Shown here piece by piece: positions 1 through 64,000 of a DNA stretch of 64,000 nt. The notes under the pieces were generated by a model. That model was not told the origin of the DNA. It saw nothing but the letters and a program-made list of their open reading frames with translations, and did not search any database. Where the stretch lies: assembly GCA_963788655.1 (NCBI GenBank), contig CAWBHS010000050.1:16954-80953 (forward strand), given 5' to 3'. Made by a program: the position numbers and the translations under genes. This stretch comes from an uncultured Verrucomicrobiae bacterium (GTDB lineage Bacteria > Verrucomicrobiota > Verrucomicrobiia > Limisphaerales > JAFGQR01). Numbering within the stretch: position 1 is the stretch's first letter; each line of letters opens with the position of its first letter.

Positions 1-645
1 GATACCGTCTATAGTTACGAACGAACGCTGTTTCGTCCCCTCCTGGCGGAATACTCCATTAAACCCGCGCGGCCATTCGTGCTGATTGAATCGACATACG
101 AAGGGGAGCATAACTCGACTCCGGCGCAGATTCGCCGGCAGGCCTATTGGGCGATGCTCGGCGGAGCGTGTGGCCAGTTCCTGGGCAACAATCCGCTGTG
201 GCACTTTGACGGACCGGGACTCTACGCCTCCAAGCTAAGTTGGGTGCAGGCCATGGACGCTACCGGTTCGCGCGACATGACGCGGCTCGGTGCATTCTTT
301 CGCGCCTTGCCGTGGTACCAACTGCGTCCCGAGCAAAACCATGTCGTGGTGACCGAAGGGTATGGGAAGGAAATTGCCACCGCGCTGACGGCACGGACGC
401 GCGACGGTAAGTTGTCGGTGACTTACATTCCCTCGACCGGCACCGAGACGCGCGAGTTGACGGTTGATACGACGCAATTCTCCGGCCCTGTCGCTGGCCG
501 TTGGTTTAACCCGACCACCGGACAGTTCACCGGAATCGATGGTCCGCAACTACCAAACCGCGGCCGGCATCGCCTGCGCGCGCCGGGTGATAATGGCACG
601 CAGGCAAATGATTGGGTGCTACTTCTCGAAGTCGTTGCAAAATGA
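1..645 (+). CDS. DUF4038-type (apiosidase-like) protein with C-terminal putative collagen-binding domain, 5' partial
   Basis: Frame open from base 1. IESTYEGEH..IRRQAYWAMLGGACG and C-terminal WFNPTTG...NDWVLLL are typical of the family. Confidence 0.75.
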   Translation, partial: DTVYSYERTLFRPLLAEYSIKPARPFVLIESTYEGEHNSTPAQIRRQAYWAMLGGACGQFLGNNPLWHFDGPGLYASKLSWVQAMDATGSRDMTRLGAFFRALPWYQLRPEQNHVVVTEGYGKEIATALTARTRDGKLSVTYIPSTGTETRELTVDTTQFSGPVAGRWFNPTTGQFTGIDGPQLPNRGRHRLRAPGDNGTQANDWVLLLEVVAK

Positions 646-3325
646 AAATTGTGAAGGCACACCATGATATGAAAATCCTAAAACCAGCGTCACCTCAAAC
701 CGGATGGCCCAGTTGGTTAATTCCGATGCTCGCCCTACCTCTGTTGCTGGTCACGGCCTCCGCTGCGCCCGTGCATGTCTGGGAAAAAGTTGAAATCACC
801 CTCCAAGCTTCGAACACCTACGCGAATCCCTACACCGATGCGCAAGTGTGGGTGGACCTGGCGGGGCCGGGCTGGACATGTCGGTGTTATGGCTTCTGGG
901 ATGGTGGAAACATTTTTCGCGTGCGGGTGTTGGCTCCCCGGCCCGGCACGTGGACCTGGCACAGTGGATCAGAGCCTGCCGATGCGGGCTTGGCCGGGCG
1001 CAGTGGGACGTTCGAGGCGGTGCCGTGGTCGGAGGTCGAGAAAGTGGCCAACATCTGCCGGCGCGGCAACATTCGCGCCACGGCAAATGGCCACGCCTTC
1101 GAACACGCGGACGGCGCGCCGTATTTTCTCTTGGGCGACACGTGGTGGGCTACGCCGACGTTTCGCTTCCGGTGGTATCCGGACGATGCGCCGCGGGCGA
1201 TCGGGCCAGAGGCGGGTTTCAAGGACTTCGTGCGTTTCCGCCGCGCGCAGGGATTCAACTGCATCGCCCTCATTGCCGCACTTCCGAATTGGGCCGATGA
1301 TGGCCATCCGGCCACGCTCAAGATGGCCGACGGCACCGTCTTGCGCTCCGCCTGGCGTGAGGCGGGCACTGATCGCGCGAAGAACATGACCAACGAATTC
1401 GGCCAGCGCGCCTTCCTTTTTCCCGGAAGGGTGCCCGGCTTCGAAAGCGTGTTCCCCGACGTGGAACAAATCGATCCGGCCTACTTCCAAACGCTTGACC
1501 TGAAGATGGATTACTTGAATGCGCAAGGATTCATCCCGTTCATCGAAGTGGCCCGACGCGACATCGGCCAGGCTTGGAAGAAGTTTTATCCGTGGCCGCA
1601 ATCCTATGTGCGCTACATCCAATACGTGTGGAGTCGTTACCAGGCGCACATTGCGCTGTTCAGCCCCATTCACTTTGACACGCCGGCGCAAAGCATCCCG
1701 GCAGCGGAATGGAATCGCGCGGCCAAACGCGTGCTCGACCAATACGGCCCACCACCCTTTGGCACGCTGGTTGGCAACAACGCCAATCCCTCTTCCTTGC
1801 GCAACTGGGGACATGTGGACCAGGCCCCGTGGCTCGGCTTTCATCAAATTGGCAATCGACGCACGCATGATTGTTATTCCTATCTCACCGAGATTTTTTC
1901 AACCAATCCACCGTTGCCCGGTCTCAATGGCGAACCGTATTACGATGGCATGGAAGACGCCGAGCCGGGAAGTGAACGCGCCGCGCTCTACTGTCGTTCG
2001 GCCATGTATGGCAGCGTGCTTTCGGGTGGTTTGGGCGGTCACATCTACGGGGCGGGCGGTTGGCAAGGCGGCTTGTGGAGCGGCGAGGTGGAAGCGGCTT
2101 CGAAATATCCCATCTGGGAAGTCATCCAATGGCGGTCGGCAGACCAGATGCAGCATCTCAAAACCTTTGTCCTGTCTGAAGGTAAACGCTACCAGGAGTT
2201 CGAACCCGCACTCGATGCCATTTCGCCGAGTCGTTCCGGCAAACCAAACGGTCTAACCGGCTGGGCCTACGCCGCACGCACGCCCGAGCGGGATTTATTC
2301 CTGCTCTACTTCGAGCGGGATTGTCCAGCGGCAACGCTGGAGGGCACCCGGCCGAATGCTGTGTATCAGGCACGATGGTTCAATCCCCGCACCGGGCAGT
2401 GGCGCGACACCGCGCCCGACTCGATAACGGCTGACACTGAGGGCCACTTGGAGCTGCCGCCGTTTCCCGGAACACCCGACAAATCGGATACGGATTGGGC
2501 CATGAAATTGGTGATGCCCAAACGCGCCCGCTCCTCCGCCAAGCCGCCGACCGTCCGCGTTGCGGGCATCGTGCTCAAATGGTTGCGAGGCGACAAGGCT
2601 GCCAATTACCGCCGCGCCGAGCCGATGATCCGCAAGGCCGCCGCACACGGGGCGCAATTGTTTGCACGACCGAATGCTTTCTGGACGGGTACGCCATTGC
2701 TGACAAGTCCATTCCGTTGGACCAGTATCGGGCGTTGGGCGAGACTATCCCGCAGGGAAGATACTTCCGCAAACTGGCCAGCTTGGCCAAGGAATTGAAA
2801 ATCTTTCTCATCGCGGGGATGATGGAGGCTGACGGGGAGCGTCGCTTTAACACCGCGGTGCTGATCAACCCGGATGGCGAACTGATCGGCAAGTATCACA
2901 AACAGCGGCTGGGACATGAGTCCTTTCGCAATACTGCGGGCAATCAATCGTCGGTGTTCAAAACACCTTTCGGCGAGATCGGCATTATGATCTGCGCCGA
3001 TCGCCGTTACCCTGAAGTGGTGCAGGGCTTCTGCACCCGGGGTGCGAATTTCCTGATCTGTCCCTCCGGGGGTATGTTCGGACCAAAGAAGAATGATCCC
3101 ATTGTCCAAGCGCGCTCGAAGGAAACCGGTAAGTATATTGTCTTTGTGCATCCGGCGGAGTTTCTCGTCACCGGAACGGACGGAGCCATTTTGGATCGCA
3201 CCATTCTGGGGGATGATCTCCTGATCACACGGGACCAAGTTGGGACGGATGCGGATTCCCAGCACGTGTTCTATTTTGATGTGCCTTTAACCAGTCAGCC
3301 GCCAGTCGGACTTGGTGAAGAATGA
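642..3325 (+). CDS. Secreted DUF5060/DUF4038 protein fused to a C-terminal carbon-nitrogen hydrolase (nitrilase-family) domain; one frameshift ~2657
   Basis: Signal peptide, WEKVEITL/NPYTD, LGDTWW, NGEPYYDG and WFNPRTG, then VRVAGIVLKW..AAAHGAQ. Continues in the next frame as IVCTTECFLDGY...KYHK...IMICADRR (E-K-C triad). Confidence 0.75.
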
Positions 3326-3542
3326 GGTAGGACAAACCTACGTTAAGCAGACCCGCATTTTTTCGAAGCGTTGGTTGATTTCGTGACGGGCCTGGCCGCT
3401 CTGGTGGGTCCGGCAAAGTGCGCCTCAGAGTTGGCTCGGCTCGTTGACGTGCCCGATGCCTTGATAGTTGACTGCTATTACCTCCAAAACCTCGTCACCG
3501 CGATTGAGTCCTGGGGCCGTGCCAAATGGCAATAATCCGGAG

Positions 3543-3784
3543 TCACCCGGTGCCTGCGCATCGTAGCCGGCACGGTGAACAACCTTCGGATCCAGGCGCG
3601 CTGGTAATCGTATCCACGCAGCATTCCTGGGACGATAATCGGTTTCCAACCATCGTGACGACCAGCGGCAGGCGGTTGATGGCGTCAGCGGACAACACCA
3701 ATACGGGTCGGTGGCCGGCCTGCTCCCTTCCTTGAACTGGATTCAGGTTAACAAAGTAGATTTCGCCGCGTTGGATAGCCAGCA
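3543..3784 (-). pseudogene. MazF/PemK-family toxin remnant
   Basis: IQRGEIYFVNLNPVQGREQAGHRPVLVLSADAINRLPLVV is a PemK N-terminus; the C-terminal half is degenerate and no intact antitoxin is seen. Confidence 0.7.
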
Positions 3785-3944
3785 GTGCCTCTTGAGTCCG
3801 TCGGCTTGGACCACGTGCTTTCACCGGCGGTGACAATGACGCCGGTCTCGGTCTGCGTGCGACTGACCGTGTCGAACCACGTCCGAGCGCAGGTGCCGGC
3901 GGCCAGATCCTTCACACCCATAGGTCCCGAATAGTCGTAGGTGT

Positions 3945-6341
3945 TCATCGCTCGTTGAACTGCACGTAATCAAGCCGGCCGGCTTCCGCGCCATCGCTCT
4001 GGACATCCACTCGAATTTCGTCCCCGCGGCGGATGATGACGTCTCGGACTGTGTGGCTCTTCCAACCACGGCCTTCGCCCGGCGATTCCCAGGGCTCCGC
4101 CTTGGGCGACGCGGTTGACGAATAACGCGAACCGGGCGCGCGAGCCATTTACATCGAGGTAGCGAATATCCACGTCGTAATGGCCAATGTCGCTTGTGAA
4201 CGGTTCGTCGAATGGCGTTCGAATGCTACCAGTCGCGGCGCTCGACCAGCTTGACGTTGAGACGTTGCGAAGCGTTCCGGTCGTTGCGGTCCTCCAATGC
4301 AAAGCCATCGAAGTGGCGGAAGTTCTCGGCTTCAAGCCGCACCTGTTTTCGTGCTGCGACCGACGCCGGAGAAGTGCATGCTTCGCGATAAGCCGTTTGA
4401 GTTTTGTCGGGTCGCACTCTTCATCGCCCGTGACAAGGAACCAGGTCATTCCGGCGTCGGATGGGTCGGGACGGGTCGAAACGAGCATGCGCTCCCAGAG
4501 CCAATGAACCTTTGCGTCGTGCGAATTGCGCATCCAGAAATACGGCGCGAATTCTTTCGGCGTGGACGGCTGACCGTAGCGGCCGAAACTCAACCGTCGG
4601 TTCTGGTCCTGAATCTGCACCCAGTGGACATCCTGCTCGATCACGCTCCGCTTCGTGTAGGAGAATTTGTATTGGGACGCGAACCCGTCGTTCCACCGAC
4701 TGTGCGAGATGCAATAGACAAACTGACGATTGGCCGGATCGGACTTTTGGATGCCCAGATACGGAACTTCCATTGGACCGGCGATGATGAAATAGAGTGG
4801 ATTCGAGCGCCGAGGATTTATTGATAGCCTTGGCGATGTTGGCCACGGCAGCGTCGAGGTTTTTGCGGCAATCGAAGAATCGTGACTGGTCAAAACCGAA
4901 GCGTTCCGCCGCCCCGAGCACGCTCTCGGTGTGTGTCTTTTCCCAGGTCGGATCTGTCTGCGGCAGAATGGAATTATAGCCGAAGTGGACCAAGTGATCC
5001 TTGACGCCGGCTGCGGCGAGAATCGCCAGCGTCATTGGCGAGGCAATCCAGTCGTCTCGGTCATTGTGGTTGCCGTCACAACTGTAGGCGATGCGGCCTT
5101 GGAAGGTCTGCCCGTCGAAGGGGAACGCCCGCGCCGGCGGCGCCGCGCGAGACCGGCCCGGCTCGCGCGGCGCTGGGGTCTCGACTACCGCAGCCATCAT
5201 CCGCTTCCACAACTCGTGATAGTATTCCGGATGCTCGTTAAGCATTCTGGTCCGGTCCCAATCGCACCACCACCATGTCCTGGCTGGGCACGACGAAGCA
5301 CGCCTGCTTGCCCCAACCAGACATGTAAAAGGCGTCGCGCGGAGCGGCGTTACCCAATCCTTGTCCCGTGTGGTTGTTCCACCAGAGACGACCGTAATAC
5401 TGGTTGGCCTGCGGTTCGAAGGCAAAGTTCGGCTGGCGCCAGGTGCTCTTTTCCAAGGTCGAATCGCGATGGGTGAACGCGTCAATGCGTTCGGCCTCGA
5501 TAACCTGGCGGCGTTGGCCGTCCTTTTCCCAAGCGCCATGGTGCAGCGCCAGGTAACCCACCCGGGCCAGTTCCCGCGCCGGAAATCGCGCGCCACCTTG
5601 CGGCCCGCCGGAACCGCCGGCGTGCCCGCTGAACTGGCCCCACTTTACCGGCGCCGCGCCGATGGCGGCATTGATTTCCTGGTCGAAGAACTGGTCCAGT
5701 TTGCGACCGCTGACGTTCTCCAGAATCAGGCTGAACATGTCCACGGGAACTGAGGCATAAGCCCAAACGGCTCCTGGCGGCGCCTCGACTTTTTGCGCGA
5801 ACACCTGGTCAAGGTAGTCGGCCTTGTAGGGACCGTCATACGGCGTCAGTCCCGAAGTCATCGTGAGCAGGTGCCGAAGGCGAATTTGTTTCCGCGCCGG
5901 TTCGGCTTCGGCCCATTGCGCCGGAAGAAACCGCCACGCCTCATCGTCGAGGCCGATGCGTTTGGGCAGTTGGCCGGTGTCGCTCAGGTCAAACAGCTTC
6001 GCCATGGCCAGCGCCGTGAGCGACTTGGTGCAGGACGCGATGCCGCGCGCGTCGGTAAAGTTTCTCCACTCGCCCGCAATCCAGCCGTGTCGGATGATCA
6101 GCAGGGAATTTGGCGTCTTGAAACTCGCCGTGTAGCGCCAGGCTTCGGCGAGTTTGTCCCAATCCAAACCGGTGCGCTCACGCACGGCCTGCTTTTGTTC
6201 TGCGGATGGCATTGCGTTAACCGGCACCAGCGTGCGCCAGCCGCCCTGGCGCTCTGGTGGCGGGAAATAAGTCTCCACACCACGTGCATAGATCGAGGCA
6301 AACAAGCAGGAGGCGCCAACGAAATAGATTAGGGCATTCAT
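3945..6341 (-). CDS. Secreted multidomain protein: beta-lactamase-family serine hydrolase + uncharacterised domain + CBM-like C-terminus; about 4-5 frameshifts
   Basis: SCTK (SxxK), LRHLLTMTSG, WAYAS, YGRLWW and GWGKQ. Coding continues across frames (GRIAYSCDGNHNDRDDW; LYFIIAGPME; RLEAENF...RLDYVQF) to a stop at 3945. Confidence 0.65.
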
Positions 6342-6411
6342 AGAGTCTCAACTCGCGTTGCAGGCAACGTTCATGCCCAGCTTAAGGTCATTTCAATCAC
6401 GAAATGCTTCT

Positions 6412-8703
6412 TCAGCGGGTCATGACCTTTTGCAGGTTCAGGATTTGCCGGGCAATCAGCCAGCGATACACGTCAAATTCCGGAGGCGACCAAAGACCAT
6501 CATATTTGTATTTGGCTTGGACATGGATAGCATTCCAGATCGATTGCAGTTCCCGCTCAGCGTCGCTCGCGGCCTGTCGCGCCGCCGTTTTGGGACTTCG
6601 GCGGGCCTCGGAAATGAGTTGTTCGAGCGTGAACACGTAGCGGTAGTCATCGTAACCTTCACGATAGGCTTCCCACAGCGCGACCGGCAGGGGCATGCCG
6701 TCCGGTTCGTGGCGGTTGAAAAAGTCCATCGCGGACCCATCGAGGTAATTGAAGGGATCGCCAATGCTCGCCGAGTAAATCCACGGAATCAGCGTGCGAA
6801 AACCCGAACGCCAGAAGCCAAATCCGTAAGTCATCCGCGCGCCGGTGACGGGAGTGTGGTCGTTCTCCCCGTTCACGTGATTCGGGTAGCACCAGTATTC
6901 GACGTGCCGTGCTTTGGTGTCGGCCAGAACTGTCTCGCGATCGGGCAGGAAGGGTTGTGTACACCACACGTCCACGTAAGGACGCATGGGAGCGAACTGG
7001 TCGTGCGTGGGATCGGCAGTCACGTAGGTGCGCACCCCGGCGGCCTTGCACGCCTTCAGCACCTTCACCATGAAATTCACCGAGGCCGCGTCCGTGCTCG
7101 GCTCATCCACCGGATAGATCAGAAACTCCGGCCAGCCACGCTTTCGACGCTCCGCCTCGATGGCCTTCACGAGCGCGGTGATCTCGCGGCTGAATTCCGC
7201 AGGCGGATCTTTCACGCCCCGCAGATGACTGCCGTAACGCTCCTTCATGTATTTCGAATAGACCGACGCGGTGCTGATGCTCATCACGATCGGGCCTCGA
7301 AAATTGAACTTCTTCCAGAGAGCGATCTTCTCGGCGAGCAAATCCCAGTTGAAGTTGAAGTGGCCTTGAGCATCAGCGGCACCGCTGCCGCAGGACAACA
7401 CTACATTGCGGGTGCCGTGGGCCACCATGTCAGCGGCTTCCAGTTCGGCCTTGCGGCGAAAGTAGGCGCGGGAAACATCGTCATCCGCGCGGGCAAGTTG
7501 GTCGTACGGATGCCGATAGTAAATGCCGAAAATCTTGTCCGGATCATCCCGCAGCTTGAACGGCAGGATGCGCAATGTGACCGGCAACTCCGCCTGGCCA
7601 CCCGAACATTCGAAGGTAACCTTGCCCGTGTAGATGCCAGGCGGAGCCTCGTCGGGCACGTGGACGGTGAGCCAGAACCGTGTGTTCTCGCCGGCCTTAA
7701 GGTTCAGCGTATCGAAATGCTCCAGAATGTCCGGCACGATTCGATAGCGGTAACGCGTGGTGTAATTGGGCCGCGCTTTGATGAAGCGGACGTGCCGGAT
7801 GTCAACTTGGTCCGCCGGCACCGGCCCGATAGCACTGACGGTAACCTTCGCCCCGGTCAGGTCGCGCAGGGGATAAATAACAAAGTTCATTGGCTCAAAT
7901 TCGCCCGGTGTGGCGAAGAGTCGCAAAGCTGGATTGAGGTCTTCCTGGCGCGGCCTCGTATGTGGATAAATGCATTCCAGATAATGTCGCGAGTAAACGA
8001 CGAAGCCGCGTTGCTGATCGGCCTGGCTTACCGGCGGCATCGAGCCGGACGCCGGCTCCGGTTCCTCCTTCCATTGGGTCCATTCTTCGGGCGGCAGGCG
8101 ATAGGTCCACTCTTCGAGCGGAGCAATGATGTCCTTTTCCACAGGGCCGGCTTCCGGCGCAGTCCAGGCAAGGATGGCATTCACAACCCATTTGCTGCGC
8201 GGACTTAATCGCACCGCCAACGGTTCATCAGCAACGCGAGTGTGAAACCGAAGCGAATGGAATTGGTATCCGCCTTCGACTTGCACGCGGCGCTGCTCGG
8301 TGCCCACCTGCACGGTAAAATCGAAGAACTGACTCCGCATGGCCTCGCTGGTGCCGCATATCACATAAACGTCGTAGTCCCCGGGCGGCAATTGCATCAT
8401 GAACGCATTCTCGTGGTCGCTCAGCGTGCAATCTTCGGTGATGGGATTGGTCCAAATCGGCGGCGGCTCCTCGCGGCCCCGGCTGCGGTTTTCGATCGGG
8501 GTCGTGTAGGCGCAAGCCTGGGCCTTCAAGCCGTCGGTCGATTGCCAGCCAAAGCCGGATTGGTTCGAGAATAACGCTTGCGGCGTCACGCGCGTAAAGC
8601 CATTCCCTACCGCAGAGCGGGCGGTGCCCATGTCAAACAGTCCTGGCGCCCCCGCGGCGATTTGGGCCAGGGCCAACAACCAGACGAAAACGAATCTCTT
8701 CAT
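6412..8703 (-). CDS. Secreted glycoside hydrolase-like protein (DUF4091/GH123-like C-terminus)
   Basis: AAGGAG RBS, signal peptide MKRFVFVWLLALA, GEFEPMNFVIYP, FWLTVHVP..PGIYTG, YPVDEP, WEAYREGYDDYRY. Confidence 0.7.
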   Translation of the reverse strand: MKRFVFVWLLALAQIAAGAPGLFDMGTARSAVGNGFTRVTPQALFSNQSGFGWQSTDGLKAQACAYTTPIENRSRGREEPPPIWTNPITEDCTLSDHENAFMMQLPPGDYDVYVICGTSEAMRSQFFDFTVQVGTEQRRVQVEGGYQFHSLRFHTRVADEPLAVRLSPRSKWVVNAILAWTAPEAGPVEKDIIAPLEEWTYRLPPEEWTQWKEEPEPASGSMPPVSQADQQRGFVVYSRHYLECIYPHTRPRQEDLNPALRLFATPGEFEPMNFVIYPLRDLTGAKVTVSAIGPVPADQVDIRHVRFIKARPNYTTRYRYRIVPDILEHFDTLNLKAGENTRFWLTVHVPDEAPPGIYTGKVTFECSGGQAELPVTLRILPFKLRDDPDKIFGIYYRHPYDQLARADDDVSRAYFRRKAELEAADMVAHGTRNVVLSCGSGAADAQGHFNFNWDLLAEKIALWKKFNFRGPIVMSISTASVYSKYMKERYGSHLRGVKDPPAEFSREITALVKAIEAERRKRGWPEFLIYPVDEPSTDAASVNFMVKVLKACKAAGVRTYVTADPTHDQFAPMRPYVDVWCTQPFLPDRETVLADTKARHVEYWCYPNHVNGENDHTPVTGARMTYGFGFWRSGFRTLIPWIYSASIGDPFNYLDGSAMDFFNRHEPDGMPLPVALWEAYREGYDDYRYVFTLEQLISEARRSPKTAARQAASDAERELQSIWNAIHVQAKYKYDGLWSPPEFDVYRWLIARQILNLQKVMTR

Positions 8704-8717
8704 GCTCAGGGCTCCTT

Positions 8718-9668
8718 TCACTTCCATGGGGACTCGACGAACCGCACGGTCGCGCCGGCGGTTTCCGTTCCACCAGCGGCGCGCGCTTCGACTTGATACG
8801 TGCCGGGGTCCATTGCGGCCTCGCCTAATTCGAGCGCCACGCGCTGCGGCCCTCGCGTCGCTATCGCCTTCTTCTCGGTAATAACTCGCGCGCCCAGCTT
8901 CAACGCACAGGTCAGTTCCACGCTCTCACCGGGTTTGACACCAGTCAGGTTGAAATGCACCGGAACCCGTTTTGCATCGGTGAACATCACCACGTTCTCC
9001 GCGGCGAAGTTCAGCAACGTGGGCTGCGCATAGCGGAGCAAATTGATGTCATCGAAATAGAAATCCAACTCGTCCCGGTCCCGGTATTTGGATTCTGCGA
9101 TGTGAAACTGCATCAAACGCACGTCGTGATGCCGCGGCACCTGCGAGAGCGGAATGCGGACTCGTGTCCATGCGTCTTTCTTCAGCTCATCCAATGCCCG
9201 GTTGAAGGCGCTCGCTTTGTTCGGCGTGTAGAGCGCCAAGCCCACTGGTTCACGGGGCAAGGCGTGGCGGGAGGTTTCGGTGTAAACCCAAAACTGCAGG
9301 TAGTCCCAACCTGACCAGTCCCGCGATGAAACTTCGCGCAGCGGAATGCTGATGCGCGGCCAGCCAATGGGATACTTTGCTTCGCCGCTGGAATAGTCCA
9401 CGGTGATGTGCCAGTGCAACGCGGGCTGACCGGTCCGTGTGCGGTGCGCTGAGGCCTCGAGGGTGGATTCAGCCGCCGCCCAGTGGCTGGCCGAATCCGG
9501 TCCGAACAAGGTTCGATTCTCCGTCACGGATTCGGTGTCCTTATCCAACCCGGCGGGCCGCGTTGGAGTCGAAGGTTCTTGGGCCGGAGCCATTGAAGCA
9601 AGAAGGAGAATGCTGGTCGTCAAAAGCGTCGCCCCACTCCATCCACTGGTCGATATGTGCGTTGTCAT
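8718..9668 (-). CDS. Secreted hypothetical protein with CBM-like domain
   Basis: Signal peptide; RDWSGWDYLQFWVY and FYFDDINL resemble a galactose-binding-like fold; adjacent to the next gene. Confidence 0.6.
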   Translation of the reverse strand: MTTHISTSGWSGATLLTTSILLLASMAPAQEPSTPTRPAGLDKDTESVTENRTLFGPDSASHWAAAESTLEASAHRTRTGQPALHWHITVDYSSGEAKYPIGWPRISIPLREVSSRDWSGWDYLQFWVYTETSRHALPREPVGLALYTPNKASAFNRALDELKKDAWTRVRIPLSQVPRHHDVRLMQFHIAESKYRDRDELDFYFDDINLLRYAQPTLLNFAAENVVMFTDAKRVPVHFNLTGVKPGESVELTCALKLGARVITEKKAIATRGPQRVALELGEAAMDPGTYQVEARAAGGTETAGATVRFVESPWK

Positions 9669-9719
9669 TGAGTCTGAGACATCAGACGGCCCGGTTGGTC
9701 CGAACCTTCAAGCTTACTG

Positions 9720-9878
9720 CTTTGCCGCGAAAACCCGCAGGGCGGCGGGTCTTTTGAACGTGGGCTTCGTTGGCTCGATCCTTACAGCCCACTGCGGGGA
9801 TGCGCGGACCTCGCCGCCTCGCCCGCGTCCAAAATCCCTCGCCGCAGGACCTCGCCCAATTTTAAAACAGGCTCTTAG
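9720..9878. mobile_element. Truncated MITE-like repeat with a single IS-like terminus
   Basis: Intergenic. The minus strand starts CTAAGAGCCTGTTTTAAAATT, an IS4/IS5-like end; no partner end or transposase is present. Confidence 0.4.
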
Positions 9879-9891
9879 TTATTCGTTCACC

Positions 9892-10923
9892 TCATGGCCG
9901 TATCGGCCCGATGTACTCCGTCGCCACCACCACGTTGTCGAACCAGACTTTAATCCGGTGACCGGCGGGTTTCTCGGTGTAGAGGTAAAGCCAGACATAG
10001 TTCACGTTCAGTTCCGGAACGGTCCGCCAGCGAAACCCTTCGAAGGGTGCGCCGCCCTCGGGAACTTTAAACCGTTCCGGTCCGCCATTCGCCCCATCCC
10101 ATCGAACGCCTTCGCCGCCGCGACCGGGCGTGAATTTGTCGTAGGTCCACAGGCCCTTTGGAAAACCTTTGCCCAGGTGACTGACCAATTGTCCGTCAAT
10201 CCAGAGTGCCTGTTCGCCATCCGTGTTCTTCGGGATCGTTGAGTTTGATCAATTGTTCAATGCAAATCCAGCGGCCTTTGGCCACCTTGAGATTCGGATC
10301 GCGAATAAAGCTGTTGCCCCAGGTCTGTCCGCGAGGCGGACTACCGCGCATCTCGCACCAATACGTGTAATAATCCCAAACCCATCGAGAACCGGAGGGC
10401 TCGATGCCCGACCAAAACGACTTCGCTCCGTCGGTGCGCTGGCCGGCCTTGACCATCGGCCACGGCGTCGGCGGATTGTTGCCGCCGAGGCAGGTCCCGA
10501 AGTGATGAATCTCGCCACAGTCAGGATCGAACTTCACATAATACCGGGCAAAGACACGATCATAGCCCCAACCACCAGTCCGGTTCTTGAGACGACGGTA
10601 GAGTTGGGGACCGGAACCCCGCTGGCGGTCCATCCGGAGCGACTGTTTGCCGGTGCTGCCGGGCGGCACATCCGGGTGAAAGATTGCCCGCTACGGTCAC
10701 CGACGCTTTCCCACCGCTGCCACAGCGCATCCAGCGACTTTTCTTCGAAGTCTTCAACGAAGATCACCCGCGGATCGCTCTCGATGCCAACGTCACCAGG
10801 ATATGAGGTGGCGATCGCTTTGGCGTTTGTCTCGACTGCGCCTTCCGCTCGGGCATCCAGGTCGGCCAGTTCCAGGAGCCCGATTCCCAAAGTCGCGACC
10901 TGAAGGATTTGGATAGCTTTCAT
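9892..10923 (-). CDS. Secreted polysaccharide-lyase-like/LamG-type hypothetical protein; frameshifts ~10680 and ~10225
   Basis: Three consecutive ORFs join: YPGDVGIESDPRVIFVEDFE / FARYYVKFDPDC...GRWICIEQLIKLN / VWFDNVVVATEYIGP. Confidence 0.6.
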
Positions 10924-10981
10924 AGTTTCCTCTCTTACACCCGTTAATCATTCCGTTCACGGAGAATTTCTGAACCAAATC

Positions 10982-11269
10982 CAATATCACCTTTACGGAG
11001 GCAATAACTCGCGACCCAACGTTGGGGACTTCGCCTGGGCGCGCGGCCTGCCCACTGCCCAGACCGAATACATGGGATTGAATCTGAATCGGCTCTACGA
11101 CGATCTGACGCTGGGCGGCGTGGCGACCTGGGAATACTACGCGCTGAACGATATCCTGCCGCTCAACTCCACTCGCACGTGGTTCAGCCATACGCAGACT
11201 TTTTGGCAGACGCGGCGGGTGCTGCGTTTTGTCCGGCCCGGCGCGTGCCGGGATGGGGATAGAGGGTGA
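10982..11269 (+). pseudogene. Internal fragment of a GH30-like (clan A) glycoside hydrolase
   Basis: Reads QYHLYGGNN...LPTAQTEYMGL...WEYY...RFVRPGA, with no N-terminus or C-terminal domain. Confidence 0.45.
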
Positions 11270-11444
11270 AGGTGGCATTGGCCGGCAGGCTCACCGATAC
11301 CGGAGCGGCATTGTCACCGTGATCAAACCCAGTTCCTGAGCCGCCCCCGAGCGCAAGCCATCCGCTCGCACACCGAGCGCGCAAAAGAGCGGAGAAAGAA
11401 CGGGGGTTAAAATTACGAAGTCAGATTAATGAATGTGGTCAAAG

Positions 11445-11488
11445 AGACTGCAAGTCCGCGATACCGCAGATTGGAAATCTGCGCTACG
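11445..11488 (-). repeat. GTAG-type REP-like palindrome
   Basis: Minus strand GTAGCGCAGATTTCCAATCTGC hairpin plus a second degenerate hairpin. Confidence 0.6.
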
Positions 11489-11534
11489 CCTGGCGGAATG
11501 CGACAACACTGAAGATACGCTATCAAACCTGGCC

Positions 11535-11585
11535 CTTGGTCCTTGGGCCTTCACTGGTCCTTGGGCATTGTTCATTGATCATTCC
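11535..11585. repeat. Degenerate 7-8 bp tandem repeat (TTGGTCC/TTGGGCA/TTGATCA)
   Basis: ttggtccttgggccttcactggtccttgggcattgttcattgatcatt. Confidence 0.55.
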
Positions 11586-11662
11586 CCACCATCCGGCATC
11601 CGCCCCTTCTCATTTCCTCCTTTCCTCCGGCGCCCGTTGCTCTATCGTGGGCCAACGCAAAT

Positions 11663-13057
11663 ATGTATTCGAACATTCGTTCCATTCATTTCATCGGAAT
11701 CGGCGGCACGGCAATGGCGTCCGTGGCGGCCGCGTTGCAGGAGAAGGGGGTGGCCGTCACGGGCTCAGACCAGAATGTTTATCCCCCCATGTCGAACTTT
11801 CTGGAGGAACGAAAAATTGCGTTCACGGTGGGTTACGCCGAGCAAAACCTGGCGCACAAGCCCGACCTGATCGTCGTAGGCAACGCCATCTCGCGCGGCA
11901 ACCCGGAAGTCGAAGCGGTGCTGGACCACAAACTGCACTACTGCTCGTTGCCGGAGTTGCTCAAAGAATTCTTCCTGCGCGGAAAGCGGTCGCTGGTGGT
12001 CACCGGCACCCACGGCAAAACCAGCACCACCGCGTTGCTGGCCTGGGTGTTCGAGCACAACCGGCTCAAGCCCAGTTTCCTCATCGGCGGCATGCCGCTC
12101 AATTTTGGCCAGGGCGCCCGCTTTACCAACAGCGAATGGTTCATCATCGAAGGCGACGAATACGACACCGCTTTCTTCGACAAGCGCAGCAAGTTCGTCC
12201 ACTACCTGCCCGAAGTGGCGATCATCAATAACCTCGAGTTCGATCACGCCGACATCTTTGGCAGCCTGGGCGACATCCAGACGTCGTTCAAGCGGTTCAT
12301 CAACCTGGTGCCGCGCAACGGGCAATTGTTCGCCAATGGCGATGATGCCAACCTGGCGCCGTTGTTGGACATCACGCATTGCCCCGTCAAACGTTTCGGT
12401 CTCGGCGAAGCCAACGCGATCCAAGCCTTCAATCTCAAAGCCGGACCGACGGCCACCGAATTCGAGATTCCCAGCTTCAAGTTCCACTTGAACACCGTGG
12501 GCGAGTGCAACGTGCGCAACGCCTTGGCGGTCATCGCCTGCGCCAAACACTGCGGCTTGAAAAACAGCCAGATTCAATCCGCGTTTGATACCTTCAAAGG
12601 CGTCAAGCGGCGCATGGAAATCCGGGGTATCAGCAGCGGGGTGACCGTGGTGGATGACTTTGGTCATCATCCCACGGCCATTCGCGAAACGCTGCGGGCG
12701 TTGCGGCAGCGGTTTGGTGGACAAAAAATCTGGGCGCTGTTCGAGCCGCGCACCAACACCACTCGCCGGAACATCTTTCAAAAGGAACTGGCCAGTGCCT
12801 TTGCCGACGCGGATGCCGTCGTAGTGGCGCAGGTGGCGCGCCTGGAAATGCTGCCGCCGGAGGAGCGCCTCGATCCCGAACAACTCATCGCCGACCTGCG
12901 GCAAGCCGGCAAACAGGCTGATTACTTACCCGATCCCAACACCATCGTTGAGCACGTGGGCAACCACGCGCAGGTGGGCGAAGTGGTTTGCGTCTTCAGC
13001 AACGGTGGCTTCGGCGGCATCCACGGAAAGTTACTGGAACGGCTGAAACGGATTTAA
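11663..13057 (+). CDS. mpl: UDP-N-acetylmuramate:L-alanyl-gamma-D-glutamyl-meso-diaminopimelate ligase (murein peptide ligase)
   Basis: IHFIGIGGTAM, GNAISRGNPE, TGTHGKTST, EGDEYDTAFFDKRSKF, DDFGHHPTAI, FEPRTNT, SNGGFGG. Confidence 0.92.
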   Translation: MYSNIRSIHFIGIGGTAMASVAAALQEKGVAVTGSDQNVYPPMSNFLEERKIAFTVGYAEQNLAHKPDLIVVGNAISRGNPEVEAVLDHKLHYCSLPELLKEFFLRGKRSLVVTGTHGKTSTTALLAWVFEHNRLKPSFLIGGMPLNFGQGARFTNSEWFIIEGDEYDTAFFDKRSKFVHYLPEVAIINNLEFDHADIFGSLGDIQTSFKRFINLVPRNGQLFANGDDANLAPLLDITHCPVKRFGLGEANAIQAFNLKAGPTATEFEIPSFKFHLNTVGECNVRNALAVIACAKHCGLKNSQIQSAFDTFKGVKRRMEIRGISSGVTVVDDFGHHPTAIRETLRALRQRFGGQKIWALFEPRTNTTRRNIFQKELASAFADADAVVVAQVARLEMLPPEERLDPEQLIADLRQAGKQADYLPDPNTIVEHVGNHAQVGEVVCVFSNGGFGGIHGKLLERLKRI

Positions 13058-13114
13058 CTCAATACGCGGCATTCGACTTAGCCAACCCGATGTGCGGTTT
13101 CAATTCGTCAATAC

Positions 13115-13189
13115 GTAGCAGGTCGGATGATGAGTCCGCTCTGATTTCGCGGAAGAGGGAATAAGTGAGCGGATTACGTCCGCTGCTAC
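13115..13189. repeat. Inverted REP pair (GTAGC...GCTAC)
   Basis: gtagcaggtcggatgatgagtccgctc ... gagcggattacgtccgctgctac downstream of mpl. Confidence 0.55.
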
Positions 13190-13353
13190 AAGGTTCCGTC
13201 GGAAAGAGGCGCGACACGGCTTGACTTCGGCCGCTGGTCGGCTAGCGTGCCCAGTGTTGAGGCGGTCAGGATTTGAGGCGTGGTTACGTTCGAGTTTCCG
13301 CCGGGGAAGCGGAACCGCCACGATCCGGTCGCCCATCACAAAATTGAAATGTT

Positions 13354-14052
13354 ATGAACGAATACCAATCCAGCCTGCGGCAAGCGTCGGTGGCCGAACT
13401 TGATGTCAATACCCGAGCCGCCTTCATTTCGCGAACTTACGCCCATTTGTGCGGCGCGATTTTTGGGTTCACGCTCATCGAAGTGTTCTTGTTCCAGACC
13501 GGAATGGCGGAAAAGATTGCGCGGGCCTTGCTGGGCGTTTCCTGGTTGATTGTCCTCGGCGGATTTGTGTTGGTTTCCTGGCTGGCCAGTCGCGCCGCTC
13601 ATCTGTCCGAATCCAAACCCACCCAATACGCGGCTTTGGCCGGGTTCGTGGTGGCCGAAGCGATCATTTTTGTGCCACTGCTCTACATCGCTCAAAACGT
13701 GGCGCCCGGAGTGATTCAAAGTGCGGCGGTTATTACCATTGCCGGCTTTGCGGCGTTGACGGCAATTGTGTTCGTGACGCGCAAGGATTTCTCGTTCCTG
13801 CGGGTCATTTTGGCTTGGGCGGGCATCCTGGCATTGGTGGCCATTGTGGCGGCCGTGCTGTTTGGATTCAACCTGGGCACGTGGTTTTCAGTGGGAATGA
13901 TCGCGCTGGCCGGCGGAGCGATTCTCTACGACACCTCCAACGTGCTGCACCACTATCCGGAAGACCGCTACGTGGCGGCGGCCCTGCAATTGTTCGCTTC
14001 CGTGGCGCTGATGTTCTGGTACGTGTTGCGGTTGTTCCTTGATCGACGGTAG
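13354..14052 (+). CDS. Bax inhibitor-1/YccA family membrane protein
   Basis: About 7 TM segments; RAAFISRTYAHL, TRKDFSFL, ILYDTSNVLHHY, AALQLFASVALMFWYVLR. Confidence 0.9.
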   Translation: MNEYQSSLRQASVAELDVNTRAAFISRTYAHLCGAIFGFTLIEVFLFQTGMAEKIARALLGVSWLIVLGGFVLVSWLASRAAHLSESKPTQYAALAGFVVAEAIIFVPLLYIAQNVAPGVIQSAAVITIAGFAALTAIVFVTRKDFSFLRVILAWAGILALVAIVAAVLFGFNLGTWFSVGMIALAGGAILYDTSNVLHHYPEDRYVAAALQLFASVALMFWYVLRLFLDRR

Positions 14053-14121
14053 GCCGCCCGGTGAACATCGTTGTCCAGCCGCCACGGCCGGCAGATTGCC
14101 GGACGATTCACGAATCTTGAT

Positions 14122-15483
14122 ATGCGTACCTTGATCAAACACGCCCTCACGGCCATCCAACCCAACGAGGCGATCACCATCCAAGGTTGGGTTCGGACGC
14201 GCCGGGATGCGAAAGGGTTTTCGTTTCTCGAACTGAATGATGGTTCTTGCCTGGCATGTCTCCAGGTGATTGCCGACGCGAACATTCCCGGTTACGAGCA
14301 GATGCCGGATATGACCACGGGCGCTTCGGTCATCGTCGAAGGCCGGTTGGTCCCCTCGCAAGGCAGTGGCCAAAAATGGGAAGTGCAGGCCGCGCGCGTG
14401 GAATTGGTGGGACCGGCCGATCCGTCGTATCCGCTCCAGAAGAAAGGGCATTCGCTGGAGTTCCTGCGCACGATTGCGCACTTGCGTCCGCGCTCGAATC
14501 TGTTCGGCGCGATCTTCCGCACCCGCAGCCGGCTGGCTTACGCCGTCCACCAGTTTTTCCAGGAACGCGATTTCGTCTATGTCCACACACCGATCATCAC
14601 CGCCAGCGATTGCGAAGGCGCGGGGGAGATGTTTCGGGTGACGACGCTGAAAGGCAACATTGAGGAGAAGCCGGAGGCGGATTTCTTTGGCAAGCCCACC
14701 TATTTGACCGTCAGCGGCCAATTGGAAGGCGAGGCGTTTGCGTGCGCGTTGTCGAACATCTACACGTTTGGCCCCACCTTCCGCGCCGAGAACTCGAACA
14801 CCGCCCGGCACGCCGCCGAATTCTGGATGATCGAGCCGGAGATGGCATTCTGCGATTTGCAGGGCGACATGGATTTGGGCGAAGAGTTCATCAAAGCCAT
14901 GGCGCGCTTTACCCTGGACCGCTGCGCGGAAGATTTGGGACTGTTTGGTAAATTCGTGGACAAGGGCCTGCACGACCGCTTGCAGTTTGTGGTCGAGCGT
15001 CCCTTTCAACGGGTTTCGTACACCGAGGCGATTGACATCCTGATCCGGTCCGGCCGGAAGTTCGAGTTCCCGGTCGAATACGGGTTGAACCTCCAATCCG
15101 AACACGAGCGGTTTCTCACCGAGGAACACTTCAAATGTCCGGTCTCGGTCTTCAACTATCCGCGCGAGATCAAACCGTTTTACATGCGGTTGAATGACGA
15201 TGAAAAAACCGTGACCGCCATGGACGTGCTGGTGCCGGGAATCGGCGAAGTCATCGGTGGCGCGCAGCGCGAAGAGCGGCTGGACCTCCTCCAGGCGAAC
15301 TTTCGCCAACACAATCTGCGCGAAGAGGACTACGGTTGGTATGCCGACTTGCGCCGCTACGGCACGGTGCCGCACGCCGGTTTTGGCGTGGGCTTCGAAC
15401 GGTTGCTGATGTTCCTGACCGGCGTGGCGAACATCCGCGATGTCATTCCGTTTGCCCGCACGCCGGGGAATGCGGAGTTTTAA
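14122..15483 (+). CDS. asnS: Asparagine--tRNA ligase
   Basis: [64 protein letters not shown]. Confidence 0.97.
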
Positions 15484-15484
15484 C

Positions 15485-15509
15485 GGGACAGCCGGGATGG
15501 CTATCCTAC
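15485..15509 (-). repeat. GTAG-type REP (possible terminator function)
   Basis: Minus strand GTAGGATAGCCATCCCGGCTGTCCC, right after the asnS stop. Confidence 0.55.
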
Positions 15510-15639
15510 GCGTCGGCGCGCTTCGGAATTACAACAACGGTATGTTGTGCTTGCGGCAGGTGACCCGCAGGTTTTCCGGCTTCAGAGTATCATTGCCTTA
15601 ATTCATGCCGCGCCTAAACTGCGAGCAACACTTGATACG

Positions 15640-17010
15640 ATGAAACACTTACTTCGCCAACTCCTGGTCATCCTGCCGCTGGCCGTTTCCGCCTCTGCGG
15701 CCGACGCCGTCAAACACCCGAATCTTCTCTGGCTCATCTCCGAGGACATGGGGCCGGAAGCGTTGAGCTGCTCCGGCACGCCGCAGGTCTGGACGCCCAT
15801 TCTCGACCAACTTGCGCAGGACGGCGTACGCTTCAGTCGCGCCTACACGACGGCTCCGGTTTGTTCGCCGTCACGCAGCGCGTTCATGACCGGTATGTAC
15901 CAGACCACTATCGGCGCGCATAATCACCGGTCGCACCGCAAGGATGGCTACAAGCTGCCGGAAGGCGTGCGCCTGCTCACGGATCGCTTGCGGGACGCGG
16001 GATATTTCACGGCGAACATCCGGCAGTTGCCGGCCAGTTGCGGCTTCAAAGGCACCGGCAAAACGGATTGGAACTTCACCTACCAGGGCAAGCCGTTTGA
16101 CTCGGCCAAGTGGGCGGACCTTAAAACACACCAACCGTTTTATGCGCAAATCAATTTCCACGAAACGCACCGCAAGTTTAACGCGCCGGCCAAGGCCGAT
16201 CCGGCCAAGGTCGTCATCCCGCCGTATTATCCCGATACGCCGGTGGTGCGGAAGGACTGGGCACAATACCTCGACACCGCCACGGAACTGGACCGCAAGA
16301 TCGGCCGGATTCTCAAGCAACTCGAAACCGACGATTTGGCGGACAACACGGTGGTAGTCTTTTTCGGCGACAACGGCCAGGCGCACGCGCGGGGCAAGCA
16401 GTTCTGTTACGAAGAAGGATTGCACGTGCCGATGATCATCCGTTGGCCGAAGGGCCTGCCGGCGCCGCAACAAATCAAGCCTGGCCGGGTGGACGACCAA
16501 TTCATCGAGGCGATTGATTTTGCTCCGACCATGCTCGCTCTCGCCGGATTACCGAAGCCCGCGGGGATGCAAGGACGAATCTTTCTGGGCGATCATGCCG
16601 AGGCGCCGCGCCAATACGCCTTTGGCGCCCGCGATCGCTGCGACGAAACGGTGATGCGCATCCGCACCGTCCGCGACCCGCGCTACCGTTACATTCGGAA
16701 CTTCACGCCGGAAACGCCATTCCTTGCCACCAATGCCTACAAGGAACGCTCCTATCCCGTCTGGAATTTGCTCAAGGAACTACACGCCCAGGGCAAACTC
16801 ACACCCGCCCAAGAGTTCCTTTGCCAGCCCCGCATGCCCGACGAGGAACTGTATGATCTCCAAACCGATCCCGACGAAATTCACAACCTGGCCACTTCCG
16901 ACCAACCGGAGCACCAGGCCGAACTCAAGAAATTGCGGGCGGTGTTGGAGCAGTGGATTCGCGATACCGACGACCAAGGCCGCATTCCTGAGGCCCAGCC
17001 TGAGAAATAG
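15640..17010 (+). CDS. Secreted formylglycine-dependent sulfatase (N-sulfoglucosamine sulfohydrolase-like)
   Basis: Signal peptide, PNLLWLISED, CSPSR, GDNG, RGKQFCYEEG, RDRCDE, EELYDL. Confidence 0.92.
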   Translation: MKHLLRQLLVILPLAVSASAADAVKHPNLLWLISEDMGPEALSCSGTPQVWTPILDQLAQDGVRFSRAYTTAPVCSPSRSAFMTGMYQTTIGAHNHRSHRKDGYKLPEGVRLLTDRLRDAGYFTANIRQLPASCGFKGTGKTDWNFTYQGKPFDSAKWADLKTHQPFYAQINFHETHRKFNAPAKADPAKVVIPPYYPDTPVVRKDWAQYLDTATELDRKIGRILKQLETDDLADNTVVVFFGDNGQAHARGKQFCYEEGLHVPMIIRWPKGLPAPQQIKPGRVDDQFIEAIDFAPTMLALAGLPKPAGMQGRIFLGDHAEAPRQYAFGARDRCDETVMRIRTVRDPRYRYIRNFTPETPFLATNAYKERSYPVWNLLKELHAQGKLTPAQEFLCQPRMPDEELYDLQTDPDEIHNLATSDQPEHQAELKKLRAVLEQWIRDTDDQGRIPEAQPEK

Positions 17011-17265
17011 ATTGGCCCTCTGTTCGACTGGACACTGGGAATTACTCCTGCGCTCTAATCTGTGGCCGCGGATAGGTGGAGCGAGACTCCGCTGAGACCC
17101 GACTTCTCCGTGTTGCATCTGCCGCCCCGGCTGCGTCCACGCGGAAAGCTGAATTCAGCAATTGGCTTTCTTTCGGTTTTCGGCCTTCGGTCTTCGGTTC
17201 TTTGGAAACGAAGACCTCGGCTTGGCGCTTGAAAAACCACCGGCCGTGCCGTTCAATGCCCGGCC

Positions 17266-18876
17266 ATGGAAACACGCGAAAGCCTTGCGGCCTTGGCGAC
17301 GACGGCCCAGCCCCCGAAGGAAGGCTCCCGACGCCGGCGGCGGTTGCGGGCGCGGGACATTCAACTCTACCGGCTGTGTGAAGATCTCACCAGCGTGTTG
17401 ATTTATTTCATGGTGATCTTCAGTCCGTGGGCATTTGGCACCACGCAAGTCTGGTCGATGTGGGTGATGAATGTCGTCGGTTACGCCACCGGATTCCTCT
17501 TGGCGATTAAATTGGTGATCCGCCGTCTCAAAGGCTATCAACCCGCGCGGTGGGACACGGAGATTCCCGATCGTCGGGCCTTCTTTTTTCAGATCAAGCT
17601 GTTGCGTCCCGCCCAGCTCACCGGGTTGCTGGCGGTGCTCACGGTTGCGGTGCTGGGATATTGTCTGGTCAGCGCCCTGAATGCGCGCTCGACCTATGTG
17701 CGCGACCAGTTCAGTTTTGAATACCACCAGTTCATCTCGTGGCTGCCGCACAGTTTCGATAGTGCCCGGAGCTGGTTCTATTTTTGGAACTATCTCAGCC
17801 TGGCGTGCGGGTTCTGGGCCTTGTGCGATTGGTTGCTGGGCAAGTCGCATCGCGAAGAACGCGCCGAGCACTTGAAGACCCTTCCTCCCGACAAGAAGTC
17901 AGCACCATTGCTGCCGGCGCGCATGCGGACGTTGCTCTGGGTGCTGTGCGTGAACGGTGGTTTGTTGGCGGTGGAAAGCATCGTGCAACGACTGGATAAT
18001 TCGGGCCGGCTGCTGTGGCTGATCCAACCGAAGGTCAATCCCGGCGCGGAAGCCCAATTTGGTCCCTTCGCCTATCGGGGCAACGCTTCGCAATATTTTA
18101 ATCTGCTTTGGCCCGTCTGCCTGGGATTCTGGTGGATGTTGCACCGATCCGGGGGCTTCAAACGCAAAGGGCATCACGTTTTGCTGGTGTGCGGGGCGCT
18201 GATGGCCGCTTGCCCGTTCATCTCGACGAGCCGCGGCGGCGCACTGGTGGCGGCGAGCATCATGCTGCTGGCGGGGCCTTTGCTGTTTGCCTCGCAACTC
18301 TGGCGGGCCGCGCGTCATCCCGAAGGCCGCCGGACTCCGATGTTGACCTCGGTGGTGTTACTGTTCTTTTTTGCCTCGGCCGCCGGCTTGGGCATTTACC
18401 TCGGGTGGCAACGCCTTAAGCCGCGGATGGAACAGATTGACGTGGACTTTCAGGGGCGTGAGAAAATGTATGAGCTGGCTTGGCCCATGGCCCAGGATTA
18501 TCCGGTGTACGGCACCGGACCGGGAACGTTCGAGCCGCTGTTCCAATTCTATCGGCCAACGCTCGACACCTATTGGCCTGCCCAGTTGCACAATGATTAC
18601 CTGGAAACGCTCATTACGTTCGGCGCGGTCGGCTGCGCACTGATTGCGCTGGCGTTGGGAACGGTGCTCGTGCGCTGGTTTACGCCGGGAGGCATCCACG
18701 GTGGACGGCGGTTTGTGATTCTTCTTTGGCTCGCGCTGGGCGGGTGTCTGGTTCATGCGCGATGGGATTTTCCGTTCCAGATCTATTCCATTGTGTTCCT
18801 GTTCCTGGCGCTGTGCGCGTTCCTGTTCAATCTCTCGCGCCACCCTGAGGGACGCAGTCTGGCGCGGACAGCCTAA
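17266..18876 (+). CDS. O-antigen ligase (Wzy_C) family membrane protein
   Basis: Multi-TM; FGPFAYRGN, STSRGG, GTGPGTF, LHNDYLE, HARWDFPFQI. Confidence 0.85.
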   Translation: METRESLAALATTAQPPKEGSRRRRRLRARDIQLYRLCEDLTSVLIYFMVIFSPWAFGTTQVWSMWVMNVVGYATGFLLAIKLVIRRLKGYQPARWDTEIPDRRAFFFQIKLLRPAQLTGLLAVLTVAVLGYCLVSALNARSTYVRDQFSFEYHQFISWLPHSFDSARSWFYFWNYLSLACGFWALCDWLLGKSHREERAEHLKTLPPDKKSAPLLPARMRTLLWVLCVNGGLLAVESIVQRLDNSGRLLWLIQPKVNPGAEAQFGPFAYRGNASQYFNLLWPVCLGFWWMLHRSGGFKRKGHHVLLVCGALMAACPFISTSRGGALVAASIMLLAGPLLFASQLWRAARHPEGRRTPMLTSVVLLFFFASAAGLGIYLGWQRLKPRMEQIDVDFQGREKMYELAWPMAQDYPVYGTGPGTFEPLFQFYRPTLDTYWPAQLHNDYLETLITFGAVGCALIALALGTVLVRWFTPGGIHGGRRFVILLWLALGGCLVHARWDFPFQIYSIVFLFLALCAFLFNLSRHPEGRSLARTA

Positions 18877-18991
18877 ACGGTCCACGCCCGGGTGGTCATG
18901 GTGGGAAACGGCTTTGAAGATGCCCCGAGGCGCGTTAAAGTAGAGAGGTCCAATCAAACGGCTTCCCATCAAGCCGAGTTTCAATCACGAA

Positions 18992-19923
18992 ATGTCAAAT
19001 TTGCGGAACATATTCCTGGGCATGTTCGGCGCGATGGCCGCGGTGGTGGCGGTCGCGGCGGCTCCCGCACCGGACGATGAACCGGTGTTGCAGGGCACCG
19101 GATTGTGCCGGTTCGTCTTAGGACCACTATGTCCTGAGTTCCAGAACGGAAGCGGCCATCAATGCCGTCGTCAAGCGGGCCCTGGAGCAACATCGGGCGG
19201 CGTTCGGGTTTCGCGTCCTTCGAGATTTCCATCCCCGCATCCGCATCTTTGGACGCTACGAGGATTACGAACGGTTTACCCTGGCGCTGGGGCCGCGAAC
19301 TCAGTCTGGCGATTGACGCGGGAGAGCGTCACGAACCTGCACGGTTACTACTTTCACCCAACCCGGGAGGTGATCACCTGGCGGCAAGACCAGGCGGATT
19401 ACCTGGGCAACAATATCCTCCACGAAGTCAGCCACGCGATCATGTTTGCGCATTACGAGCGCGTTCCCACGTGGTTGGCAGAGGGCTGCGCGACCTATTT
19501 CTCCTACCCGCGGAACATGCAGGATTCGCACGACGTGGGGTCGCTCAAATACCGCTGGGCCAGGCTCAATCTCTGGTTGCGCCACGGAAAGCTGCCGGCG
19601 CTCAAAACGTTCGTGGACCTCGACGACACCGCCTGGCACAAGCTGGATACCGATCTGGCCTACGCGGTGAGCTGGTCGTTCTTTCAATATTTGATGAGCA
19701 CCGCGCGCAACAAATGGATGCTACGGGACTTTTTTCAGGAATTGCAGGCCGAACGGGGACCGCAAATGCACTGCGCGGCGCTGCTGGATAAACGATATCC
19801 CGGTGGGCTGAAACGCATCGAACAGGAGTGGCACACCTGGATCGCCCGCGCCGGGCGTCGAAGGTGCTCGGGCCACATTTCGAAGAGATCCTGAAACGAG
19901 TTAAGAAGGATACTGATTCATAG
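18992..19923 (+). CDS. Secreted DUF1570-like zinc metallopeptidase; several frameshifts
   Basis: Signal peptide; LHEVSH...PTWLAEGCATYF; YAVSWSFFQYL. The N-terminal part is scrambled by frameshifts. Confidence 0.65.
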
Positions 19924-19953
19924 AGCGCCTTGTGGCCAGGCCAACCCAACCCC

Positions 19954-20068
19954 GGTAGGGCGAGACTCCGTCGAGCCCTGAATTCTCCGAAGCACCAGCG
20001 GTGATCAAGTGACTGACGAATGGGAAAGCCTGTAGCGTTCGAAGTTCAGGGCTCGACGGAGTCTCCCC
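19954..20068. repeat. Inverted REP pair
   Basis: GGTAGGGCGAGACTCCGTCGAGCCCTGAA ... TTCAGGGCTCGACGGAGTCTC (21-bp perfect inverted repeat). The same 24-mer occurs at 41539. Confidence 0.8.
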
Positions 20069-20164
20069 GCGATGCCAGTACCATGTATCCGACAGCATCA
20101 GGACAGTCAGGCTGACGATCCGGCATACCGGCATCCGGCATCCGAGCATCCTTCCTCCAGCTTC

Positions 20165-21133
20165 CTACGCCATCCACTCACGCTGGCGATTTTGCGTTTC
20201 GCGCACGCAGGTCAGTGCGAGCTTCACGTTTTGTTCGACTTGAAAATCGAACATCCCCACGCAGATGAAGTCCGCGCCGTTCTCGAACGCGTAACGAAAA
20301 CCGGACTCGGGTTGGATGGCTCCGGCGGCCAGCACTTTGAAAGCGATCCAGGGCTTCTCCACCGTCTGCATGAACCGGATGGTATCCTCGGGTTGCATGG
20401 ACCAATAGTTGTCCGCCGCGTTATCCACCACGTTGGCGTGCTGATCCGAGCGGCGCGCAGACCAATACTTGGAGTGGTGGAGCGTCTTCACATAGAACTC
20501 GGCGCCATACTTGTTCTTTTCGGACTGCTGGATGACTTCCAGTTGGTGCGCCCCAATCCCGGCCGGCACGCCCTGCGATTTGATGAACTCGACGCAGTTG
20601 CCCAGCAGGTCCAGTTTGCCTTGCTGTAGCCAGCGATCCGAGATGACCCCCTGGACGTAAACCGCGGAGGCGCCGAAATCGATGGACTGTTTGATGTTCG
20701 TCTTCCAATCGTCCAAGCCTGGATGCCCTTCAGCGATCCACTGGATTTTGCCGCCGCGCTCCTTCCAGTAACGCTCAAAGATGGTCATCGGCTTCTTGCG
20801 CGGATCGGCGAGGATGGTATTGACGCCGTGCTCCTCGAGCAACTGGAGCGTATCGATCACCTTGTCGTCCGAATTGTAAGCGCGCATGAGTGACGCGACA
20901 TAATGCAGGTCACGGGAGTGCGACCATCCGCTGATCAAGTTGCCGCCGGAAATCATCCGACTGACCTTCAGCTTGCCAATCCGGCCCATCGGCAGCGAGG
21001 CCTTGGAGGCAAAAGCTACCTTGGGATTGGCGGACGGGGCAGCGGTTTCAGCCGCCTGCGCAGCGACGCCGGCTCCGGCAGAAGCCAACATGGAGTTCTT
21101 GATAAAACGACGACGGTTCAACTTGGAGTTCAT
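20165..21133 (-). CDS. Tat-exported aldo/keto-reductase-like protein
   Basis: NRRRFIK Tat motif; GKLKVSRMISGGN, KPWIAFKVLAAG, GADFICVGMFDFQ. Confidence 0.7.
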   Translation of the reverse strand: MNSKLNRRRFIKNSMLASAGAGVAAQAAETAAPSANPKVAFASKASLPMGRIGKLKVSRMISGGNLISGWSHSRDLHYVASLMRAYNSDDKVIDTLQLLEEHGVNTILADPRKKPMTIFERYWKERGGKIQWIAEGHPGLDDWKTNIKQSIDFGASAVYVQGVISDRWLQQGKLDLLGNCVEFIKSQGVPAGIGAHQLEVIQQSEKNKYGAEFYVKTLHHSKYWSARRSDQHANVVDNAADNYWSMQPEDTIRFMQTVEKPWIAFKVLAAGAIQPESGFRYAFENGADFICVGMFDFQVEQNVKLALTCVRETQNRQREWMA

Positions 21134-21190
21134 GGTCCGCTTTTAACGCTGCGCACGGGTTTTGTAAAGTTCATTCATGGAGCCAGCGGC

Positions 21191-22510
21191 TTACTGGCTG
21201 GCTTTGCGCAGCTTGAAATGCCGGTCGGCGAAGTTCAGGTATTGCTCCCAGTCGAAAGCCGTAACGTCATGCTTGCCGCTGCGGATGTGATAGCGGATGA
21301 ACGTGCCCACCGGTTGGTTCAGCCCGGGCATGTTCTTGACGCCCAAGCCCGCTTCGCCGAACAAACGATAGACCGGCTCGGCACCCTGCGCGGCCAGGAA
21401 CTCGCCGTGGGGATCGGACCATTGGTCGCCCTCCGCGCTGGCGATATAAACCGGCCGCGGAGCAATCAGCGCAATGAGTTCGTGCTGGTCCACCGGCAGA
21501 TTGGCTTCCCGGCTGTTGTAGTTTTTGAAATTGCCACAGAACCAGTGCGGGAACGACGTATTGATCCGTTCCACCGTTTCGCCGAAAGCCCGGCGGCTCA
21601 AGGCGGCGCCCCCGCAACCGGATTCATTCGAGATCACCATGGCAAACCGTTCGTCCTGCGCTCCCGCCCACAGGGCAGTTTTACCCAGGCGCGAATGGCC
21701 GATGAGCGCCATCCGTTTGCTGTCAATGTCACCGTCGCGTTGCAGGTAATCCATGGCGCGACTCAATCCGTAGGCCCAGGCGCCAATCGCGCCCCAGTCG
21801 TCGTTCTTAAACTTGGTGTCTCCTCCCTTGCCCAAAGTCCCGCGCAGGCCATTCTTCCAACCGGTGGCGTAGTCGGGTTCCAGGTCGCCGTAATACATGG
21901 TCACCAAGCCGTAACCGCGGGCGAGCACCGTCTCCAACTGCCAACGGCTGGCCGCGCTGCCGCGGGAAGCTTCCGTCGCCCGGTTCTTTTCCACGCCCGC
22001 GTTGGGTTTGGGCCGCATCCAGCCCTCGGACAACTTGATGCCGGGATCGGCGCAGATCGTGTGGTTGCCGCCAAAGTTCATGCCGATAAAAGCCGGCACT
22101 GGCCGCGCGGCGCTCTTGGGAAAATAAATGAGCACGTCCATCGTGGGGCCGCCTAGCTTGTCCGTCAGCGCCACGGTGATTTCCTTGCGCACTGCCTTGC
22201 CCCCCAACGCGTCGGCATCTACTGAGGTCACCACGAAGTCCAATTGCTTCGGTCGTTGGGGACTGCGGCCATAGACGTAAGTCTCGAACAATTCCAGGAG
22301 TTCCGGCCGCCGCTTTTTGAGCCACGTTTTCTGATCCTTGACCGGTTGGCCATTCAATCGCACCAGCGGATCCGGCAGCGTGTAGGCAGGCACTTTGGCT
22401 TCGTCGTAATTAGCATTGGCGGCTTGCAGCGATGGCAGCGGACACGTCGCCAGGAGCGCACCGGAAGCGATGATAATTCCGAGACTTCGGCAGAAAGAGG
22501 TCGAGTTCAT
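21191..22510 (-). CDS. Glucuronoyl esterase (CE15) family protein
   Basis: [54 protein letters not shown]. Confidence 0.9.
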
Positions 22511-22618
22511 GGACGCAAGGCTAAGCAGCGCCGTCCGGAAGTGCAAGCTGTCAAAATCGTGCTGCCGGCATCTTGCCGGCAGTTCGGAACAAAGCGTTCG
22601 AACGAAAACCAAATTGGC

Positions 22619-22760
22619 AATGACCATTGACCAATGACCAAATCCCAGAGAATGACCAAGCCTCAAGTCCCAATGGAATCCGCGGACGAGCCTCCGACGC
22701 GGGATGGTGCTTAGGATTTGGGAATTCCCTGGTGCTTGGTCATTGGAACTTGGTCATTGA
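22619..22760. repeat. Inverted arrays of degenerate heptamer repeats (AATGACC / GGTCATT)
   Basis: aatgaccattgaccaatgaccaaatccc...aatgaccaag faces ...ttggtcattggaacttggtcattg. Confidence 0.65.
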
Positions 22761-22776
22761 AGTTCCTGCCAGTCAT

Positions 22777-23670
22777 TCACGGCTTCAAACGGATCACCGC
22801 TTCCACCGGGTAGTGGTCAGAGGGATAACGTCCGCCGTCATTCGTGTAATCGATCATGGCGTTCAATGTGGCAAACTCAGGCGTGTGAATGATCCAATCG
22901 ATCCGGCTGCCCGCGCGCCCACCGGTCCACCCGTGAAAGGACGCTTCGTTGGGCGAACGCTCCGGATGGATGACCCGAAAGCTGTCCACAAATTCAGGGC
23001 CGCCGAAGCCCTTTCCCTTGACCAGCACCTGGTAGGGTTGGCCGTCTTCCGTCGTATTGAAATCACCGCACAGAATGCCGGGATATTGTCCGGCCAGTTC
23101 CGCCGCCTTCCGACGTATCAATTTGGCGGACTCGATCCGCGCCTGCACACCGCGATGATCGAAATGCACATTGGCAAACACAAAGGGTTGCCCATCGCCA
23201 CGCCGGTCGCGCAAGACCACCCAGGACAACATGCGCGTCAGCGCGGTGTCCCAGCTTTTGCTTCCCGGCACCTCGGGCGTTTCGCTCAACCAAAAGAAGC
23301 CCGAATCCACGAGTTCGAAACGATTGGTCTTGAACATGACCGGCACGAATTCGCCCTGGTTGGAGCCGTCCTCGCGGCCGACGCCGTGAAATGCATAGCC
23401 GGGCAACTGGTCGCGCAAAAAGGCCGCCTGAAAATCCAACACCTCCTGCGTGCCCAGCAAATCCGGATCAAACGTCTTGATGGTTTGCACGACCAGTTCC
23501 CGGCGCAGCGGCCAGTTGTTGGTGCCGTCCTTGGCCTGGCCATAACGGATGTTGAAACTCATGACTTTAATCGGTGGATTCGCCGCGGCTCCGTTCGTCA
23601 CGCTGGTCAACCAAACTGCGGTTGCCACCAAGCCCGCAAATACTACGAGAATCGAGTGCTTCATGATCAT
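22777..23670 (-). CDS. Secreted endonuclease/exonuclease/phosphatase family protein
   Basis: VMSFNIRY, DLLGTQE, NVHFDH, GDFN, RIDWI, PSDHYPV. Confidence 0.9.
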   Translation of the reverse strand: MIMKHSILVVFAGLVATAVWLTSVTNGAAANPPIKVMSFNIRYGQAKDGTNNWPLRRELVVQTIKTFDPDLLGTQEVLDFQAAFLRDQLPGYAFHGVGREDGSNQGEFVPVMFKTNRFELVDSGFFWLSETPEVPGSKSWDTALTRMLSWVVLRDRRGDGQPFVFANVHFDHRGVQARIESAKLIRRKAAELAGQYPGILCGDFNTTEDGQPYQVLVKGKGFGGPEFVDSFRVIHPERSPNEASFHGWTGGRAGSRIDWIIHTPEFATLNAMIDYTNDGGRYPSDHYPVEAVIRLKP

Positions 23671-24001
23671 CCAGGCACGATAGAGAATGCCTTGGTCCGA
23701 CTCAAACAAATCGCGTCCGGCAATCGTCGCGTGGAATCGCGACCGAATCGACTCGGTGCGATGGTCTGGTGTCTGTCCCAGACCATTGCGCTTTGTCCAA
23801 GAACAAGACACGGCCCGGCCTTGATTTGTTGACACTCCTCCGTCGTGGCCTTGACCCAGTAAAATGTTTGGCCCGCCCTGTAGAATATTTTCGCGGGAAT
23901 GCCCCGTATTCAGCACAGTTCGCCGCAGAAAAATCACGTTCTCACAAGGGTGGCATCGTCGCTGCTAAAAGGTTGATCGTGCGGTAAATGACTAGTGCTT
24001 T

Positions 24002-24105
24002 AAGCGGGTAGAATTTTCGGCTCATTGGACCACGCACCTCACTCTGAGCCTCCCGGCGCAAATGCTGGACCCCCTTCTACCCGCTTTTTGCTTTTGGGGG
24101 AAGGC
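24002..24105 (+). other. Candidate structured RNA or terminator-like element (three-way junction)
   Basis: 12-bp perfect IR AAGCGGGTAGAA/TTCTACCCGCTT encloses stems GGCTCA/TGAGCC and CCGGCG/TGCTGG, followed by a T-rich tract. Confidence 0.35.
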
Positions 24106-24250
24106 GCTGGCAGTCCAAGTAACGAAGCAATCCAGAACGCACGCTAACACTCTCACGAAACATTCACGCCACTTTAACTCAGGCGCAGCACGTTTGGTGT
24201 CACCCCGTAAGCGGTGAAACAAGCAGGCCCACAACTACTGGACTACCACG

Positions 24251-27029
24251 TCACTGAAGACAAACCACGCTGCCATTTTCCAGCGCGGCGTAAATGCGTC
24301 CGTAGGCCGCGGCCAAACCGTCATACACGGTAGGCGCAGCCAGTTTGAAACTGTTGTCTCCAGTTTTCAACTCGCCCTTCAAGGTGGCGGTCAGCAGCGT
24401 TCCATTGGCTTCCAACACTGCGGCATCCTTGGTGGTGCCCTTGTAAATTCTGCCGGCATCAAAAACTGCCGGCGGCTTGGTAATCCACCGCCTTGGTCTG
24501 GCGAATGCCGTAGCCCCACAAACCTCGGGGCACGGCGAGACCGGGTGCGGCGTAATCCAGACTGCCCAAGGCGAGGTGGCAATCGCCATTCAGTGGATTG
24601 AATTGCCAACGCGACATGGCGACCAAGGGACCGTCTTTGACCAGCATATCGATACACTCAAAGTCGAGGCCCACCTTTTGTCGCAGAGCGCTGTTGGTCG
24701 TGGGCAGCAGCATGCCATACCATCCTTTAAGATCGAGTTGGTTGATGTTCGTCTGCCAAATCAGCTCACCGCTGCCGGTCTTGAGCGCACCCACGTAGAT
24801 ACCGGTTTCAGACCGCGGGTGCCGGCCCGCGGCAAAGTAGGCAATCCCGTCCGCGACCAGCACGCTGCCGGGGACCGGCCACGGCGATTCCATCTGGCCA
24901 TACGCGGGAATTCGTGCCTCGCCGGGCGCCGCTCGAAATTGCCACGCCAATTCCCCGTTGGCGGCGTTCAGGCAATACACGTTGCCATCGTGCGCGCCAA
25001 ACAGGCATAAGCCATCGGCAAGGGTTGGCGGAGTGTCAATGCGTCCACCCGCCGTGAAGCTCCATAGCGGTTTACCGGATTGGGCGTCCAGGGCCACCAC
25101 GCGATGCTCGTCCGGCGCGGCCACGATCACGCGGTTGCCGGCCACCACCGGCGGTGTCACTGGGCTGCGGACGAAAGGATTGTCGCGCCACTCTCCCTCG
25201 AGGGCGTTGGACTTGGTCAACGTCACTTGGGCTGTCCATTTCGGTTGCCAGGAAGCGCTCGCCAGTTTCATCGACGTGCTGCCGCTCCGGAAGGGGTCAT
25301 GCCGGTACATCGGCCATTCATCGGCCGGGCCGGGACCGGATTGCCGGGCGGCGGACTGGCCGAATGCCGGTCCCTTTTTCAACCGCGGACCTTCGGTCAC
25401 GGTCGGGGTCAACGTCGGACTCAATCCCATGTAACCGCGGAGCATGGGAAAACATTCACACTGGACGGGGAAGGTGTTGAGCAAGCCGTTCGCGGGGATG
25501 AACGGCAGTCGGCAGGCGCTCTTGAACATGCGCGCTTGCTCCTGGATGCCGGAGCTCAGGTCGGTGAATTCGCACTCGGGCGCGATGAAGAACCGCTCGG
25601 TGGCCACGGGCGTGGCGCAGTGTTTGCCGCGGCTGCCCCATTCCTGCTGCTGTTGGCCGGTGCGAGGATCCAGTCCGGCGATGGTGTTTTTTCCCATTTG
25701 CAGCCAGAGCAGATCCTGCGCGAAAAAGCCGCGCGCTTCCTGGTAATGGGTCTGGTCCGTGCGATAATCGCGGTGCCACAGCAACTGGCCATCCTTCCCG
25801 GAATAGACCAGCACCCCGCAACCTTCAGGATCATTGCGCCACGTGGATTTTTCCAGGACCAGACAGCCCTGGCCGTAGGTGACCGTGGACGCCGGAATGG
25901 CCTGCTCGTCGAGAGTGCGCCAGCGTTCCTGGCCGGTTTCCACGTCAAAGCTGGCCACCACATTGCTCGCCAAACAAAAGAGACTGCCATCGCCGGCGAC
26001 GATACGTTCGGCGGTGATCGGCACTTCCCATTTGAGACTTTGCGACGGCAGGTAATAAGCGCGCACGACATCCTGGTCCGAAACCACCAGGGTGTTGCCT
26101 TCGACCAACAATTCCCGGGGCTTGGTGACGGCGCCCAATTCGGAGGCAGTTTGGCCGGTAGCCGCGTCGAGCGCCATCAACTTGCCTTCGGCGGCCACAT
26201 AGACGCGGTCGCCCACCGCCACGGGCCGGACTTTCGAGGTGCGCGAACCGAGCTTGGCTTTGGCTTGCAGAAAGCTCGGCACCGGTACACCGGTTTCCCG
26301 AAAGGAGTAGGCCTTGATCTTTCGTTTCCAAAGCAGCGATCCGTTGAACGCGTCGCGAGCGGTCATTTCGTTTTCGTAGGTATAGAAGTTCCGTCCGTTC
26401 GCGGAAACGAGCACATGATCGTAATACCATTTCTTGCCATAAGGATCCTGCGCCGGTCCGGCCACCCAGCGTAATCCCTTGGGCACCCCGACGGCCAGGT
26501 CGCGCGAAACCATGTTGCCGTCCGCGCCGTGCCGCCAATGGGTCCATTCGTCAAACGCCGCCGGCCAGAGTTTGTGGAGTTCGGTCCAGTCGTTACCGTG
26601 GCGAATCCAGGCGGTGCCGTTGGGAACCAGCACACGTTTGAGTTCAGCTTCCGAAATCTTGCCGGGATTCTCCGCTACCAGCACGTTAATCACGTTGTCC
26701 GGGTAGGGCAATTGCGCGGCGGTCCATTGCTCGACGGAAACCACGCCATAAATCCCACGTTGCTGCAAGGCTTCGCGGGCGACGCTGACGTTGTGCGGAT
26801 TGCTCTCCAAAGCGTGGACGAGCAATTTGCCGCCTGCGGCCAATCGCGCCGAGAGTTCCCCCTCGCCGCAACCCAGGTGGACACAGATGCCGCGAGTGCC
26901 GTTCACCGCGCGAAGCATGGCACTCAATGAGGCGGTGCCTTGAGCCGGCACGCTGTCGGCGGAAGCCAGCAGCAGCGCCGCGACCGTCAAAATCAATGAG
27001 AACCGAAGACCACGAAACCAGTTATTCAT
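24251..27029 (-). CDS. Secreted PQQ-like/BamB-type beta-propeller protein with N-terminal methyltransferase-like domain; frameshift ~24485
   Basis: GICVHLGCGEG, DEWTHWRHGADGN, ARDAFNG.LLW, EWPMYRHD, GRIDTPPT, ESPWPVPG; the C-terminal frame ends DGLAAAYGRIY..LENGSVVCL. Confidence 0.8.
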
Positions 27030-27104
27030 ATACTCAAGTAGCAGGTGTTTTCAGACGGCCGACCTTAAGCCATTGAGCCGAAGAGTCAACCCAGGGAAAA
27101 ATGG

Positions 27105-27550
27105 CTCGCGGCGGGTGAAGGGGTGGCATATCACGAAGTGGACGGTCGTAACCATGGCAGCGGCGAGTTGAACCGAGCCGGGGGCGACCTCGATAAGTTC
27201 CGGAAGGATGAGAATGTGGACATCTCTTACACCAACGATGATTGGGACAACAGCAGGTTTAATCGGGTGCCCCAGGAACTTGGACGGCTTTACCTGGGTT
27301 GGACCGCGCCGGGCGAATGGGTCCGCTACACGGTCAACATCGAACGCTCCGGCACGTACACGGTGGGCGTGATGTTTACCGCTCGTTATGCCGGTTCAAT
27401 TCAGTTGGAATGCGATGGTCAGCCGGCGGGTGATCCCATTCGGCTGACCTCAACCGCCGATGATCGCGATGAACGGCGCAATTGGCATCATTGGAACTAC
27501 CATGAAGAGAAGAGCGCCATCAAACTGCCGGCTGGCCGCCATATCACTTG
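27105..27550 (+). pseudogene. CBM6-like carbohydrate-binding module fragment
   Basis: GEGVAYHE...VDISYT...LGWTAPGEWVRYTVN..SGTYTV...LPAGRH; it lacks a start/signal and runs into the convergent gene. Confidence 0.55.
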
Positions 27551-29499
27551 CTCAACGCTTCCGCGCGGTGGGCCAGTTCTTTCGCCATTCCGCTGAAGAT
27601 CAACGCATGGATGGGATAGAGCAGATACCAGTAAAGCAGTCCCGCCAAGCCGCGTGGGGCAAAGAACGCGGTTTGCGAGAGACGCGAAGTGCCCGCGTCC
27701 ACTGGCTCGACTTCGAATTCCAGCCAGGCGCGTCCGGGCACCTTCATTTCGGCGCGCAGACGCAACCGGCGATCCAGTTCAACGGTTTCCACGCGCCAGA
27801 AATCCACAGCGTCTCCCGCGCGGAGTGTCTGCGGATCGCGGCGTCCGCGCCGCAAACCCACGCCTCCCAGTAAGCGATCCATGAAGCCGCGCACGCTCCA
27901 GGCCCAGTTCATATACAACCAGCCAGTGTCGCCCCCCAAGCCCGAGAAAATCCGATAGACTGAGGAAGCCGGAGCGGCCACGACACGCTGGCGCCGTTCG
28001 AAGATGATGCCTTCCTGGGTTGCGAGCACCACTGGGGCAACGTCCCCCTGGCTGCTCGACAAGGCATCGCTCCAGGCCGTTTCCACATGGCCGGTGTCGA
28101 GATTGGCAAGCGCCCGGCGCACCGCCGTGGCGTAGTCGAACAGTTTGATTTGAGGGAAAAGCTCTTTGGCCAGTTCGTCCCGCACGATCACATCATTGCG
28201 CAAGCCTTGAATCAGCGGTCGTACGATTACCGCCGGCACGGGTGTAACCAGATGGACCCAGTAGGAGGAGAGGCGCGGGGTGAGCACCGGCACGGGGATG
28301 AGCCAACGCTTCAAACCGCGCGCCTTCGCATAGCCGCGCAGCAAATCACCGTAGGTCAGGATATCAGCGCCGCCGATTTCAATGATCCGCCCCGTGCTGG
28401 CCGGCGTGCGCAAGGTGGCCACCAGATAGTCGAGCACATTGCGGATGGCGATGGGTTGCACACGCGTGTAGAGCCAGCGCGGACAGATCATGATGGGCAA
28501 ACGCTCCGTCAGGTAGCGAATGATTTCGAATGAGAGACTCCCGGAGCCGACAATTACTGGCGCGCGAAACTCGGTTACCGGCACGCCACTTTCGCGCAAT
28601 GCAACCCCCGTCTCTTGCCGCGAACGCAGATGTTCGGACAACGCAGTGTCGGAATCGCCCAGGCCGCCCAGGTAAACAATGCGCTGCACGCCGGCCGCCT
28701 TGGCCGCCATGGCAAAAGTTCGCGCGGCCAGCACGTCACGTTGCTCAAAGTCATGACCGCCAGCCATGCTGTGGACCAGGTAGAACGCCACGTCCACACC
28801 GGCCATCGCCGGAGGCAGCGTTTCGGCACGCAGGCAATCACCGGTCACCACCTGCACTTGCCCGCACCAGGACCTTCCTTGCAACCGCGCCGGATCGCGC
28901 GCCAGACAGCGCACGCGGCAACCGGCCTCAAGCAAACGCGGCACCAACCGGCCACCGATATAACCGGTCGCGCCAGTGACAAGAACGGATGGCGAGTCAG
29001 TCATGAGGTCTGGGTAAACTGGCAACCATTTGACGCAACAGGTTGGGGGAGCCGGCGAATGAAAGAGTTCACCCAACCGCTGTCGTCGATATTGGAATAT
29101 GCGTTCGACGTCGCGTCGTACAAACAGCCGATGGATCAGAGTTCCTCCACGCGGGTGATAACGAACGTGATCGGAGCAAAGCGTACCGCCATCGCTTTCG
29201 ATAAAACTGTGCGTGTGCTGCCACAAGGCGTAAGGCCCACGCACTTGGACATCCACGAATTGGTAAGGTGGTGTCCACACCGTGATTTCGGTGCGCCAAC
29301 GCAGGGGAATTCCATGCACCCGGATGCGGTAGTCGATGAGCGTCCCGGCCCGCATGGGGATCGGCGCGGGCGTCAACACTTCGAAGCGCAGCCAGGGTGG
29401 CGTGAGGACTTCCAGGTTTGTTGCTTCGGCGAAGAAGCTAAACACCTCGTCCCTTGGGCGCGGCAGCCAAAGCTCCGCTTGCAGCATGAACTCTTTCAT
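27544..29499 (-). CDS. In-frame SRPBCC domain + YbjT-like NAD(P)-binding oxidoreductase with DUF2867 (SDR part could start at 29004)
   Basis: FFAEATNLEVLTPPW...FVDVQVRGPY..WQHTH (SRPBCC); VLVTGATGYIGGRLV, YLVHSM, LSEHLRSR, GDAVDFWRVE, AEMKVPGRAWLEF. Confidence 0.85.
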   Translation of the reverse strand: MKEFMLQAELWLPRPRDEVFSFFAEATNLEVLTPPWLRFEVLTPAPIPMRAGTLIDYRIRVHGIPLRWRTEITVWTPPYQFVDVQVRGPYALWQHTHSFIESDGGTLCSDHVRYHPRGGTLIHRLFVRRDVERIFQYRRQRLGELFHSPAPPTCCVKWLPVYPDLMTDSPSVLVTGATGYIGGRLVPRLLEAGCRVRCLARDPARLQGRSWCGQVQVVTGDCLRAETLPPAMAGVDVAFYLVHSMAGGHDFEQRDVLAARTFAMAAKAAGVQRIVYLGGLGDSDTALSEHLRSRQETGVALRESGVPVTEFRAPVIVGSGSLSFEIIRYLTERLPIMICPRWLYTRVQPIAIRNVLDYLVATLRTPASTGRIIEIGGADILTYGDLLRGYAKARGLKRWLIPVPVLTPRLSSYWVHLVTPVPAVIVRPLIQGLRNDVIVRDELAKELFPQIKLFDYATAVRRALANLDTGHVETAWSDALSSSQGDVAPVVLATQEGIIFERRQRVVAAPASSVYRIFSGLGGDTGWLYMNWAWSVRGFMDRLLGGVGLRRGRRDPQTLRAGDAVDFWRVETVELDRRLRLRAEMKVPGRAWLEFEVEPVDAGTSRLSQTAFFAPRGLAGLLYWYLLYPIHALIFSGMAKELAHRAEALSK

Positions 29500-29510
29500 A
29501 ATCCGTTTTG

Positions 29511-29765
29511 TCACTTGGCCAGTCTCGCCGGCTGACGCAGCCGATCCAAAGCCGTCCCCAATTGCGCAAGGTCATCAACTAAAACGGCACCGAGCGGGAT
29601 CAACACCTCACGGTAGGCCGGCATGGCGCGCCCGCCAACAACCAAAGCGATCTCCGCCGGCAACAAGTCACGCAGCCGGGTCAGTTCGTCCGCCAGTTCC
29701 GCATCGTCTTCCGGATAGACCAGGCTCAAGGCCACCGCTCGCGCCTGCTTTTGCCGCGCGGCGCC
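29511..29765 (-). pseudogene. C-terminal fragment of a cobalamin-binding (CarH/LitR-like) regulator
   Basis: ARQKQARAVALSLVYPEDD..L..EL..LR.LLP....LVVGGRA is the end of a B12-binding Rossmann domain; the N-terminus is absent. Confidence 0.65.
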
Positions 29766-29878
29766 CGCTCGACCTGGCGAAGGTCACGTCGGTAGGCTTC
29801 CTGATTTCCGACAAGCAAGCGGGCGCTTTTGACTTGGAAGTAGCTTGGATCAAAGTCATCCAAGCCGCCCGCAGATGA
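29765..29878 (+). pseudogene. C-terminal fragment of a CIA30-family protein
   Basis: PLDLAKVTSVGFLISDKQAGAFDLEVAWIK matches the CIA30 C-terminus. Confidence 0.65.
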
Positions 29879-29910
29879 GATCCTGTTGCGATGGTTTGTA
29901 TCGTTCCGCC

Positions 29911-31125
29911 TTAAGGAACGTGATTGGTGACATGTTCGGTGCTCACGATGCAGTTCCGCTGGTCAAACAGGTTGAAGTAATAGACCTGCGTGCCCTCCGG
30001 CAGGGTGGCCGTAACGCGATCTTCAGTCAGGTCCGCCGGGATGGATTCCCATTTCCGGTCCTGCCAACGCCCGGTATCTTTGGTGAAGTTCAATACAGCT
30101 TTCGCCATCGGAAGCTTTGCTGAATAGGTCGTCCAGACTTTGGTTCCATCGCTTCCCGAGCCAGTGATGGTCGCCAGCGGAGTTCCACCCTTGAGAATGT
30201 TGTCGGCAAAGACGCGAATCTCCTCGGGATTCTCGCCGGCGCCGCCATGGCCATGGGGCATGCGCAGCCGGATACACAAGGTGGGTGGACCGGTGGGCAG
30301 GCGATACGAACGCTGCAACGCATTCATCGTATAAGCGAAGTCATTGCTGCCGGTAACCCACAGCAATGGCATTTCGGCGTGTTTCAAGTAAACGGACGGA
30401 TCCCACCAAGCCATCCACTGGTTGGCGCGTTCTTCACCAAGAGCTGCCAGTTCCTTTTCGAACACCGTGTCCCGATAGAAACCGCACCCGTACACCGGCA
30501 CCGCCAGTTTGAACCGCGGATCCACACCCGCGACGATGCACGTCAGGTAACCGCCCCAGGAAATACCGGTGATGCCGGTGCGCGCCGGGTCCACCGTCGG
30601 CAGCGAACGAATCAACGAGTGCGCGAGGACAACGTCCGCCACCGCTTGATAGGTCCATTGATCCTTCTGCGGCCAATCCATCTGGTTGAATCCACCCCAG
30701 CCGGGCGGGCCGCCTTGCGGGTCGTGGACGAACCGGCCATAGTTGCCAACGGGCACCTGGCCGCAGGTATCCATGGCGATCGCGGCGTAACCACGCCCCA
30801 CCCACAAACGCACCCACTCCTCGAACGCGGTGCCACCACCGCCGTGAACCAACACCATGGCTGGCAACTTTTCTTTCGAATTCGATTCGGGAATTCCCAG
30901 CCAGGCAAATACCCGGGTCGGGCGGCCTTGAAACGGCAGCCCGGTGAAGCTGATCGCCCGCACCTTGTCGGCTTTCGGCCACTGCAAATACTCCCATTGC
31001 GGCACGTCGGCCAGTTGGGGCATGTCCCAGGGAGTGGTCGTGTCGGCCACCGCAGCCGGTGCGACGGTGGGACAGAAAATCAGGACCACCCAAATCAGTG
31101 CTGTAAAAAAGATGCGCAAGTTCAT
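29911..31125 (-). CDS. Secreted alpha/beta-hydrolase (acetylxylan esterase-like)
   Basis: Signal peptide, VLVHGGGG, GISWGG nucleophile elbow, PVYGCG, WDPS, MPHGH. Confidence 0.85.
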   Translation of the reverse strand: MNLRIFFTALIWVVLIFCPTVAPAAVADTTTPWDMPQLADVPQWEYLQWPKADKVRAISFTGLPFQGRPTRVFAWLGIPESNSKEKLPAMVLVHGGGGTAFEEWVRLWVGRGYAAIAMDTCGQVPVGNYGRFVHDPQGGPPGWGGFNQMDWPQKDQWTYQAVADVVLAHSLIRSLPTVDPARTGITGISWGGYLTCIVAGVDPRFKLAVPVYGCGFYRDTVFEKELAALGEERANQWMAWWDPSVYLKHAEMPLLWVTGSNDFAYTMNALQRSYRLPTGPPTLCIRLRMPHGHGGAGENPEEIRVFADNILKGGTPLATITGSGSDGTKVWTTYSAKLPMAKAVLNFTKDTGRWQDRKWESIPADLTEDRVTATLPEGTQVYYFNLFDQRNCIVSTEHVTNHVP

Positions 31126-31160
31126 TCAACGACAACGATGTAGAAATAATTGCTGGCACG

Positions 31161-32158
31161 TCAATGGCGTTTGGGGCTTGCCGCTGAAGGCGCGAGGCGG
31201 ATCGCCGCTCGGATTCCTTTCAATTGCGCCAACTGTTCGGGCGCCAGGGAACCAATCGGTCCCTGCTCCGGATTCCAATTGGGCCCCATGTCCAGGGTGA
31301 CAACGCCCTCCTTGGCCACCACCGCCTTGACCCAGTCCGCCCATTGTTGAGTGGAAAACCGCGTGTCACGGCGCCCCCAACTGGAACCGACGTACGTCAA
31401 GGCATGCCATTGCGAGCCACTCAACCAACGCGAGGACGGGCGGACGGTCAAAGGCTCGTTCAATTCGCCCGCCGTGTAGTCTTCGGCGTCGGTGTAGTGA
31501 ATGACTCGGACGCCTGGATTGAACGTTACGATGGCCTTTGGGTTGCCGTGCTTGACGGCCTGGGCATACACCTGAGCGATGGCGTTGTTGAAGTGAATGT
31601 GTTGGTAACCGCCGTCAAACCACCACCCGGCCACTTTGTCGCCGTAACGGTCCCGGACCATTCCTGGATGACCTCAGCCCATTTCTTCGCGAACTCGAGG
31701 CTGAGCGGTTGGTCTTGCGGGCCTTCGCGCAACCCGAAAGCGCGCTGGGCCCGGGCATCCCGGTTGGGAACCTGGCACGGCAGGTAAAGCATCAGCTTGA
31801 TTCCCTTGGCGTGAAGCGCGTGGAACAAGTCCAGAGGCAGGTCGCGAGTGGAGCATCTCTCGCCAGGCTGATAACCGGTGTAACGGTTGTAAGTGGCGTT
31901 GGGAGAGTTGAGGTAGCCGGAGTTCTGACCCAGCGTGATGACAAAATACCGCGCGCCGGCTTCGACCAGTTGTTGCGCCAGCACTTCGACGTCGAAGTCC
32001 TTGACCTGCGCGAGTTGCCGGTCATTTCCCGGAAGCAAATGCATGAAGACACCGTAGTGGGCGTCTTTAAACCAGTCCGTGTTTGGATTGTTGGATTCGG
32101 CCTGCCCCAGCGAGGACAAGAGAAGCAGTGGCAGGAGGATGGTGGTGACGCGGTTCAT
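31161..32158 (-). CDS. Alpha-L-fucosidase (GH29)-like protein; frameshift ~31660
   Basis: WFKDAHYGVFMH, FDVE, GARYFVITLGQ, RDLPLDL; then RYGDKVAGWWFDG, EDYTAGE. Confidence 0.75.
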
Positions 32159-32222
32159 GGTTTTAAAGTGAGGAGTGCATTGGTTAATGTCGGGGCGAAG
32201 CCAGACGGAACAGGGAGTTGTT

Positions 32223-33282
32223 TCAGCCTCCTTGCACGTCGGGATTCATGTAGCGCTCCAGCAGTATCCTGCTGCAGAGCTTTACCTTCTCCCTGTCTTT
32301 AATCCGTCCGATCAAGCGATGATAGCTGTAGAGCACTTTGAACAGGTGTCCTTCGGCAATCCAATCCCCATTGGGGTTGTCGTTCAGGTTCTGCTTCCGA
32401 CGCCAGCGGTCCTGGTTCTTTGGATCGTTCCAAAAGTCTTTGCTCATGACGGCCTTCAGCGTCGCGCGATTCGGGGACGCGTCGGTCGCCGGATCGAATT
32501 CAGGAACCGGAGCCCCAATATGAGTTCGGTGCCCGGCATGGCCGGCTTTGGCCAGCTCCGGATACCCCATCATATCGAGATTCATCAAAGCCTCGGTGTG
32601 GGTTGTCATGTGCGTGAAATTCGGTCGTCGGATTGAAGGTCGGCCCAGCAACCCCTTGAATCGCGCCAAGCTGTCGAAGGTCGCCTCAATCATGGCCTGC
32701 GTATCGGATATAGGCATTGGAATTGACCGGCGGCTGCGGCCGGATTTTGGCGATCTGATGACTGAGTCCGCATAATCTTTTGACGAGTGCGGGTTGGGCC
32801 ATGTGGGGCACGTCGCGCAATGCCTTGACGGACAGAGACGTGAAAATCACAGCGTGACCATGGGCACGCAAGCCGCCCTGCATGGCCGGCAGCAGTGCCT
32901 TGGGGACCTCCTCGATCAGCGCCCGATCCGCCGGTTCCTTCGCGAGGGGGGCGAATTGCGCCGCCCGCAGTCTGATCACAGTATCCAACTGACTCTTGAT
33001 GCCAAGCGTCGTTGCTTCGCCGAGGTGGTTGTCCCGGCACAAATAGTAGCCAGCGAGAACGCCCGCCCCCCAATGGGCATCGAACCAGCCCTCGGCCCGG
33101 ACCATTCCCGTTAGACCTCTCACCAGATAGGAATCGTCCAAGGCGGCACCGTTGCTCGATTCGGTTTCCGCGGCTCGGGCGGAGTCCGCGATTACTCCGG
33201 GAATGCCAAGTCCACCGATGATGCCCGCCGAAAGCTCGAGGAATTCTTTTCGATTCATTGTGCATTTCTCAATTCGCTTCAT
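32223..33282 (-). CDS. Tat-exported hypothetical protein; frameshift ~32715
   Basis: MNRKEFLEL Tat-like motif; His-rich motifs (DAHWGA, RAHGHAVIF, THMTTH, GHLFK). Confidence 0.6.
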
Positions 33283-33288
33283 TTGTTA

Positions 33289-33417
33289 ACCCAACAATTG
33301 GGATGAGTGACCGCCGCCGACAGAACCGGTGGAGCGCACGAGGCACTCTCGAGTCGCCGTCGGACATCGAGCGGAAGCCCAAGACGGCGCTGCGTCTCCA
33401 CCAAGCAGATGACGGCA
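33289..33417 (-). other. Degenerate attC-like site
   Basis: Minus strand ...GGCGGCGGTCACTCATCCCAATT GTTGGGT TAACAA ATG: R' box 6 nt before a start codon; the left half is decayed. Confidence 0.45.
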
Positions 33418-33630
33418 TACCGGGATCAAATCATGCACAGGCAATTGCCAGCGCAAGCTATGTTCTCCGAGAGATTCGCTTCCTCAACCGGCTAATGCAA
33501 CCGCCAATGGTCAGCATCCCGACGGTTCCGATGACGATACCCGGCAAAGCCGACATGACTTCGTGTTTTCCATCCAAATGAGTCAGGATCATCACCAATA
33601 TCGTCCATCGACTGGTTGGGCGGTGTTGCC

Positions 33631-35697
33631 TCAACTGTGGGGAGGTGTCCAGCGAAACATCATCACGTGGTTCAAACCGGCGTTTTCGAGGAACAGGACA
33701 TACTCACCGTTCTTGCGGAGGGTGACGTTCAGGGCGTTGTCCGAGTCAACGCATCCGCCGCTGCCTTTGAAGCCGTTGATGTCCGGCCGGATCGTGCCGA
33801 CGTATCCGCCGTCCTCCAGCCGATGGACGCGAATAGTCCATAGCCATAAGCGACGAAGAGGTATTTGCCGCGGGCCTGCATTGCCACCGGCGCGCCGCCG
33901 CCATAGCCGGTGTCGGGAGTGTAAGACTTGTCGTTGAGCGGCAGATTGATTTTCCAGCGCTTGATCCTCTTGGTCGGATCGGACCAATGATCGTAGCAGA
34001 CCAGCACGTTGCACGCGTTCTCGTCGGTGCCGGGTGAACCGCCGGCGATCATGATGTCGTCACCAGGGACGTAGAATAGCCGTCGAAGTCGGTCGCCGGT
34101 GAACTCCGGCGGGTACTGGTAAGAAACCTCGGAGGCCCGGCGATAGATGGGATTGCCGCGCGGGTCTATCCCTTCGCAAGGAAGATGGAAGATGGTCCCG
34201 TCTCCCGAGCATTGCCAGATGCCGGCAGCGGCATCCAGGTGCATGAAGCCCCAGCGGGGCTTCCGGTCCACCGAGGCGAACTCCGCAGCGTCTGGCGACA
34301 CCGTCGCCGTTCGTGTCGGTCCAGATGAAGGTTTCGGCGTCCTCCGGCCAGCGTTTGCCGTTCCCGGGGCGCCAGGTGCTGGCACCCGCCACATACCCGC
34401 ACGGGGCCGCCACACAGCCTTGCTCGCCGAACTTGTAGATCTCCAGGTTGCCGGTGCCCTGGGCGCCGCAGTAGAGGAAGAGCTTGCCGCCGATCCGCCG
34501 CACGCCATTGATCAGGCGATGGCTCGGGCCGTGGAGGTCCGTCACGCGGCTGTCGCTGGGATACTTGAACCGATCAACCGTCAGTCCAGCCAGTGACTGC
34601 TCGTGACCAGGCGGCTTGGCTCCAGTCCATGCTGAAGACGTTCTCCTTGGTGTAAACGAGGTTCTCATTGGCCGGGTCGGTGCAGGCCGTATCCAGCCAG
34701 TTGCCCAGGCCGTAAACGTCCCAGAGGCGTTGACCCGAAGGGGAATAGGCTTCGATCAAGGCGTTATACCAGGAGCCAAAGACACTGGCGACGTAGAGAT
34801 TGCCGGCCGCGTCGAAGCCGAGGCCGCGAATCCAATGGAACTTCTGGGGCTGGTATTTTCCCGGCTCGCCCGAAAAGATTCCGCCTTCCGTGCCAAAGGT
34901 GCCCACCTTCTTGGGGGTCCCCGAGACATCGTAGATCCAGACCTGGCTGTGCCGGTTCAACCCGCCCACGAGCAGACGACCCTTCGGATCAAACGTCAGC
35001 GCACAGGGGTTCTCGAAGTCGGTGATCTCCGGCCCGGGCTGACCGTCCTTGGAGAAGGAGATGATCTTCAGGCCGCCGGTAGATCGAACGGCTCCTTGCC
35101 GGGCTTGCCTTGAACGACCCAGATCCGACCGTCAGCACCGACAGCGATCGGTCCCGGGCTCGGGGCGGCGAAGGAGCGAACCTCCTTCATCGTCGCCGTC
35201 TCCAGGACCCGAATTCTGCCTGCCTTGGAATCGCTGAGGTAAAGCTCGCCGCTGCGCAAGGCCAGGCCGTGAATGCTGCCGCCGGTGCTCGGCGTGCGGT
35301 TGTAGGCCTCGTCCCCGAGGCGCGTGCGGAAGAGGCCGACCCCGGTGCCGATGTAAACGTAGGCGTCGTCCACCGCGACCGCGGACGCGCTGCTGCCAAA
35401 CCCGCTGTCATAGTCGTACTTGGTGACGAACTTGCCGGCCTTATACGAGGCGACTCCGCCGTAGCCTTCAGCCACACCCGCGGAGAAAACCGTCCCGTCC
35501 GGCGTCACGGCAATGGCGATGGCGGTGACCGGCACCGATTGGTGCCCCTTCTGAGTGGCGAACGAGTTCGCGAGCCAGGAATGGATGACGGTGCCAGGCA
35601 GGTCGCTCCCCGAAGGCGCGTCCCCGGCTTCGACACGACCCAAGTTGAGCGTGCAGAGGCAGGCCAGCGTTAATTTATGGAAATAGTGTTTTCGCAC
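33631..35697 (-). CDS. Secreted NHL/beta-propeller protein; several frameshifts
   Basis: Signal peptide; AIAVTPDG, IAVGADGRIWV, GLGFDAAGNLYV, FIWTDTNGDG. It starts just after the attC R' box at 35741. Confidence 0.65.
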
Positions 35698-35740
35698 AAA
35701 ATGTCCGTGTTCACTTTCGGACGGAGGCAGCCCTTCCACC

Positions 35741-35833
35741 GCCCAACGTCCCGCATCAGTGACCCCGCGCCACTGATGCTCAGATTGAAACCGCAGCGCC
35801 CTCGCGGGGTTCGCTGCATGCGGTTCGTTAGAC
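35741..35833 (-). other. attC site (cassette 4)
   Basis: R'' GTCTAAC (contains the gene's TAA), internal palindrome CCGCATGCAGCGAACCCCGCG/CGCGGGGTCACTGATGCGG, R' GTTGGGC. Confidence 0.88.
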
Positions 35834-36157
35834 ACGTTTCTTTTCATTTGCAGCTTTCCGAAAGATCACATGCGTTGCGAGGCCAGTGATTATGCCTAGC
35901 ACAAGCCATTGAAGAACTACCGCGAATGGCAATGCGGTCCAGGCGGCGATACCTTCGCTCGGCCTCGATATGAACGCCCATGCGTAAACCAAACCAACAG
36001 CCGGGACATGGATTGCCTCATAGAAGCGGTAACCCGCCGGGTGCTCCGTAATCCAAGTTTGGACTGACTCAATCCAACAAGGAGAAGAGAACACTAATCC
36101 GAGCAAGACGCCCAACAGGCCCGAAACTTTCAAGCGATTCGATAAGGACGGTCGCAT
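35828..36157 (-). CDS. Gene cassette 4: small membrane protein
   Basis: ATG 2 nt after R' GTTAGAC; about 3 hydrophobic segments; stop inside R''. Confidence 0.7.
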   Translation of the reverse strand: MRPSLSNRLKVSGLLGVLLGLVFSSPCWIESVQTWITEHPAGYRFYEAIHVPAVGLVYAWAFISRPSEGIAAWTALPFAVVLQWLVLGIITGLATHVIFRKAANEKKRV

Positions 36158-36159
36158 AC

Positions 36160-36260
36160 GTCTAACGACAAGACCAGCGACGGGAGCCAGCCGCCCCTGA
36201 TGTTCGATTTGTGTCTGCGCTGAACGGCTGGCTCCCGTTCGCTGAACCGTTTGGTTGAAC
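36160..36260 (-). other. attC site (cassette 3)
   Basis: R'' GTTCAAC, palindrome CAGCGAACGGGAGCCAGCCG/CGGCTGGCTCCCGTCGCTG with an extrahelical base, R' GTTAGAC. Confidence 0.88.
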
Positions 36261-36563
36261 AATCTCTTCATCTTTGGCCGCCGAGCTTATCGCATCATAG
36301 GGAAGCAGGAGCGTGTCGATCGCCAAGGAAATCGGCAAATCAACGATCCCCACAATACAAGCGCCTGCCTTCTTCCCGGCTGACCCCTGGAAAGAGCTAC
36401 GGCAAGGTGCCGTGATCAGACCGCCATCGACGCAGGTTGCAGCATATACAGGGGGGAATGGTTCGCTAAGCTCGTGACGCCACGACGTTCTGGTAGCGAT
36501 GGTCCCACATCCCGTGCAGAGGCAGACAAGGCTGGCCGAGACAATGCAAAAACAGGCTTTCAC
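36162..36563 (-). CDS. Gene cassette 3: YceK/YidQ-family lipoprotein
   Basis: Lipobox CTGC-GTI, VYAAT..D, IVDLPISLAIDTLLLPYD; reads through the attC. Confidence 0.8.
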   Translation of the reverse strand: MKACFCIVSASLVCLCTGCGTIATRTSWRHELSEPFPPVYAATCVDGGLITAPCRSSFQGSAGKKAGACIVGIVDLPISLAIDTLLLPYDAISSAAKDEEIVQPNGSANGSQPFSADTNRTSGAAGSRRWSCR

Positions 36564-36571
36564 AAGTATGC

Positions 36572-38791
36572 ACCGGGTAGGTGCAGGCGGTTAGCCCGCC
36601 CACACCCCCCTAAGAACCGTGCGTGAAAGTTTCCCTTCACACGGCTCAAGCCTTTCTAAGGACACGCCCGTGCGGGGTGTCCCGGCAATCTGTTGGATTA
36701 ACGTCAGCATCCTGAGGCCCCTTATACGCTCGCCAGGACCATTCGACCAGTCCTTTCGCACGGCAAGGTCCGCCACGCAAAACAGCGGCGGCGCTCAAAA
36801 TACTGGGTGTAGTTCCGGGTCGTAGGGAGTTGGCCTCCCCCCGGACCTTGATATGACGTTCCAACACCGGTGCGGGCAATGGAATACAGTCGCAGCACCT
36901 TTGCTTCCCCGGTGCGCGGTCCGCATCGCGGGCGAAGAATCCCCAAGTGGTCTCCGATGGCTGAAGTATTTGCGCTTCAGCCAACGCGTAGGATTTCTTG
37001 GGATGTCGTCCGCCGCGCCCAGCGCAGGAGCTGGTAGCGGACGATTCGTTCCATGCGCCAAAACGCTTCGGCCGAACAGCACGTGGCGATGATAGTTGGC
37101 CCAGCCCCGAAGCATCGGGTTGAGCTTTCGGATCAGCGTTTCCGCGCGTTTGTCCGACCGCGCGTTTGATGCACTCGCGGATTTTCTGCACCAACGCCTT
37201 CACCCCGTCCTTGGCGGGTTTGATGAGCAGTTTGTTCCCGTATTTGCGCACGTTCTGTCCCAGAAAGTTGAACCCCGTTTCGTATGTGGGTGATCACGGT
37301 CTTTTGCTCGGAGAGTTCCAGACCGCGTTCGGCCAGGAAGGCCACCACGGCGGGTTTGACGATCTGTTCGAGGGTTTCGCGTTTGCGGGCGGTCACCACG
37401 AAGTCATCCGCGTAACGGATGAAGTTGACCTGGTCGCGTCGTATTTTGATCCGGCTGCGGATCGCCGCTTCCATTCCGTCCAACGTCAGGTTGGCAAGGA
37501 GGGGCGAAATAATCCCGCCCTGTGGGGTGCCTTCCAGCGTCGGGAACAGACGGCCTTTTTCCCAGTAGCCAGCCTCCAGCCATTGGCGTAGCATCCTCTT
37601 GTCCATCGGAATGGACTTGAGAAGCCACGCGTGGCTGATCCGGTCGAAACAGGCTTTGATGTCGCCTTCGAGCACCCAGACCGGCGCGTAGCTTTTGGCC
37701 AGTGCGCAGAAGCACTGGCCGATGGCGTCGGCGCAGGAGCGGCCTTCCCGGAACCCGTAGGAGTTGCGGTCGCCGAGGGTTTCGGCGATGGGTTTGAGGG
37801 CCAGCGCGTGGAGCGCTTGCATGGCGCGGTCCCGCAGGGTGGGGATGCTCAACGGGCGCAGCTTGCCGTTTTTCTTGGGATGTAGTGCCGGCGCAAGGGT
37901 AGCGGCCGGTAACCACGACGTTTCAGGTTCTGTACTGCGGTGAATTTCTGTCTGTCAGTCCTCCATATCACGTTGTCCACACCGGGGGTTTTGGCCCCCT
38001 TGTTTCCCGTCACCCGCTTGACGGCCAAAAGCTTGGCCGAGCGCGAGTGGGTGAGCAGCCACGACAGGGCTTTGGCCTTGCCGTGTTGTCCTGCTCGGAT
38101 TGCCTTTGCAATACGCAACTGTAGCCTCCTGACATCACGCCGGACTTTGGGCCAATCAATGGCTTTCCAGTTCGACGCTTTGTTGGAGGACGCACCAAAG
38201 GATCGCTCCTTCGTCATTTGCTTTTCCTCCTCAAGGATGGTTCGACGGTTTCTCTTGCAAAGAGAGACCTGACCGACGTGGGCATATCCGGTCGCATTAC
38301 ACACCGGCCTTGGCTTGTTCGGTCTTCTCAATGCTGCCTCCGCTTCCCTGCCTTGCGGTTGGGGCGGCCACGACCGGCGTGGCCCGGAGCGACAGCGTTT
38401 CCATGTTCTGCATTCGATACGGGAGAGGTTAGGTCCGCTCTGCTACACCGGCAGTGCTTGTGAGTGTGCGCCGGGCCACGTTAGACAACCCGGACTCGAC
38501 TGCTTGCCATTTTGGCTCGAGCCTTGAACAGCCTCTTATGGCTCGTTTCTCTTGACGATGCTTAAAAGCGTTTATTGGTTTAACCATACTCTCGGACTCT
38601 AGCGCTCCCCCGGCTTGAGGCTGCCAGGTTCGCTACATTACCGGGAAGGCTTCATACCCCTGACAGTAGATCTCGACGATCGGACAGCCCGCCAGACGCA
38701 TGCTTCCGTGGAGTACCTGCGGACACACGCAGGGCTTGGTCAGGATTCATAACTCCCGCCAAGCAGTACCGAATACAACTTCATGTCACAA
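36572..38791 (-). mobile_element. Group II intron (CL1/IIB-like) inserted in an attC R' box
   Basis: 5' end TTGTGACATGAAG; EBS1 loop CTAACG at 38479-38484; domain V GAGCCGTGTGAAGGGAAACTTTCACGCACGGTTC (36614-36647); domain VI with bulged A at 36578. The flanks rejoin as GTTAG|GC. Confidence 0.92.
36722..38217 (-). CDS. ltrA: Group II intron reverse transcriptase/maturase (RVT_N + RT + X, no HNH); several frameshifts
   Basis: GAGGAG RBS; WKAIDW..VRRLQLRIAKA, NKGAKTPGVD, IPTLRDRAMQ, SYGFR.GRS, EGDIKACFD, GTPQGGIISPLLAN, RYADDF, LRGWANY, HIKVRGEAN. Confidence 0.92.
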
Positions 38792-38885
38792 CTAACGGTC
38801 AGGTCACCGACGGCGGCCCCTCCGTGACTCCCGAGTTGCCCGGCGGCCTTACGGGGCCGCCATTCGGTGAACTGGCTGGTTCGGT
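38792..38885 (-). other. attC site (cassette 2), R' interrupted by the intron
   Basis: R'' ACCGAAC, palindrome CACCGAATGGCGGCCCC/GGGGCCGCCGTCGGTG, R' GTTAG|intron|GC. Confidence 0.85.
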
Positions 38886-39134
38886 GATGATCCTCAATTT
38901 CCAGAAGCGGTAACTAGCTCCGAGGGCAAAACCAACCGTCGCCAACGCCAGGAAAAACAGGCCGAGGCTCTCAATGGCATTCTCGCGCGTATTCAATCCA
39001 AATATCTCCGCAAATCTCTGGACCGTATCGCCAACGAGACAGATCGGAAAACCAACCAGCATAGCAATGATCGCGATGGTCAAGCCGGACCAGACAGCCG
39101 AACCAAGCAACGCACTGGTGTGGGGTGTTGTCAT
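38799..39134 (-). CDS. Gene cassette 2: small two-TM membrane protein
   Basis: ATG shortly after R' GTTTGGC; two hydrophobic helices; the tail is encoded by the attC. Confidence 0.65.
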   Translation of the reverse strand: MTTPHTSALLGSAVWSGLTIAIIAMLVGFPICLVGDTVQRFAEIFGLNTRENAIESLGLFFLALATVGFALGASYRFWKLRIITEPASSPNGGPVRPPGNSGVTEGPPSVT

Positions 39135-39148
39135 AAGTGACGCATCAC

Positions 39149-39274
39149 GCCAAACGATAGAACTCACCGAATGCCGCCGGGAACAGGCGCTGGCAGCGAG
39201 TCCAACATCCGAAGAATTCTGCGCCGCGAAACTGCAGCGCGTGGCCGCAGTTCAGGGCAGAGATCTGGTTCAGC
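39149..39274 (-). other. attC site (cassette 1)
   Basis: R'' GCTGAAC 4 nt after the stop, imperfect internal palindrome, R' GTTTGGC. Confidence 0.7.
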
Positions 39275-39278
39275 GTTT

Positions 39279-39736
39279 TCATGTCTGTGGTGGACGCACA
39301 AATAAGCTGCCGAAGGCCAAAGCGACCGACAAGCTGTTGGCGGCACAAAGCCACCAGAACACTCGCCTACCGATCTTCTGTCGAAATGCGTATCGCAGCA
39401 CAAGCCACTCCAGAATGCCGTTAATAAAAACTGCAAACAGGCAAGTCGCTGTCCAAGTGCCGGGATTGAAAGTCCCGATGTCAAAAATCTTATAGAGGAT
39501 GAGGCCAGGGAAATACTCCCACGCGATGCCGACAACTGGAATGAGGATGGCGCCAGCAATGCCGATGCGGCATTCATGCTCAAGTCGGCAACGACACACA
39601 TGCGCAAACTCAATGTGGTCAACCAGCGCACAAAGAAAAACTCCACGACAAGGCCCAACCCGATGGCCCACCAAGAGAATAACCGCTGTTCCAGAAACAG
39701 CGCGGGCCAGACGACATCAGCGAAAATGGATGTCAT
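39279..39736 (-). CDS. Gene cassette 1: membrane protein; frameshift ~39555
   Basis: ADVVWPALFL...MNAASALL joins GAILIPVVGIAWE...WWLCAANSLSV. Confidence 0.7.
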
Positions 39737-39783
39737 GTGTGCAAGCGGTCAATGCGCCGAATGCTGTTTCGACGTACCAAGGG

Positions 39784-39842
39784 GTTGAACAACAGAATTA
39801 GGCAGAAAAAGCGCTGGCCTTATTTCGTTGGGCAGAATTTCC
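39784..39842 (-). other. attI-like site heading the cassette array
   Basis: Minus strand TTCTGCCCAAC...TTCTGCCTAAT-TCTGTT-GTTCAAC. The R box matches the reverse complement of cassette 1 R'' at 6/7; direct repeats upstream; no attC palindrome. Confidence 0.55.
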
Positions 39843-39942
39843 AATTCCATCACGTATGAATTCAAGATCACGCTCTTAGAAAGTCAATCCCTGTTTCCCA
39901 CCGCGATCCAGGCATCCAGGCGAAAGTTTCCGCAGGCTTACC

Positions 39943-40287
39943 CTACCAGTGGTGTCTCTTTACGTTTCCAGTCACGTCATCCACATGGATAAAAAGAGTG
40001 CCATCAGGCGTGGGTGGGATCACTTCGAAAACAACCATCCACTCTCGAGTGGGTAATCCTCGAAATTCGTAAACTGCCTCACACTCCGAGAAACGCTTTA
40101 GTTTGTATCCTTTGCTGGTAAGCCAATCCCTCGCAATCTGGCGCACCTCGGTTTCACTCAGACGCTGCTTCCAGTCCGCCAACACAGGAGACGAACGTGG
40201 TGGGGGAGGCTGATAGACAGCACGGTGGCGCAAACAGCCAGCAGCCAATACCAAAACCATCAGACTGCTTTTGGCGAAGATCCTCAC
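39943..40287 (-). CDS. Small lipoprotein (PepSY-like C-terminus)
   Basis: Lipobox LAAGC; W.V.F...IHVDDVTG; GTGA overlap with the upstream stop. Confidence 0.55.
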   Translation of the reverse strand: MRIFAKSSLMVLVLAAGCLRHRAVYQPPPPRSSPVLADWKQRLSETEVRQIARDWLTSKGYKLKRFSECEAVYEFRGLPTREWMVVFEVIPPTPDGTLFIHVDDVTGNVKRHHW

Positions 40288-41459
40288 GGAACGATCTTCA
40301 GTTGCTGCAACAATTCCATGAGGCAATCGCGCATCGCAGCCTCGTAATCCTTGGCGGCGGTAATTCGCAGCAGTTCCAGGTTGGGTTTGGCGGGAGAATG
40401 GTTGATGCGCGTCTTGCCCATATCATCGACTGCGACGCCGGCTGGCACAAACGTGAACACCGGCGTTGGTTGACAGTCTGCCGGTAGCTTGGCTGCTGAA
40501 TGCCAGCCATCTTGCCGCCGGTAAATGCTCCGGCCGGCGGCGTGCAGCAGGCTGGCGGTACACCACATATTGCGGTCCATTTTCCAGACGAGCTGCCGCC
40601 AGGGACGCAGGTTCTGTCGCATGGCTTGCAGCGGATTCAGTTCGTCGGGACGCACGGTTTGCAGCGCATAGATGAAGAAGTTCTGCAAGGCCGGCGGGGC
40701 GGTTTCGAGCACGTCGGCCTGATGGAATTTCCAATAGCTGCTGTACACGGTATTGGATGCCCCCCGTTGGATGGGAAAGCATGGGCACCAATAGATCGGC
40801 AGCCCGGAGCGCATCAGCCCCACATACGCGTGCGGATCAAGCTGCACGTTCCATTCCGTGCCGCCGGCATCGGCGTTGCCCATGTTGAGATACATCCGAC
40901 CTACCCCGCGGCGGAGCAACTCGGGCTCGCGATTGTAGGCCGCGCAAAGGTCGCGGGCGCTCCCGGTGGCAATGATCGTGACCGGTTCGCGCGAAGTGCG
41001 CAGGACGGTCAGCAACAATTCGACCGCCGCCTGGAATTGCGCCGGCCGGCGGCGTCCGTCGTCTTGCGGGGAAGCGAGTTTCTGGTCCAAGCCGATGGCG
41101 TACGGCACCGACCGCCCGGTCAGTTGTTCCATTTGCTGGACGGGCACACGCCCCGGCATTTGCAATTGCTTCTCACCCTGGTCCAGCAGGATGGCTTTCA
41201 CGTCCAATTCCGGGAGGGCAAAGAGCGTGGCCAGATCGAAATGGTCGTCCGGATCAACGTGCGGATGAAACAGGTCGGTGGAATAGATAACCGGCACGCG
41301 CGGATCGGGCGAACTGGCTGCTTCAGCCGCGCTGGCCGGGAGCAGGGACATGACCAGCAGCGGGCAAAACAAAATTTTGAAAGTCCGGGATGAATAGTAA
41401 CTTACCCAAGGCCAGCGGCCGACCGCGCTCCGCCAGAATCGATGGTTCAAAATGTGCAT
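40284..41459 (-). CDS. Secreted nucleoside hydrolase-like protein
   Basis: VIYSTDLFHPHVDPDDHFDL, IIATGS, EWNVQLDP. Confidence 0.7.
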   Translation of the reverse strand: MHILNHRFWRSAVGRWPWVSYYSSRTFKILFCPLLVMSLLPASAAEAASSPDPRVPVIYSTDLFHPHVDPDDHFDLATLFALPELDVKAILLDQGEKQLQMPGRVPVQQMEQLTGRSVPYAIGLDQKLASPQDDGRRRPAQFQAAVELLLTVLRTSREPVTIIATGSARDLCAAYNREPELLRRGVGRMYLNMGNADAGGTEWNVQLDPHAYVGLMRSGLPIYWCPCFPIQRGASNTVYSSYWKFHQADVLETAPPALQNFFIYALQTVRPDELNPLQAMRQNLRPWRQLVWKMDRNMWCTASLLHAAGRSIYRRQDGWHSAAKLPADCQPTPVFTFVPAGVAVDDMGKTRINHSPAKPNLELLRITAAKDYEAAMRDCLMELLQQLKIVP

Positions 41460-41538
41460 GATTAAAAAGTGTGATCGGGCCTGATTATTCTATCCAACCA
41501 CGATTGGTTCCGGCGCGATGAAGCCCCTTCCAGAACCT

Positions 41539-41709
41539 GGTAGGGCGAGACTCCGTCGAGCCGTGATTTCCCAGAGCGTGTCCGCCCAATCAATTACCGC
41601 GCAGAGGAAGATCATTGATATTCGAACACCGAAGGCTTCCCGCGTTGACATTGTCGGGCAGGTGGAAACGACGCGGAAAAACTTGGGCTCGACTGAGTCT
41701 CGTCCTACC
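41539..41709. repeat. Inverted REP pair
   Basis: GGTAGGGCGAGACTCCGTCGAGCC ... GGCTCGACTGAGTCTCGTCCTACC. Confidence 0.8.
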
Positions 41710-41783
41710 GCATCGGTCGTTCGAGTGAATTCATGTCCGTTCGTGGTTTTCAACGGTGTTAACACTAGTTTGGTTTGGCTTGC

Positions 41784-43100
41784 CTAACGAACCATCAGTT
41801 CGAACTGGTTCGCCTGGCCGCGTTGCCAATGGACGTCTTGGGAAACGCGGCGGCCATCGGGCAGTCGGGCTGTGATACGGTGTGTTCCGTAGAACGCGCG
41901 CACGGCAACCTCGCCCTTTTCGTTGGTGCGGCTTTCGTGCTGGGTCCACCACTTGCCTTTGATCAGTTCCATCAACCGGTCGTAAACCGGCTTGGGTGAC
42001 ATGTCTTTGCGCACCCAGCCGGCGGCGGCTCCTTGCCACGCGCCATTATCGGAAAAGTCCCACCAGGTAATCGCCTCGACGCTGGGATGCGCAAAGAGCG
42101 TGGTGTAAAATCGGGGAACGTAATCCGCCTGTTTGGCTTCCAACTCCGGGGTCGTGGGTCCCCAATTCTCGCCGGGACCGGTGCGCGGACCGCTGACGAT
42201 GGTGGTTTCAGTGAAATGAATCGGCACGCCCAGTTTGCGATAAGTGTCGCAGACCTCCCATACGCGCCGCAACGGCCAGCCGCCACCATGCATGTGGCTT
42301 TGGATGCCGATGGTGTCGAACAACAACTTCCCGCCTTCGCGCAGGCCGTCGAGGATCTTGTAATACGGTGGATCGGTGCGGTAGTCGTTGACGAGCAACG
42401 TGGCTTGCGGATTGGCCGCCCGGGCGATCTTCAAATGCTCCGTTACGTACGGCACCGCTCCCAGGGACATCGCCCATTCGCCCAGGCGCGTCTTGAAACG
42501 GCCCAGGTGCGTGGGCTCGTTCACCACGTCCCACATATCGATCCGGCTTTGGTACCGCGAGACAATGTCGCGCACGCGAGCATGGGACAGCTCGCTGATT
42601 TCAGCAAAGTCCTGCGGCAACCACTTGGGATCGGCGTAATCCCAAACCAGCGGGTGACCTTTGCAAGTGATGCCGTGCTGCCGGGACCAGGCGGCCACCG
42701 CGTCCGTGTACTCGTAAATGGGCTTGCCGCGCTGCGGTTCGTAATAGGGCCAGTAAAAACCGAGCGTCGCATAATTGAGCAGCGCCGCGAACCGGTCGCG
42801 ATAGTCCGTTTCAAGCTGTGGATTTCGGAGTCGTCCAAAGCGAAAAAAGTTGCAACCAAACAGAAAGTCATGGTGCAACTGCTCCACCTTGACGGTAGCG
42901 CCGGGAACTGGTTTGCCATCTGTCTCCAGCACGCGGACAACGCCGTCGCCCTGGCGGTGTTTCGCAATGCGCTCGGGACAGCGCTCCAATATTTCGTCGT
43001 CAGTTGCTTGGGCTGCTTGGGCATTCGCTCGCCAAGCCGGCGGGCAGGCCAGCAACGCGGTAGTGCCGGCCGTCGTTTTCAGGAAGGATCGTCGATTCAT
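41784..43100 (-). CDS. Tat-exported GH10 endo-1,4-beta-xylanase family protein
   Basis: NRRSFLK, KGHPLVW, WDVVNEP, GIQSHMH, HFTET, ITWWD. Confidence 0.9.
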   Translation of the reverse strand: MNRRSFLKTTAGTTALLACPPAWRANAQAAQATDDEILERCPERIAKHRQGDGVVRVLETDGKPVPGATVKVEQLHHDFLFGCNFFRFGRLRNPQLETDYRDRFAALLNYATLGFYWPYYEPQRGKPIYEYTDAVAAWSRQHGITCKGHPLVWDYADPKWLPQDFAEISELSHARVRDIVSRYQSRIDMWDVVNEPTHLGRFKTRLGEWAMSLGAVPYVTEHLKIARAANPQATLLVNDYRTDPPYYKILDGLREGGKLLFDTIGIQSHMHGGGWPLRRVWEVCDTYRKLGVPIHFTETTIVSGPRTGPGENWGPTTPELEAKQADYVPRFYTTLFAHPSVEAITWWDFSDNGAWQGAAAGWVRKDMSPKPVYDRLMELIKGKWWTQHESRTNEKGEVAVRAFYGTHRITARLPDGRRVSQDVHWQRGQANQFELMVR

Positions 43101-43871
43101 AACTTTGCTTGGTTCAACCACTGGATCGCCAGCAGCGTCGCTGCGCGGCCGGTGTTTTATGAGCCTATTGGCCGCAGCCTACGACGAAAAGAATCAAAAT
43201 CGTCCACCCCCGGTGAAGTGGCTTCAATGTCGTGACTTGTAAAGTGCCCTTACTCGGCACATCATAAACAGGCGCTTCCAAATCAATCTTGGTCCCATTT
43301 TTCGGATCCTCGATGATTTGTATCAGACCTCGAAATCCCTGCGGAATTGTCACGTAGGCATCAGGACCAGTCCGCTCGACGCAGGAAACTGCAAGCATGC
43401 CCGCGCGCGTCCGGGAGGCACCCACGAGGGAAGAAACGCGGGCCTTGCTGGTAAGCGGTACCGGACCTGTATGGGTAAGGTTGCTGCGTGGCGATAGCAA
43501 CCGCGCGCACGGCGCAGTCCCCCGCATTGGCCTTGGTAGTCGGCGACTGGTCTGCCGCCGTCATCGCCCCGATCATCGGCTCCAACCGCTGGCGTCCCAT
43601 TCGCCCCTTTCGTCCCGGTGATGCCCTTGACGTTCCCCTTTCCATGATGGCTGCCACACACCTGCTCATGAAGACGTTGGTCCTGGGTGCCCTCCAATAG
43701 GCTCAAACCAGCGGGCGTTCCATCCAGAAGATCATCGAAGACCTTTGCGCTGCCCGCTTCCAAGCCGAGTTCAGCGAAGGCGTTACCGTCATCTCCACCT
43801 CCGAGACCGGCGGCGGCGTCACGTTTAACGTCCCCGCCAACGGAATCGCCAAAGCGGCGGATCAGGAGTGG

Positions 43872-43903
43872 AAATCAGAGCCGACTCACATCGGCCGCTA
43901 CAA
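43872..43903 (-). repeat. GTAG-type REP
   Basis: Minus strand GTAGCGGCCGATGTGAGTCGGCTCTGATTT, related to the 13115 element. Confidence 0.6.
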
Positions 43904-43911
43904 TCGCCCGG

Positions 43912-45330
43912 TCACGTTCGCAGTTGGAGGGCGCGGGCGCGGAAGAGGAAATCAACGATGTTGCCTTCGTGCGGTTGGAGCCAATCCAGTTTGGTGGTGG
44001 GAATGGCGCCCAAATTCAGCCGGTCAATGTTGGTGGCATCCACCAATTGCCGTTGCCAGGCCAGGTCATGCGTGATGGCGCTGGCGATCAGGGTCGGCCC
44101 GATTTGGCTGAGCATTTCCTTTTGCGGACACTGCACCACGGTGACGAAGGGAAACATGTATTCCACGTTGGCAAGGGCTGAATTCGGCGAATCGCAATGG
44201 ATCACCCAGGGCCGGAGCCAGGCGCAGCGTTCCCGCTCGACCAGGCGGGGACCAAATTTCGCCGTCATGTCTGCCACGCCGCCTTCCTTTAGTTTTTCCT
44301 GGATGGACGCATGAATCGCTTGCGCCTGGCCGGGCACCGTAAACGCCGCGAGCCCAGCCTTCGGATCCTCGGGCGGTTTGACGTCCACCGGACCGAGACG
44401 TTCGGCCAACGCCTGGGCGATTTCCTGCGTGTGCCGCGGCGCCCAGATGCTCGAGCAGTTGATGCAACTGCGGCCCCCGTTCAAGAACACGCTGTCCACC
44501 ATCAGATCGAGGTATTCTTCCCATTGGTCCACCACGTCGTCGCCCAGGAGGATTTTGCTGAAGCCCGGCCCGTGGACCTGCACGCGCGTATCGTCCGCGT
44601 ATCGTTGAACGGTATCGGCGCCACCAAAAACCATGGACCGCCCGCAGCGATTGACCACTTCCGCCCCAACGTCGTGGGCGCCGGGGTAAAGGCCAATGGC
44701 TTCCCGCGGAACACCCGCTTGCAGGAACGCCGTGGCGAGGCGGTAGGGAGTCCAAAACTCCTGGGAACCGGGTTTCATCACGAGGCCGATCTGCATCGGA
44801 ATGGCGGGAAGCCAAAGCGTGTGGACGCCTGGCGAATTGGACGGCAGCACCAATCCCAGGACCGGCGATTGCGCCTGGTAACTCACGATGACGCCGCGCG
44901 ACTCGATCCCGTATCCCCGCGTGAGAATATCGAGGTCCAATCCGCGCGTTAGACAATCGATGATGCGGTCCATCTGCGACAGCACGAAATGGTTCTTGGC
45001 CATGTTGGCCCGGCACAGATGCTCCGGCAGTCCCGTGGAGCCGGATTGCTGCCGCACGAAATCTTCGGGCGACTGTTCGCCATCGCCCATCGGCAGCGTG
45101 GATTTCTGATAAAGGTCAGCGGCCTTTTGAGCCATCGTCACCAGTTCGCGCGCGGGAATTTCCCGCAACACGTCGCGGGCGCGCTGGGCATGGCGCAGAT
45201 CTTTGGCCACCAATCCGGCGTTAGCCTGGCTGACCTTGGCCAGCGATTCGCCAGACAGGAAGTGCGTCACCTCGGCAACGTCCAGGCTTTCGTACGGTTG
45301 GCCCCAGCGTAAGACAGGAATGTGTATCAT
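43912..45330 (-). CDS. Aldehyde dehydrogenase / acyl-CoA reductase-like protein
   Basis: VLPSNSPG, MKPG, FGG, HGPGFSK, GRSCINCS, EYMFPF. Confidence 0.85.
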   Translation of the reverse strand: MIHIPVLRWGQPYESLDVAEVTHFLSGESLAKVSQANAGLVAKDLRHAQRARDVLREIPARELVTMAQKAADLYQKSTLPMGDGEQSPEDFVRQQSGSTGLPEHLCRANMAKNHFVLSQMDRIIDCLTRGLDLDILTRGYGIESRGVIVSYQAQSPVLGLVLPSNSPGVHTLWLPAIPMQIGLVMKPGSQEFWTPYRLATAFLQAGVPREAIGLYPGAHDVGAEVVNRCGRSMVFGGADTVQRYADDTRVQVHGPGFSKILLGDDVVDQWEEYLDLMVDSVFLNGGRSCINCSSIWAPRHTQEIAQALAERLGPVDVKPPEDPKAGLAAFTVPGQAQAIHASIQEKLKEGGVADMTAKFGPRLVERERCAWLRPWVIHCDSPNSALANVEYMFPFVTVVQCPQKEMLSQIGPTLIASAITHDLAWQRQLVDATNIDRLNLGAIPTTKLDWLQPHEGNIVDFLFRARALQLRT

Positions 45331-45336
45331 GGTTCG

Positions 45337-46701
45337 TCAGGCGGTGCGCAATCCCGGCAATGACCACGGCTGGCGATATTCCACCGTCACCAACCGGTCT
45401 GATTTTTCGTCGCCAATGATGTGCTCGTTCTGGGCGTCCCAGGTGATCTTGCTGCCGGTGCGATAGGCAATGTTGCCGAGGTGGGCCACGGTGGAAACGA
45501 AATGGGCGAACTCGAGGTTCTCCGCCGGTTGCTGGCGAGACTTCACGCAATCCAGAAAGTTGCGCACGTGCGCCGGACGCGGATCGCCGCTGCCGGGAAA
45601 CTTTTTTGGTTCCAACGCGGCCTTGCGGCGTTCGCCGACAATTTCCCAGCCGCTGTCGGTAAGGAACAGCGTTCCCAACGTGCCGGTAAAGGAAATGCCC
45701 CAAGGCCGGCCGTTCAGCCCGATGCCGATGCCGTTCTTGTGTTCCCAAATCAGTTCGTAAGTCGGGAATTCATAAACGGTGGTTTGCGAATCGGGAGTTT
45801 GCCAGGCGTTCTCGGGATCGTAATTGCCGCCACTCGAAAACACCGTCCGCGGCGGGGTGGGCCCCATCGCCCACAGCATGATGTTGATCAAATGGACGCC
45901 CCAATCGGTCATCAGGCCGCCGGCATAATCCCAGAACCAGCGAAAGTTGAAATGGAAGCGGTTCGGATTGAACGGCCGTTTTGGGGCCGGGCCGAGCCAC
46001 ATATCGTAATCTACGCCCGCGGGCGGGTCGGTGTCTTCGGCTTTGGGCATTGGCGTGATCCAATCGTGAAAGGCCCAACCGCGCACCAAGCTCACTTGGC
46101 CCAGCTTGCCGGATTGCACGAACTCGACGGCGCCCTTCCAATGCTGGCCACTGCGCCATTGGGTGCCCATTTGGACGATGCGATTATGTTGCTTGGCGGC
46201 TTCGAGCATGGCGCGGCCCTCGGCAATGCTGGTCGCCAGCGGTTTCTCGACATACACGTCCTTGTGCGCCTGGCAGGCGAAGACGGTCGGCATGGCATGC
46301 CAGTGGTCGGGCGTGGCGACGAGCACCACGTCCACGTCTTTGCGTTCGATGACGCGTCGAAAATCTTTGACCGTGTCCGGCTGGTGGCCGCGTTGTTTCT
46401 CGACCAACTCCGCGACCTGCGCCAGATGCGCGTCGTCCACGTCGCAAATCACCGGGCAATCCACTTCATCATTCAAGAAGAACGTGGCCAGGTCGCCGCG
46501 TCCCATGCCACCACAGCCAATGAGACCCAGACGGACTTTGGTATTGGGCCGGACGGCGGCGCGGGCAGTGCCTTGAGACGTTAAAATCAGACCGCCGAAC
46601 GCCGGCACCGCCGCGGTGGCCAGCGTGGAGGTTTGGAGAAATTGCCGGCGCGAAACCGGCGGCGGTTTCGACGTTCGCACTCTGGATGAATTGGCGATCA
46701 T
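45337..46701 (-). CDS. Tat-exported Gfo/Idh/MocA oxidoreductase
   Basis: SRRQFL, GLIGCGGMG, ATPDHWH, VYVEKP, WLGPAP, DWGVH. Confidence 0.92.
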   Translation of the reverse strand: MIANSSRVRTSKPPPVSRRQFLQTSTLATAAVPAFGGLILTSQGTARAAVRPNTKVRLGLIGCGGMGRGDLATFFLNDEVDCPVICDVDDAHLAQVAELVEKQRGHQPDTVKDFRRVIERKDVDVVLVATPDHWHAMPTVFACQAHKDVYVEKPLATSIAEGRAMLEAAKQHNRIVQMGTQWRSGQHWKGAVEFVQSGKLGQVSLVRGWAFHDWITPMPKAEDTDPPAGVDYDMWLGPAPKRPFNPNRFHFNFRWFWDYAGGLMTDWGVHLINIMLWAMGPTPPRTVFSSGGNYDPENAWQTPDSQTTVYEFPTYELIWEHKNGIGIGLNGRPWGISFTGTLGTLFLTDSGWEIVGERRKAALEPKKFPGSGDPRPAHVRNFLDCVKSRQQPAENLEFAHFVSTVAHLGNIAYRTGSKITWDAQNEHIIGDEKSDRLVTVEYRQPWSLPGLRTA

Positions 46702-46778
46702 GCGAGCGTAATGCAGCAAGGCCCGGCAGCGTCAAGGGCAAAGAACCACGGTGAAGGGGGGTGAAGATTTTGAAAGGT

Positions 46779-46920
46779 GTAGCGGAGTTTCGGTAGAGCG
46801 CCGCCATCGCCTGGCGCTGAACGGGAGCAGCGTCATGAAGTGCGGCAGTCCTCTGCCGCTTTCGGAAGGCAAGAGCACGTTCGACAGCGGCAAAGGACTG
46901 CCGCCGTCCAAAACCTGGCG
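46779..46920. repeat. REP cluster (single GTAG REP plus an inverted pair)
   Basis: gtagcggagtttcggtagagcgccgc; GCGGCAGTCCTCTGCCGCT ... AGCGGCAAAGGACTGCCGC. Confidence 0.65.
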
Positions 46921-46985
46921 GACGATCACTCCCCCGTCATTTGTATCGTTGACTTCGCCGACACTGGGCGGCTAACAAAACAGCG

Positions 46986-49378
46986 ATGCACTTACGTTCT
47001 CTTTGGCTCGTGTTGATGCTCCTGGCAACTTCTTCGCTGACGGCGGCTACACCCACAATCGGTGCTTCCGAACGGCCCATCCTGGACCGCGCCGCGCTTT
47101 TCCGTTACGCGGCTGATAGTGGCGAGCGTGTCTGGCGAGCGACGCAGAATCCGGAGGAACGCAATCCTTCCTCGCGGGATTTGTTCATCTACGCGTTGGC
47201 GTTGTGCGAAGCCGGGTTGCACCCCGAGCGACTTGAGCCACTGTTCGACCTGGCCGCACGCATGCAGGATCGCGATCCCGCCAGTCGGGGTTACGGTAAT
47301 TTCCGTTGGAGTTGGAACCATGAAAAGGTCGAGGACTTCAACGCGGTGGACTTTTGCATGCAAGGCGGCGCGTTGCTCTGGTTAAGGCATCGGGACACGT
47401 TGCCTGCCAAGGCCAAGGCGACGCTGCGGGAAATTCTTCGTTACGCTGCCGAAGGGCTCAAACGTCATCGAGTGCGCGAATCGTACACCAACATTGCGCT
47501 CATGAACGCGGGCGACCTGATTTTATTAGGGGAAGCCCTCGGCGACGCACCGCTGGCCAACGAGGGCTATGCCCGACTGGATCGGGTGGTGCTCTACACC
47601 TGGAACCACGGCATTCACGAATACGACAGTCCCACTTACTACGGCGTCGATCTCGATGATCTGGTGTTGATCGAAGCGTTCTGCGCCCGCGAGCGTGGCC
47701 GCGAACAAGCCCGTGCGTTGTTGGAGTTGTTCTGGACGGACATTGCGTTGAACTGGTTTCCCGGCGCGCAACGTCTCGCTGGCACTCACAGTCGTGATTA
47801 TGACTATTTGCACGGCCTGGGCATTCTCGACAATCATCTGTGGATCGCGGGCTGGCTGGAAGGCTCACGGCGAGGCAGCTTCGGCATAATCTGGCCGGCG
47901 TTGGGACGTTGGCAGCCGCCGATGCATTTGCGTGAATTGAACCAGCAGCGATTGCCGCGTCTCGTTCGCCAAAGTTGGAGCCCCGGCGAATTTGCTGTCC
48001 GCACGCATTGGCTGGCATCTGACGTGACCTTGAGCACCTCCGGCGAATACTACGGCGGCTGGATGGATATGCCCCTGACGGCCGACTTGGCCGGCAAACG
48101 CGATTCTGTCCGTTGTTACTTTATTCCCGACGGACGGCATGATCCGTACGGCAAAGCCCGAATTGCCGCGGGCCCGCATCGGAAAACGCTGCACCTGGGC
48201 CCGTTTTTCGCCGGCGCCCAGCGACGCGCCGATGCGTTGGGCTTGTGCGTGTATCGCCCGGCGGACGTGCCCACGAATGCGCCTTCACTGGAATCCCATT
48301 TCGTTATGCCACTGGCCGTGGATGAAATCTGGCTGGGCGATCAACGCCAGCAACTGCGGACCAACACCCCGTTCACCTTGCCCCTTCAATCAGGAACGGC
48401 GTTAGTGTTGCGCCAAGGGACGGCGGCAATCGGGGTGCGCGTGCCCTGGTCGCGCGGCGTCAACAGCCAGTATGCTACGGTGGCGCTGGTTTGGGATACC
48501 AACGCGTACGGTGCCATGCGGCTGACGGTGAACCATCAGTTCAACGCGGATGAAACATCTCCCGCCAACGTCAATCTTCACCGTCCGGGGGCTGCCTTCT
48601 GGGTGCGCGTCGGGAGCGGATTGCAGACCGAGGCAGCCTTTGCCGATTGGCGAAAGGAATTTGCCCGCGCCCCAGCGAACGTAGCCGCTGGACCGCGGAG
48701 CAAGTGGCAGTGCGCGTGCAAGGCATCGACGGCGAGGTCGCGGCGGGCACGGAGGCCCCGTACAAAACCTGCACGCTGATGGAGCCGCCGCCTACCAAAG
48801 TCGTGCTCGAACTCGACGGGGACGATTTGGGCAAACGCATTCTGCAAGCGGTTGAGCCCGTCAAGACCGTTCTTGCCGAACGCGCCCAACTCCAGTTCGT
48901 GCCGGTTCCTGCCGGACAAACGGTCACCTGGGAAGCCGAAGCGGGTGCGGTCCAGCCGGGAATGGCCCGCGGCAAAGATGCAATGGCATCGGGCGGAACG
49001 TACGTCTGGATGCCCGGTGAATCCGGCGGCGAGGGAAGCGGCGGCGGCAGTGTCTATTGGCAACTTCGATTGGCTGAAGCGGGCGAATACTTCCTGTGGG
49101 GGCGGGTGCTGAGTCCCACGCCGGAGGATGATTCGTTTTTTGTCACCGTGGCCGCGGGCCGGCAACGGTTGGTATCGCAGGCAGCCTGGCACTTGGGAAC
49201 ACATCGGCAATGGACTTGGACGAGATTTTCACCGGACGCTTCCCGCCCCGAAGCAAGTCTGCAATTGCCCGCTGGAGGAGTCACGCTGCAACTTGACGCG
49301 CGCGAAGACGGCACCAAGATCGACCGGCTGTTTCTGTCGCCTGGAAAAGGAAAGCGTCCGCCAAACGCAGGACCATAG
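46986..49378 (+). CDS. Secreted alpha/alpha-toroid (heparinase-like) protein with C-terminal CBM-like domain; frameshift ~48695
   Basis: Signal peptide, YTNIALM, HEYDSPTYY, AGTHSRDY; C-terminal WEAE...DDSFFV...REDGTKIDRL. Confidence 0.6.
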
Positions 49379-49444
49379 AGGAAATCCGAAAGAATTCCGA
49401 AGTCCCAACAGCCGTTGTCGCTTGGACTTAGCCGTGACTATTCA

Positions 49445-49577
49445 GTAGGACAGGCGTCCCGCCTGTCCCGAACGAGTGCAAACCAACAACTTGTATCACG
49501 GCGCCGCGAGTCTTTCTATGTCACCAAACGGTGAGGATGCCTTGGACTATTCGAGACAGGCGAGACGCCTGTCCTAC
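49445..49577. repeat. Inverted REP pair
   Basis: GTAGGACAGGCGTCCCGCCTGTC ... GACAGGCGAGACGCCTGTCCTAC. Confidence 0.75.
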
Positions 49578-49744
49578 CACGCCGAACTGCCTCATCGCAG
49601 CACCAGCCACTGAATTGATACGGCTTAGCTGGGCACCAAACTGGAACATATCAGATTTAGGCATTCAGTTTTCGGACTTTGATGCCGACCATCTCGCACA
49701 ATTTGTCCTTGTAATTTCCAGCGCATTCAGGTTCAGTTACCGCC

Positions 49745-52225
49745 ATGCAGTTGAGGCTTCAAGGATTTGTCAGGCGCTGCCCAAAGACGAGGGCGGAACG
49801 TGTTGCCAATGTAGTAAACTGCCGGTCAAGAACCCAAGACCGGCTCAACTTCATTGCCATTGCTCTGACGGTCACTTGCCTGGTGTCCGCTCCCACCATG
49901 CGTGCCGAGATTCTCACCCTGCCGGAGGCGCTCGATGCCACCAACTTGGTCTGGACGACTGGCGGTGACGTGGATTGGTTCGTGCAGACAATCAACACCC
50001 ATGACGGCTTCGACGCGGTCAGTAGCGGGCTCGTCGTTTCCAACCAAACGTGTTGGCTGGAGACTACCGTCGTTGGACCGCAGACGGCGAGTTTCTGGGT
50101 GAAGCAACAGCCCTATGTATCGCTTTGCTTTACCGTAAATGGGATAGGCCCATGTAGAGGCCATGATGTTGGTGTTCCAAACGGTTGGTTCAATACCGTC
50201 ATCGACCTTGGCGAAGGTACCAATGTACTTCGCTGGTCGGTCACGGGATACTACCCCGATTCGAGCGGGGCCGCGGTGGTGCTGGACGAGTTCACGTTGA
50301 CGCCACCTCGGGCTCTGGCCATCGGCGGCCCAAGTGACCGAACGCTCTTTTCAGGTGAACAGCTCTACCTTTCCGCCTCAGTGATTGGCACGCCGCCGTT
50401 CCGCTACCAATGGGTCAAGGACAACAATCCCTTGCCAAATGCGACCAACAACTACTTCTCAATCTACTCCACGACCACCAACGATTCCGGGGTCTATTCG
50501 GTGGTCGTTAGCGACGACGAGGAATCTGTGACGAGCCGTAACAGCGTCGTGACTGTTCAACCGCCATCCGCGCCCTTGTTCGTGGTCGAACCGTCCAGCG
50601 CCGCCGCCTATTCGGGGCAGACGATGAGTTGGTGGACCAGCGTCCACGGTTCACCGCCCTTCGCGTATCAATGGCGGAAAGATGGCAATGATCTGCCGGG
50701 GGCGACGAATTATATTCTGGCATTGACCAACCTTTCAATGAGCGACGCCGGGAGTTACACGGTGGTGGTCACGAATGAATGGGGAAGCATCGAGAGCAGC
50801 AATGCCGTCTTGGTGGTGATCGCTTCCGCTGCTCCGGTTATCACCCGACATCCACGCAGTCTCGAATTGGCCGAAGGCGTCAGCACGTGGCTGCTGGCTG
50901 AGGCGACCGGCACTCCCGATCCGGTCTATGTCTGGTCGAAACCCGGGACCGTGGAGCCAGAGCCTCCGCCAACATTTTCAATTATTCCGCGTCCCTTGCC
51001 GGTGGGCGCTCCCGGTCCATCCAAGCTGTCGTTGCCAAATGTCACGACCAATGATGCCGGCTTGTACCATGTCACGGCCACCAACCTCGCGGGCCAAGTG
51101 GTCAGCCGCGAGGCGCTGGTGACGGTACTGCCACCGCTGGCGCTGGTCGGATTCTGGTGGCAGGGCGCAGCCGACATTTTTTACGCGAATGGACTGGCAT
51201 ACGTGGCGCAACCAGCAAGCGGAGTCGGCATACTGAGTGTGAACGGTCCCTGGGGACCGGTGATGATGGGTGGTTTCCAAACCGCCGGAACCGCGGAGGC
51301 AGTCTGGGTGACCAACGGTTGGGCGTTCGTGGCCTGCGGCAGCGCGGGCCTCCAGGTTTTCAGCGTTACCAATACTCGGTCCCCAGTTTTAGTGAGCACC
51401 CTGGAGACCGACGGTGAGGCCCAAGACCTGGTGCTGCGGTCCAATCAACTCTTCGTCGCTAATGGCTACGGGGGACTGCTGGTAATGGACATCAGCGATC
51501 CTGCGGCCCCGGTGGTCTTGGGCCGGTGGACTACCAATTTCTACCTATCGCGGATTTGCATCTCCGGTGACCGCGCCTATGTCGGCTCGCCCTCGGCTTT
51601 GTGCGTGGTGGATATTTCGGATCCGTCAACGCCGGTTGAACTGGGACGACTTAACGTTTGGGTTCGTGATGTGGACGCGCAGGGAAACCTGCTCTTTGTG
51701 GTTGATGGTGCAGGTTTGCAGATCATCGATGCCAGCCGTCCAGACCAGCTTGAACTCTTGGGACAGTTCAGTCCTGCCAACGTTACACGCAACACGATTT
51801 CGTCCGTGCGGGTAATCAATGACCTCGCGTATTTGGCGGGAAGCAAGCTATGGATTGTGAACGTCCGGGATCCAACCAACCCGGTCCCCGTGGCAGAACA
51901 CCTGGAAGACGCGGGAGCGGATTGTCTATGGGTGGATGACTATCGGGTATTCATGGCCGATGCGGATGCCGGGCTGTGGATCATTTACACACCTTTCAGC
52001 TCCGTGTTTGACCATCCCCTAGAACTGTATCTGGTCGAAGATAATGGCTTCCGATTGCAGATTTTTGGCCGGCGGGGCGACCACTATGCGATTGAATCGA
52101 CCGAGACGCTGAGCACCCGTTCGTGGCAAGCGCTGCAAACTGTTTTCCTGACCAACGTGAACGCCTTGATTGACCTGCCGGCGGCGTACCCGGCGCGATT
52201 CTTCCGGGTGCGGCAAGTTGAATGA
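49745..52225 (+). CDS. Secreted Ig-domain (x3) + LVIVD-repeat surface protein
   Basis: GTPPFRYQW.KD, DSGVYSVVV, DAGSYTVVV, DAGLYHV; GL.V.DISDP repeats; C-terminal FFRV. Start uncertain. Confidence 0.8.
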   Translation: MQLRLQGFVRRCPKTRAERVANVVNCRSRTQDRLNFIAIALTVTCLVSAPTMRAEILTLPEALDATNLVWTTGGDVDWFVQTINTHDGFDAVSSGLVVSNQTCWLETTVVGPQTASFWVKQQPYVSLCFTVNGIGPCRGHDVGVPNGWFNTVIDLGEGTNVLRWSVTGYYPDSSGAAVVLDEFTLTPPRALAIGGPSDRTLFSGEQLYLSASVIGTPPFRYQWVKDNNPLPNATNNYFSIYSTTTNDSGVYSVVVSDDEESVTSRNSVVTVQPPSAPLFVVEPSSAAAYSGQTMSWWTSVHGSPPFAYQWRKDGNDLPGATNYILALTNLSMSDAGSYTVVVTNEWGSIESSNAVLVVIASAAPVITRHPRSLELAEGVSTWLLAEATGTPDPVYVWSKPGTVEPEPPPTFSIIPRPLPVGAPGPSKLSLPNVTTNDAGLYHVTATNLAGQVVSREALVTVLPPLALVGFWWQGAADIFYANGLAYVAQPASGVGILSVNGPWGPVMMGGFQTAGTAEAVWVTNGWAFVACGSAGLQVFSVTNTRSPVLVSTLETDGEAQDLVLRSNQLFVANGYGGLLVMDISDPAAPVVLGRWTTNFYLSRICISGDRAYVGSPSALCVVDISDPSTPVELGRLNVWVRDVDAQGNLLFVVDGAGLQIIDASRPDQLELLGQFSPANVTRNTISSVRVINDLAYLAGSKLWIVNVRDPTNPVPVAEHLEDAGADCLWVDDYRVFMADADAGLWIIYTPFSSVFDHPLELYLVEDNGFRLQIFGRRGDHYAIESTETLSTRSWQALQTVFLTNVNALIDLPAAYPARFFRVRQVE

Positions 52226-52250
52226 AAAGGAGATTTCTGAGGAGATAACT

Positions 52251-53396
52251 ATGAAACACCTACCAATTCCATTCACCGGCCGGATGACGGCTTTGGCCCT
52301 TTGGCTTGCCATCGTGATTTCGTGCAGTGGCGGCAGTGTCAGCACTTCCGTCTTGTATTTTATCAGTCCTTCCGATCTCTACACGTTTCCGGATGTGACC
52401 AACGCGGTGGCCATTGCGGCGGGCACCAGTGACGGGCTCGCGTTGACCGAAGACGGACGCGTTTTACCGCTGCCCATGATATCTGGCTCGCCGATTGTCA
52501 GCGCGCTGCCGACCGATTTGAGCAACGTCGTCATGATCAGCGCCGGCGAAGCCCAAGGCTTCGCGCTTTGCGAGGATGGCACCGTGGCTTCCTGGAGCGG
52601 TGGGCAGTTTGAGAACGCTACCCCACCGGGCCTGACCAACTTCCTCTCGATTGACTGTGGATGGGGCGACAATCTCGGTTTATTGGACGATGGGCGGGTG
52701 GCCCTTTGGGGATTTCATTGGCCAGACACGAATTATCCTCCGGAGTTGACCAATGTGGTGAATGTTTCCGCCGGGCATCGACACTTCGCGGGATTACGCG
52801 GTGATGGCACCGTCGTCTGTTGGGGCGACACCAGATTCGGAGCGACCGCGGTACCCGAGGGCCTTTCCAATGTCATCGCCATCTCTTGCGGCGCCTACCA
52901 CACGCTGGCTCTTCGGCGAGATGGCACCGTGGTGGCCTGGGGCCGCTCGGACTTTGGCGTGCCGGATGTGCCGGTCGAAGCAACCAACATCGTCGCCATC
53001 GCTGCCGGTTACTACCACAATTTGGTTCTGCGAAACGACGGTCATGTGTTGGTCTGGGGCCGGGATGGGACGAGGAGCGGCGTCACGAACTGGGTCACCG
53101 AGTTCGGCAACGTGGTGGCGATTGCCGCTGGCCTCGGGTACGGCTTGGCGTTGGTGCAAACGAATACCCCCATTCCAGCTCCGAGGTTGACGCAAGTCCG
53201 GCTTGAACAAGGAACCCTGCGCGCCGAAGTGCCGACACGCCGGGGCCGACGCTATTACCTGGAAACGAGTTCGGATCTGTCGGCGAACAGGTGGCAGTGC
53301 CATCCGGTATTTGCGGGTTCAGGCGCCGCGCGCAAAGTGTCCATTCCCTGCGGAACCAACATTCAAAATTATTTGCGGGTGCGCTGCCAGCCGTAA
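52251..53396 (+). CDS. Secreted RCC1-repeat protein
   Basis: GAGGAG RBS; repeated LSNV.AI.AG..H.LAL..DGTV..WG. Confidence 0.85.
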   Translation: MKHLPIPFTGRMTALALWLAIVISCSGGSVSTSVLYFISPSDLYTFPDVTNAVAIAAGTSDGLALTEDGRVLPLPMISGSPIVSALPTDLSNVVMISAGEAQGFALCEDGTVASWSGGQFENATPPGLTNFLSIDCGWGDNLGLLDDGRVALWGFHWPDTNYPPELTNVVNVSAGHRHFAGLRGDGTVVCWGDTRFGATAVPEGLSNVIAISCGAYHTLALRRDGTVVAWGRSDFGVPDVPVEATNIVAIAAGYYHNLVLRNDGHVLVWGRDGTRSGVTNWVTEFGNVVAIAAGLGYGLALVQTNTPIPAPRLTQVRLEQGTLRAEVPTRRGRRYYLETSSDLSANRWQCHPVFAGSGAARKVSIPCGTNIQNYLRVRCQP

Positions 53397-53599
53397 CGGC
53401 GGACAATCAAAGGGGAGCGTAGCTTGCCAAGCGTGGCTACCCGGGCGCGTTCTTCGTCGTGGGCTACCGCCGTGTTTGGTGTAATTTGCGCATCGATCCG
53501 AAGCATCATTTACCTGGTGCAATGTATTGCGGCGGGTGTGCTTTCCGGTAGTTGTGATTGTGCAACGGATCGAGTGCGGCTACCTTTGGAGGACAAATA

Positions 53600-55095
53600 G
53601 TGGTGCAATCTGAGACAACTGACACACTTTCTAAATCCCTCAGCCCGCCGGGCTCGAACCGGCTGCTGCTGGCGGGCTTTGCCGTTTCGATTCTCATTCT
53701 GATCGTGACGGCCGGATTATCGGCGTGGAATCACGAGCAACTGGTAAACACAGGACGGCGCGTGGTGGAGACGCATTTGCTGTTGGCGCAGTTGGCGGAA
53801 TTGCGGTTGCGGCTCACGGAAGCCCAGGACGCCGAACGAGGATTCATCATCACGGGCACCAACGAGTTCCTCGATCCGTTTCAGGTCGCGACGAACAAAC
53901 TGGCCCGGGCTTTGGATAAGCTCCCGGCCTCCCTGCAAAAGTCGCCCGGCCAGAGTGATCACTGGGAATCGCTTCTGACCAACGTGCAAGACGTCGTGAC
54001 CCAGTTGATCGCCCATGTGGAAGCTCGTCAGAAGCTCGGCTTCGAGGAGGCGAAGGAATTGGTGGAAACACAAAAGGTGAAGCATGCGATGGACGCCATC
54101 CGGTCGGCAATCAACACGCTGGTGGGGGAAGAACTGGACTTGCTGGCGGAACGGCAATCCGGTCCCTCGCCGCGGAGCACCTGGCCTTTTGGTTCAACAA
54201 CAGCGGCCGAGTGCTGAGCATCATGTTGTTTGTCGTCGTCTTCTACGTGCTGGTGCGGGAAAACGCTTTGCGCCGCCAGCGGGAATTGGAGTTGCGGCGC
54301 ATTGGCGCCGGACTCGAACAGCGCGTTGCCGACCGCACGGCCGAACTGCACGAGAAAAACAAGGAACTGGAAACCGTCGTGTACATCGTGTCCCACGATC
54401 TGCGCTCGCCCCTGGTCAATGTTCAGGGTTTCAGCCGCCGGTTGGGTCGGGGGTGCGAAAAGTTGCAGCAACTGGTCACCGCCCACCCCGAGGCCGTGCC
54501 GGCTGCCGACCTCCAGACGGCCGTGAAAGAAACCATTCCCCAGGCGCTCAAGTTCATCGAGTCGGGCGTGAAACGGATGGACCAACTGCTGTCCGGATTC
54601 CTGCGGTATTCCCGCCTGGGTCGAGTGGCGCTGAAAATCGGTCCGCTGGACATGAACGCCCTCGTCGCCGGCGTGGTGCAATCGACGAGTTACGAACTCG
54701 AACAAGCCCAGGCGGAAGTGCTCGTCGAACCGTTGCCGCCGTGCCAGGGCGATCTCCTGCAAACCAGCCAGGTGTTTGCTAACCTGATCGACAACGCCCT
54801 GAAGTACCGCGACCCGGCCCGTCCGTTGCGGATCACCATTACCGGCCGCCGCGAAGACGGGCGAAGTGTTTATGCGGTGGCCGATACCGGCATTGGTATC
54901 GCCCGCGAGCACCAGGCCAAGGTGTTTGATATTTTTCACCGGCTGAATCCGGACGCCCAGCCGGGCGAAGGCTTGGGATTGACCATTGCCCTGCGCATCC
55001 TCGAGCGGCAGAAAGGCAAGATTTGGATTGAAAGCCAAGCGGGAATCGGGGCCACCTTTTTTGTGGCCTTGCCGAATGACATCCAAGGCTCGTAA
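53600..55095 (+). CDS. CHASE3 sensor histidine kinase; frameshift ~54160
   Basis: TM, AERGFIITG...PF (CHASE3), VSHDLRSPL, NLIDNALKY, DTGIGI, GLGL. Confidence 0.88.
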
Positions 55096-55109
55096 TATCC
55101 ATTAACGCA

Positions 55110-55550
55110 ATGAAACTGCCGACCATTTTAATTGTGGATGATGACGAAGGTCACGCGTTGCTGGTGCAGGAGAACCTGCGGGAAGCCGGCATGAGCAACT
55201 CGCTGCAGCACTTCAAAGACGGCCAGGTGATCCTGGACTTTCTTTTCCAGCGCGGCACCGGTCCGCATCGGGTCGAAGGCGAGCCGTACCTGTTGCTGCT
55301 GGACATTCGCATGCCCAAGGTGGACGGGATCGAAGTGCTTCGCCAGATTAAAGACCATCCCGAATTGCGTAAACTGCCGGTCATCATGCTCACCACCACC
55401 GACGACCCGCGGGAAGTCGAACGTTGCCACACGCTCGGTTGCAGCGTGTACATTCAAAAGCCGGTGGACTACGATAAATTTGCCGAAGCCGTCCAGCGCC
55501 TGGGCTTGTTCATCAAGTTGGTGTTGGTGCCGAATCTCAATGGCCGATGA
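55110..55550 (+). CDS. Single-domain response regulator (Rcp1-like)
   Basis: ILIVDDD, LLLLDIRMPKVDG, LTTTDD, YIQKP. Confidence 0.92.
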   Translation: MKLPTILIVDDDEGHALLVQENLREAGMSNSLQHFKDGQVILDFLFQRGTGPHRVEGEPYLLLLDIRMPKVDGIEVLRQIKDHPELRKLPVIMLTTTDDPREVERCHTLGCSVYIQKPVDYDKFAEAVQRLGLFIKLVLVPNLNGR

Positions 55551-56641
55551 TGGCGGGCTCAATCGATTCCATGGATAACCTCGTTCAACCCGCCCGCATT
55601 CTGATCGTGGATGATGACGTGGGGCTGGTCACGTTGATCGCCGAATGTCTGCGGGACCACGGCCACAAAATCGCCACCGCGGCCTCCGGGACCGAAGCCC
55701 TGGCCGGCGTTGAGCAGCACCCGCCGGATTTGATGCTCCTGGATCTCAAGATGAAAGACCTTAGCGGCCAGGCCGTGTTGCGCCGGCTCAAGAAACAGGA
55801 CACCCCGGTGCCGTTCATAGTGATCACCGGCCAGGGCGATGAACGGGTGGCGGTGGAATTGATGAAAGAAGGCGCGCTCGATTACGTGGTGAAAGATACC
55901 ACCCTGCTGGAGGTGCTGCCGGCGCGGGTCCGCCATGCCTTGGACCAAGTCCATCGGGACCGCGCCCTGGCGGTGGCACAGGCGGAATTACAGCAAAGCC
56001 AGCGCAAAATCCTCGCCATTGTGGACCATGAGCAGCGCCGCATTGGCCAGGATCTGCACGACAGCCTGGGTCAGCAATTGACCGCCATCGAATTTCAGTT
56101 GCACTCCCTGTTCGAAGACCTCAATGCCCCCGACCTTGCCGGCGAGCGCGTCAGTTTGATCAAACAAGCCAAGGAAGTGGGGCGCACGCTCCGCGAAACC
56201 ATCACGTTCACCCGCTCCCTCGCCCGCGGATTGGCCCCGGTTAAATTCGAGTCCCAAGGTTTGATGGAAGCCCTCGAGGAACTGGCCCGGCGCACCGACA
56301 CCCTCGGCCGAACCCGCTGCCGTTTTGAGTGTCCCGCTCCCGTCCTGCTTGCCGATGCCGAGGTGGCCAGCCATCTTTTCCGCATCGCTCAGGAAAGTGT
56401 GAGCAACGCTTTGAAGTATGCCCAGGCCCACGAAATCGTAATCAAATTGAACCGCAAACGTGGCGGCCTGACACTTTCCATCCGGGATAACGGCCAGGGA
56501 TTGCCGCCGACGGCCACTGTATCCTCCGGCATGGGTTTGAGCGTGATGAAACACCGCGCCAACGTATTGGGCGCCTCCCTGGACATCCAGAGTGCTTCCG
56601 GCAAGGGGGTCACCGTGACCTGTAACCTGCCACTTGATTGA
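55547..56641 (+). CDS. Receiver domain + HisKA_3 histidine kinase
   Basis: REC domain; EQRRIGQDLHDSLGQ, RIAQESVSNALKY, DNGQG, GMGL. Confidence 0.9.
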   Translation: MMAGSIDSMDNLVQPARILIVDDDVGLVTLIAECLRDHGHKIATAASGTEALAGVEQHPPDLMLLDLKMKDLSGQAVLRRLKKQDTPVPFIVITGQGDERVAVELMKEGALDYVVKDTTLLEVLPARVRHALDQVHRDRALAVAQAELQQSQRKILAIVDHEQRRIGQDLHDSLGQQLTAIEFQLHSLFEDLNAPDLAGERVSLIKQAKEVGRTLRETITFTRSLARGLAPVKFESQGLMEALEELARRTDTLGRTRCRFECPAPVLLADAEVASHLFRIAQESVSNALKYAQAHEIVIKLNRKRGGLTLSIRDNGQGLPPTATVSSGMGLSVMKHRANVLGASLDIQSASGKGVTVTCNLPLD

Positions 56642-56643
56642 CC

Positions 56644-57414
56644 ATGAAAACCAAAAAGACTGCCAAACTCCGGGCCCCGAAGCCCGCCACTGTCAAAGCT
56701 CCACGCCCGGTGAAAAGCCCGACGGCCCCGGCCCCGGAGCTGGAACCGGTTCGGTCCGGCCGTCGCCGCATCATGCTGGTGGACGATCATCCGATGATGC
56801 GCAGCGGTATGGCGCAAGTCATCAACAAGCAGGCCGATATCGAGGTCTGTTGCGAGGCCAGCAGCGCCGCCGAAGCCCTGGACAATCTTTGCAAGAACCG
56901 CCCCGATCTCGTGATTGCCGACATTACCCTGCCCGGTCGCAGCGGCATCGAGATGATCAAGGACATGCTGGCGATCTGCCCCGGACTGGCGGTGCTGGTG
57001 GTGACGCTGCACGACGAATCGCTGTATGCGGAACGCGCGTTACGGGCCGGCGCCCGTGGCTACCTCATGAAAGACGCCGGCGCGGCGTACCTGCTCGAAG
57101 CCATCCACAAAGTGTTGAACGGCCAAACCTACGTGAGCCCGCAAATGGCCGCGCGGATTGTCGATATTTTTTCGGGCCACCGCCCCCGTGGATCCTCCTC
57201 GCCCATCGAGAAATTGACCGACCGCGAATTTGAAGTCTTCCGCCTGATTGGCGCGGGCAAGACCGCCAAACAAATTGCCGAGCAATTGCACCTCAGTTCC
57301 AAAACGGTGGACGTCCACCGCGGCCGTATCAAAGAGAAACTCGGCATCCCCGACGTGACCGCGCTGGTGAGCCATGCCGCCCGTTGGGTTGAAGCTCAAC
57401 ACGGCGGAGTGTAG
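56644..57414 (+). CDS. NarL/LuxR-family response regulator
   Basis: LVDDHP, GYLMK, LTDREFEVF...LSSKTVDVHR. Confidence 0.92.
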   Translation: MKTKKTAKLRAPKPATVKAPRPVKSPTAPAPELEPVRSGRRRIMLVDDHPMMRSGMAQVINKQADIEVCCEASSAAEALDNLCKNRPDLVIADITLPGRSGIEMIKDMLAICPGLAVLVVTLHDESLYAERALRAGARGYLMKDAGAAYLLEAIHKVLNGQTYVSPQMAARIVDIFSGHRPRGSSSPIEKLTDREFEVFRLIGAGKTAKQIAEQLHLSSKTVDVHRGRIKEKLGIPDVTALVSHAARWVEAQHGGV

Positions 57415-57699
57415 GGAAGGCTGAAGGCCAAGAGTAAACGCAAACTCAAGCTCGAAATCCAAAATGAAGCGTGGGACACGTTGATGAACGAGCGGGACAA
57501 TCACGAACCGGAGTTGTTCTGTTCTCCGAGTCGCCATCAGCCGGTGAAAACCGAAGAAGTCAATCACGAGTCATTGCACAAATTTCTCCCCGAACACCTG
57601 AACCAAGTGGGACTGATTGATTGCAGTGCCAAAACCTTGCAGCCCATTTCAGAGTAACGTCAGCTTGCGTTTGAAGCCGATTCGAAGTAGGAAATTGCT

Positions 57700-57918
57700 A
57701 TGAGCATGACGGGTACAGTCAAGAACGGTGTGGTGGTTCTGCCTCCCGGGACGAATCTTCCAGAGGGGGCCAAAGTGAGAATTGAACCACTGAAGCTCAC
57801 GTCCGCCGCCGATCCGTTCGTGGCGGCTGTGGAGAAACTGGCCAAGCCCCGTTCACATCTACCGAAGGACTACGCGCTCAACCATGGTCATTACTTGCGG
57901 GGTGAACCGAAGAAATGA
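57700..57918 (+). CDS. Putative antitoxin
   Basis: TGTVKNGVVVL...LPEGAKV...D.ALNH.HYL; ATGA overlap with the PIN gene. Confidence 0.75.
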   Translation: MSMTGTVKNGVVVLPPGTNLPEGAKVRIEPLKLTSAADPFVAAVEKLAKPRSHLPKDYALNHGHYLRGEPKK

Positions 57919-58316
57919 CCACCGCTTTCGCCGACACTTTTTACTTCCTCGCGTTGTTGGATTCTCGCGAAGAGCGCCACCCGGAAGCTGCCGCGGCTTC
58001 GCGTGATCTGCAACTTCGACTGGTGACCACCGAGTGGGTGCTGACCGAATTTGGCGATGCTTATTGTCACCCGCAAGATCGAGCCGACTTCGTGGCCCTA
58101 TACCACTCCCTGCTTGACCACCCCCGCATCAAGATTGTTCCCGCTGAAACTCACTTGTTTCAGCGGGGCGTCAAGTTGTTTGAAGCACGCCCAGACAAAG
58201 AATGGTCCTTAACCGATTGTCTCTCATTTATCGTCATGAGGGACGAAGCAATTAGCGAGGCGCTAACAGGCGATAAACATTTTGAGCAGGCTGGCTTCAC
58301 CGCGTTGCTGAAATGA
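57915..58316 (+). CDS. vapC: PIN-domain (VapC-like) toxin
   Basis: FADTFYFLAL, VLTE, SLTDCLSF, LTGDKHFEQAGF. Confidence 0.88.
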   Translation: MTTAFADTFYFLALLDSREERHPEAAAASRDLQLRLVTTEWVLTEFGDAYCHPQDRADFVALYHSLLDHPRIKIVPAETHLFQRGVKLFEARPDKEWSLTDCLSFIVMRDEAISEALTGDKHFEQAGFTALLK

Positions 58317-58506
58317 GGATAGCTTTGTCCCTTCGATCCGGTTCGCTTCCGCAGATAGGCCACTCTGAAATCTGACTGACGCCCAGTAGTTTCGGTGCTC
58401 GGTTCTTTGGCGTTCGAGAATCGCCTTTCGGCTTTGATCTATGGCCCTTGCATGCCCTGACTCGCGTTCGCATACGTTTGCTTTGCGCGGCCGAAACCTG
58501 TATGCG

Positions 58507-59907
58507 ATGACCATGCACACGCTGCGAAACACGCCTAAAATTCTGGCCGTCGCATTGGCCGCCCTGGTCCCTTTCGGCAATATCGAGTGCGCCATCGCCG
58601 CTTCCGCCGCGGCTGCGCCCCGCTTCTTGTTCAACGAAAACCAAACCGGTCAGCCCAAGGTGGGCGTTCCGGTGGTGCAGCCGTGGCGACGCATTGCTTT
58701 GAATGCCGACTACGGTGGGGCGTGGATTGTGGCGGGCGATCTGGACGGTGACGGCGCCGTGGAGATCGTCAGCGCGCGCAACGCGAACCAAAACAACGTC
58801 CATTACACGTGTAGTGTCGTCGCGCAACGTCTCGATGGCACCGTGCTTTGGCACTGGGGCCAACCGAACCAGGGCCGCCGCAAGCTTTCGCACGATGTCG
58901 CCTGCCAGATTTACGACTGGGACGGCGATGGTCGCATCGAAGTGGTCCTGGCCACGCAAGGATTCCTGGTCGAACTCGACGGTGCCACCGGCACTGAAAA
59001 GCGCCGGCTGCCCCTGCCGTCGGAAGCCACCGACTGTCTGGTGTTTGCCAATCTGTCCGGCGGACCGCGCGCCACGGAGGTCCTGGTCAAAACCCGCTAC
59101 ACCCAGATCTGGGCGATGAATCACGACGGAAAGCAGCTTTGGACCGAGCGCCTGCCCGGCGGCTATCGCACCGCGCATCAACCCATGCCGATTGATCTCG
59201 ACGGCGACGGTCGGGACGAAATCATGGCCGGCTTCGCCATGCTCAATGCCGATGGCTCGACGCGCTGGGTCTTCCATTCGCGACAAGTCGATATGAATCG
59301 CGGCCACTGCGACTGCTTCCGCTTGCTGCGGCGCGGCAAGACTCCGGCGGAATCCCGTTTTGTCATGACCTTGTGCGGTGCCAACGATATCGCCGTATTG
59401 GATGGCAACGGCAAACCCGTTTGGGAACTTGCCGGGCATCATTTCGAGTCAGTGGACATCGGGAGAATCCGCAGCGACCGGCCCGGGTTGCAACTGGCCG
59501 TGGACATCGATCATCGGCCGAAAGGCGAAGGTCCGTTGTGGGTCATCGACGAACAGGGCCAACCGCTGGGACAAATCATGACCGATTACGCGCGCCATCA
59601 CGCCCTGGTCGATTGGACCGGCGACGGACTGGACGAAATTCTCGTTGCCGATGCGCGCGGGCTCTTTGACGGGCAGGGGCGCCGCGTCGCCACGTTCGCC
59701 ATGGACGATCCCGAAGCCGGCGGCGAAACCGCCGAGATGCTCGCCGAGATGCTCGGCTTGGTCGGCGACATGACCGGCGACGGCGTGCCTGACGTGATGC
59801 TCAGCGCCCGCGACCTGAGCGCGGTCTATATTTACAAGAATGAGCATGGGCAGAAGCCGGCGGAAACGACACCGCTGGGAACCGGCATGAACTTCACGCT
59901 GTATTGA
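58507..59907 (+). CDS. Secreted FG-GAP-repeat beta-propeller (rhamnogalacturonan lyase 11-like)
   Basis: Repeated D.DGDG..E motifs (GDLDGDGAVEI, DWDGDGRIEV, DLDGDGRDEI). Confidence 0.7.
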   Translation: MTMHTLRNTPKILAVALAALVPFGNIECAIAASAAAAPRFLFNENQTGQPKVGVPVVQPWRRIALNADYGGAWIVAGDLDGDGAVEIVSARNANQNNVHYTCSVVAQRLDGTVLWHWGQPNQGRRKLSHDVACQIYDWDGDGRIEVVLATQGFLVELDGATGTEKRRLPLPSEATDCLVFANLSGGPRATEVLVKTRYTQIWAMNHDGKQLWTERLPGGYRTAHQPMPIDLDGDGRDEIMAGFAMLNADGSTRWVFHSRQVDMNRGHCDCFRLLRRGKTPAESRFVMTLCGANDIAVLDGNGKPVWELAGHHFESVDIGRIRSDRPGLQLAVDIDHRPKGEGPLWVIDEQGQPLGQIMTDYARHHALVDWTGDGLDEILVADARGLFDGQGRRVATFAMDDPEAGGETAEMLAEMLGLVGDMTGDGVPDVMLSARDLSAVYIYKNEHGQKPAETTPLGTGMNFTLY

Positions 59908-59912
59908 CTCCA

Positions 59913-59937
59913 GTAGGACGGCCGTCCCGGCGGTCCC
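59913..59937 (+). repeat. GTAG-type REP
   Basis: GTAGGACGGCCGTCCCGGCGGTCCC right after the stop; related to 15485. Confidence 0.55.
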
Positions 59938-60067
59938 GAGTGTGGCAATCCTCTGCACTAGCAACGACGCATTCCGCTGATGCTATTAGGAGTCTCGCTC
60001 CGCATCCCTTTGCTCGATAGCAGCAGTCGCCTGCCGACACCCCGTCCAGTTCACCAGTAGATTTGAC

Positions 60068-60092
60068 GTAGCGGCGTCTCGCCAGAGCGCGG
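60068..60092 (+). repeat. GTAG-type REP abutting a truncated gene end
   Basis: GTAGCGGCGTCTCGCCAGAGCGCGG. Confidence 0.55.
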
Positions 60093-61911
60093 TACATGCC
60101 GCCGCCGGGTTGGGTCACAGTCAACACGCGCAGTACAGAGCCTTGGTTGGTGGGATCGGTGCCGGCGCGGAATTCTGCGGAGTCTGTAGCACCGTCCCCA
60201 TCGAAATCGCCCGTGCCGTTGCGGTCCAGCGTGTTGAAAAACGCCAGTTCCCAATCGTCGTCCAGGCCGTCGCCGTCGGAATCCCGGCCACCGAGACGGA
60301 ACATTAAAATGTCGCTGTGTTGATTCGCGTCGCCGATTGCGAGGTCATCCGCCCAACTTTGGAAGACAACGGTCTGGCCGTCGGCCCCCAGGAACGGCCG
60401 GCAGGAAAGGCCGCCTCCGGAGCCCGAGCCGTTCAGGTTTCGGCTTGCGAGCATGGTGGTGTCGGTCGCCAGATCGCGGATAAAAATGTCAGTCTAATCA
60501 TTGGTATCGCCGAGCACCAGGTCATTGGCTTGGCTGGCAATGATGACATAACGGCCATCGTGCGTAATGAGCGGATGCGTCGAGGAACCGTTGCCAGAAT
60601 CCGATCGCGCAAAGTTGGCGCTCACCAGGTTGGTCGTGCCACTGACGCGGTCCGTGAGCCAGATTTGCGAGTTGGTTTCTCCGGATGCCAACCGTTCATA
60701 GACAACCCACCGGCCATCTCCACTGATGGCAGGATTGAAGGCATTGGTGGCGACCAGGTCGATGGTTCCTGTCGCCAAAGAATAAACGTACGCGTTGGCC
60801 GTCGAGTTGTTGGTCGTGGCAAAGAGCACCTGCTGTTCGTCCGCGCTGAACGTGGCCAGGACCACTCCGGCGTCGAGTCCGACACCGTTCGTATCCAGGC
60901 TGACCAGACGAGTTTGTTGCTCGATCAAATCCCGGACGAACAGTTGATTGAAATCGCCCGGAAACGCATTGGTCACCAGGTTCTGTGCATGGCTCTGGAA
61001 CAACACCCAACGACCGTTCGGGCTGATGATCGGCATCACGGCACCGCGGTTGCCGCTGCCCGTGCCGGCGCGATTAACGCTCACCAATGCGTTGGTTTCG
61101 AGCCACACATCGCGCACGATGATATCCGGTTCGTCGTTCGTATCGGCCAGTTCCGCAACCAGATTCGTGGCTTCGCTTTTGTGCCAGTAAAGCTGAAACT
61201 CCTGGTTCACGTCGTTGGTTGTCGGCGAAAGGCCGTTCAATTGTCTCCGGCCGAGAAAGGTGACAAAATTTCCGGCGGTGCTTTCAAAGAGAAGCCAACG
61301 GCCAGCGGCGGAGAGCAACGGATTGCGAGACTCTCCATCGCCGGTGCTCAGACCGTCGCCAGCCACGCTCACCCATCGGATCGTGCCGGTTGTCAGGTTC
61401 CGCACGAACACATCGCTTTGCCCGTTGGTGTACGGGACTGCCACCAGATTGGTCCCGTGCTTTCAAAGGCGACGTGGCGGCCCGCACTGGAAATTGCCGG
61501 CGCCGTTGAGTTGCCGCTGCCGCCTCCGACGCCGGCAAGGTTGACGCTCACCAAAGCAGTTTCCCCGCTGGTCAAATCGCGGAGAAATACGTCGAGATGG
61601 GGTTGCCGGTCGTCGTTCGTCACCAGGTTGCTGGCTTCGCTCGTGAAGGCGACCCGGCGACCGTCACGGCTGAGGACAGGCGTAAACGAGCCGGCGGCGC
61701 CGGTGGACTGGTGGGTGGTGGCGGTGGGGGACAGCAACCGGGGTGGGGCGTCCACCGGATCGGCGGCCAAGCCATGTCGCAATACCGTCACCATAATTGC
61801 GGCGGAAAGCAATCGTCGGCCCCACGGACGCCGCAGGAAATCCGACGAGGTCACTGAGCTCCGCCATTCGGTGCGGAATATCGGGTTTACTGAGTGAGGT
61901 CGAAATTTCAT
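60093..61911 (-). pseudogene. TolB/PD40-repeat secreted protein with Ca-binding DSDGDG repeats; frameshift, internal stop and truncated end
   Basis: P.LS.DGR.VAF.S.ASNLV..D repeats; DSDGDGLDDDWE, DFDGDG, AGTDP. Frame break ~61455, stop at 60494. Confidence 0.7.
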
Positions 61912-61918
61912 GGCGGGG

Positions 61919-62351
61919 TTATTGTTGAAGATTAGGAGGGAACGGATATCTCCATAGGTCGTCAATCAACCACAGGTTAAACGAGTTTTGATGGTTCAGA
62001 AATCTGACGCTGCCATCGGCAAACATGTAATTGGAACCACCTTCCTCCGGACTCCCGGCAACGGTTATGTGGCGTGTTGGTTCATAGCTGACAATGTCGT
62101 CAAATTTATAAGCGTCCATCCAAAATGTGCCGGTGCCGGATTTCTTTTCACCAATTATGATGGTTTGGGCCGGGAGTTTAATTGCGCTGGTAGGCACCTT
62201 GGCCCCCACGTCCGGAATCCTTTTGAAATAATCGTCGAAGGCGTTGAAGAGACTGCTCCGTTCGGGCCGCTCCGTCGTCCCGCCGTGGGGTGAGTTGGGC
62301 AACGGCACGCTCACGGGGGCCGACACTTGGAAACACAATGCGATTGGTCAT
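61919..62351 (-). pseudogene. H-X9-DG (DUF1559-like) prepilin-type protein lacking its N-terminal methylation region
   Basis: PAQTIIIGEK, RH...GGSNYMFADGSV. GGAGG RBS and ATG at 62351, but no FTLIELL segment. Confidence 0.65.
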
Positions 62352-62368
62352 ATCCACTCAACCTCCCT

Positions 62369-63540
62369 TTACTTCTTGATCAACCGCCAGAAGCAGGTAG
62401 CGCCGTTCGTGGCGGCGGTCAAATAGGGATTGCTCATGTCCGGTTGGACCTCGGTCCAGGGACCGGCAAGCTGCGCGGCTGTTTGCAGGGCGTAACCGCC
62501 GCCATTCCACTCCAGGCGGAGGGCTTCGTCCTGACGTTGTATTCGTAAATGAGGAACTGGGTCGGCAGGCGGCGAGTACGTCCGAGTCAAACGACCGAGC
62601 ATTTCACATCCGAAAACCACGTCCGTGCTCGTGGGGGAGTTTTGGTGGACCTCGACCGCCAAAAAATTCGTTCCGGAATTCAGGTTGGTGACGGCGAAAA
62701 CGTTGGTCACACACTCGGCGCTGCCGATGTTGATGGTGGCAGGAGTGTAATAGTCGATGGCTCCCTCGGGCATGTTGTAGCGGCCAACCTCCAGCCCATT
62801 GAGGTAAAAGACGCACCCATCGTCCACCAGCGAGGTCAATTCGAGCGCGGCGGTAGCCAGCACGGGGGAAGTGACAAATTCCGTAACGAAGTAATGGGTG
62901 TTAGCACCGATCGAGATCCACGTGTTCAAAGCGCCTCGGCACGGGGATAACGAGCCAAATTCGAATCCAAAAAAACCAGGACCTTCCCCATAGAGAGTTC
63001 CTTCCAAATGATTGGTGCGCCACGCCGTCCCCAAGTCGATTCCTACATCGGTCCAGCGCCACCAATCGTCCATGGCCAGCAACGGCTGCACGACCTCAAA
63101 ACCAATCCCCACCTGGCTGTTCGGAGCAATGATGTTGCGCACCGGTGAATTGTCGCGCACATCGTTGATGGTCAGCACATATTGCGAGCCTGGATTCCAC
63201 GGAGAAACCGTCAAGCGGACCGTGCTGATACCCCACGCCACATTGGAGACGACCAGTGAATTGCCGGTTCCCGCTTCAGTGATCGAGTAATGATTGGTGT
63301 CTCGGGCGCCCACAAAGTTCACTGCCTCGTTAAAGGTAACGATAATGAGATAGGGAGGGTAATCCGCTAGGGCAACCGCCGACAGAATCACCGGTCCCGT
63401 GGCATCCGGGAGCACTTGCACCTGGGCCACCCGGCTGGTCACGCTGCCGACGAGATTGGTGACCAGCAAGCGATAGCTGCCCGCGTCAGTCGCCGCCGCA
63501 TGCGCAACAGAAAGCGTGGGCTCGTTGGCCGAAGCGACAT
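62369..63540 (-). CDS. C-terminal part of an Ig-domain surface protein (5' end replaced by foreign AT-rich DNA)
   Basis: DAGSYRLLVTN..GSVTS, DATGP, VTFNE, DDGCVFYLNG, NFLAVEVHQ, C-terminal FWRL. Confidence 0.75.
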
Positions 63541-64000
63541 CAACAAAACCTTCCCATTTTTGAATTATTGAATTAAAGCTAAATGAAATATCTTGCGCTG
63601 CAGTTTGGGGATTTGTAACTTTTGTATTTCTTGCAGTACTTTCAATATTATTATTCAAACTTCGCTTAGAAGGAGAAGTATAATTAGTCTTTGGACTTTC
63701 GTTTATCTTTCTCTGTTCAACCGGATTTTTGTTATAACTCTTTGTGTTAGGCTTATTGCCAGGCTCGTTATTCGAAAAATCAGAATTTTCAATTTTGGAT
63801 AAAGACTTGATATTGTAGCTGATCTCTCTAAACCGATTAAGTAACCACTAAGCGCTATTTCTAACTTCAATTTTTGGTTTTGTGCAAAACGCAGTTCTTG
63901 CTGAGTCTCAGTCAAGAAATTTAAAAGTCTGAGTATATCACCTTCAGAAAATTTTCCGGAGTATTGAACATATTTCTCTTTATAAATATCGGCAGCTTCA
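63541..64000 (-). CDS. dnaX: AT-rich fragment resembling DNA polymerase III gamma/tau, frameshifted and partial
   Basis: EAADIYKEKY...FSEGDILRLLNFLTETQQELRFAQNQKLKLEIAL resembles DnaX domain III; low-complexity linker; FNSIIQKWEGFV. Abrupt GC drop. Confidence 0.6.

Follow-up and report, generated by a model that had tools for sequence, protein, structure and literature searches.

The window analysed here, a stretch of 64,000 nucleotides from a Verrucomicrobia-like genome, carries a group II intron inserted in an attC site, together with two further attC sites and a cassette ORF. The first-pass annotation had located the feature correctly along the window, but its strand is corrected here, as the whole of it lies on the minus strand. 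The features are as follows, with attC scores from two covariance models, R1 and R2; L numbers in the text denote loci carrying relatives of the intron.

36572..38791, minus strand: group II intron, 2220 nt (Rfam matches, homology, EBS1-IBS1 covariation)
36572-36649, minus strand: domains V and VI (Rfam RF00029, 62 bits; gathering score 40)
36614-36647, minus strand: domain V, beginning GAGC, with the AGC triad included
36578, minus strand: bulged A of domain VI, 7 bases from the intron 3′ end
36725..38217, minus strand: RT/maturase remnant, RVT_N and RVT_1 recognisable (Pfam on ORF pieces, three-frame reading, tblastn extent)
38471-38493, minus strand: domain I hairpin with EBS1, CCGGGTTGTCTAACGTGGCCCGG (sequence; compensatory changes in 15 relatives)
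38479-38484, minus strand: EBS1 loop CUAACG (CTAACG in DNA), the exact complement of the final six 5′-exon bases
38602-38734, minus strand: domain I core (Rfam RF02012, group-II-D1D4-7, 60.6 bits; gathering score 34)
38792..38885, minus strand: 5′ part of the occupied attC site (R1 41.6 bits, E 2.8e-9 over 38790-38885; R2 60.5 bits)
38879-38885, minus strand: R″ box of the occupied site, ACCGAAC (from sequence)
38792-38796, minus strand: first five bases of its R′ box, GTTAG (from sequence)
38792-38797, minus strand: IBS1, CGTTAG (from sequence)
36570-36571, minus strand: GC, the first two bases of the 3′ exon, completing R′ as GTTAGGC after intron removal
36162..36563, minus strand, as the intron: downstream cassette ORF (ORF list; PF07119, E 1.2e-6)
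36160-36260, minus strand: unoccupied attC site, R″ GTTCAAC, R′ GTTAGAC (R1 103.3 bits, R2 94.8 bits)
35741..35833, minus strand: third attC site, R″ GTCTAAC, R′ GTTGGGC (R1 38.5 bits, R2 65.7 bits)

The Rfam matches and the junction sequences bear out the earlier description of a 2220-bp intron that splits an R′ box as GTTAG/GC. Read on the minus strand, the 5′ junction is ...GACCGTTAG/TTGTGACATG at 38792/38791 and the 3′ junction is ...CCTACCCGGT/GCATAC at 36572/36571, and the intron itself runs from 5′-UUGUG to GGU-3′. Its boundaries are fixed by homology, with 86% identity to the L001 intron and 85% to the L002 intron in end-to-end alignments, and by the covariation of EBS1 with IBS1. The hallmarks of a group II ribozyme are all present, namely domains I and V/VI, the catalytic AGC and a bulged A near the 3′ end. 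Some 575 nt lie 5′ of the intron RT ORF. The loop that had been read as an exact complement of CGTTAG is found in domain I as claimed; when domain I was folded from 15 aligned relatives, compensatory changes occurred in 66 of the 90 pairs of the consensus, and they support the EBS1 hairpin.

The RT gene of the window copy is broken. It differs from the intact 494-aa ORF of L001 by 13 frame-disrupting indels, which, with L001 and L002 both taken as intact references, are mostly single-base insertions and are densest in the 3′ third; the frameshifts were resolved by global DNA alignment, as tblastn with an intact RT merged the frames. The window copy lacks the intact RT/maturase ORF in domain IV that marks a functional IEP. 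The L001 and L002 ORFs, both of 494 aa, carry RVT_N, RVT_1 and GIIM, and a domain search of these RTs returned no match to HNH. The description of the RT as having RVT_N and no HNH domain is thus accurate for intact relatives, whereas the window gene itself is disrupted. The RT of an intact close relative aligned over residues 2-475 with the T.el4h RT (CL/IIB1) at 541 bits, whereas LtrA gave 133 bits and the GsI-IIC RT 118 bits. The alignment to the 562-aa T.el4h RT ends at T.el4h residue 480, and the C-terminal endonuclease domain, given as a feature of CL1 IEPs in the sections available of one survey (PMC3552965), is absent from the intact 494-aa relatives. By sequence the RT appears closest to the chloroplast-like CL/IIB1 kind, a label that rests on one solved RT and on published descriptions, which, in the portions available, term the T. 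elongatus introns CL/IIB1 (PMC2882425) and list Th.e.I1 and E.c.I5 as CL1A (PMC3552965). By these scores the RT falls outside class IIC. A class IIC-attC identity was rejected on that ground, on the length of the segment 5′ of the ORF (about 575 nt) and on the top-strand position of the intron at every scored site.

The site that the intron occupies is an imperfect inverted repeat with two extra bases on the 5′ arm. The flank did not fail the attC models, as its scores above show, and the attC identity of the integron setting proposed earlier stands. The completeness of that setting does not: Pfam searches of 57 ORFs and phmmer searches of all ORFs of at least 150 aa with the L002 integrase detected no integrase in the window, so the locus is a cluster of three attC sites and not a complete integron. 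With filters off, positions 28000-46000 held no convincing attC site beyond these three. The unoccupied site at 36160-36260 is the best attC match of the window, and the unoccupied CGTTAG that had been pointed out at 36162-36167 (minus strand) is its genuine R′ end. The downstream cassette ORF starts 9 nt past the 3′ splice site; its product has an N-terminus like that of a lipoprotein and matches DUF1375 weakly. A generic inverted-repeat finder recovered one of the three window sites. A constrained-fold scan of the whole window for AAC...GTT hairpins gave 104 mostly spurious candidates and was set aside in favor of covariance models.

These models were built here from one Verrucomicrobial attC family and anchored on an integrase-adjacent array; R1 was built from five unoccupied sites and includes no intron-occupied site. 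It nevertheless scores the L001 junction at 38.7 bits. In an alignment of 12 attC sites, 91.5% of cells are paired and 22 of 32 pairs show a compensatory change, values that none of 500 shuffles reached, and two single-base bulges lie on the 5′ arm, always, in all 12. The sites thus combine an imperfect inverted repeat, boxes resembling RYYYAAC and GTTRRRY, extra bases on one arm and repetition between cassettes, as attC sites do, albeit by a home-built model. The anchor is L002 (78% RT identity), a true and complete integron whose integrase matches TIGR02249 at 476.9 bits against a cut-off of 265. About nine attC-model matches lie there on the strand opposite to the integrase and divergent from it, and the L002 intron occupies the second site of the array, on the cassette strand, which runs away from intI.

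Relatives of the intron repeat this pattern across many genomes. In an unrooted IQ-TREE phylogeny, 31 RTs fall on one side of a branch with an SH-aLRT of 99, and FastTree placed the window fragment inside the same group with a support of 96. Within this group seven flanks were lost to contig ends; a 5′ exon ending in GTT plus 1-3 nt was found in 19 of the 24 readable flanks and also in the window copy, compared with 1 of 21 outside it, and 12 junctions were matched by the attC model, which is not the picture of homologous introns scattered over unrelated, non-attC targets. This trait is grouped on one side of a well-supported branch. The rows are not all independent: the flanks of L040 are the same as those of L041, and L051 lies on the same chromosome as L054. 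Five sites in the group are not of the GTT type (L006, L022, L034, L037 and L051b), and L051b directly follows another intron copy. Against a background of 600 GTT sites, 14 of the 20 GTT-type flanks fold as hairpins closed by AAC...GTT that rank no higher than the 5th percentile. The attC model matched four of the remaining six, and those of L027 and L063 gave no attC signal by model or by folding energy. The single-hairpin filter of the energy test wrongly dropped attC sites with branched loops (L002, L004, L040 and L045). The sense orientation claimed for the window copy is general: independent attC-model matches lie on the intron strand in 33 of 33 cases at the loci and in 3 of 3 in the window, over about 13 separate arrays. 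At L052, where the RT falls outside the group, four attC-model matches lie downstream, and the 5′ end of the intron is unplaced. Metagenomic collections hold more than 120 clusters of near-identical RTs, at 88-95% identity. A search of PLSDB with the L038 RT returned 1832 records of which only 3 exceeded 60% identity, indicating that close relatives are not carried on PLSDB plasmids.

The pairing of EBS1 with the exon changes in step with the target. The 5′ exon ends in CGTTAG in the window, L001, L002 and L063; elsewhere, exon ends and EBS1 sequences are CGTTCG and CGAACG (L032), GTTATG and CATAAC (L027), GTTAGG and CCTAAC (L077), GTTCGC and GCGAAC (L054), and GTTATA and TATAAC (L045). In the A4 alignment the EBS1 stem (columns 392-398 with 408-414) shows compensatory changes, and covariation links loop columns 401-406 to exon positions -1 to -6; a blind scan of all 518 columns likewise ranked 402-406 first as partners for exon positions -2 to -6, where 14-15 of 15 sequences form Watson-Crick pairs. 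The match is 5/6 rather than 6/6 in L004, L013, L019, L038 and L040. In the same 15 sequences no column consistently paired with exon positions -7 to -14 as an EBS2 would, in a region that is poorly aligned, and the column scan gave no convincing EBS3 column for exon position +1. Six-base EBS2 candidates occur at chance level (about 1.6 expected per intron) and at non-homologous positions; two of them, GTCAGG at position 128 of the window intron and TCCAGG at position 124 of L001, were rejected, both lying in a predicted stem. With neither an EBS2 nor an EBS3 partner found, six-base pairing alone is unlikely to be the full explanation of specificity. A second covariation joins the first and penultimate intron bases, U occurring with G in 15 of 15 introns and G with A in 13 of 13.

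Taken together, these data make it probable that the window holds a decayed copy of a mobile IIB-type intron with an endonuclease-less, CL/IIB1-like RT, from a lineage whose homing targets are attC sites, entered on the top (cassette-sense) strand. The six-base EBS1 loop of the intron RNA would pair with the start of the R′ box, its core, always AAC, complementing the invariant GTT of R′, and insertion falls 4 to 6 bases past the G of that GTT. For the sub-lineage of the window copy, the target is CGTTAG, split as GTTAG/GC. Since intron and cassettes point the same way, the intron RNA would be produced by read-through of the array, and the interrupted transcript would be restored on splicing. 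The integrase crossover (G/TT) lies 5′ of the insertion point, and so the intron is physically part of the downstream cassette. We infer that members of the lineage splice and reach their targets by a retrohoming pathway, and that determinants besides EBS1 contribute to attC specificity. What the window preserves is a decayed relic, set in a small attC cluster that has no integrase; because its RT gene is broken, any splicing or movement of this copy would depend on an intact one elsewhere.

One alternative to recognition led by EBS1 is that the target is recognised chiefly by its structure or by protein, as class IIC introns do, the intron RNP reading the attC stem-loop or single-stranded attC DNA and EBS1 merely setting the register. 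We consider this a serious contender that falls somewhat short of being probable. The absence of a consistent partner for exon positions -7 to -14 or +1 and the chance level of EBS2 candidates fit it. Only 2 of the 10 CGTTAG occurrences in the window are attC R′ ends, yet the window copy, L001 and L002 are all found at such ends and L004 sits at an attC end reading CGTTAT; several members tolerate one EBS1-IBS1 mismatch; and a possible role for a top-strand hairpin has been raised in the sections available of Sonbol and Siam (PMC7923331). However, a folded top-strand hairpin would pair R′ with R″ and leave R′ less open to EBS1, and poor alignment of the EBS2 hairpin region across the group means that a pairing may have been missed. 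Structural recognition would refine the mechanism and leave the identity of the element unchanged.

The hairpins might also be terminator-like or REP-like palindromes, targeted in the way that IIC introns target terminators. The 64-kb window does have only three sites and no integrase, an integrase lies within 7 kb at only one of the loci, and the attC model is home-made. This reading is nonetheless very improbable: the same repeat family forms the array beside the full-length L002 integron integrase; the boxes and 5′-arm bulges described above recur roughly every 450-640 nt, separated by small ORFs; the R″ of the third site contains the TAA stop codon (35828-35830) of the small ORF that precedes it on the minus strand (within 35828-36271); and the hairpins have no following T-run. 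Chance insertion of an ordinary CL1-type intron beside a palindrome, with no preference in the lineage, is scarcely credible. One locus by itself cannot show preference, and CL-type introns are generally said, in the review sections available, to home to gene-specific sites (PMC4424553); but independent genomes of different phyla share the exon end, with EBS1 covarying, and the trait is concentrated in one RT group.

Homing of a IIB-type lineage into the attC top strand accordingly remains the favored reading, and a broader proposal can be built on it, which we advance tentatively and would not yet call probable. A single endonuclease-less, CL1-like lineage spanning Verrucomicrobiota, Acidobacteriota, Desulfobacterota, Bacteroidota, Rokubacteriota and other phyla may have specialised on integrons, its AAC-centred EBS1 reading the R′ GTT on the sense strand without an EBS2. 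Each inserted intron would then form the 5′ terminus of the following cassette and could be carried by the integrase, the adaptation would include the switch of intron ends from G...AY to U...GU, and the lineage would constitute a second, independent and possibly commoner integron parasite than the IIC-attC introns.

Integrons are the main gene-capture system of bacteria. What had been an anecdote becomes a rule in an RT group of many phyla, whose members always have the cassette-sense orientation and whose code can be read as the AAC core of EBS1 against the GTT of R′. With this lineage, the idea that a IIB intron may need no exon pairing beyond EBS1 can be put to the test; the bases at the first and penultimate intron positions covary naturally, and introns gain a possible route for travelling as parts of cassettes. 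For annotation the consequence is that cassette arrays look broken, because the introns split attC sites.

No match to the lineage-wide targeting rule was found in the literature searched. Class IIC is the group II class that reviews, in the sections available, describe as inserting at attC motifs (PMC4424553). The class IIC-attC introns, such as S.ma.I2, resemble the present lineage in being mobile, endonuclease-less, located at attC and dependent on short target pairing; in the accounts available they enter attC on its bottom strand and run against cassette transcription, whereas here the intron lies on the top strand, in sense (PMC3001079, PMC4424553, PMC7923331). Their ribozyme and RT are also of another class. 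The closest solved RT is that of T.el4h (PDB 6me0). T.el4h/EcI5-type CL/IIB1 introns share the IIB-like ribozyme, the long domain I and an EBS1 in a terminal loop, but have GUGYG...AY ends in place of U...GU and home via EBS1, EBS2 and EBS3, as far as the available sections describe (PMC2882425), whereas neither EBS2 nor EBS3 pairing was found here. Their RTs (562 aa) carry the C-terminal endonuclease domain that the 494-aa RTs of this lineage lack.

CL1-type introns inside cassette arrays are reported, in the portions of the literature available, by one 2021 paper (PMC7923331) and one 2022 remark (PMC9229058). The remark mentions in passing, with no target analysis in the section available, CL1 and class E introns in two Shewanella integrons; these are likewise non-IIC group II introns in cassette arrays (PMC9229058). 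The paper describes UHB.I2, a CL1/IIB1 intron in a cassette array from a soda-lake metagenome (Sonbol and Siam, 2021; PMC7923331). The first-pass annotation had inferred an independent route to integron parasitism; the sense orientation holds, though by the available parts of this 2021 report the route is not unprecedented (PMC7923331). As described there, UHB.I2 is of IIB1 type with an endonuclease-less, CL1-type RT, as here, and lies in cassette orientation immediately after attC; its ends are non-canonical, 5′-UUGCG..GU-3′, compared with UUGUG..GU in the window copy (PMC7923331). The likeness is drawn from that published description, which in the sections available covers one intact case and notes poor exon conservation among homologues (PMC7923331). 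The window copy differs from the intact UHB.I2, as described in those sections, in its broken RT, its Verrucomicrobia-like genome and the lack of a nearby integrase. The available account of UHB.I2 draws no link between EBS1 and the R′ box (PMC7923331), whereas here that link is a target rule that extends across about 20 introns.

The group II intron of the window, which splits the R' box of an attC site as GTTAG|GC, is a 2220-nt element. Exactly two RNA families score above the Rfam gathering threshold in the window, both minus-strand group II intron pieces. The features are as follows.

38791 to 36572, minus strand: group II intron, 2220 nt, starting UUGUGACAUG... and ending ...CCUACCCGGU (sequence reading)
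38602-38734, minus strand: domain I-IV family (Rfam)
38471-38493, minus strand: hairpin with CUAACG in its loop, 38479-38484 (sequence reading)
36572-36649, minus strand: domain V/VI (Rfam)

Domain V begins with GAGC and the bulged A of domain VI lies seven bases from the intron end. The 5' exon ends in ...GACCGTTAG and the 3' exon starts with GCATAC; intron excision would therefore restore GTTAGGC. The first-pass annotation had the coordinates and sequences of the intron, its exon ends and the hairpin of EBS1 (the domain I loop that pairs with IBS1, the last six 5'-exon bases) correct, to which it may be added that all lie on the minus strand. The surrounding DNA (59% G+C) has a Verrucomicrobia-like gene content, with glycoside hydrolases, a sulfatase and TAT-signal oxidoreductases. 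Two ORFs of toxin-antitoxin type, one PemK/MazF-like (3543-3836, minus) and one with a PIN domain (57915-58316, plus), are found far from the attC cluster.

The identity of the target as an attC site is settled by L002, a related intron locus from another member of the Verrucomicrobiae. Here a 343-aa tyrosine recombinase (4577-5608, minus) is a full-length match to the integron integrase family TIGR02249 (476.9 bits against a cut-off of 265), and the opposite strand carries small ORFs separated by a repeated palindrome. A first attC covariance model, trained on five intron-free copies (one in the window, the other four in L001 and L002), gave 98-102 bits for further untrained copies in L002. 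It also matched the intron-occupied site of the window (38790-38885) at 41.6 bits (E 2.8e-9) and that of L001 at 38.7 bits, as well as a third window site (35741-35833). With a second model, of 12 sites, the occupied sites of L002 and L004 scored too, at 29.8 and 22.7 bits. In the 12-site alignment the ends are of the RYYYAAC and GTTRRRY kind, each GTT or GAT has a C before it, and the 5' arm invariably carries two single-base bulges. Paired cells make up 91.5% and compensatory changes occur in 22 of 32 pairs; the observed pairing values, taken from an alignment that was fitted to the model, were reached by none of 500 shuffles.

With filters off over 28000-46000, just three window sites are convincing.

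38790-38885, minus strand: attC site, occupied by the intron
36160-36260, minus strand: attC site
35741-35833, minus strand: attC site

Since no integrase was found in its 64 kb, the window holds a small attC cluster rather than a complete integron. The intron shares its strand with two cassette-like ORFs, and the stop codon of one falls inside R'', the other outer box of attC. Two weak candidates on the array strand, 39149-39274 (minus, 15.2 bits) and 33517-33621 (minus, 13.2 bits), are surrounded by small ORFs without a Pfam match, and given these the cluster may once have been longer. Among the loci, an integrase within the 7-kb flanks was seen at L002 only. Just past it lies a large serine recombinase of 692 aa (Resolvase, Recombinase and Zn ribbon domains; 1983-4061, plus), and the L002 integron may therefore be part of a mobile island. 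Just past the last attC match (11925-12017) there is a gene for a BsuBI/PstI-type restriction endonuclease (13583-14704, minus).

All independent attC-model matches, 33 in the loci and 3 in the window, fall on the RT strand and represent about 13 separate arrays; minus-strand matches in the loci mirror the same palindromes at lower scores. At L002 the intron/attC strand points away from intI, i.e., in the cassette direction. The sense orientation originally proposed is therefore supported.

Pairing between EBS1 and the R' box, read at first from the window alone, also holds across relatives. Intron 5' ends were located by their conserved start (profile xxGYGACryGAwGU), 3' ends by a profile of domains V and VI. 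The consensus fold of domain I from 15 introns, with compensatory changes in 66 of 90 pairs, has the EBS1 hairpin at alignment columns 392-414; its loop, columns 401-406, pairs with IBS1.

EBS1-IBS1 pairing in the window intron and related loci
CUAACG + CGUUAG, 6/6: window, L001, L002, L063
CGAACG + CGUUCG, 6/6: L032
CAUAAC + GUUAUG, 6/6: L027
CCUAAC + GUUAGG, 6/6: L077
GCGAAC + GUUCGC, 6/6: L054
UAUAAC + GUUAUA, 6/6: L045
UAACGG + CCGUUG, 6/6 with one G-U pair counted: L025
5/6 (one mismatch): L004, L013, L019, L038, L040

A structure-blind scan, in which the best complement of each exon position was sought among 518 alignment columns, returned columns 406, 405, 404, 403 and 402 as best for exon positions -6 to -2 (14-15 of 15 Watson-Crick) and column 401 as second-best for -1 (12 of 15). 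Every EBS1 loop contains AAC, complementary to R' at its invariant GTT. The insertion register varies by sub-lineage (after GTTN, GTTNN or GTTNNN). Neither the six-base search nor the column scan found a comparable partner for exon positions -7 to -14 or +1; these introns may lack EBS2 and EBS3, or the alignment may obscure them. Only two of the ten CGTTAG sites in the window are attC R' ends, so six-base pairing alone cannot explain the preference, to which something else, such as single-strandedness, the hairpin or the intron's protein, probably contributes.

In an unrooted tree of the window fragment and 84 RT ORFs, introns associated with attC form one group (FastTree SH-like support 96 for the 32-row set including the window; IQ-TREE SH-aLRT 99 for the same 31 rows versus 51 others, computed without the window fragment and two very long branches). 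GTT-type flanks, in which the 5' exon ends in GTT plus 1-3 nt, occur in 19 of 24 readable members, plus the window copy, and in 1 of 21 readable introns outside the group; seven further group flanks are cut by contig ends. The non-GTT targets inside the group are those of L006, L022, L034, L037 and L051b, the last lying directly behind another intron copy. Fourteen of the 20 GTT-type flanks fold as hairpins closed by AAC...GTT and rank no higher than the 5th percentile among 600 background GTT sites, and four of the other six are matched by the attC model; L027 and L063 gain support from neither test. Some rows are not independent (L040 and L041 have the same flank; L051 and L054 belong to a single chromosome). 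Members are annotated as Verrucomicrobiota, Terriglobales, Rokubacteriota, several Desulfobacterota, Bacteroidales, a gammaproteobacterium and others. Pairs of tyrosine recombinase genes directly follow the non-GTT introns at L022 (9882-11910) and L034 (8619-10695, plus), which may reside in a different kind of mobile element. The intron at L052 (3849-7159, plus), with an RT outside the group and a 5' end that could not be placed, has four attC-model matches within 1 kb downstream on the same strand; other CL1-type introns may thus also live in arrays.

A genome scan gave 79 loci, with RT identities of 81% for L001 (Limisphaerales), 78% for L002, 73% for L003 (partial), 65% for L004 (Terriglobales), 62% for L006 and 48-57% for the remainder. 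The introns of L001, L002 and L004 align end to end with that of the window, and their 5' exons end in GAGCGTTAG, GGTCGTTAG and GTCGTTAT, respectively, behind an imperfect palindrome in each case. A clean 198-aa RT stretch of the window retrieved more than 120 protein clusters that are 88-95% identical to it. Almost all are 494 aa long, with RVT_N, RVT_1 and GIIM, and most lie on contigs of about 2 kb, pointing to an element that is repeated and very common in metagenomes of Verrucomicrobiota type. Several copies of one group member occupy different attC sites on a single Desulfatiglandales chromosome (L051:4132-8642 and 11736-14300; L054:6356-8582); two of the copies, both full, adjoin head to tail at 6357|6358, and a third, different intron starts behind them at 8583. 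These copies suggest active homing within one array and insertion beside another intron's 3' end.

The RT gene of the window copy is broken. RVT_N and RVT_1 are matched by Pfam in separate ORF pieces, the frame changes repeatedly, and alignment to the intact 494-aa ORFs of L001 and L002 reveals 13 frame-disrupting indels (36817-37877, minus), clustered in the 3' third. Twelve of them add bases, mostly one each, and about eight lie at or beside a CG dinucleotide. Such indels could be consensus errors in a multi-copy repeat; the other long genes of the window are open, so the damage looks like decay of this one copy rather than generally poor assembly. A decayed window copy could act only via maturase supplied by another copy.

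The integrase crossover in attC is at G|TT. Insertion would fall 3' of this position and so make the intron part of the downstream cassette, with which it could travel. Intron RNA would come from read-through of the array, and the transcript would be rejoined by splicing. The intron RNP presumably reverse-splices into the attC top strand and, having no endonuclease, would have to prime from a nascent DNA strand, as other introns lacking this domain are described to do (PMC4424553).

The first and penultimate intron bases (38791 and 36573 in the window) covary perfectly: introns starting with U have a penultimate G (15 of 15, ending ...GGU or ...GGC; likewise the window copy), those starting with G a penultimate A (13 of 13), as has the single A-starting intron. 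This fits the contact between first and penultimate nucleotides of group II introns. The intact L001 RT scores 541 bits against the T.el4h RT (PDB 6me0; residues 2-475), 133 bits against LtrA and 98-118 bits against IIC RTs, and the relatives' RTs have no C-terminal endonuclease domain. The initial label, CL1/IIB-like without HNH, is thus reasonable as a class suggested by pairwise RT similarity; T. elongatus introns have been classed as CL/IIB1 (PMC2882425) and Th.e.I1 is listed under CL1A (PMC3552965).

Reviews give attC insertion as a class IIC property (PMC4424553). IIC-attC introns insert opposite to cassette transcription (PMC3001079; PMC7923331), whereas the window lineage lies in sense with the cassettes. 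Two integrons with introns of CL1 and class E are mentioned in a 2022 Shewanella survey (PMC9229058). Full-text searches of the openly accessible literature found neither a CL1-type attC-homing lineage nor an EBS1-R' pairing rule. The closest case is UHB.I2 (Sonbol and Siam, 2021; PMC7923331). Its authors describe a IIB1 intron whose CL1 RT lacks an endonuclease and whose ends are 5'-UUGCG..GU-3'; it directly follows an attC and is oriented like the cassettes. They report that exons are poorly conserved among its homologues and that the EBS3 bulge is missing. The window intron is therefore a new, apparently decayed member of a kind with one published precedent, and the lineage-wide targeting rule seems to be new.

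Follow-up and report, generated by a model that had tools for sequence, protein, structure and literature searches.

How a group II intron comes to lie inside an integron attC site, on the same strand as the cassettes, is the question raised by a locus in the genome of an uncultured Verrucomicrobiae bacterium. The window is the whole stretch of DNA analysed, 64,000 nt of contig CAWBHS010000050.1 (assembly GCA_963788655.1), and the features of the locus are collected in Table 1. The reading favoured here, with a probability of about 85%, is that the intron belongs to a CL1-like/IIB lineage without endonuclease (En) that homes to the R' box of attC on the top strand by base pairing.

Table 1. 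Coordinates of the intron, its RNA parts and the surrounding cassette array in the window.
Feature	Position	Strand	Remarks
Group II intron, IIB-type RNA, CL1-like protein	36572..38791	-	2220 nt, UUGUG...CCGGU ends
Domains V-VI, AGC triad	36572..36649	-	Rfam Intron_gpII match
Intron-encoded RT/maturase	36722..38217	-	RVT_N, RVT_1, GIIM; no HNH; frameshifted as assembled
EBS3 column	38443	-	Intron nt 349; covariation z 8.3, 65% vs 33%
EBS1 hairpin	38471..38493	-	Loop covaries with exon across relatives
EBS1 CUAACG	38479-38484	-	Intron nt 308-313
EBS2 GUCAAG	38551..38556	-	Intron nt 236-241; position from covariation
Domain I region	38602..38734	-	Rfam group-II-D1D4-7 match
IBS1 CGTTAG	38792..38797	-	6/6 pairs with EBS1
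IBS2 CCTGAC, L'-R' spacer	38798..38803	-	5/6 pairs with EBS2
Interrupted attC	38792..38885	-	R'' 38879-38885, L''/L' stem, R' bases GTTAG 38792-38796
Unoccupied attC, R' GTTTGGC	39149..39274	-	73.7 bits, outside training set
Unoccupied attC with perfect IBS1 CGTTAG	36160..36260	-	Training site
Unoccupied attC, CGTTGG	35741..35833	-	Training site
Upstream cassette ORF	38799..39167	-	122 aa, no family; stops 7 nt before intron
Downstream cassette ORF	36162..36563	-	133 aa, weak DUF1375/YceK-like lipoprotein; starts 8 nt past intron

The interrupted site has the R'', L'', L' and R' boxes of an attC, a bottom-strand hairpin and a place in an array with short co-oriented ORFs. The original prediction, that the intron splits an R' box as CGTTAG/GC in the orientation of the cassettes, was confirmed at both exon ends: the 5' exon ends in CGTTAG and the 3' exon starts with GCATAC, the last two R' bases, GC (36570-36571), lying beyond the intron. 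That the flank is an attC was borne out by a model match at 38790-38885 (41.4 bits, E 1.4e-7); another model, for which most training sites were deltaproteobacterial, gave E 2e-4. Both models were self-built and are not that of IntegronFinder; they took the place of an attC heuristic that at its first settings missed two real sites. The first model was trained on 30 unoccupied sites of the host genome. The four attC sites form one co-oriented array, and the empty CGTTAG R' box at 36162-36167 lies where it had been reported. A search for IntI found no match on the window contig and three matches above the cut-off in the genome, where IntI adjoins other arrays. The insertion point lies between two ORFs and not inside one; with the ORFs ending and starting so close to the intron (Table 1), splicing would bring them back to close spacing and would rebuild no coding sequence. 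Each of the two cassette ORFs continues across its attC, the downstream one terminating at the TAG that belongs to the next R' box. A sigma-70 scan of 35600-41600 found no promoter.

The intron has the hallmarks of group II: domains V-VI with the catalytic triad, domain I and an RT/maturase ORF. The Rfam model that detects its domain I also matches CL1-like plasmid introns and does not match the IIC plasmid intron. Three observations back its limits: nine complete sister copies whose flanks can be read on either side share its ends, the first intron base covaries with the penultimate one (U/G in 53 and G/A in 45 among 104), and the cassette of one sister copy also occurs as an intron-free allele. 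The hairpin with the CUAACG loop is present at the predicted place. The position of EBS2 follows from covariation with z about 4-11 in four groups of relatives. At the EBS3 column of the window copy a G faces the +1 G, so that no Watson-Crick pair forms there, and the adjoining C may be the real +1 partner; in the contigs of some relatives one base is absent here. Folding of the whole of domain I was uninformative (z -1.5).

As anticipated, the domain search of the RT returned the RVT_N extension together with RVT_1 and GIIM, and HNH was not found. The first reading of the sequence overlooked that the ORF carries 12-13 one- or two-base indels, nearly all insertions, relative to two close relatives. 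A gene near the intron on the same contig shows 5 extra-base gaps versus 1 when set against its paralogue. As the ORF-less sister copies are nearly identical (1-13 substitutions, 0-1 indels) and this neighbouring gene is rich in gaps, a local assembly error is a plausible source of the RT indels. Several genes of the window (31161-32158, 33729-35847 and 39164-39736) appear to be broken up into frames that overlap, a pattern consistent with local indel errors. Intact RT ORFs of 496 aa are present in the sister copies on contigs C44 and C99. Among the public sequencing runs searched, none contained more than 10% of the words; the contigs of four of them came from relatives and showed no spliced exon junction.

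With the intact sister RT from C44 as query, the nearest solved RT was 6me0 (E 2.6e-167), which we take to be CL1, and IIC RTs followed at about 1e-36. In an RT tree of 84 rows, which has no CL2 reference, the window RT joins Verrucomicrobiota introns in a clade of 10 rows (SH-aLRT 100). This clade is nested in one with CL1-like plasmid introns (support 99), which also holds an En+ protein of 574 aa from E. coli, presumably EcI5/CL1. Five IIC rows, one of them integron-borne on the opposite strand, all lie far from the window RT; placement in a phylogeny, proposed beforehand as a refutation check, thus gave no grouping with class IIC. On the RNA side, EBS1, EBS2, EBS3 and delta' were each placed at the level of the lineage by covariation with exon or partner bases. 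In the passages available of PMC3898094, EBS1, EBS2 and EBS3 with a delta-delta' contact in the coordination loop make up the IIB arrangement. The window intron lineage shows these IIB features, the AGC triad included, the EBS3 column of the window copy being mismatched. Membership in IIC was rejected on the distance of the RT from IIC in the PDB search and the tree. The geometry of IIC-attC introns was likewise rejected, the window intron lying on the top strand, in R' and co-oriented, with the plasmid intron L188 as the contrasting case; so was their pairing scheme (EBS1 of 3-4 nt, no EBS2), in view of a 6-nt EBS1 and a covarying EBS2. As far as sequence comparison can tell, the window intron is one that works like a homing IIB intron and not like an IIC-attC intron.

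The host genome holds 13 starts of the intron family, comprising four full-length copies, seven that lack the ORF and measure about 817 nt, a fragment of 262 nt and a copy truncated by a contig end; the RT of the full-length copy on C46 has one stop. The 12 visible 5' flanks read CGTTAG (nine), CGTTGG (two) and CGTTAG plus G (one). The attC model matches at 11 of them, and at the remaining one, on C80, only the right half of a site is present. GTTC was found at none of 11 occupied attC and at 19 of 40 unoccupied sites of a strict census (p=0.004), as the EBS1 sequence predicts. The ORF-less copies lie on C80, C59 (two), C49, C17, C93 and C9. Compared with the C44-type intron they agree at 340/351 positions over the first 350 nt but at only 168/212 over the part that follows, which points to a mosaic origin. 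One cassette occurs behind an intron and also intron-free behind another attC, where it is joined exactly at CGTTAG with no duplication; such shared cassettes behind differing attC suggest cassette shuffling.

It could be argued that the intron inserts at any site matching its EBS and that the attC copies survive as the harmless ones, attC lying between genes; the half-site and irregular insertions would agree with this. Selection of this kind is very improbable. The genome offers 974 CGTTAG and 11,438 CGTTGG, among which other intergenic sites should be equally harmless, and still nearly all flanks are attC. This already holds for ORF-less copies separated by a handful of substitutions, and EBS1 is matched to R' across phyla. 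A few insertions followed by spread through IntI cassette shuffling, or by repeats of the assembly, is an explanation of almost negligible probability. In its favour, the assembly has 115 contigs, and the full-length copies at C44:29704 and C46:2428 have 1.3 kb of upstream flank in common (97% identical). Against it, the remaining copies have different flanks to either side and the attC sequences vary, a diversity by which it is already largely refuted, and the pattern recurs in many independent genomes. The downstream cassettes of the C44 and C46 copies differ; recombination between intron copies, a double insertion and misassembly are candidate readings of this pair.

Pairing between EBS1 and the exon was followed in 160 relative loci picked by RT similarity alone (80 of 272 and 80 of 582). 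No 5' end could be located in 36 of the 160, which were left out, and four weak starts were included manually. Two loci, L084 and L134, were discarded because their ends come from different copies, and L044 and L088 have less than 6 nt of flank. The usable 5' junctions were those of 120 relatives and 10 genome copies. L129 and L154, with GTT at -6 in a repeat or other context, were put by hand in the non-attC group, and the -5/-6 definition used below does not cover L052 and L141. Among 50 distinct non-attC relatives, 5.19 of the 6 EBS1 positions pair with the exon of the same intron, versus 3.42 +/- 0.11 for shuffled pairs; none of 2000 shuffles reached this value (maximum 3.81). At the level of covariation this proves the hairpin loop to be EBS1. 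GTT stands at -5 or -6 in 73 junctions; EBS1 ends in AACG in 50/50 of the -5 junctions and in AAC in 23/23 of the -6 junctions, counts that overstate the number of events because kin are not independent. A compensatory change is seen in L111, L113 and L193, where EBS1 is CGAACG and the intron sits in CGTTCG. As had been proposed, the flanks of close relatives were scored with attC models, and they do sit at attC R' boxes: among loci with at least 100 nt of flank, 35 of 56 GTT junctions and 0 of 49 others coincide with the end of a model match. The 21 GTT junctions with no model match include some weak attC and many half sites. A further 23 attC-like sites in the flanks of 47 loci of the deltaproteobacterial branch are all on the intron strand, and IntI adjoins the relatives L028 and L053. 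Exceptions are the off-by-one junctions of L052, C9:105880, L241, L246 and L251, and the introns L032, L051, L103 and L120, which have an attC-type EBS1 and no GTT.

The attC habit occurs in two PVC/Acidobacteriota branches and one Desulfobacterota-rich branch, and the other CL1-like relatives have unrelated targets; the habit may have arisen once or more than once. In one branch nested among the attC-targeting PVC introns (L123, L124, L125, L129, L136, L141, L151, L158, L175 and L176), the target has shifted to short tandem repeats: the 5' exon carries units of about 9-11 nt joined head to tail, which EBS1 matches. A literature search on repeat-targeting introns found nothing relevant. The intron 5' region is matched in 20 of 301 sampled genomes of the host's order, the host included. 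A deltaproteobacterial chromosome of 8.2 Mb (G302:C1; L038 and L238-L249) carries 13 intron starts, mostly with no RT gene. Of 12 further starts there, seven have their junction at a model match, and several are irregular or off by one base. One start on this chromosome follows the 3' end of another intron.

As comparison of these loci shows, RNA-DNA pairing sets both the strand and the insertion base. In the window case EBS1 would pair with C-GTTRR and insertion would follow base 5 of R'; in the Desulfobacterota-rich branch EBS1 would pair with GTTRRR and insertion would follow base 6. The C before GTT is invariant in the -5 groups (27/27 and 18/18), and it may help to tell the top-strand R' from the look-alike bottom-strand R''. 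EBS3 pairs with exon base +1, as its covariation shows, and EBS2 would pair loosely with the L'-R' spacer. Within the attC groups the EBS2 pairing is weak (about 3.5/6), and 102 other sites of the genome, which may include attC missed by the census, pair with EBS1 and EBS2 as well as the median occupied site. With about 100 equally paired sites elsewhere, pairing is not sufficient and a further determinant must be inferred. The prediction that EBS1 targets the R' box therefore stands as regards covariation with the exon and falls short as regards EBS1 acting alone, EBS2 and this further determinant contributing.

The further determinant could be DNA structure, the target being picked mainly by the top-strand hairpin of attC and EBS1 fixing only the cut position. 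This has been proposed for UHB.I2 and has a parallel in the IIC-attC introns. It would account for the unused non-attC sites, most occupied sites are full hairpins, and the short tandem repeats occupied by the nested sister branch may be structured too. It is nevertheless improbable, as insertions occur in half sites that lack the left arm (at C80 and at several among the 21 loci with no model match), the hairpin stem would bury IBS1 and IBS2, and the avoidance of GTTC follows EBS1. Moreover, 13 of those 21 junctions keep an L'-like motif, versus a background of 15%. Acceptance of half sites together with retention of this motif makes RT contacts on the L' box likelier than reading of the hairpin. 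Under the pairing model the RT would thus probably add contacts on L', and the cDNA would be primed at the replication fork, as in known En-minus IIB introns. Intact RTs elsewhere in the genome would serve the ORF-less and frameshifted copies in trans.

A replication-strand cause of the orientation, with the top strand single-stranded at the fork, is not supported by the skew data. The bottom strands of chromosomal attC are mostly on the leading-strand template according to the passages available of PMC5371416. GC skew in the host genome is weak and inconsistent, and 20 further stretches gave mixed or near-zero skews. On G302:C1 the 13 starts all keep to the C-rich strand of each replichore, contrary to what a replication-strand cause predicts.

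IntI crosses over in attC at G^TT. Insertion would take place 3' of this crossover, leaving the attC hairpin and its GTT intact. The predicted bottom-strand hairpin is equally stable with the intron (-25.6 kcal/mol) and without it (-25.9 kcal/mol); with the fold and the GTT kept, the attC should stay usable and the intron should count as part of the downstream cassette. It would sit at the 5' end of that cassette, could be transcribed with the array, and is predicted to be spliced out of cassette transcripts. A wider, speculative and rather unlikely reading is that these introns are a second, RNA-programmed class of integron parasite that acts on the array itself. IntI would move the intron together with the downstream cassette, of which it forms the 5' end, and near-identical copies, including those in half sites outside arrays, would serve as portable homology that swaps or creates attC-gene junctions with no need of IntI. 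The portable-homology part is drawn from the C44 and C46 copies, which share the upstream cassette and differ downstream. If true, it would bear on how cassettes are made.

Other introns are present in the same genome. A second, unrelated family (L014, G000:C38:56051-58223 on the plus strand; L015, C24:8210-6026 on the minus strand; partial copies at C59:56210 and on C62) matches Rfam D1D4-6, has an RT about 31% identical and sits on a long branch of the tree. It lies in the left arm of attC (L'' box), also on the top strand, its candidate EBS1 CCAUCG matches two of three flanks, and it is at a guess class E. A third group II intron occurs in five identical-looking copies (G000:C39, C60 twice, C68 and C107), with an RT 34% identical and 3' exons that all start with TGG.

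In the review passages available, attC targeting is tied to class C introns that read the bottom-strand hairpin (PMC4424553, PMC3001079). Here a widespread IIB lineage, with hosts in Verrucomicrobiota, Planctomycetota, Acidobacteriota and Desulfobacterota-type bacteria, would reach attC from the other strand by programmable pairing, an example of a homing intron turned specialist on a repeated site. The rule is simple, the frame of EBS1 setting the insertion base, and it might offer a cassette-specific delivery tool. Long introns of this kind split arrays in annotation.

IIC-attC introns (S.ma.I2 and relatives; plasmid L188) resemble the window intron in being En-less and in using attC as a repeated landing site. 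As described in the available text of PMC3001079, PMC4424553 and PMC8876359, they belong to class C, lie on the bottom strand opposite to cassette transcription, enter R'' at TTGT/T with a short EBS1 plus the hairpin and no EBS2, come between a gene and its attC, and block upstream transcription. In contrast, the window intron is CL1-like, on the top strand, in R', and has EBS1-3. An Enterobacter cloacae intron cited in PMC7923331 is co-oriented on the attC top strand like the window intron, but it is a class C intron and a single case. The homing IIB introns EcI5, RmInt1 and TeI3c/4c share with the window intron EBS1/2/3 pairing plus a few RT contacts, and are described in the available parts of PMC3898094 as using fork-primed cDNA when En is missing and ORF-less copies helped by an RT in trans; unlike those of the window intron, the targets given there are not integron sites.

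A printed case at attC is UHB.I2 (Sonbol and Siam 2021, Mob DNA 12:8, PMC7923331), a single En-minus CL1/IIB1 intron. Its available description agrees with the window intron in IIB1 RNA, a CL1 or, in the window intron, CL1-like protein without endonuclease, a length of about 2.2 kb and co-orientation with the cassettes. Its ends, UUGCG..GU, also start with U and end with GU, and its 5' sequence, by eye, has the same hairpin in the same place with a loop ending in AACG. In the same text its authors give no exon conservation, a position 'just downstream' of attC and no EBS3 bulge, and they propose a role for a top-strand hairpin. Likened by description, UHB.I2 lying outside the RT tree, the two are likely to be of common ancestry. 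The independent, non-IIC route to integrons of the original prediction is therefore supported as a route, a sense-strand CL1/IIB1 case at attC having already been printed (PMC7923331). The passages available of PMC4424553, PMC3001079, PMC8876359 and PMC8919778 hold only IIC-attC introns or a bare citation of that paper. A literature search outside the subscription journals turned up, beyond PMC7923331, nothing that describes the lineage or EBS1-R' pairing. Relative to the available account of UHB.I2, the present analysis adds the lineage, the exact site inside R', the EBS1 frame rule, EBS2, EBS3 and the ORF-less copies. The observation itself is well supported; its new part is the breadth of the lineage and the pairing rule, with UHB.I2 as the one printed precedent.
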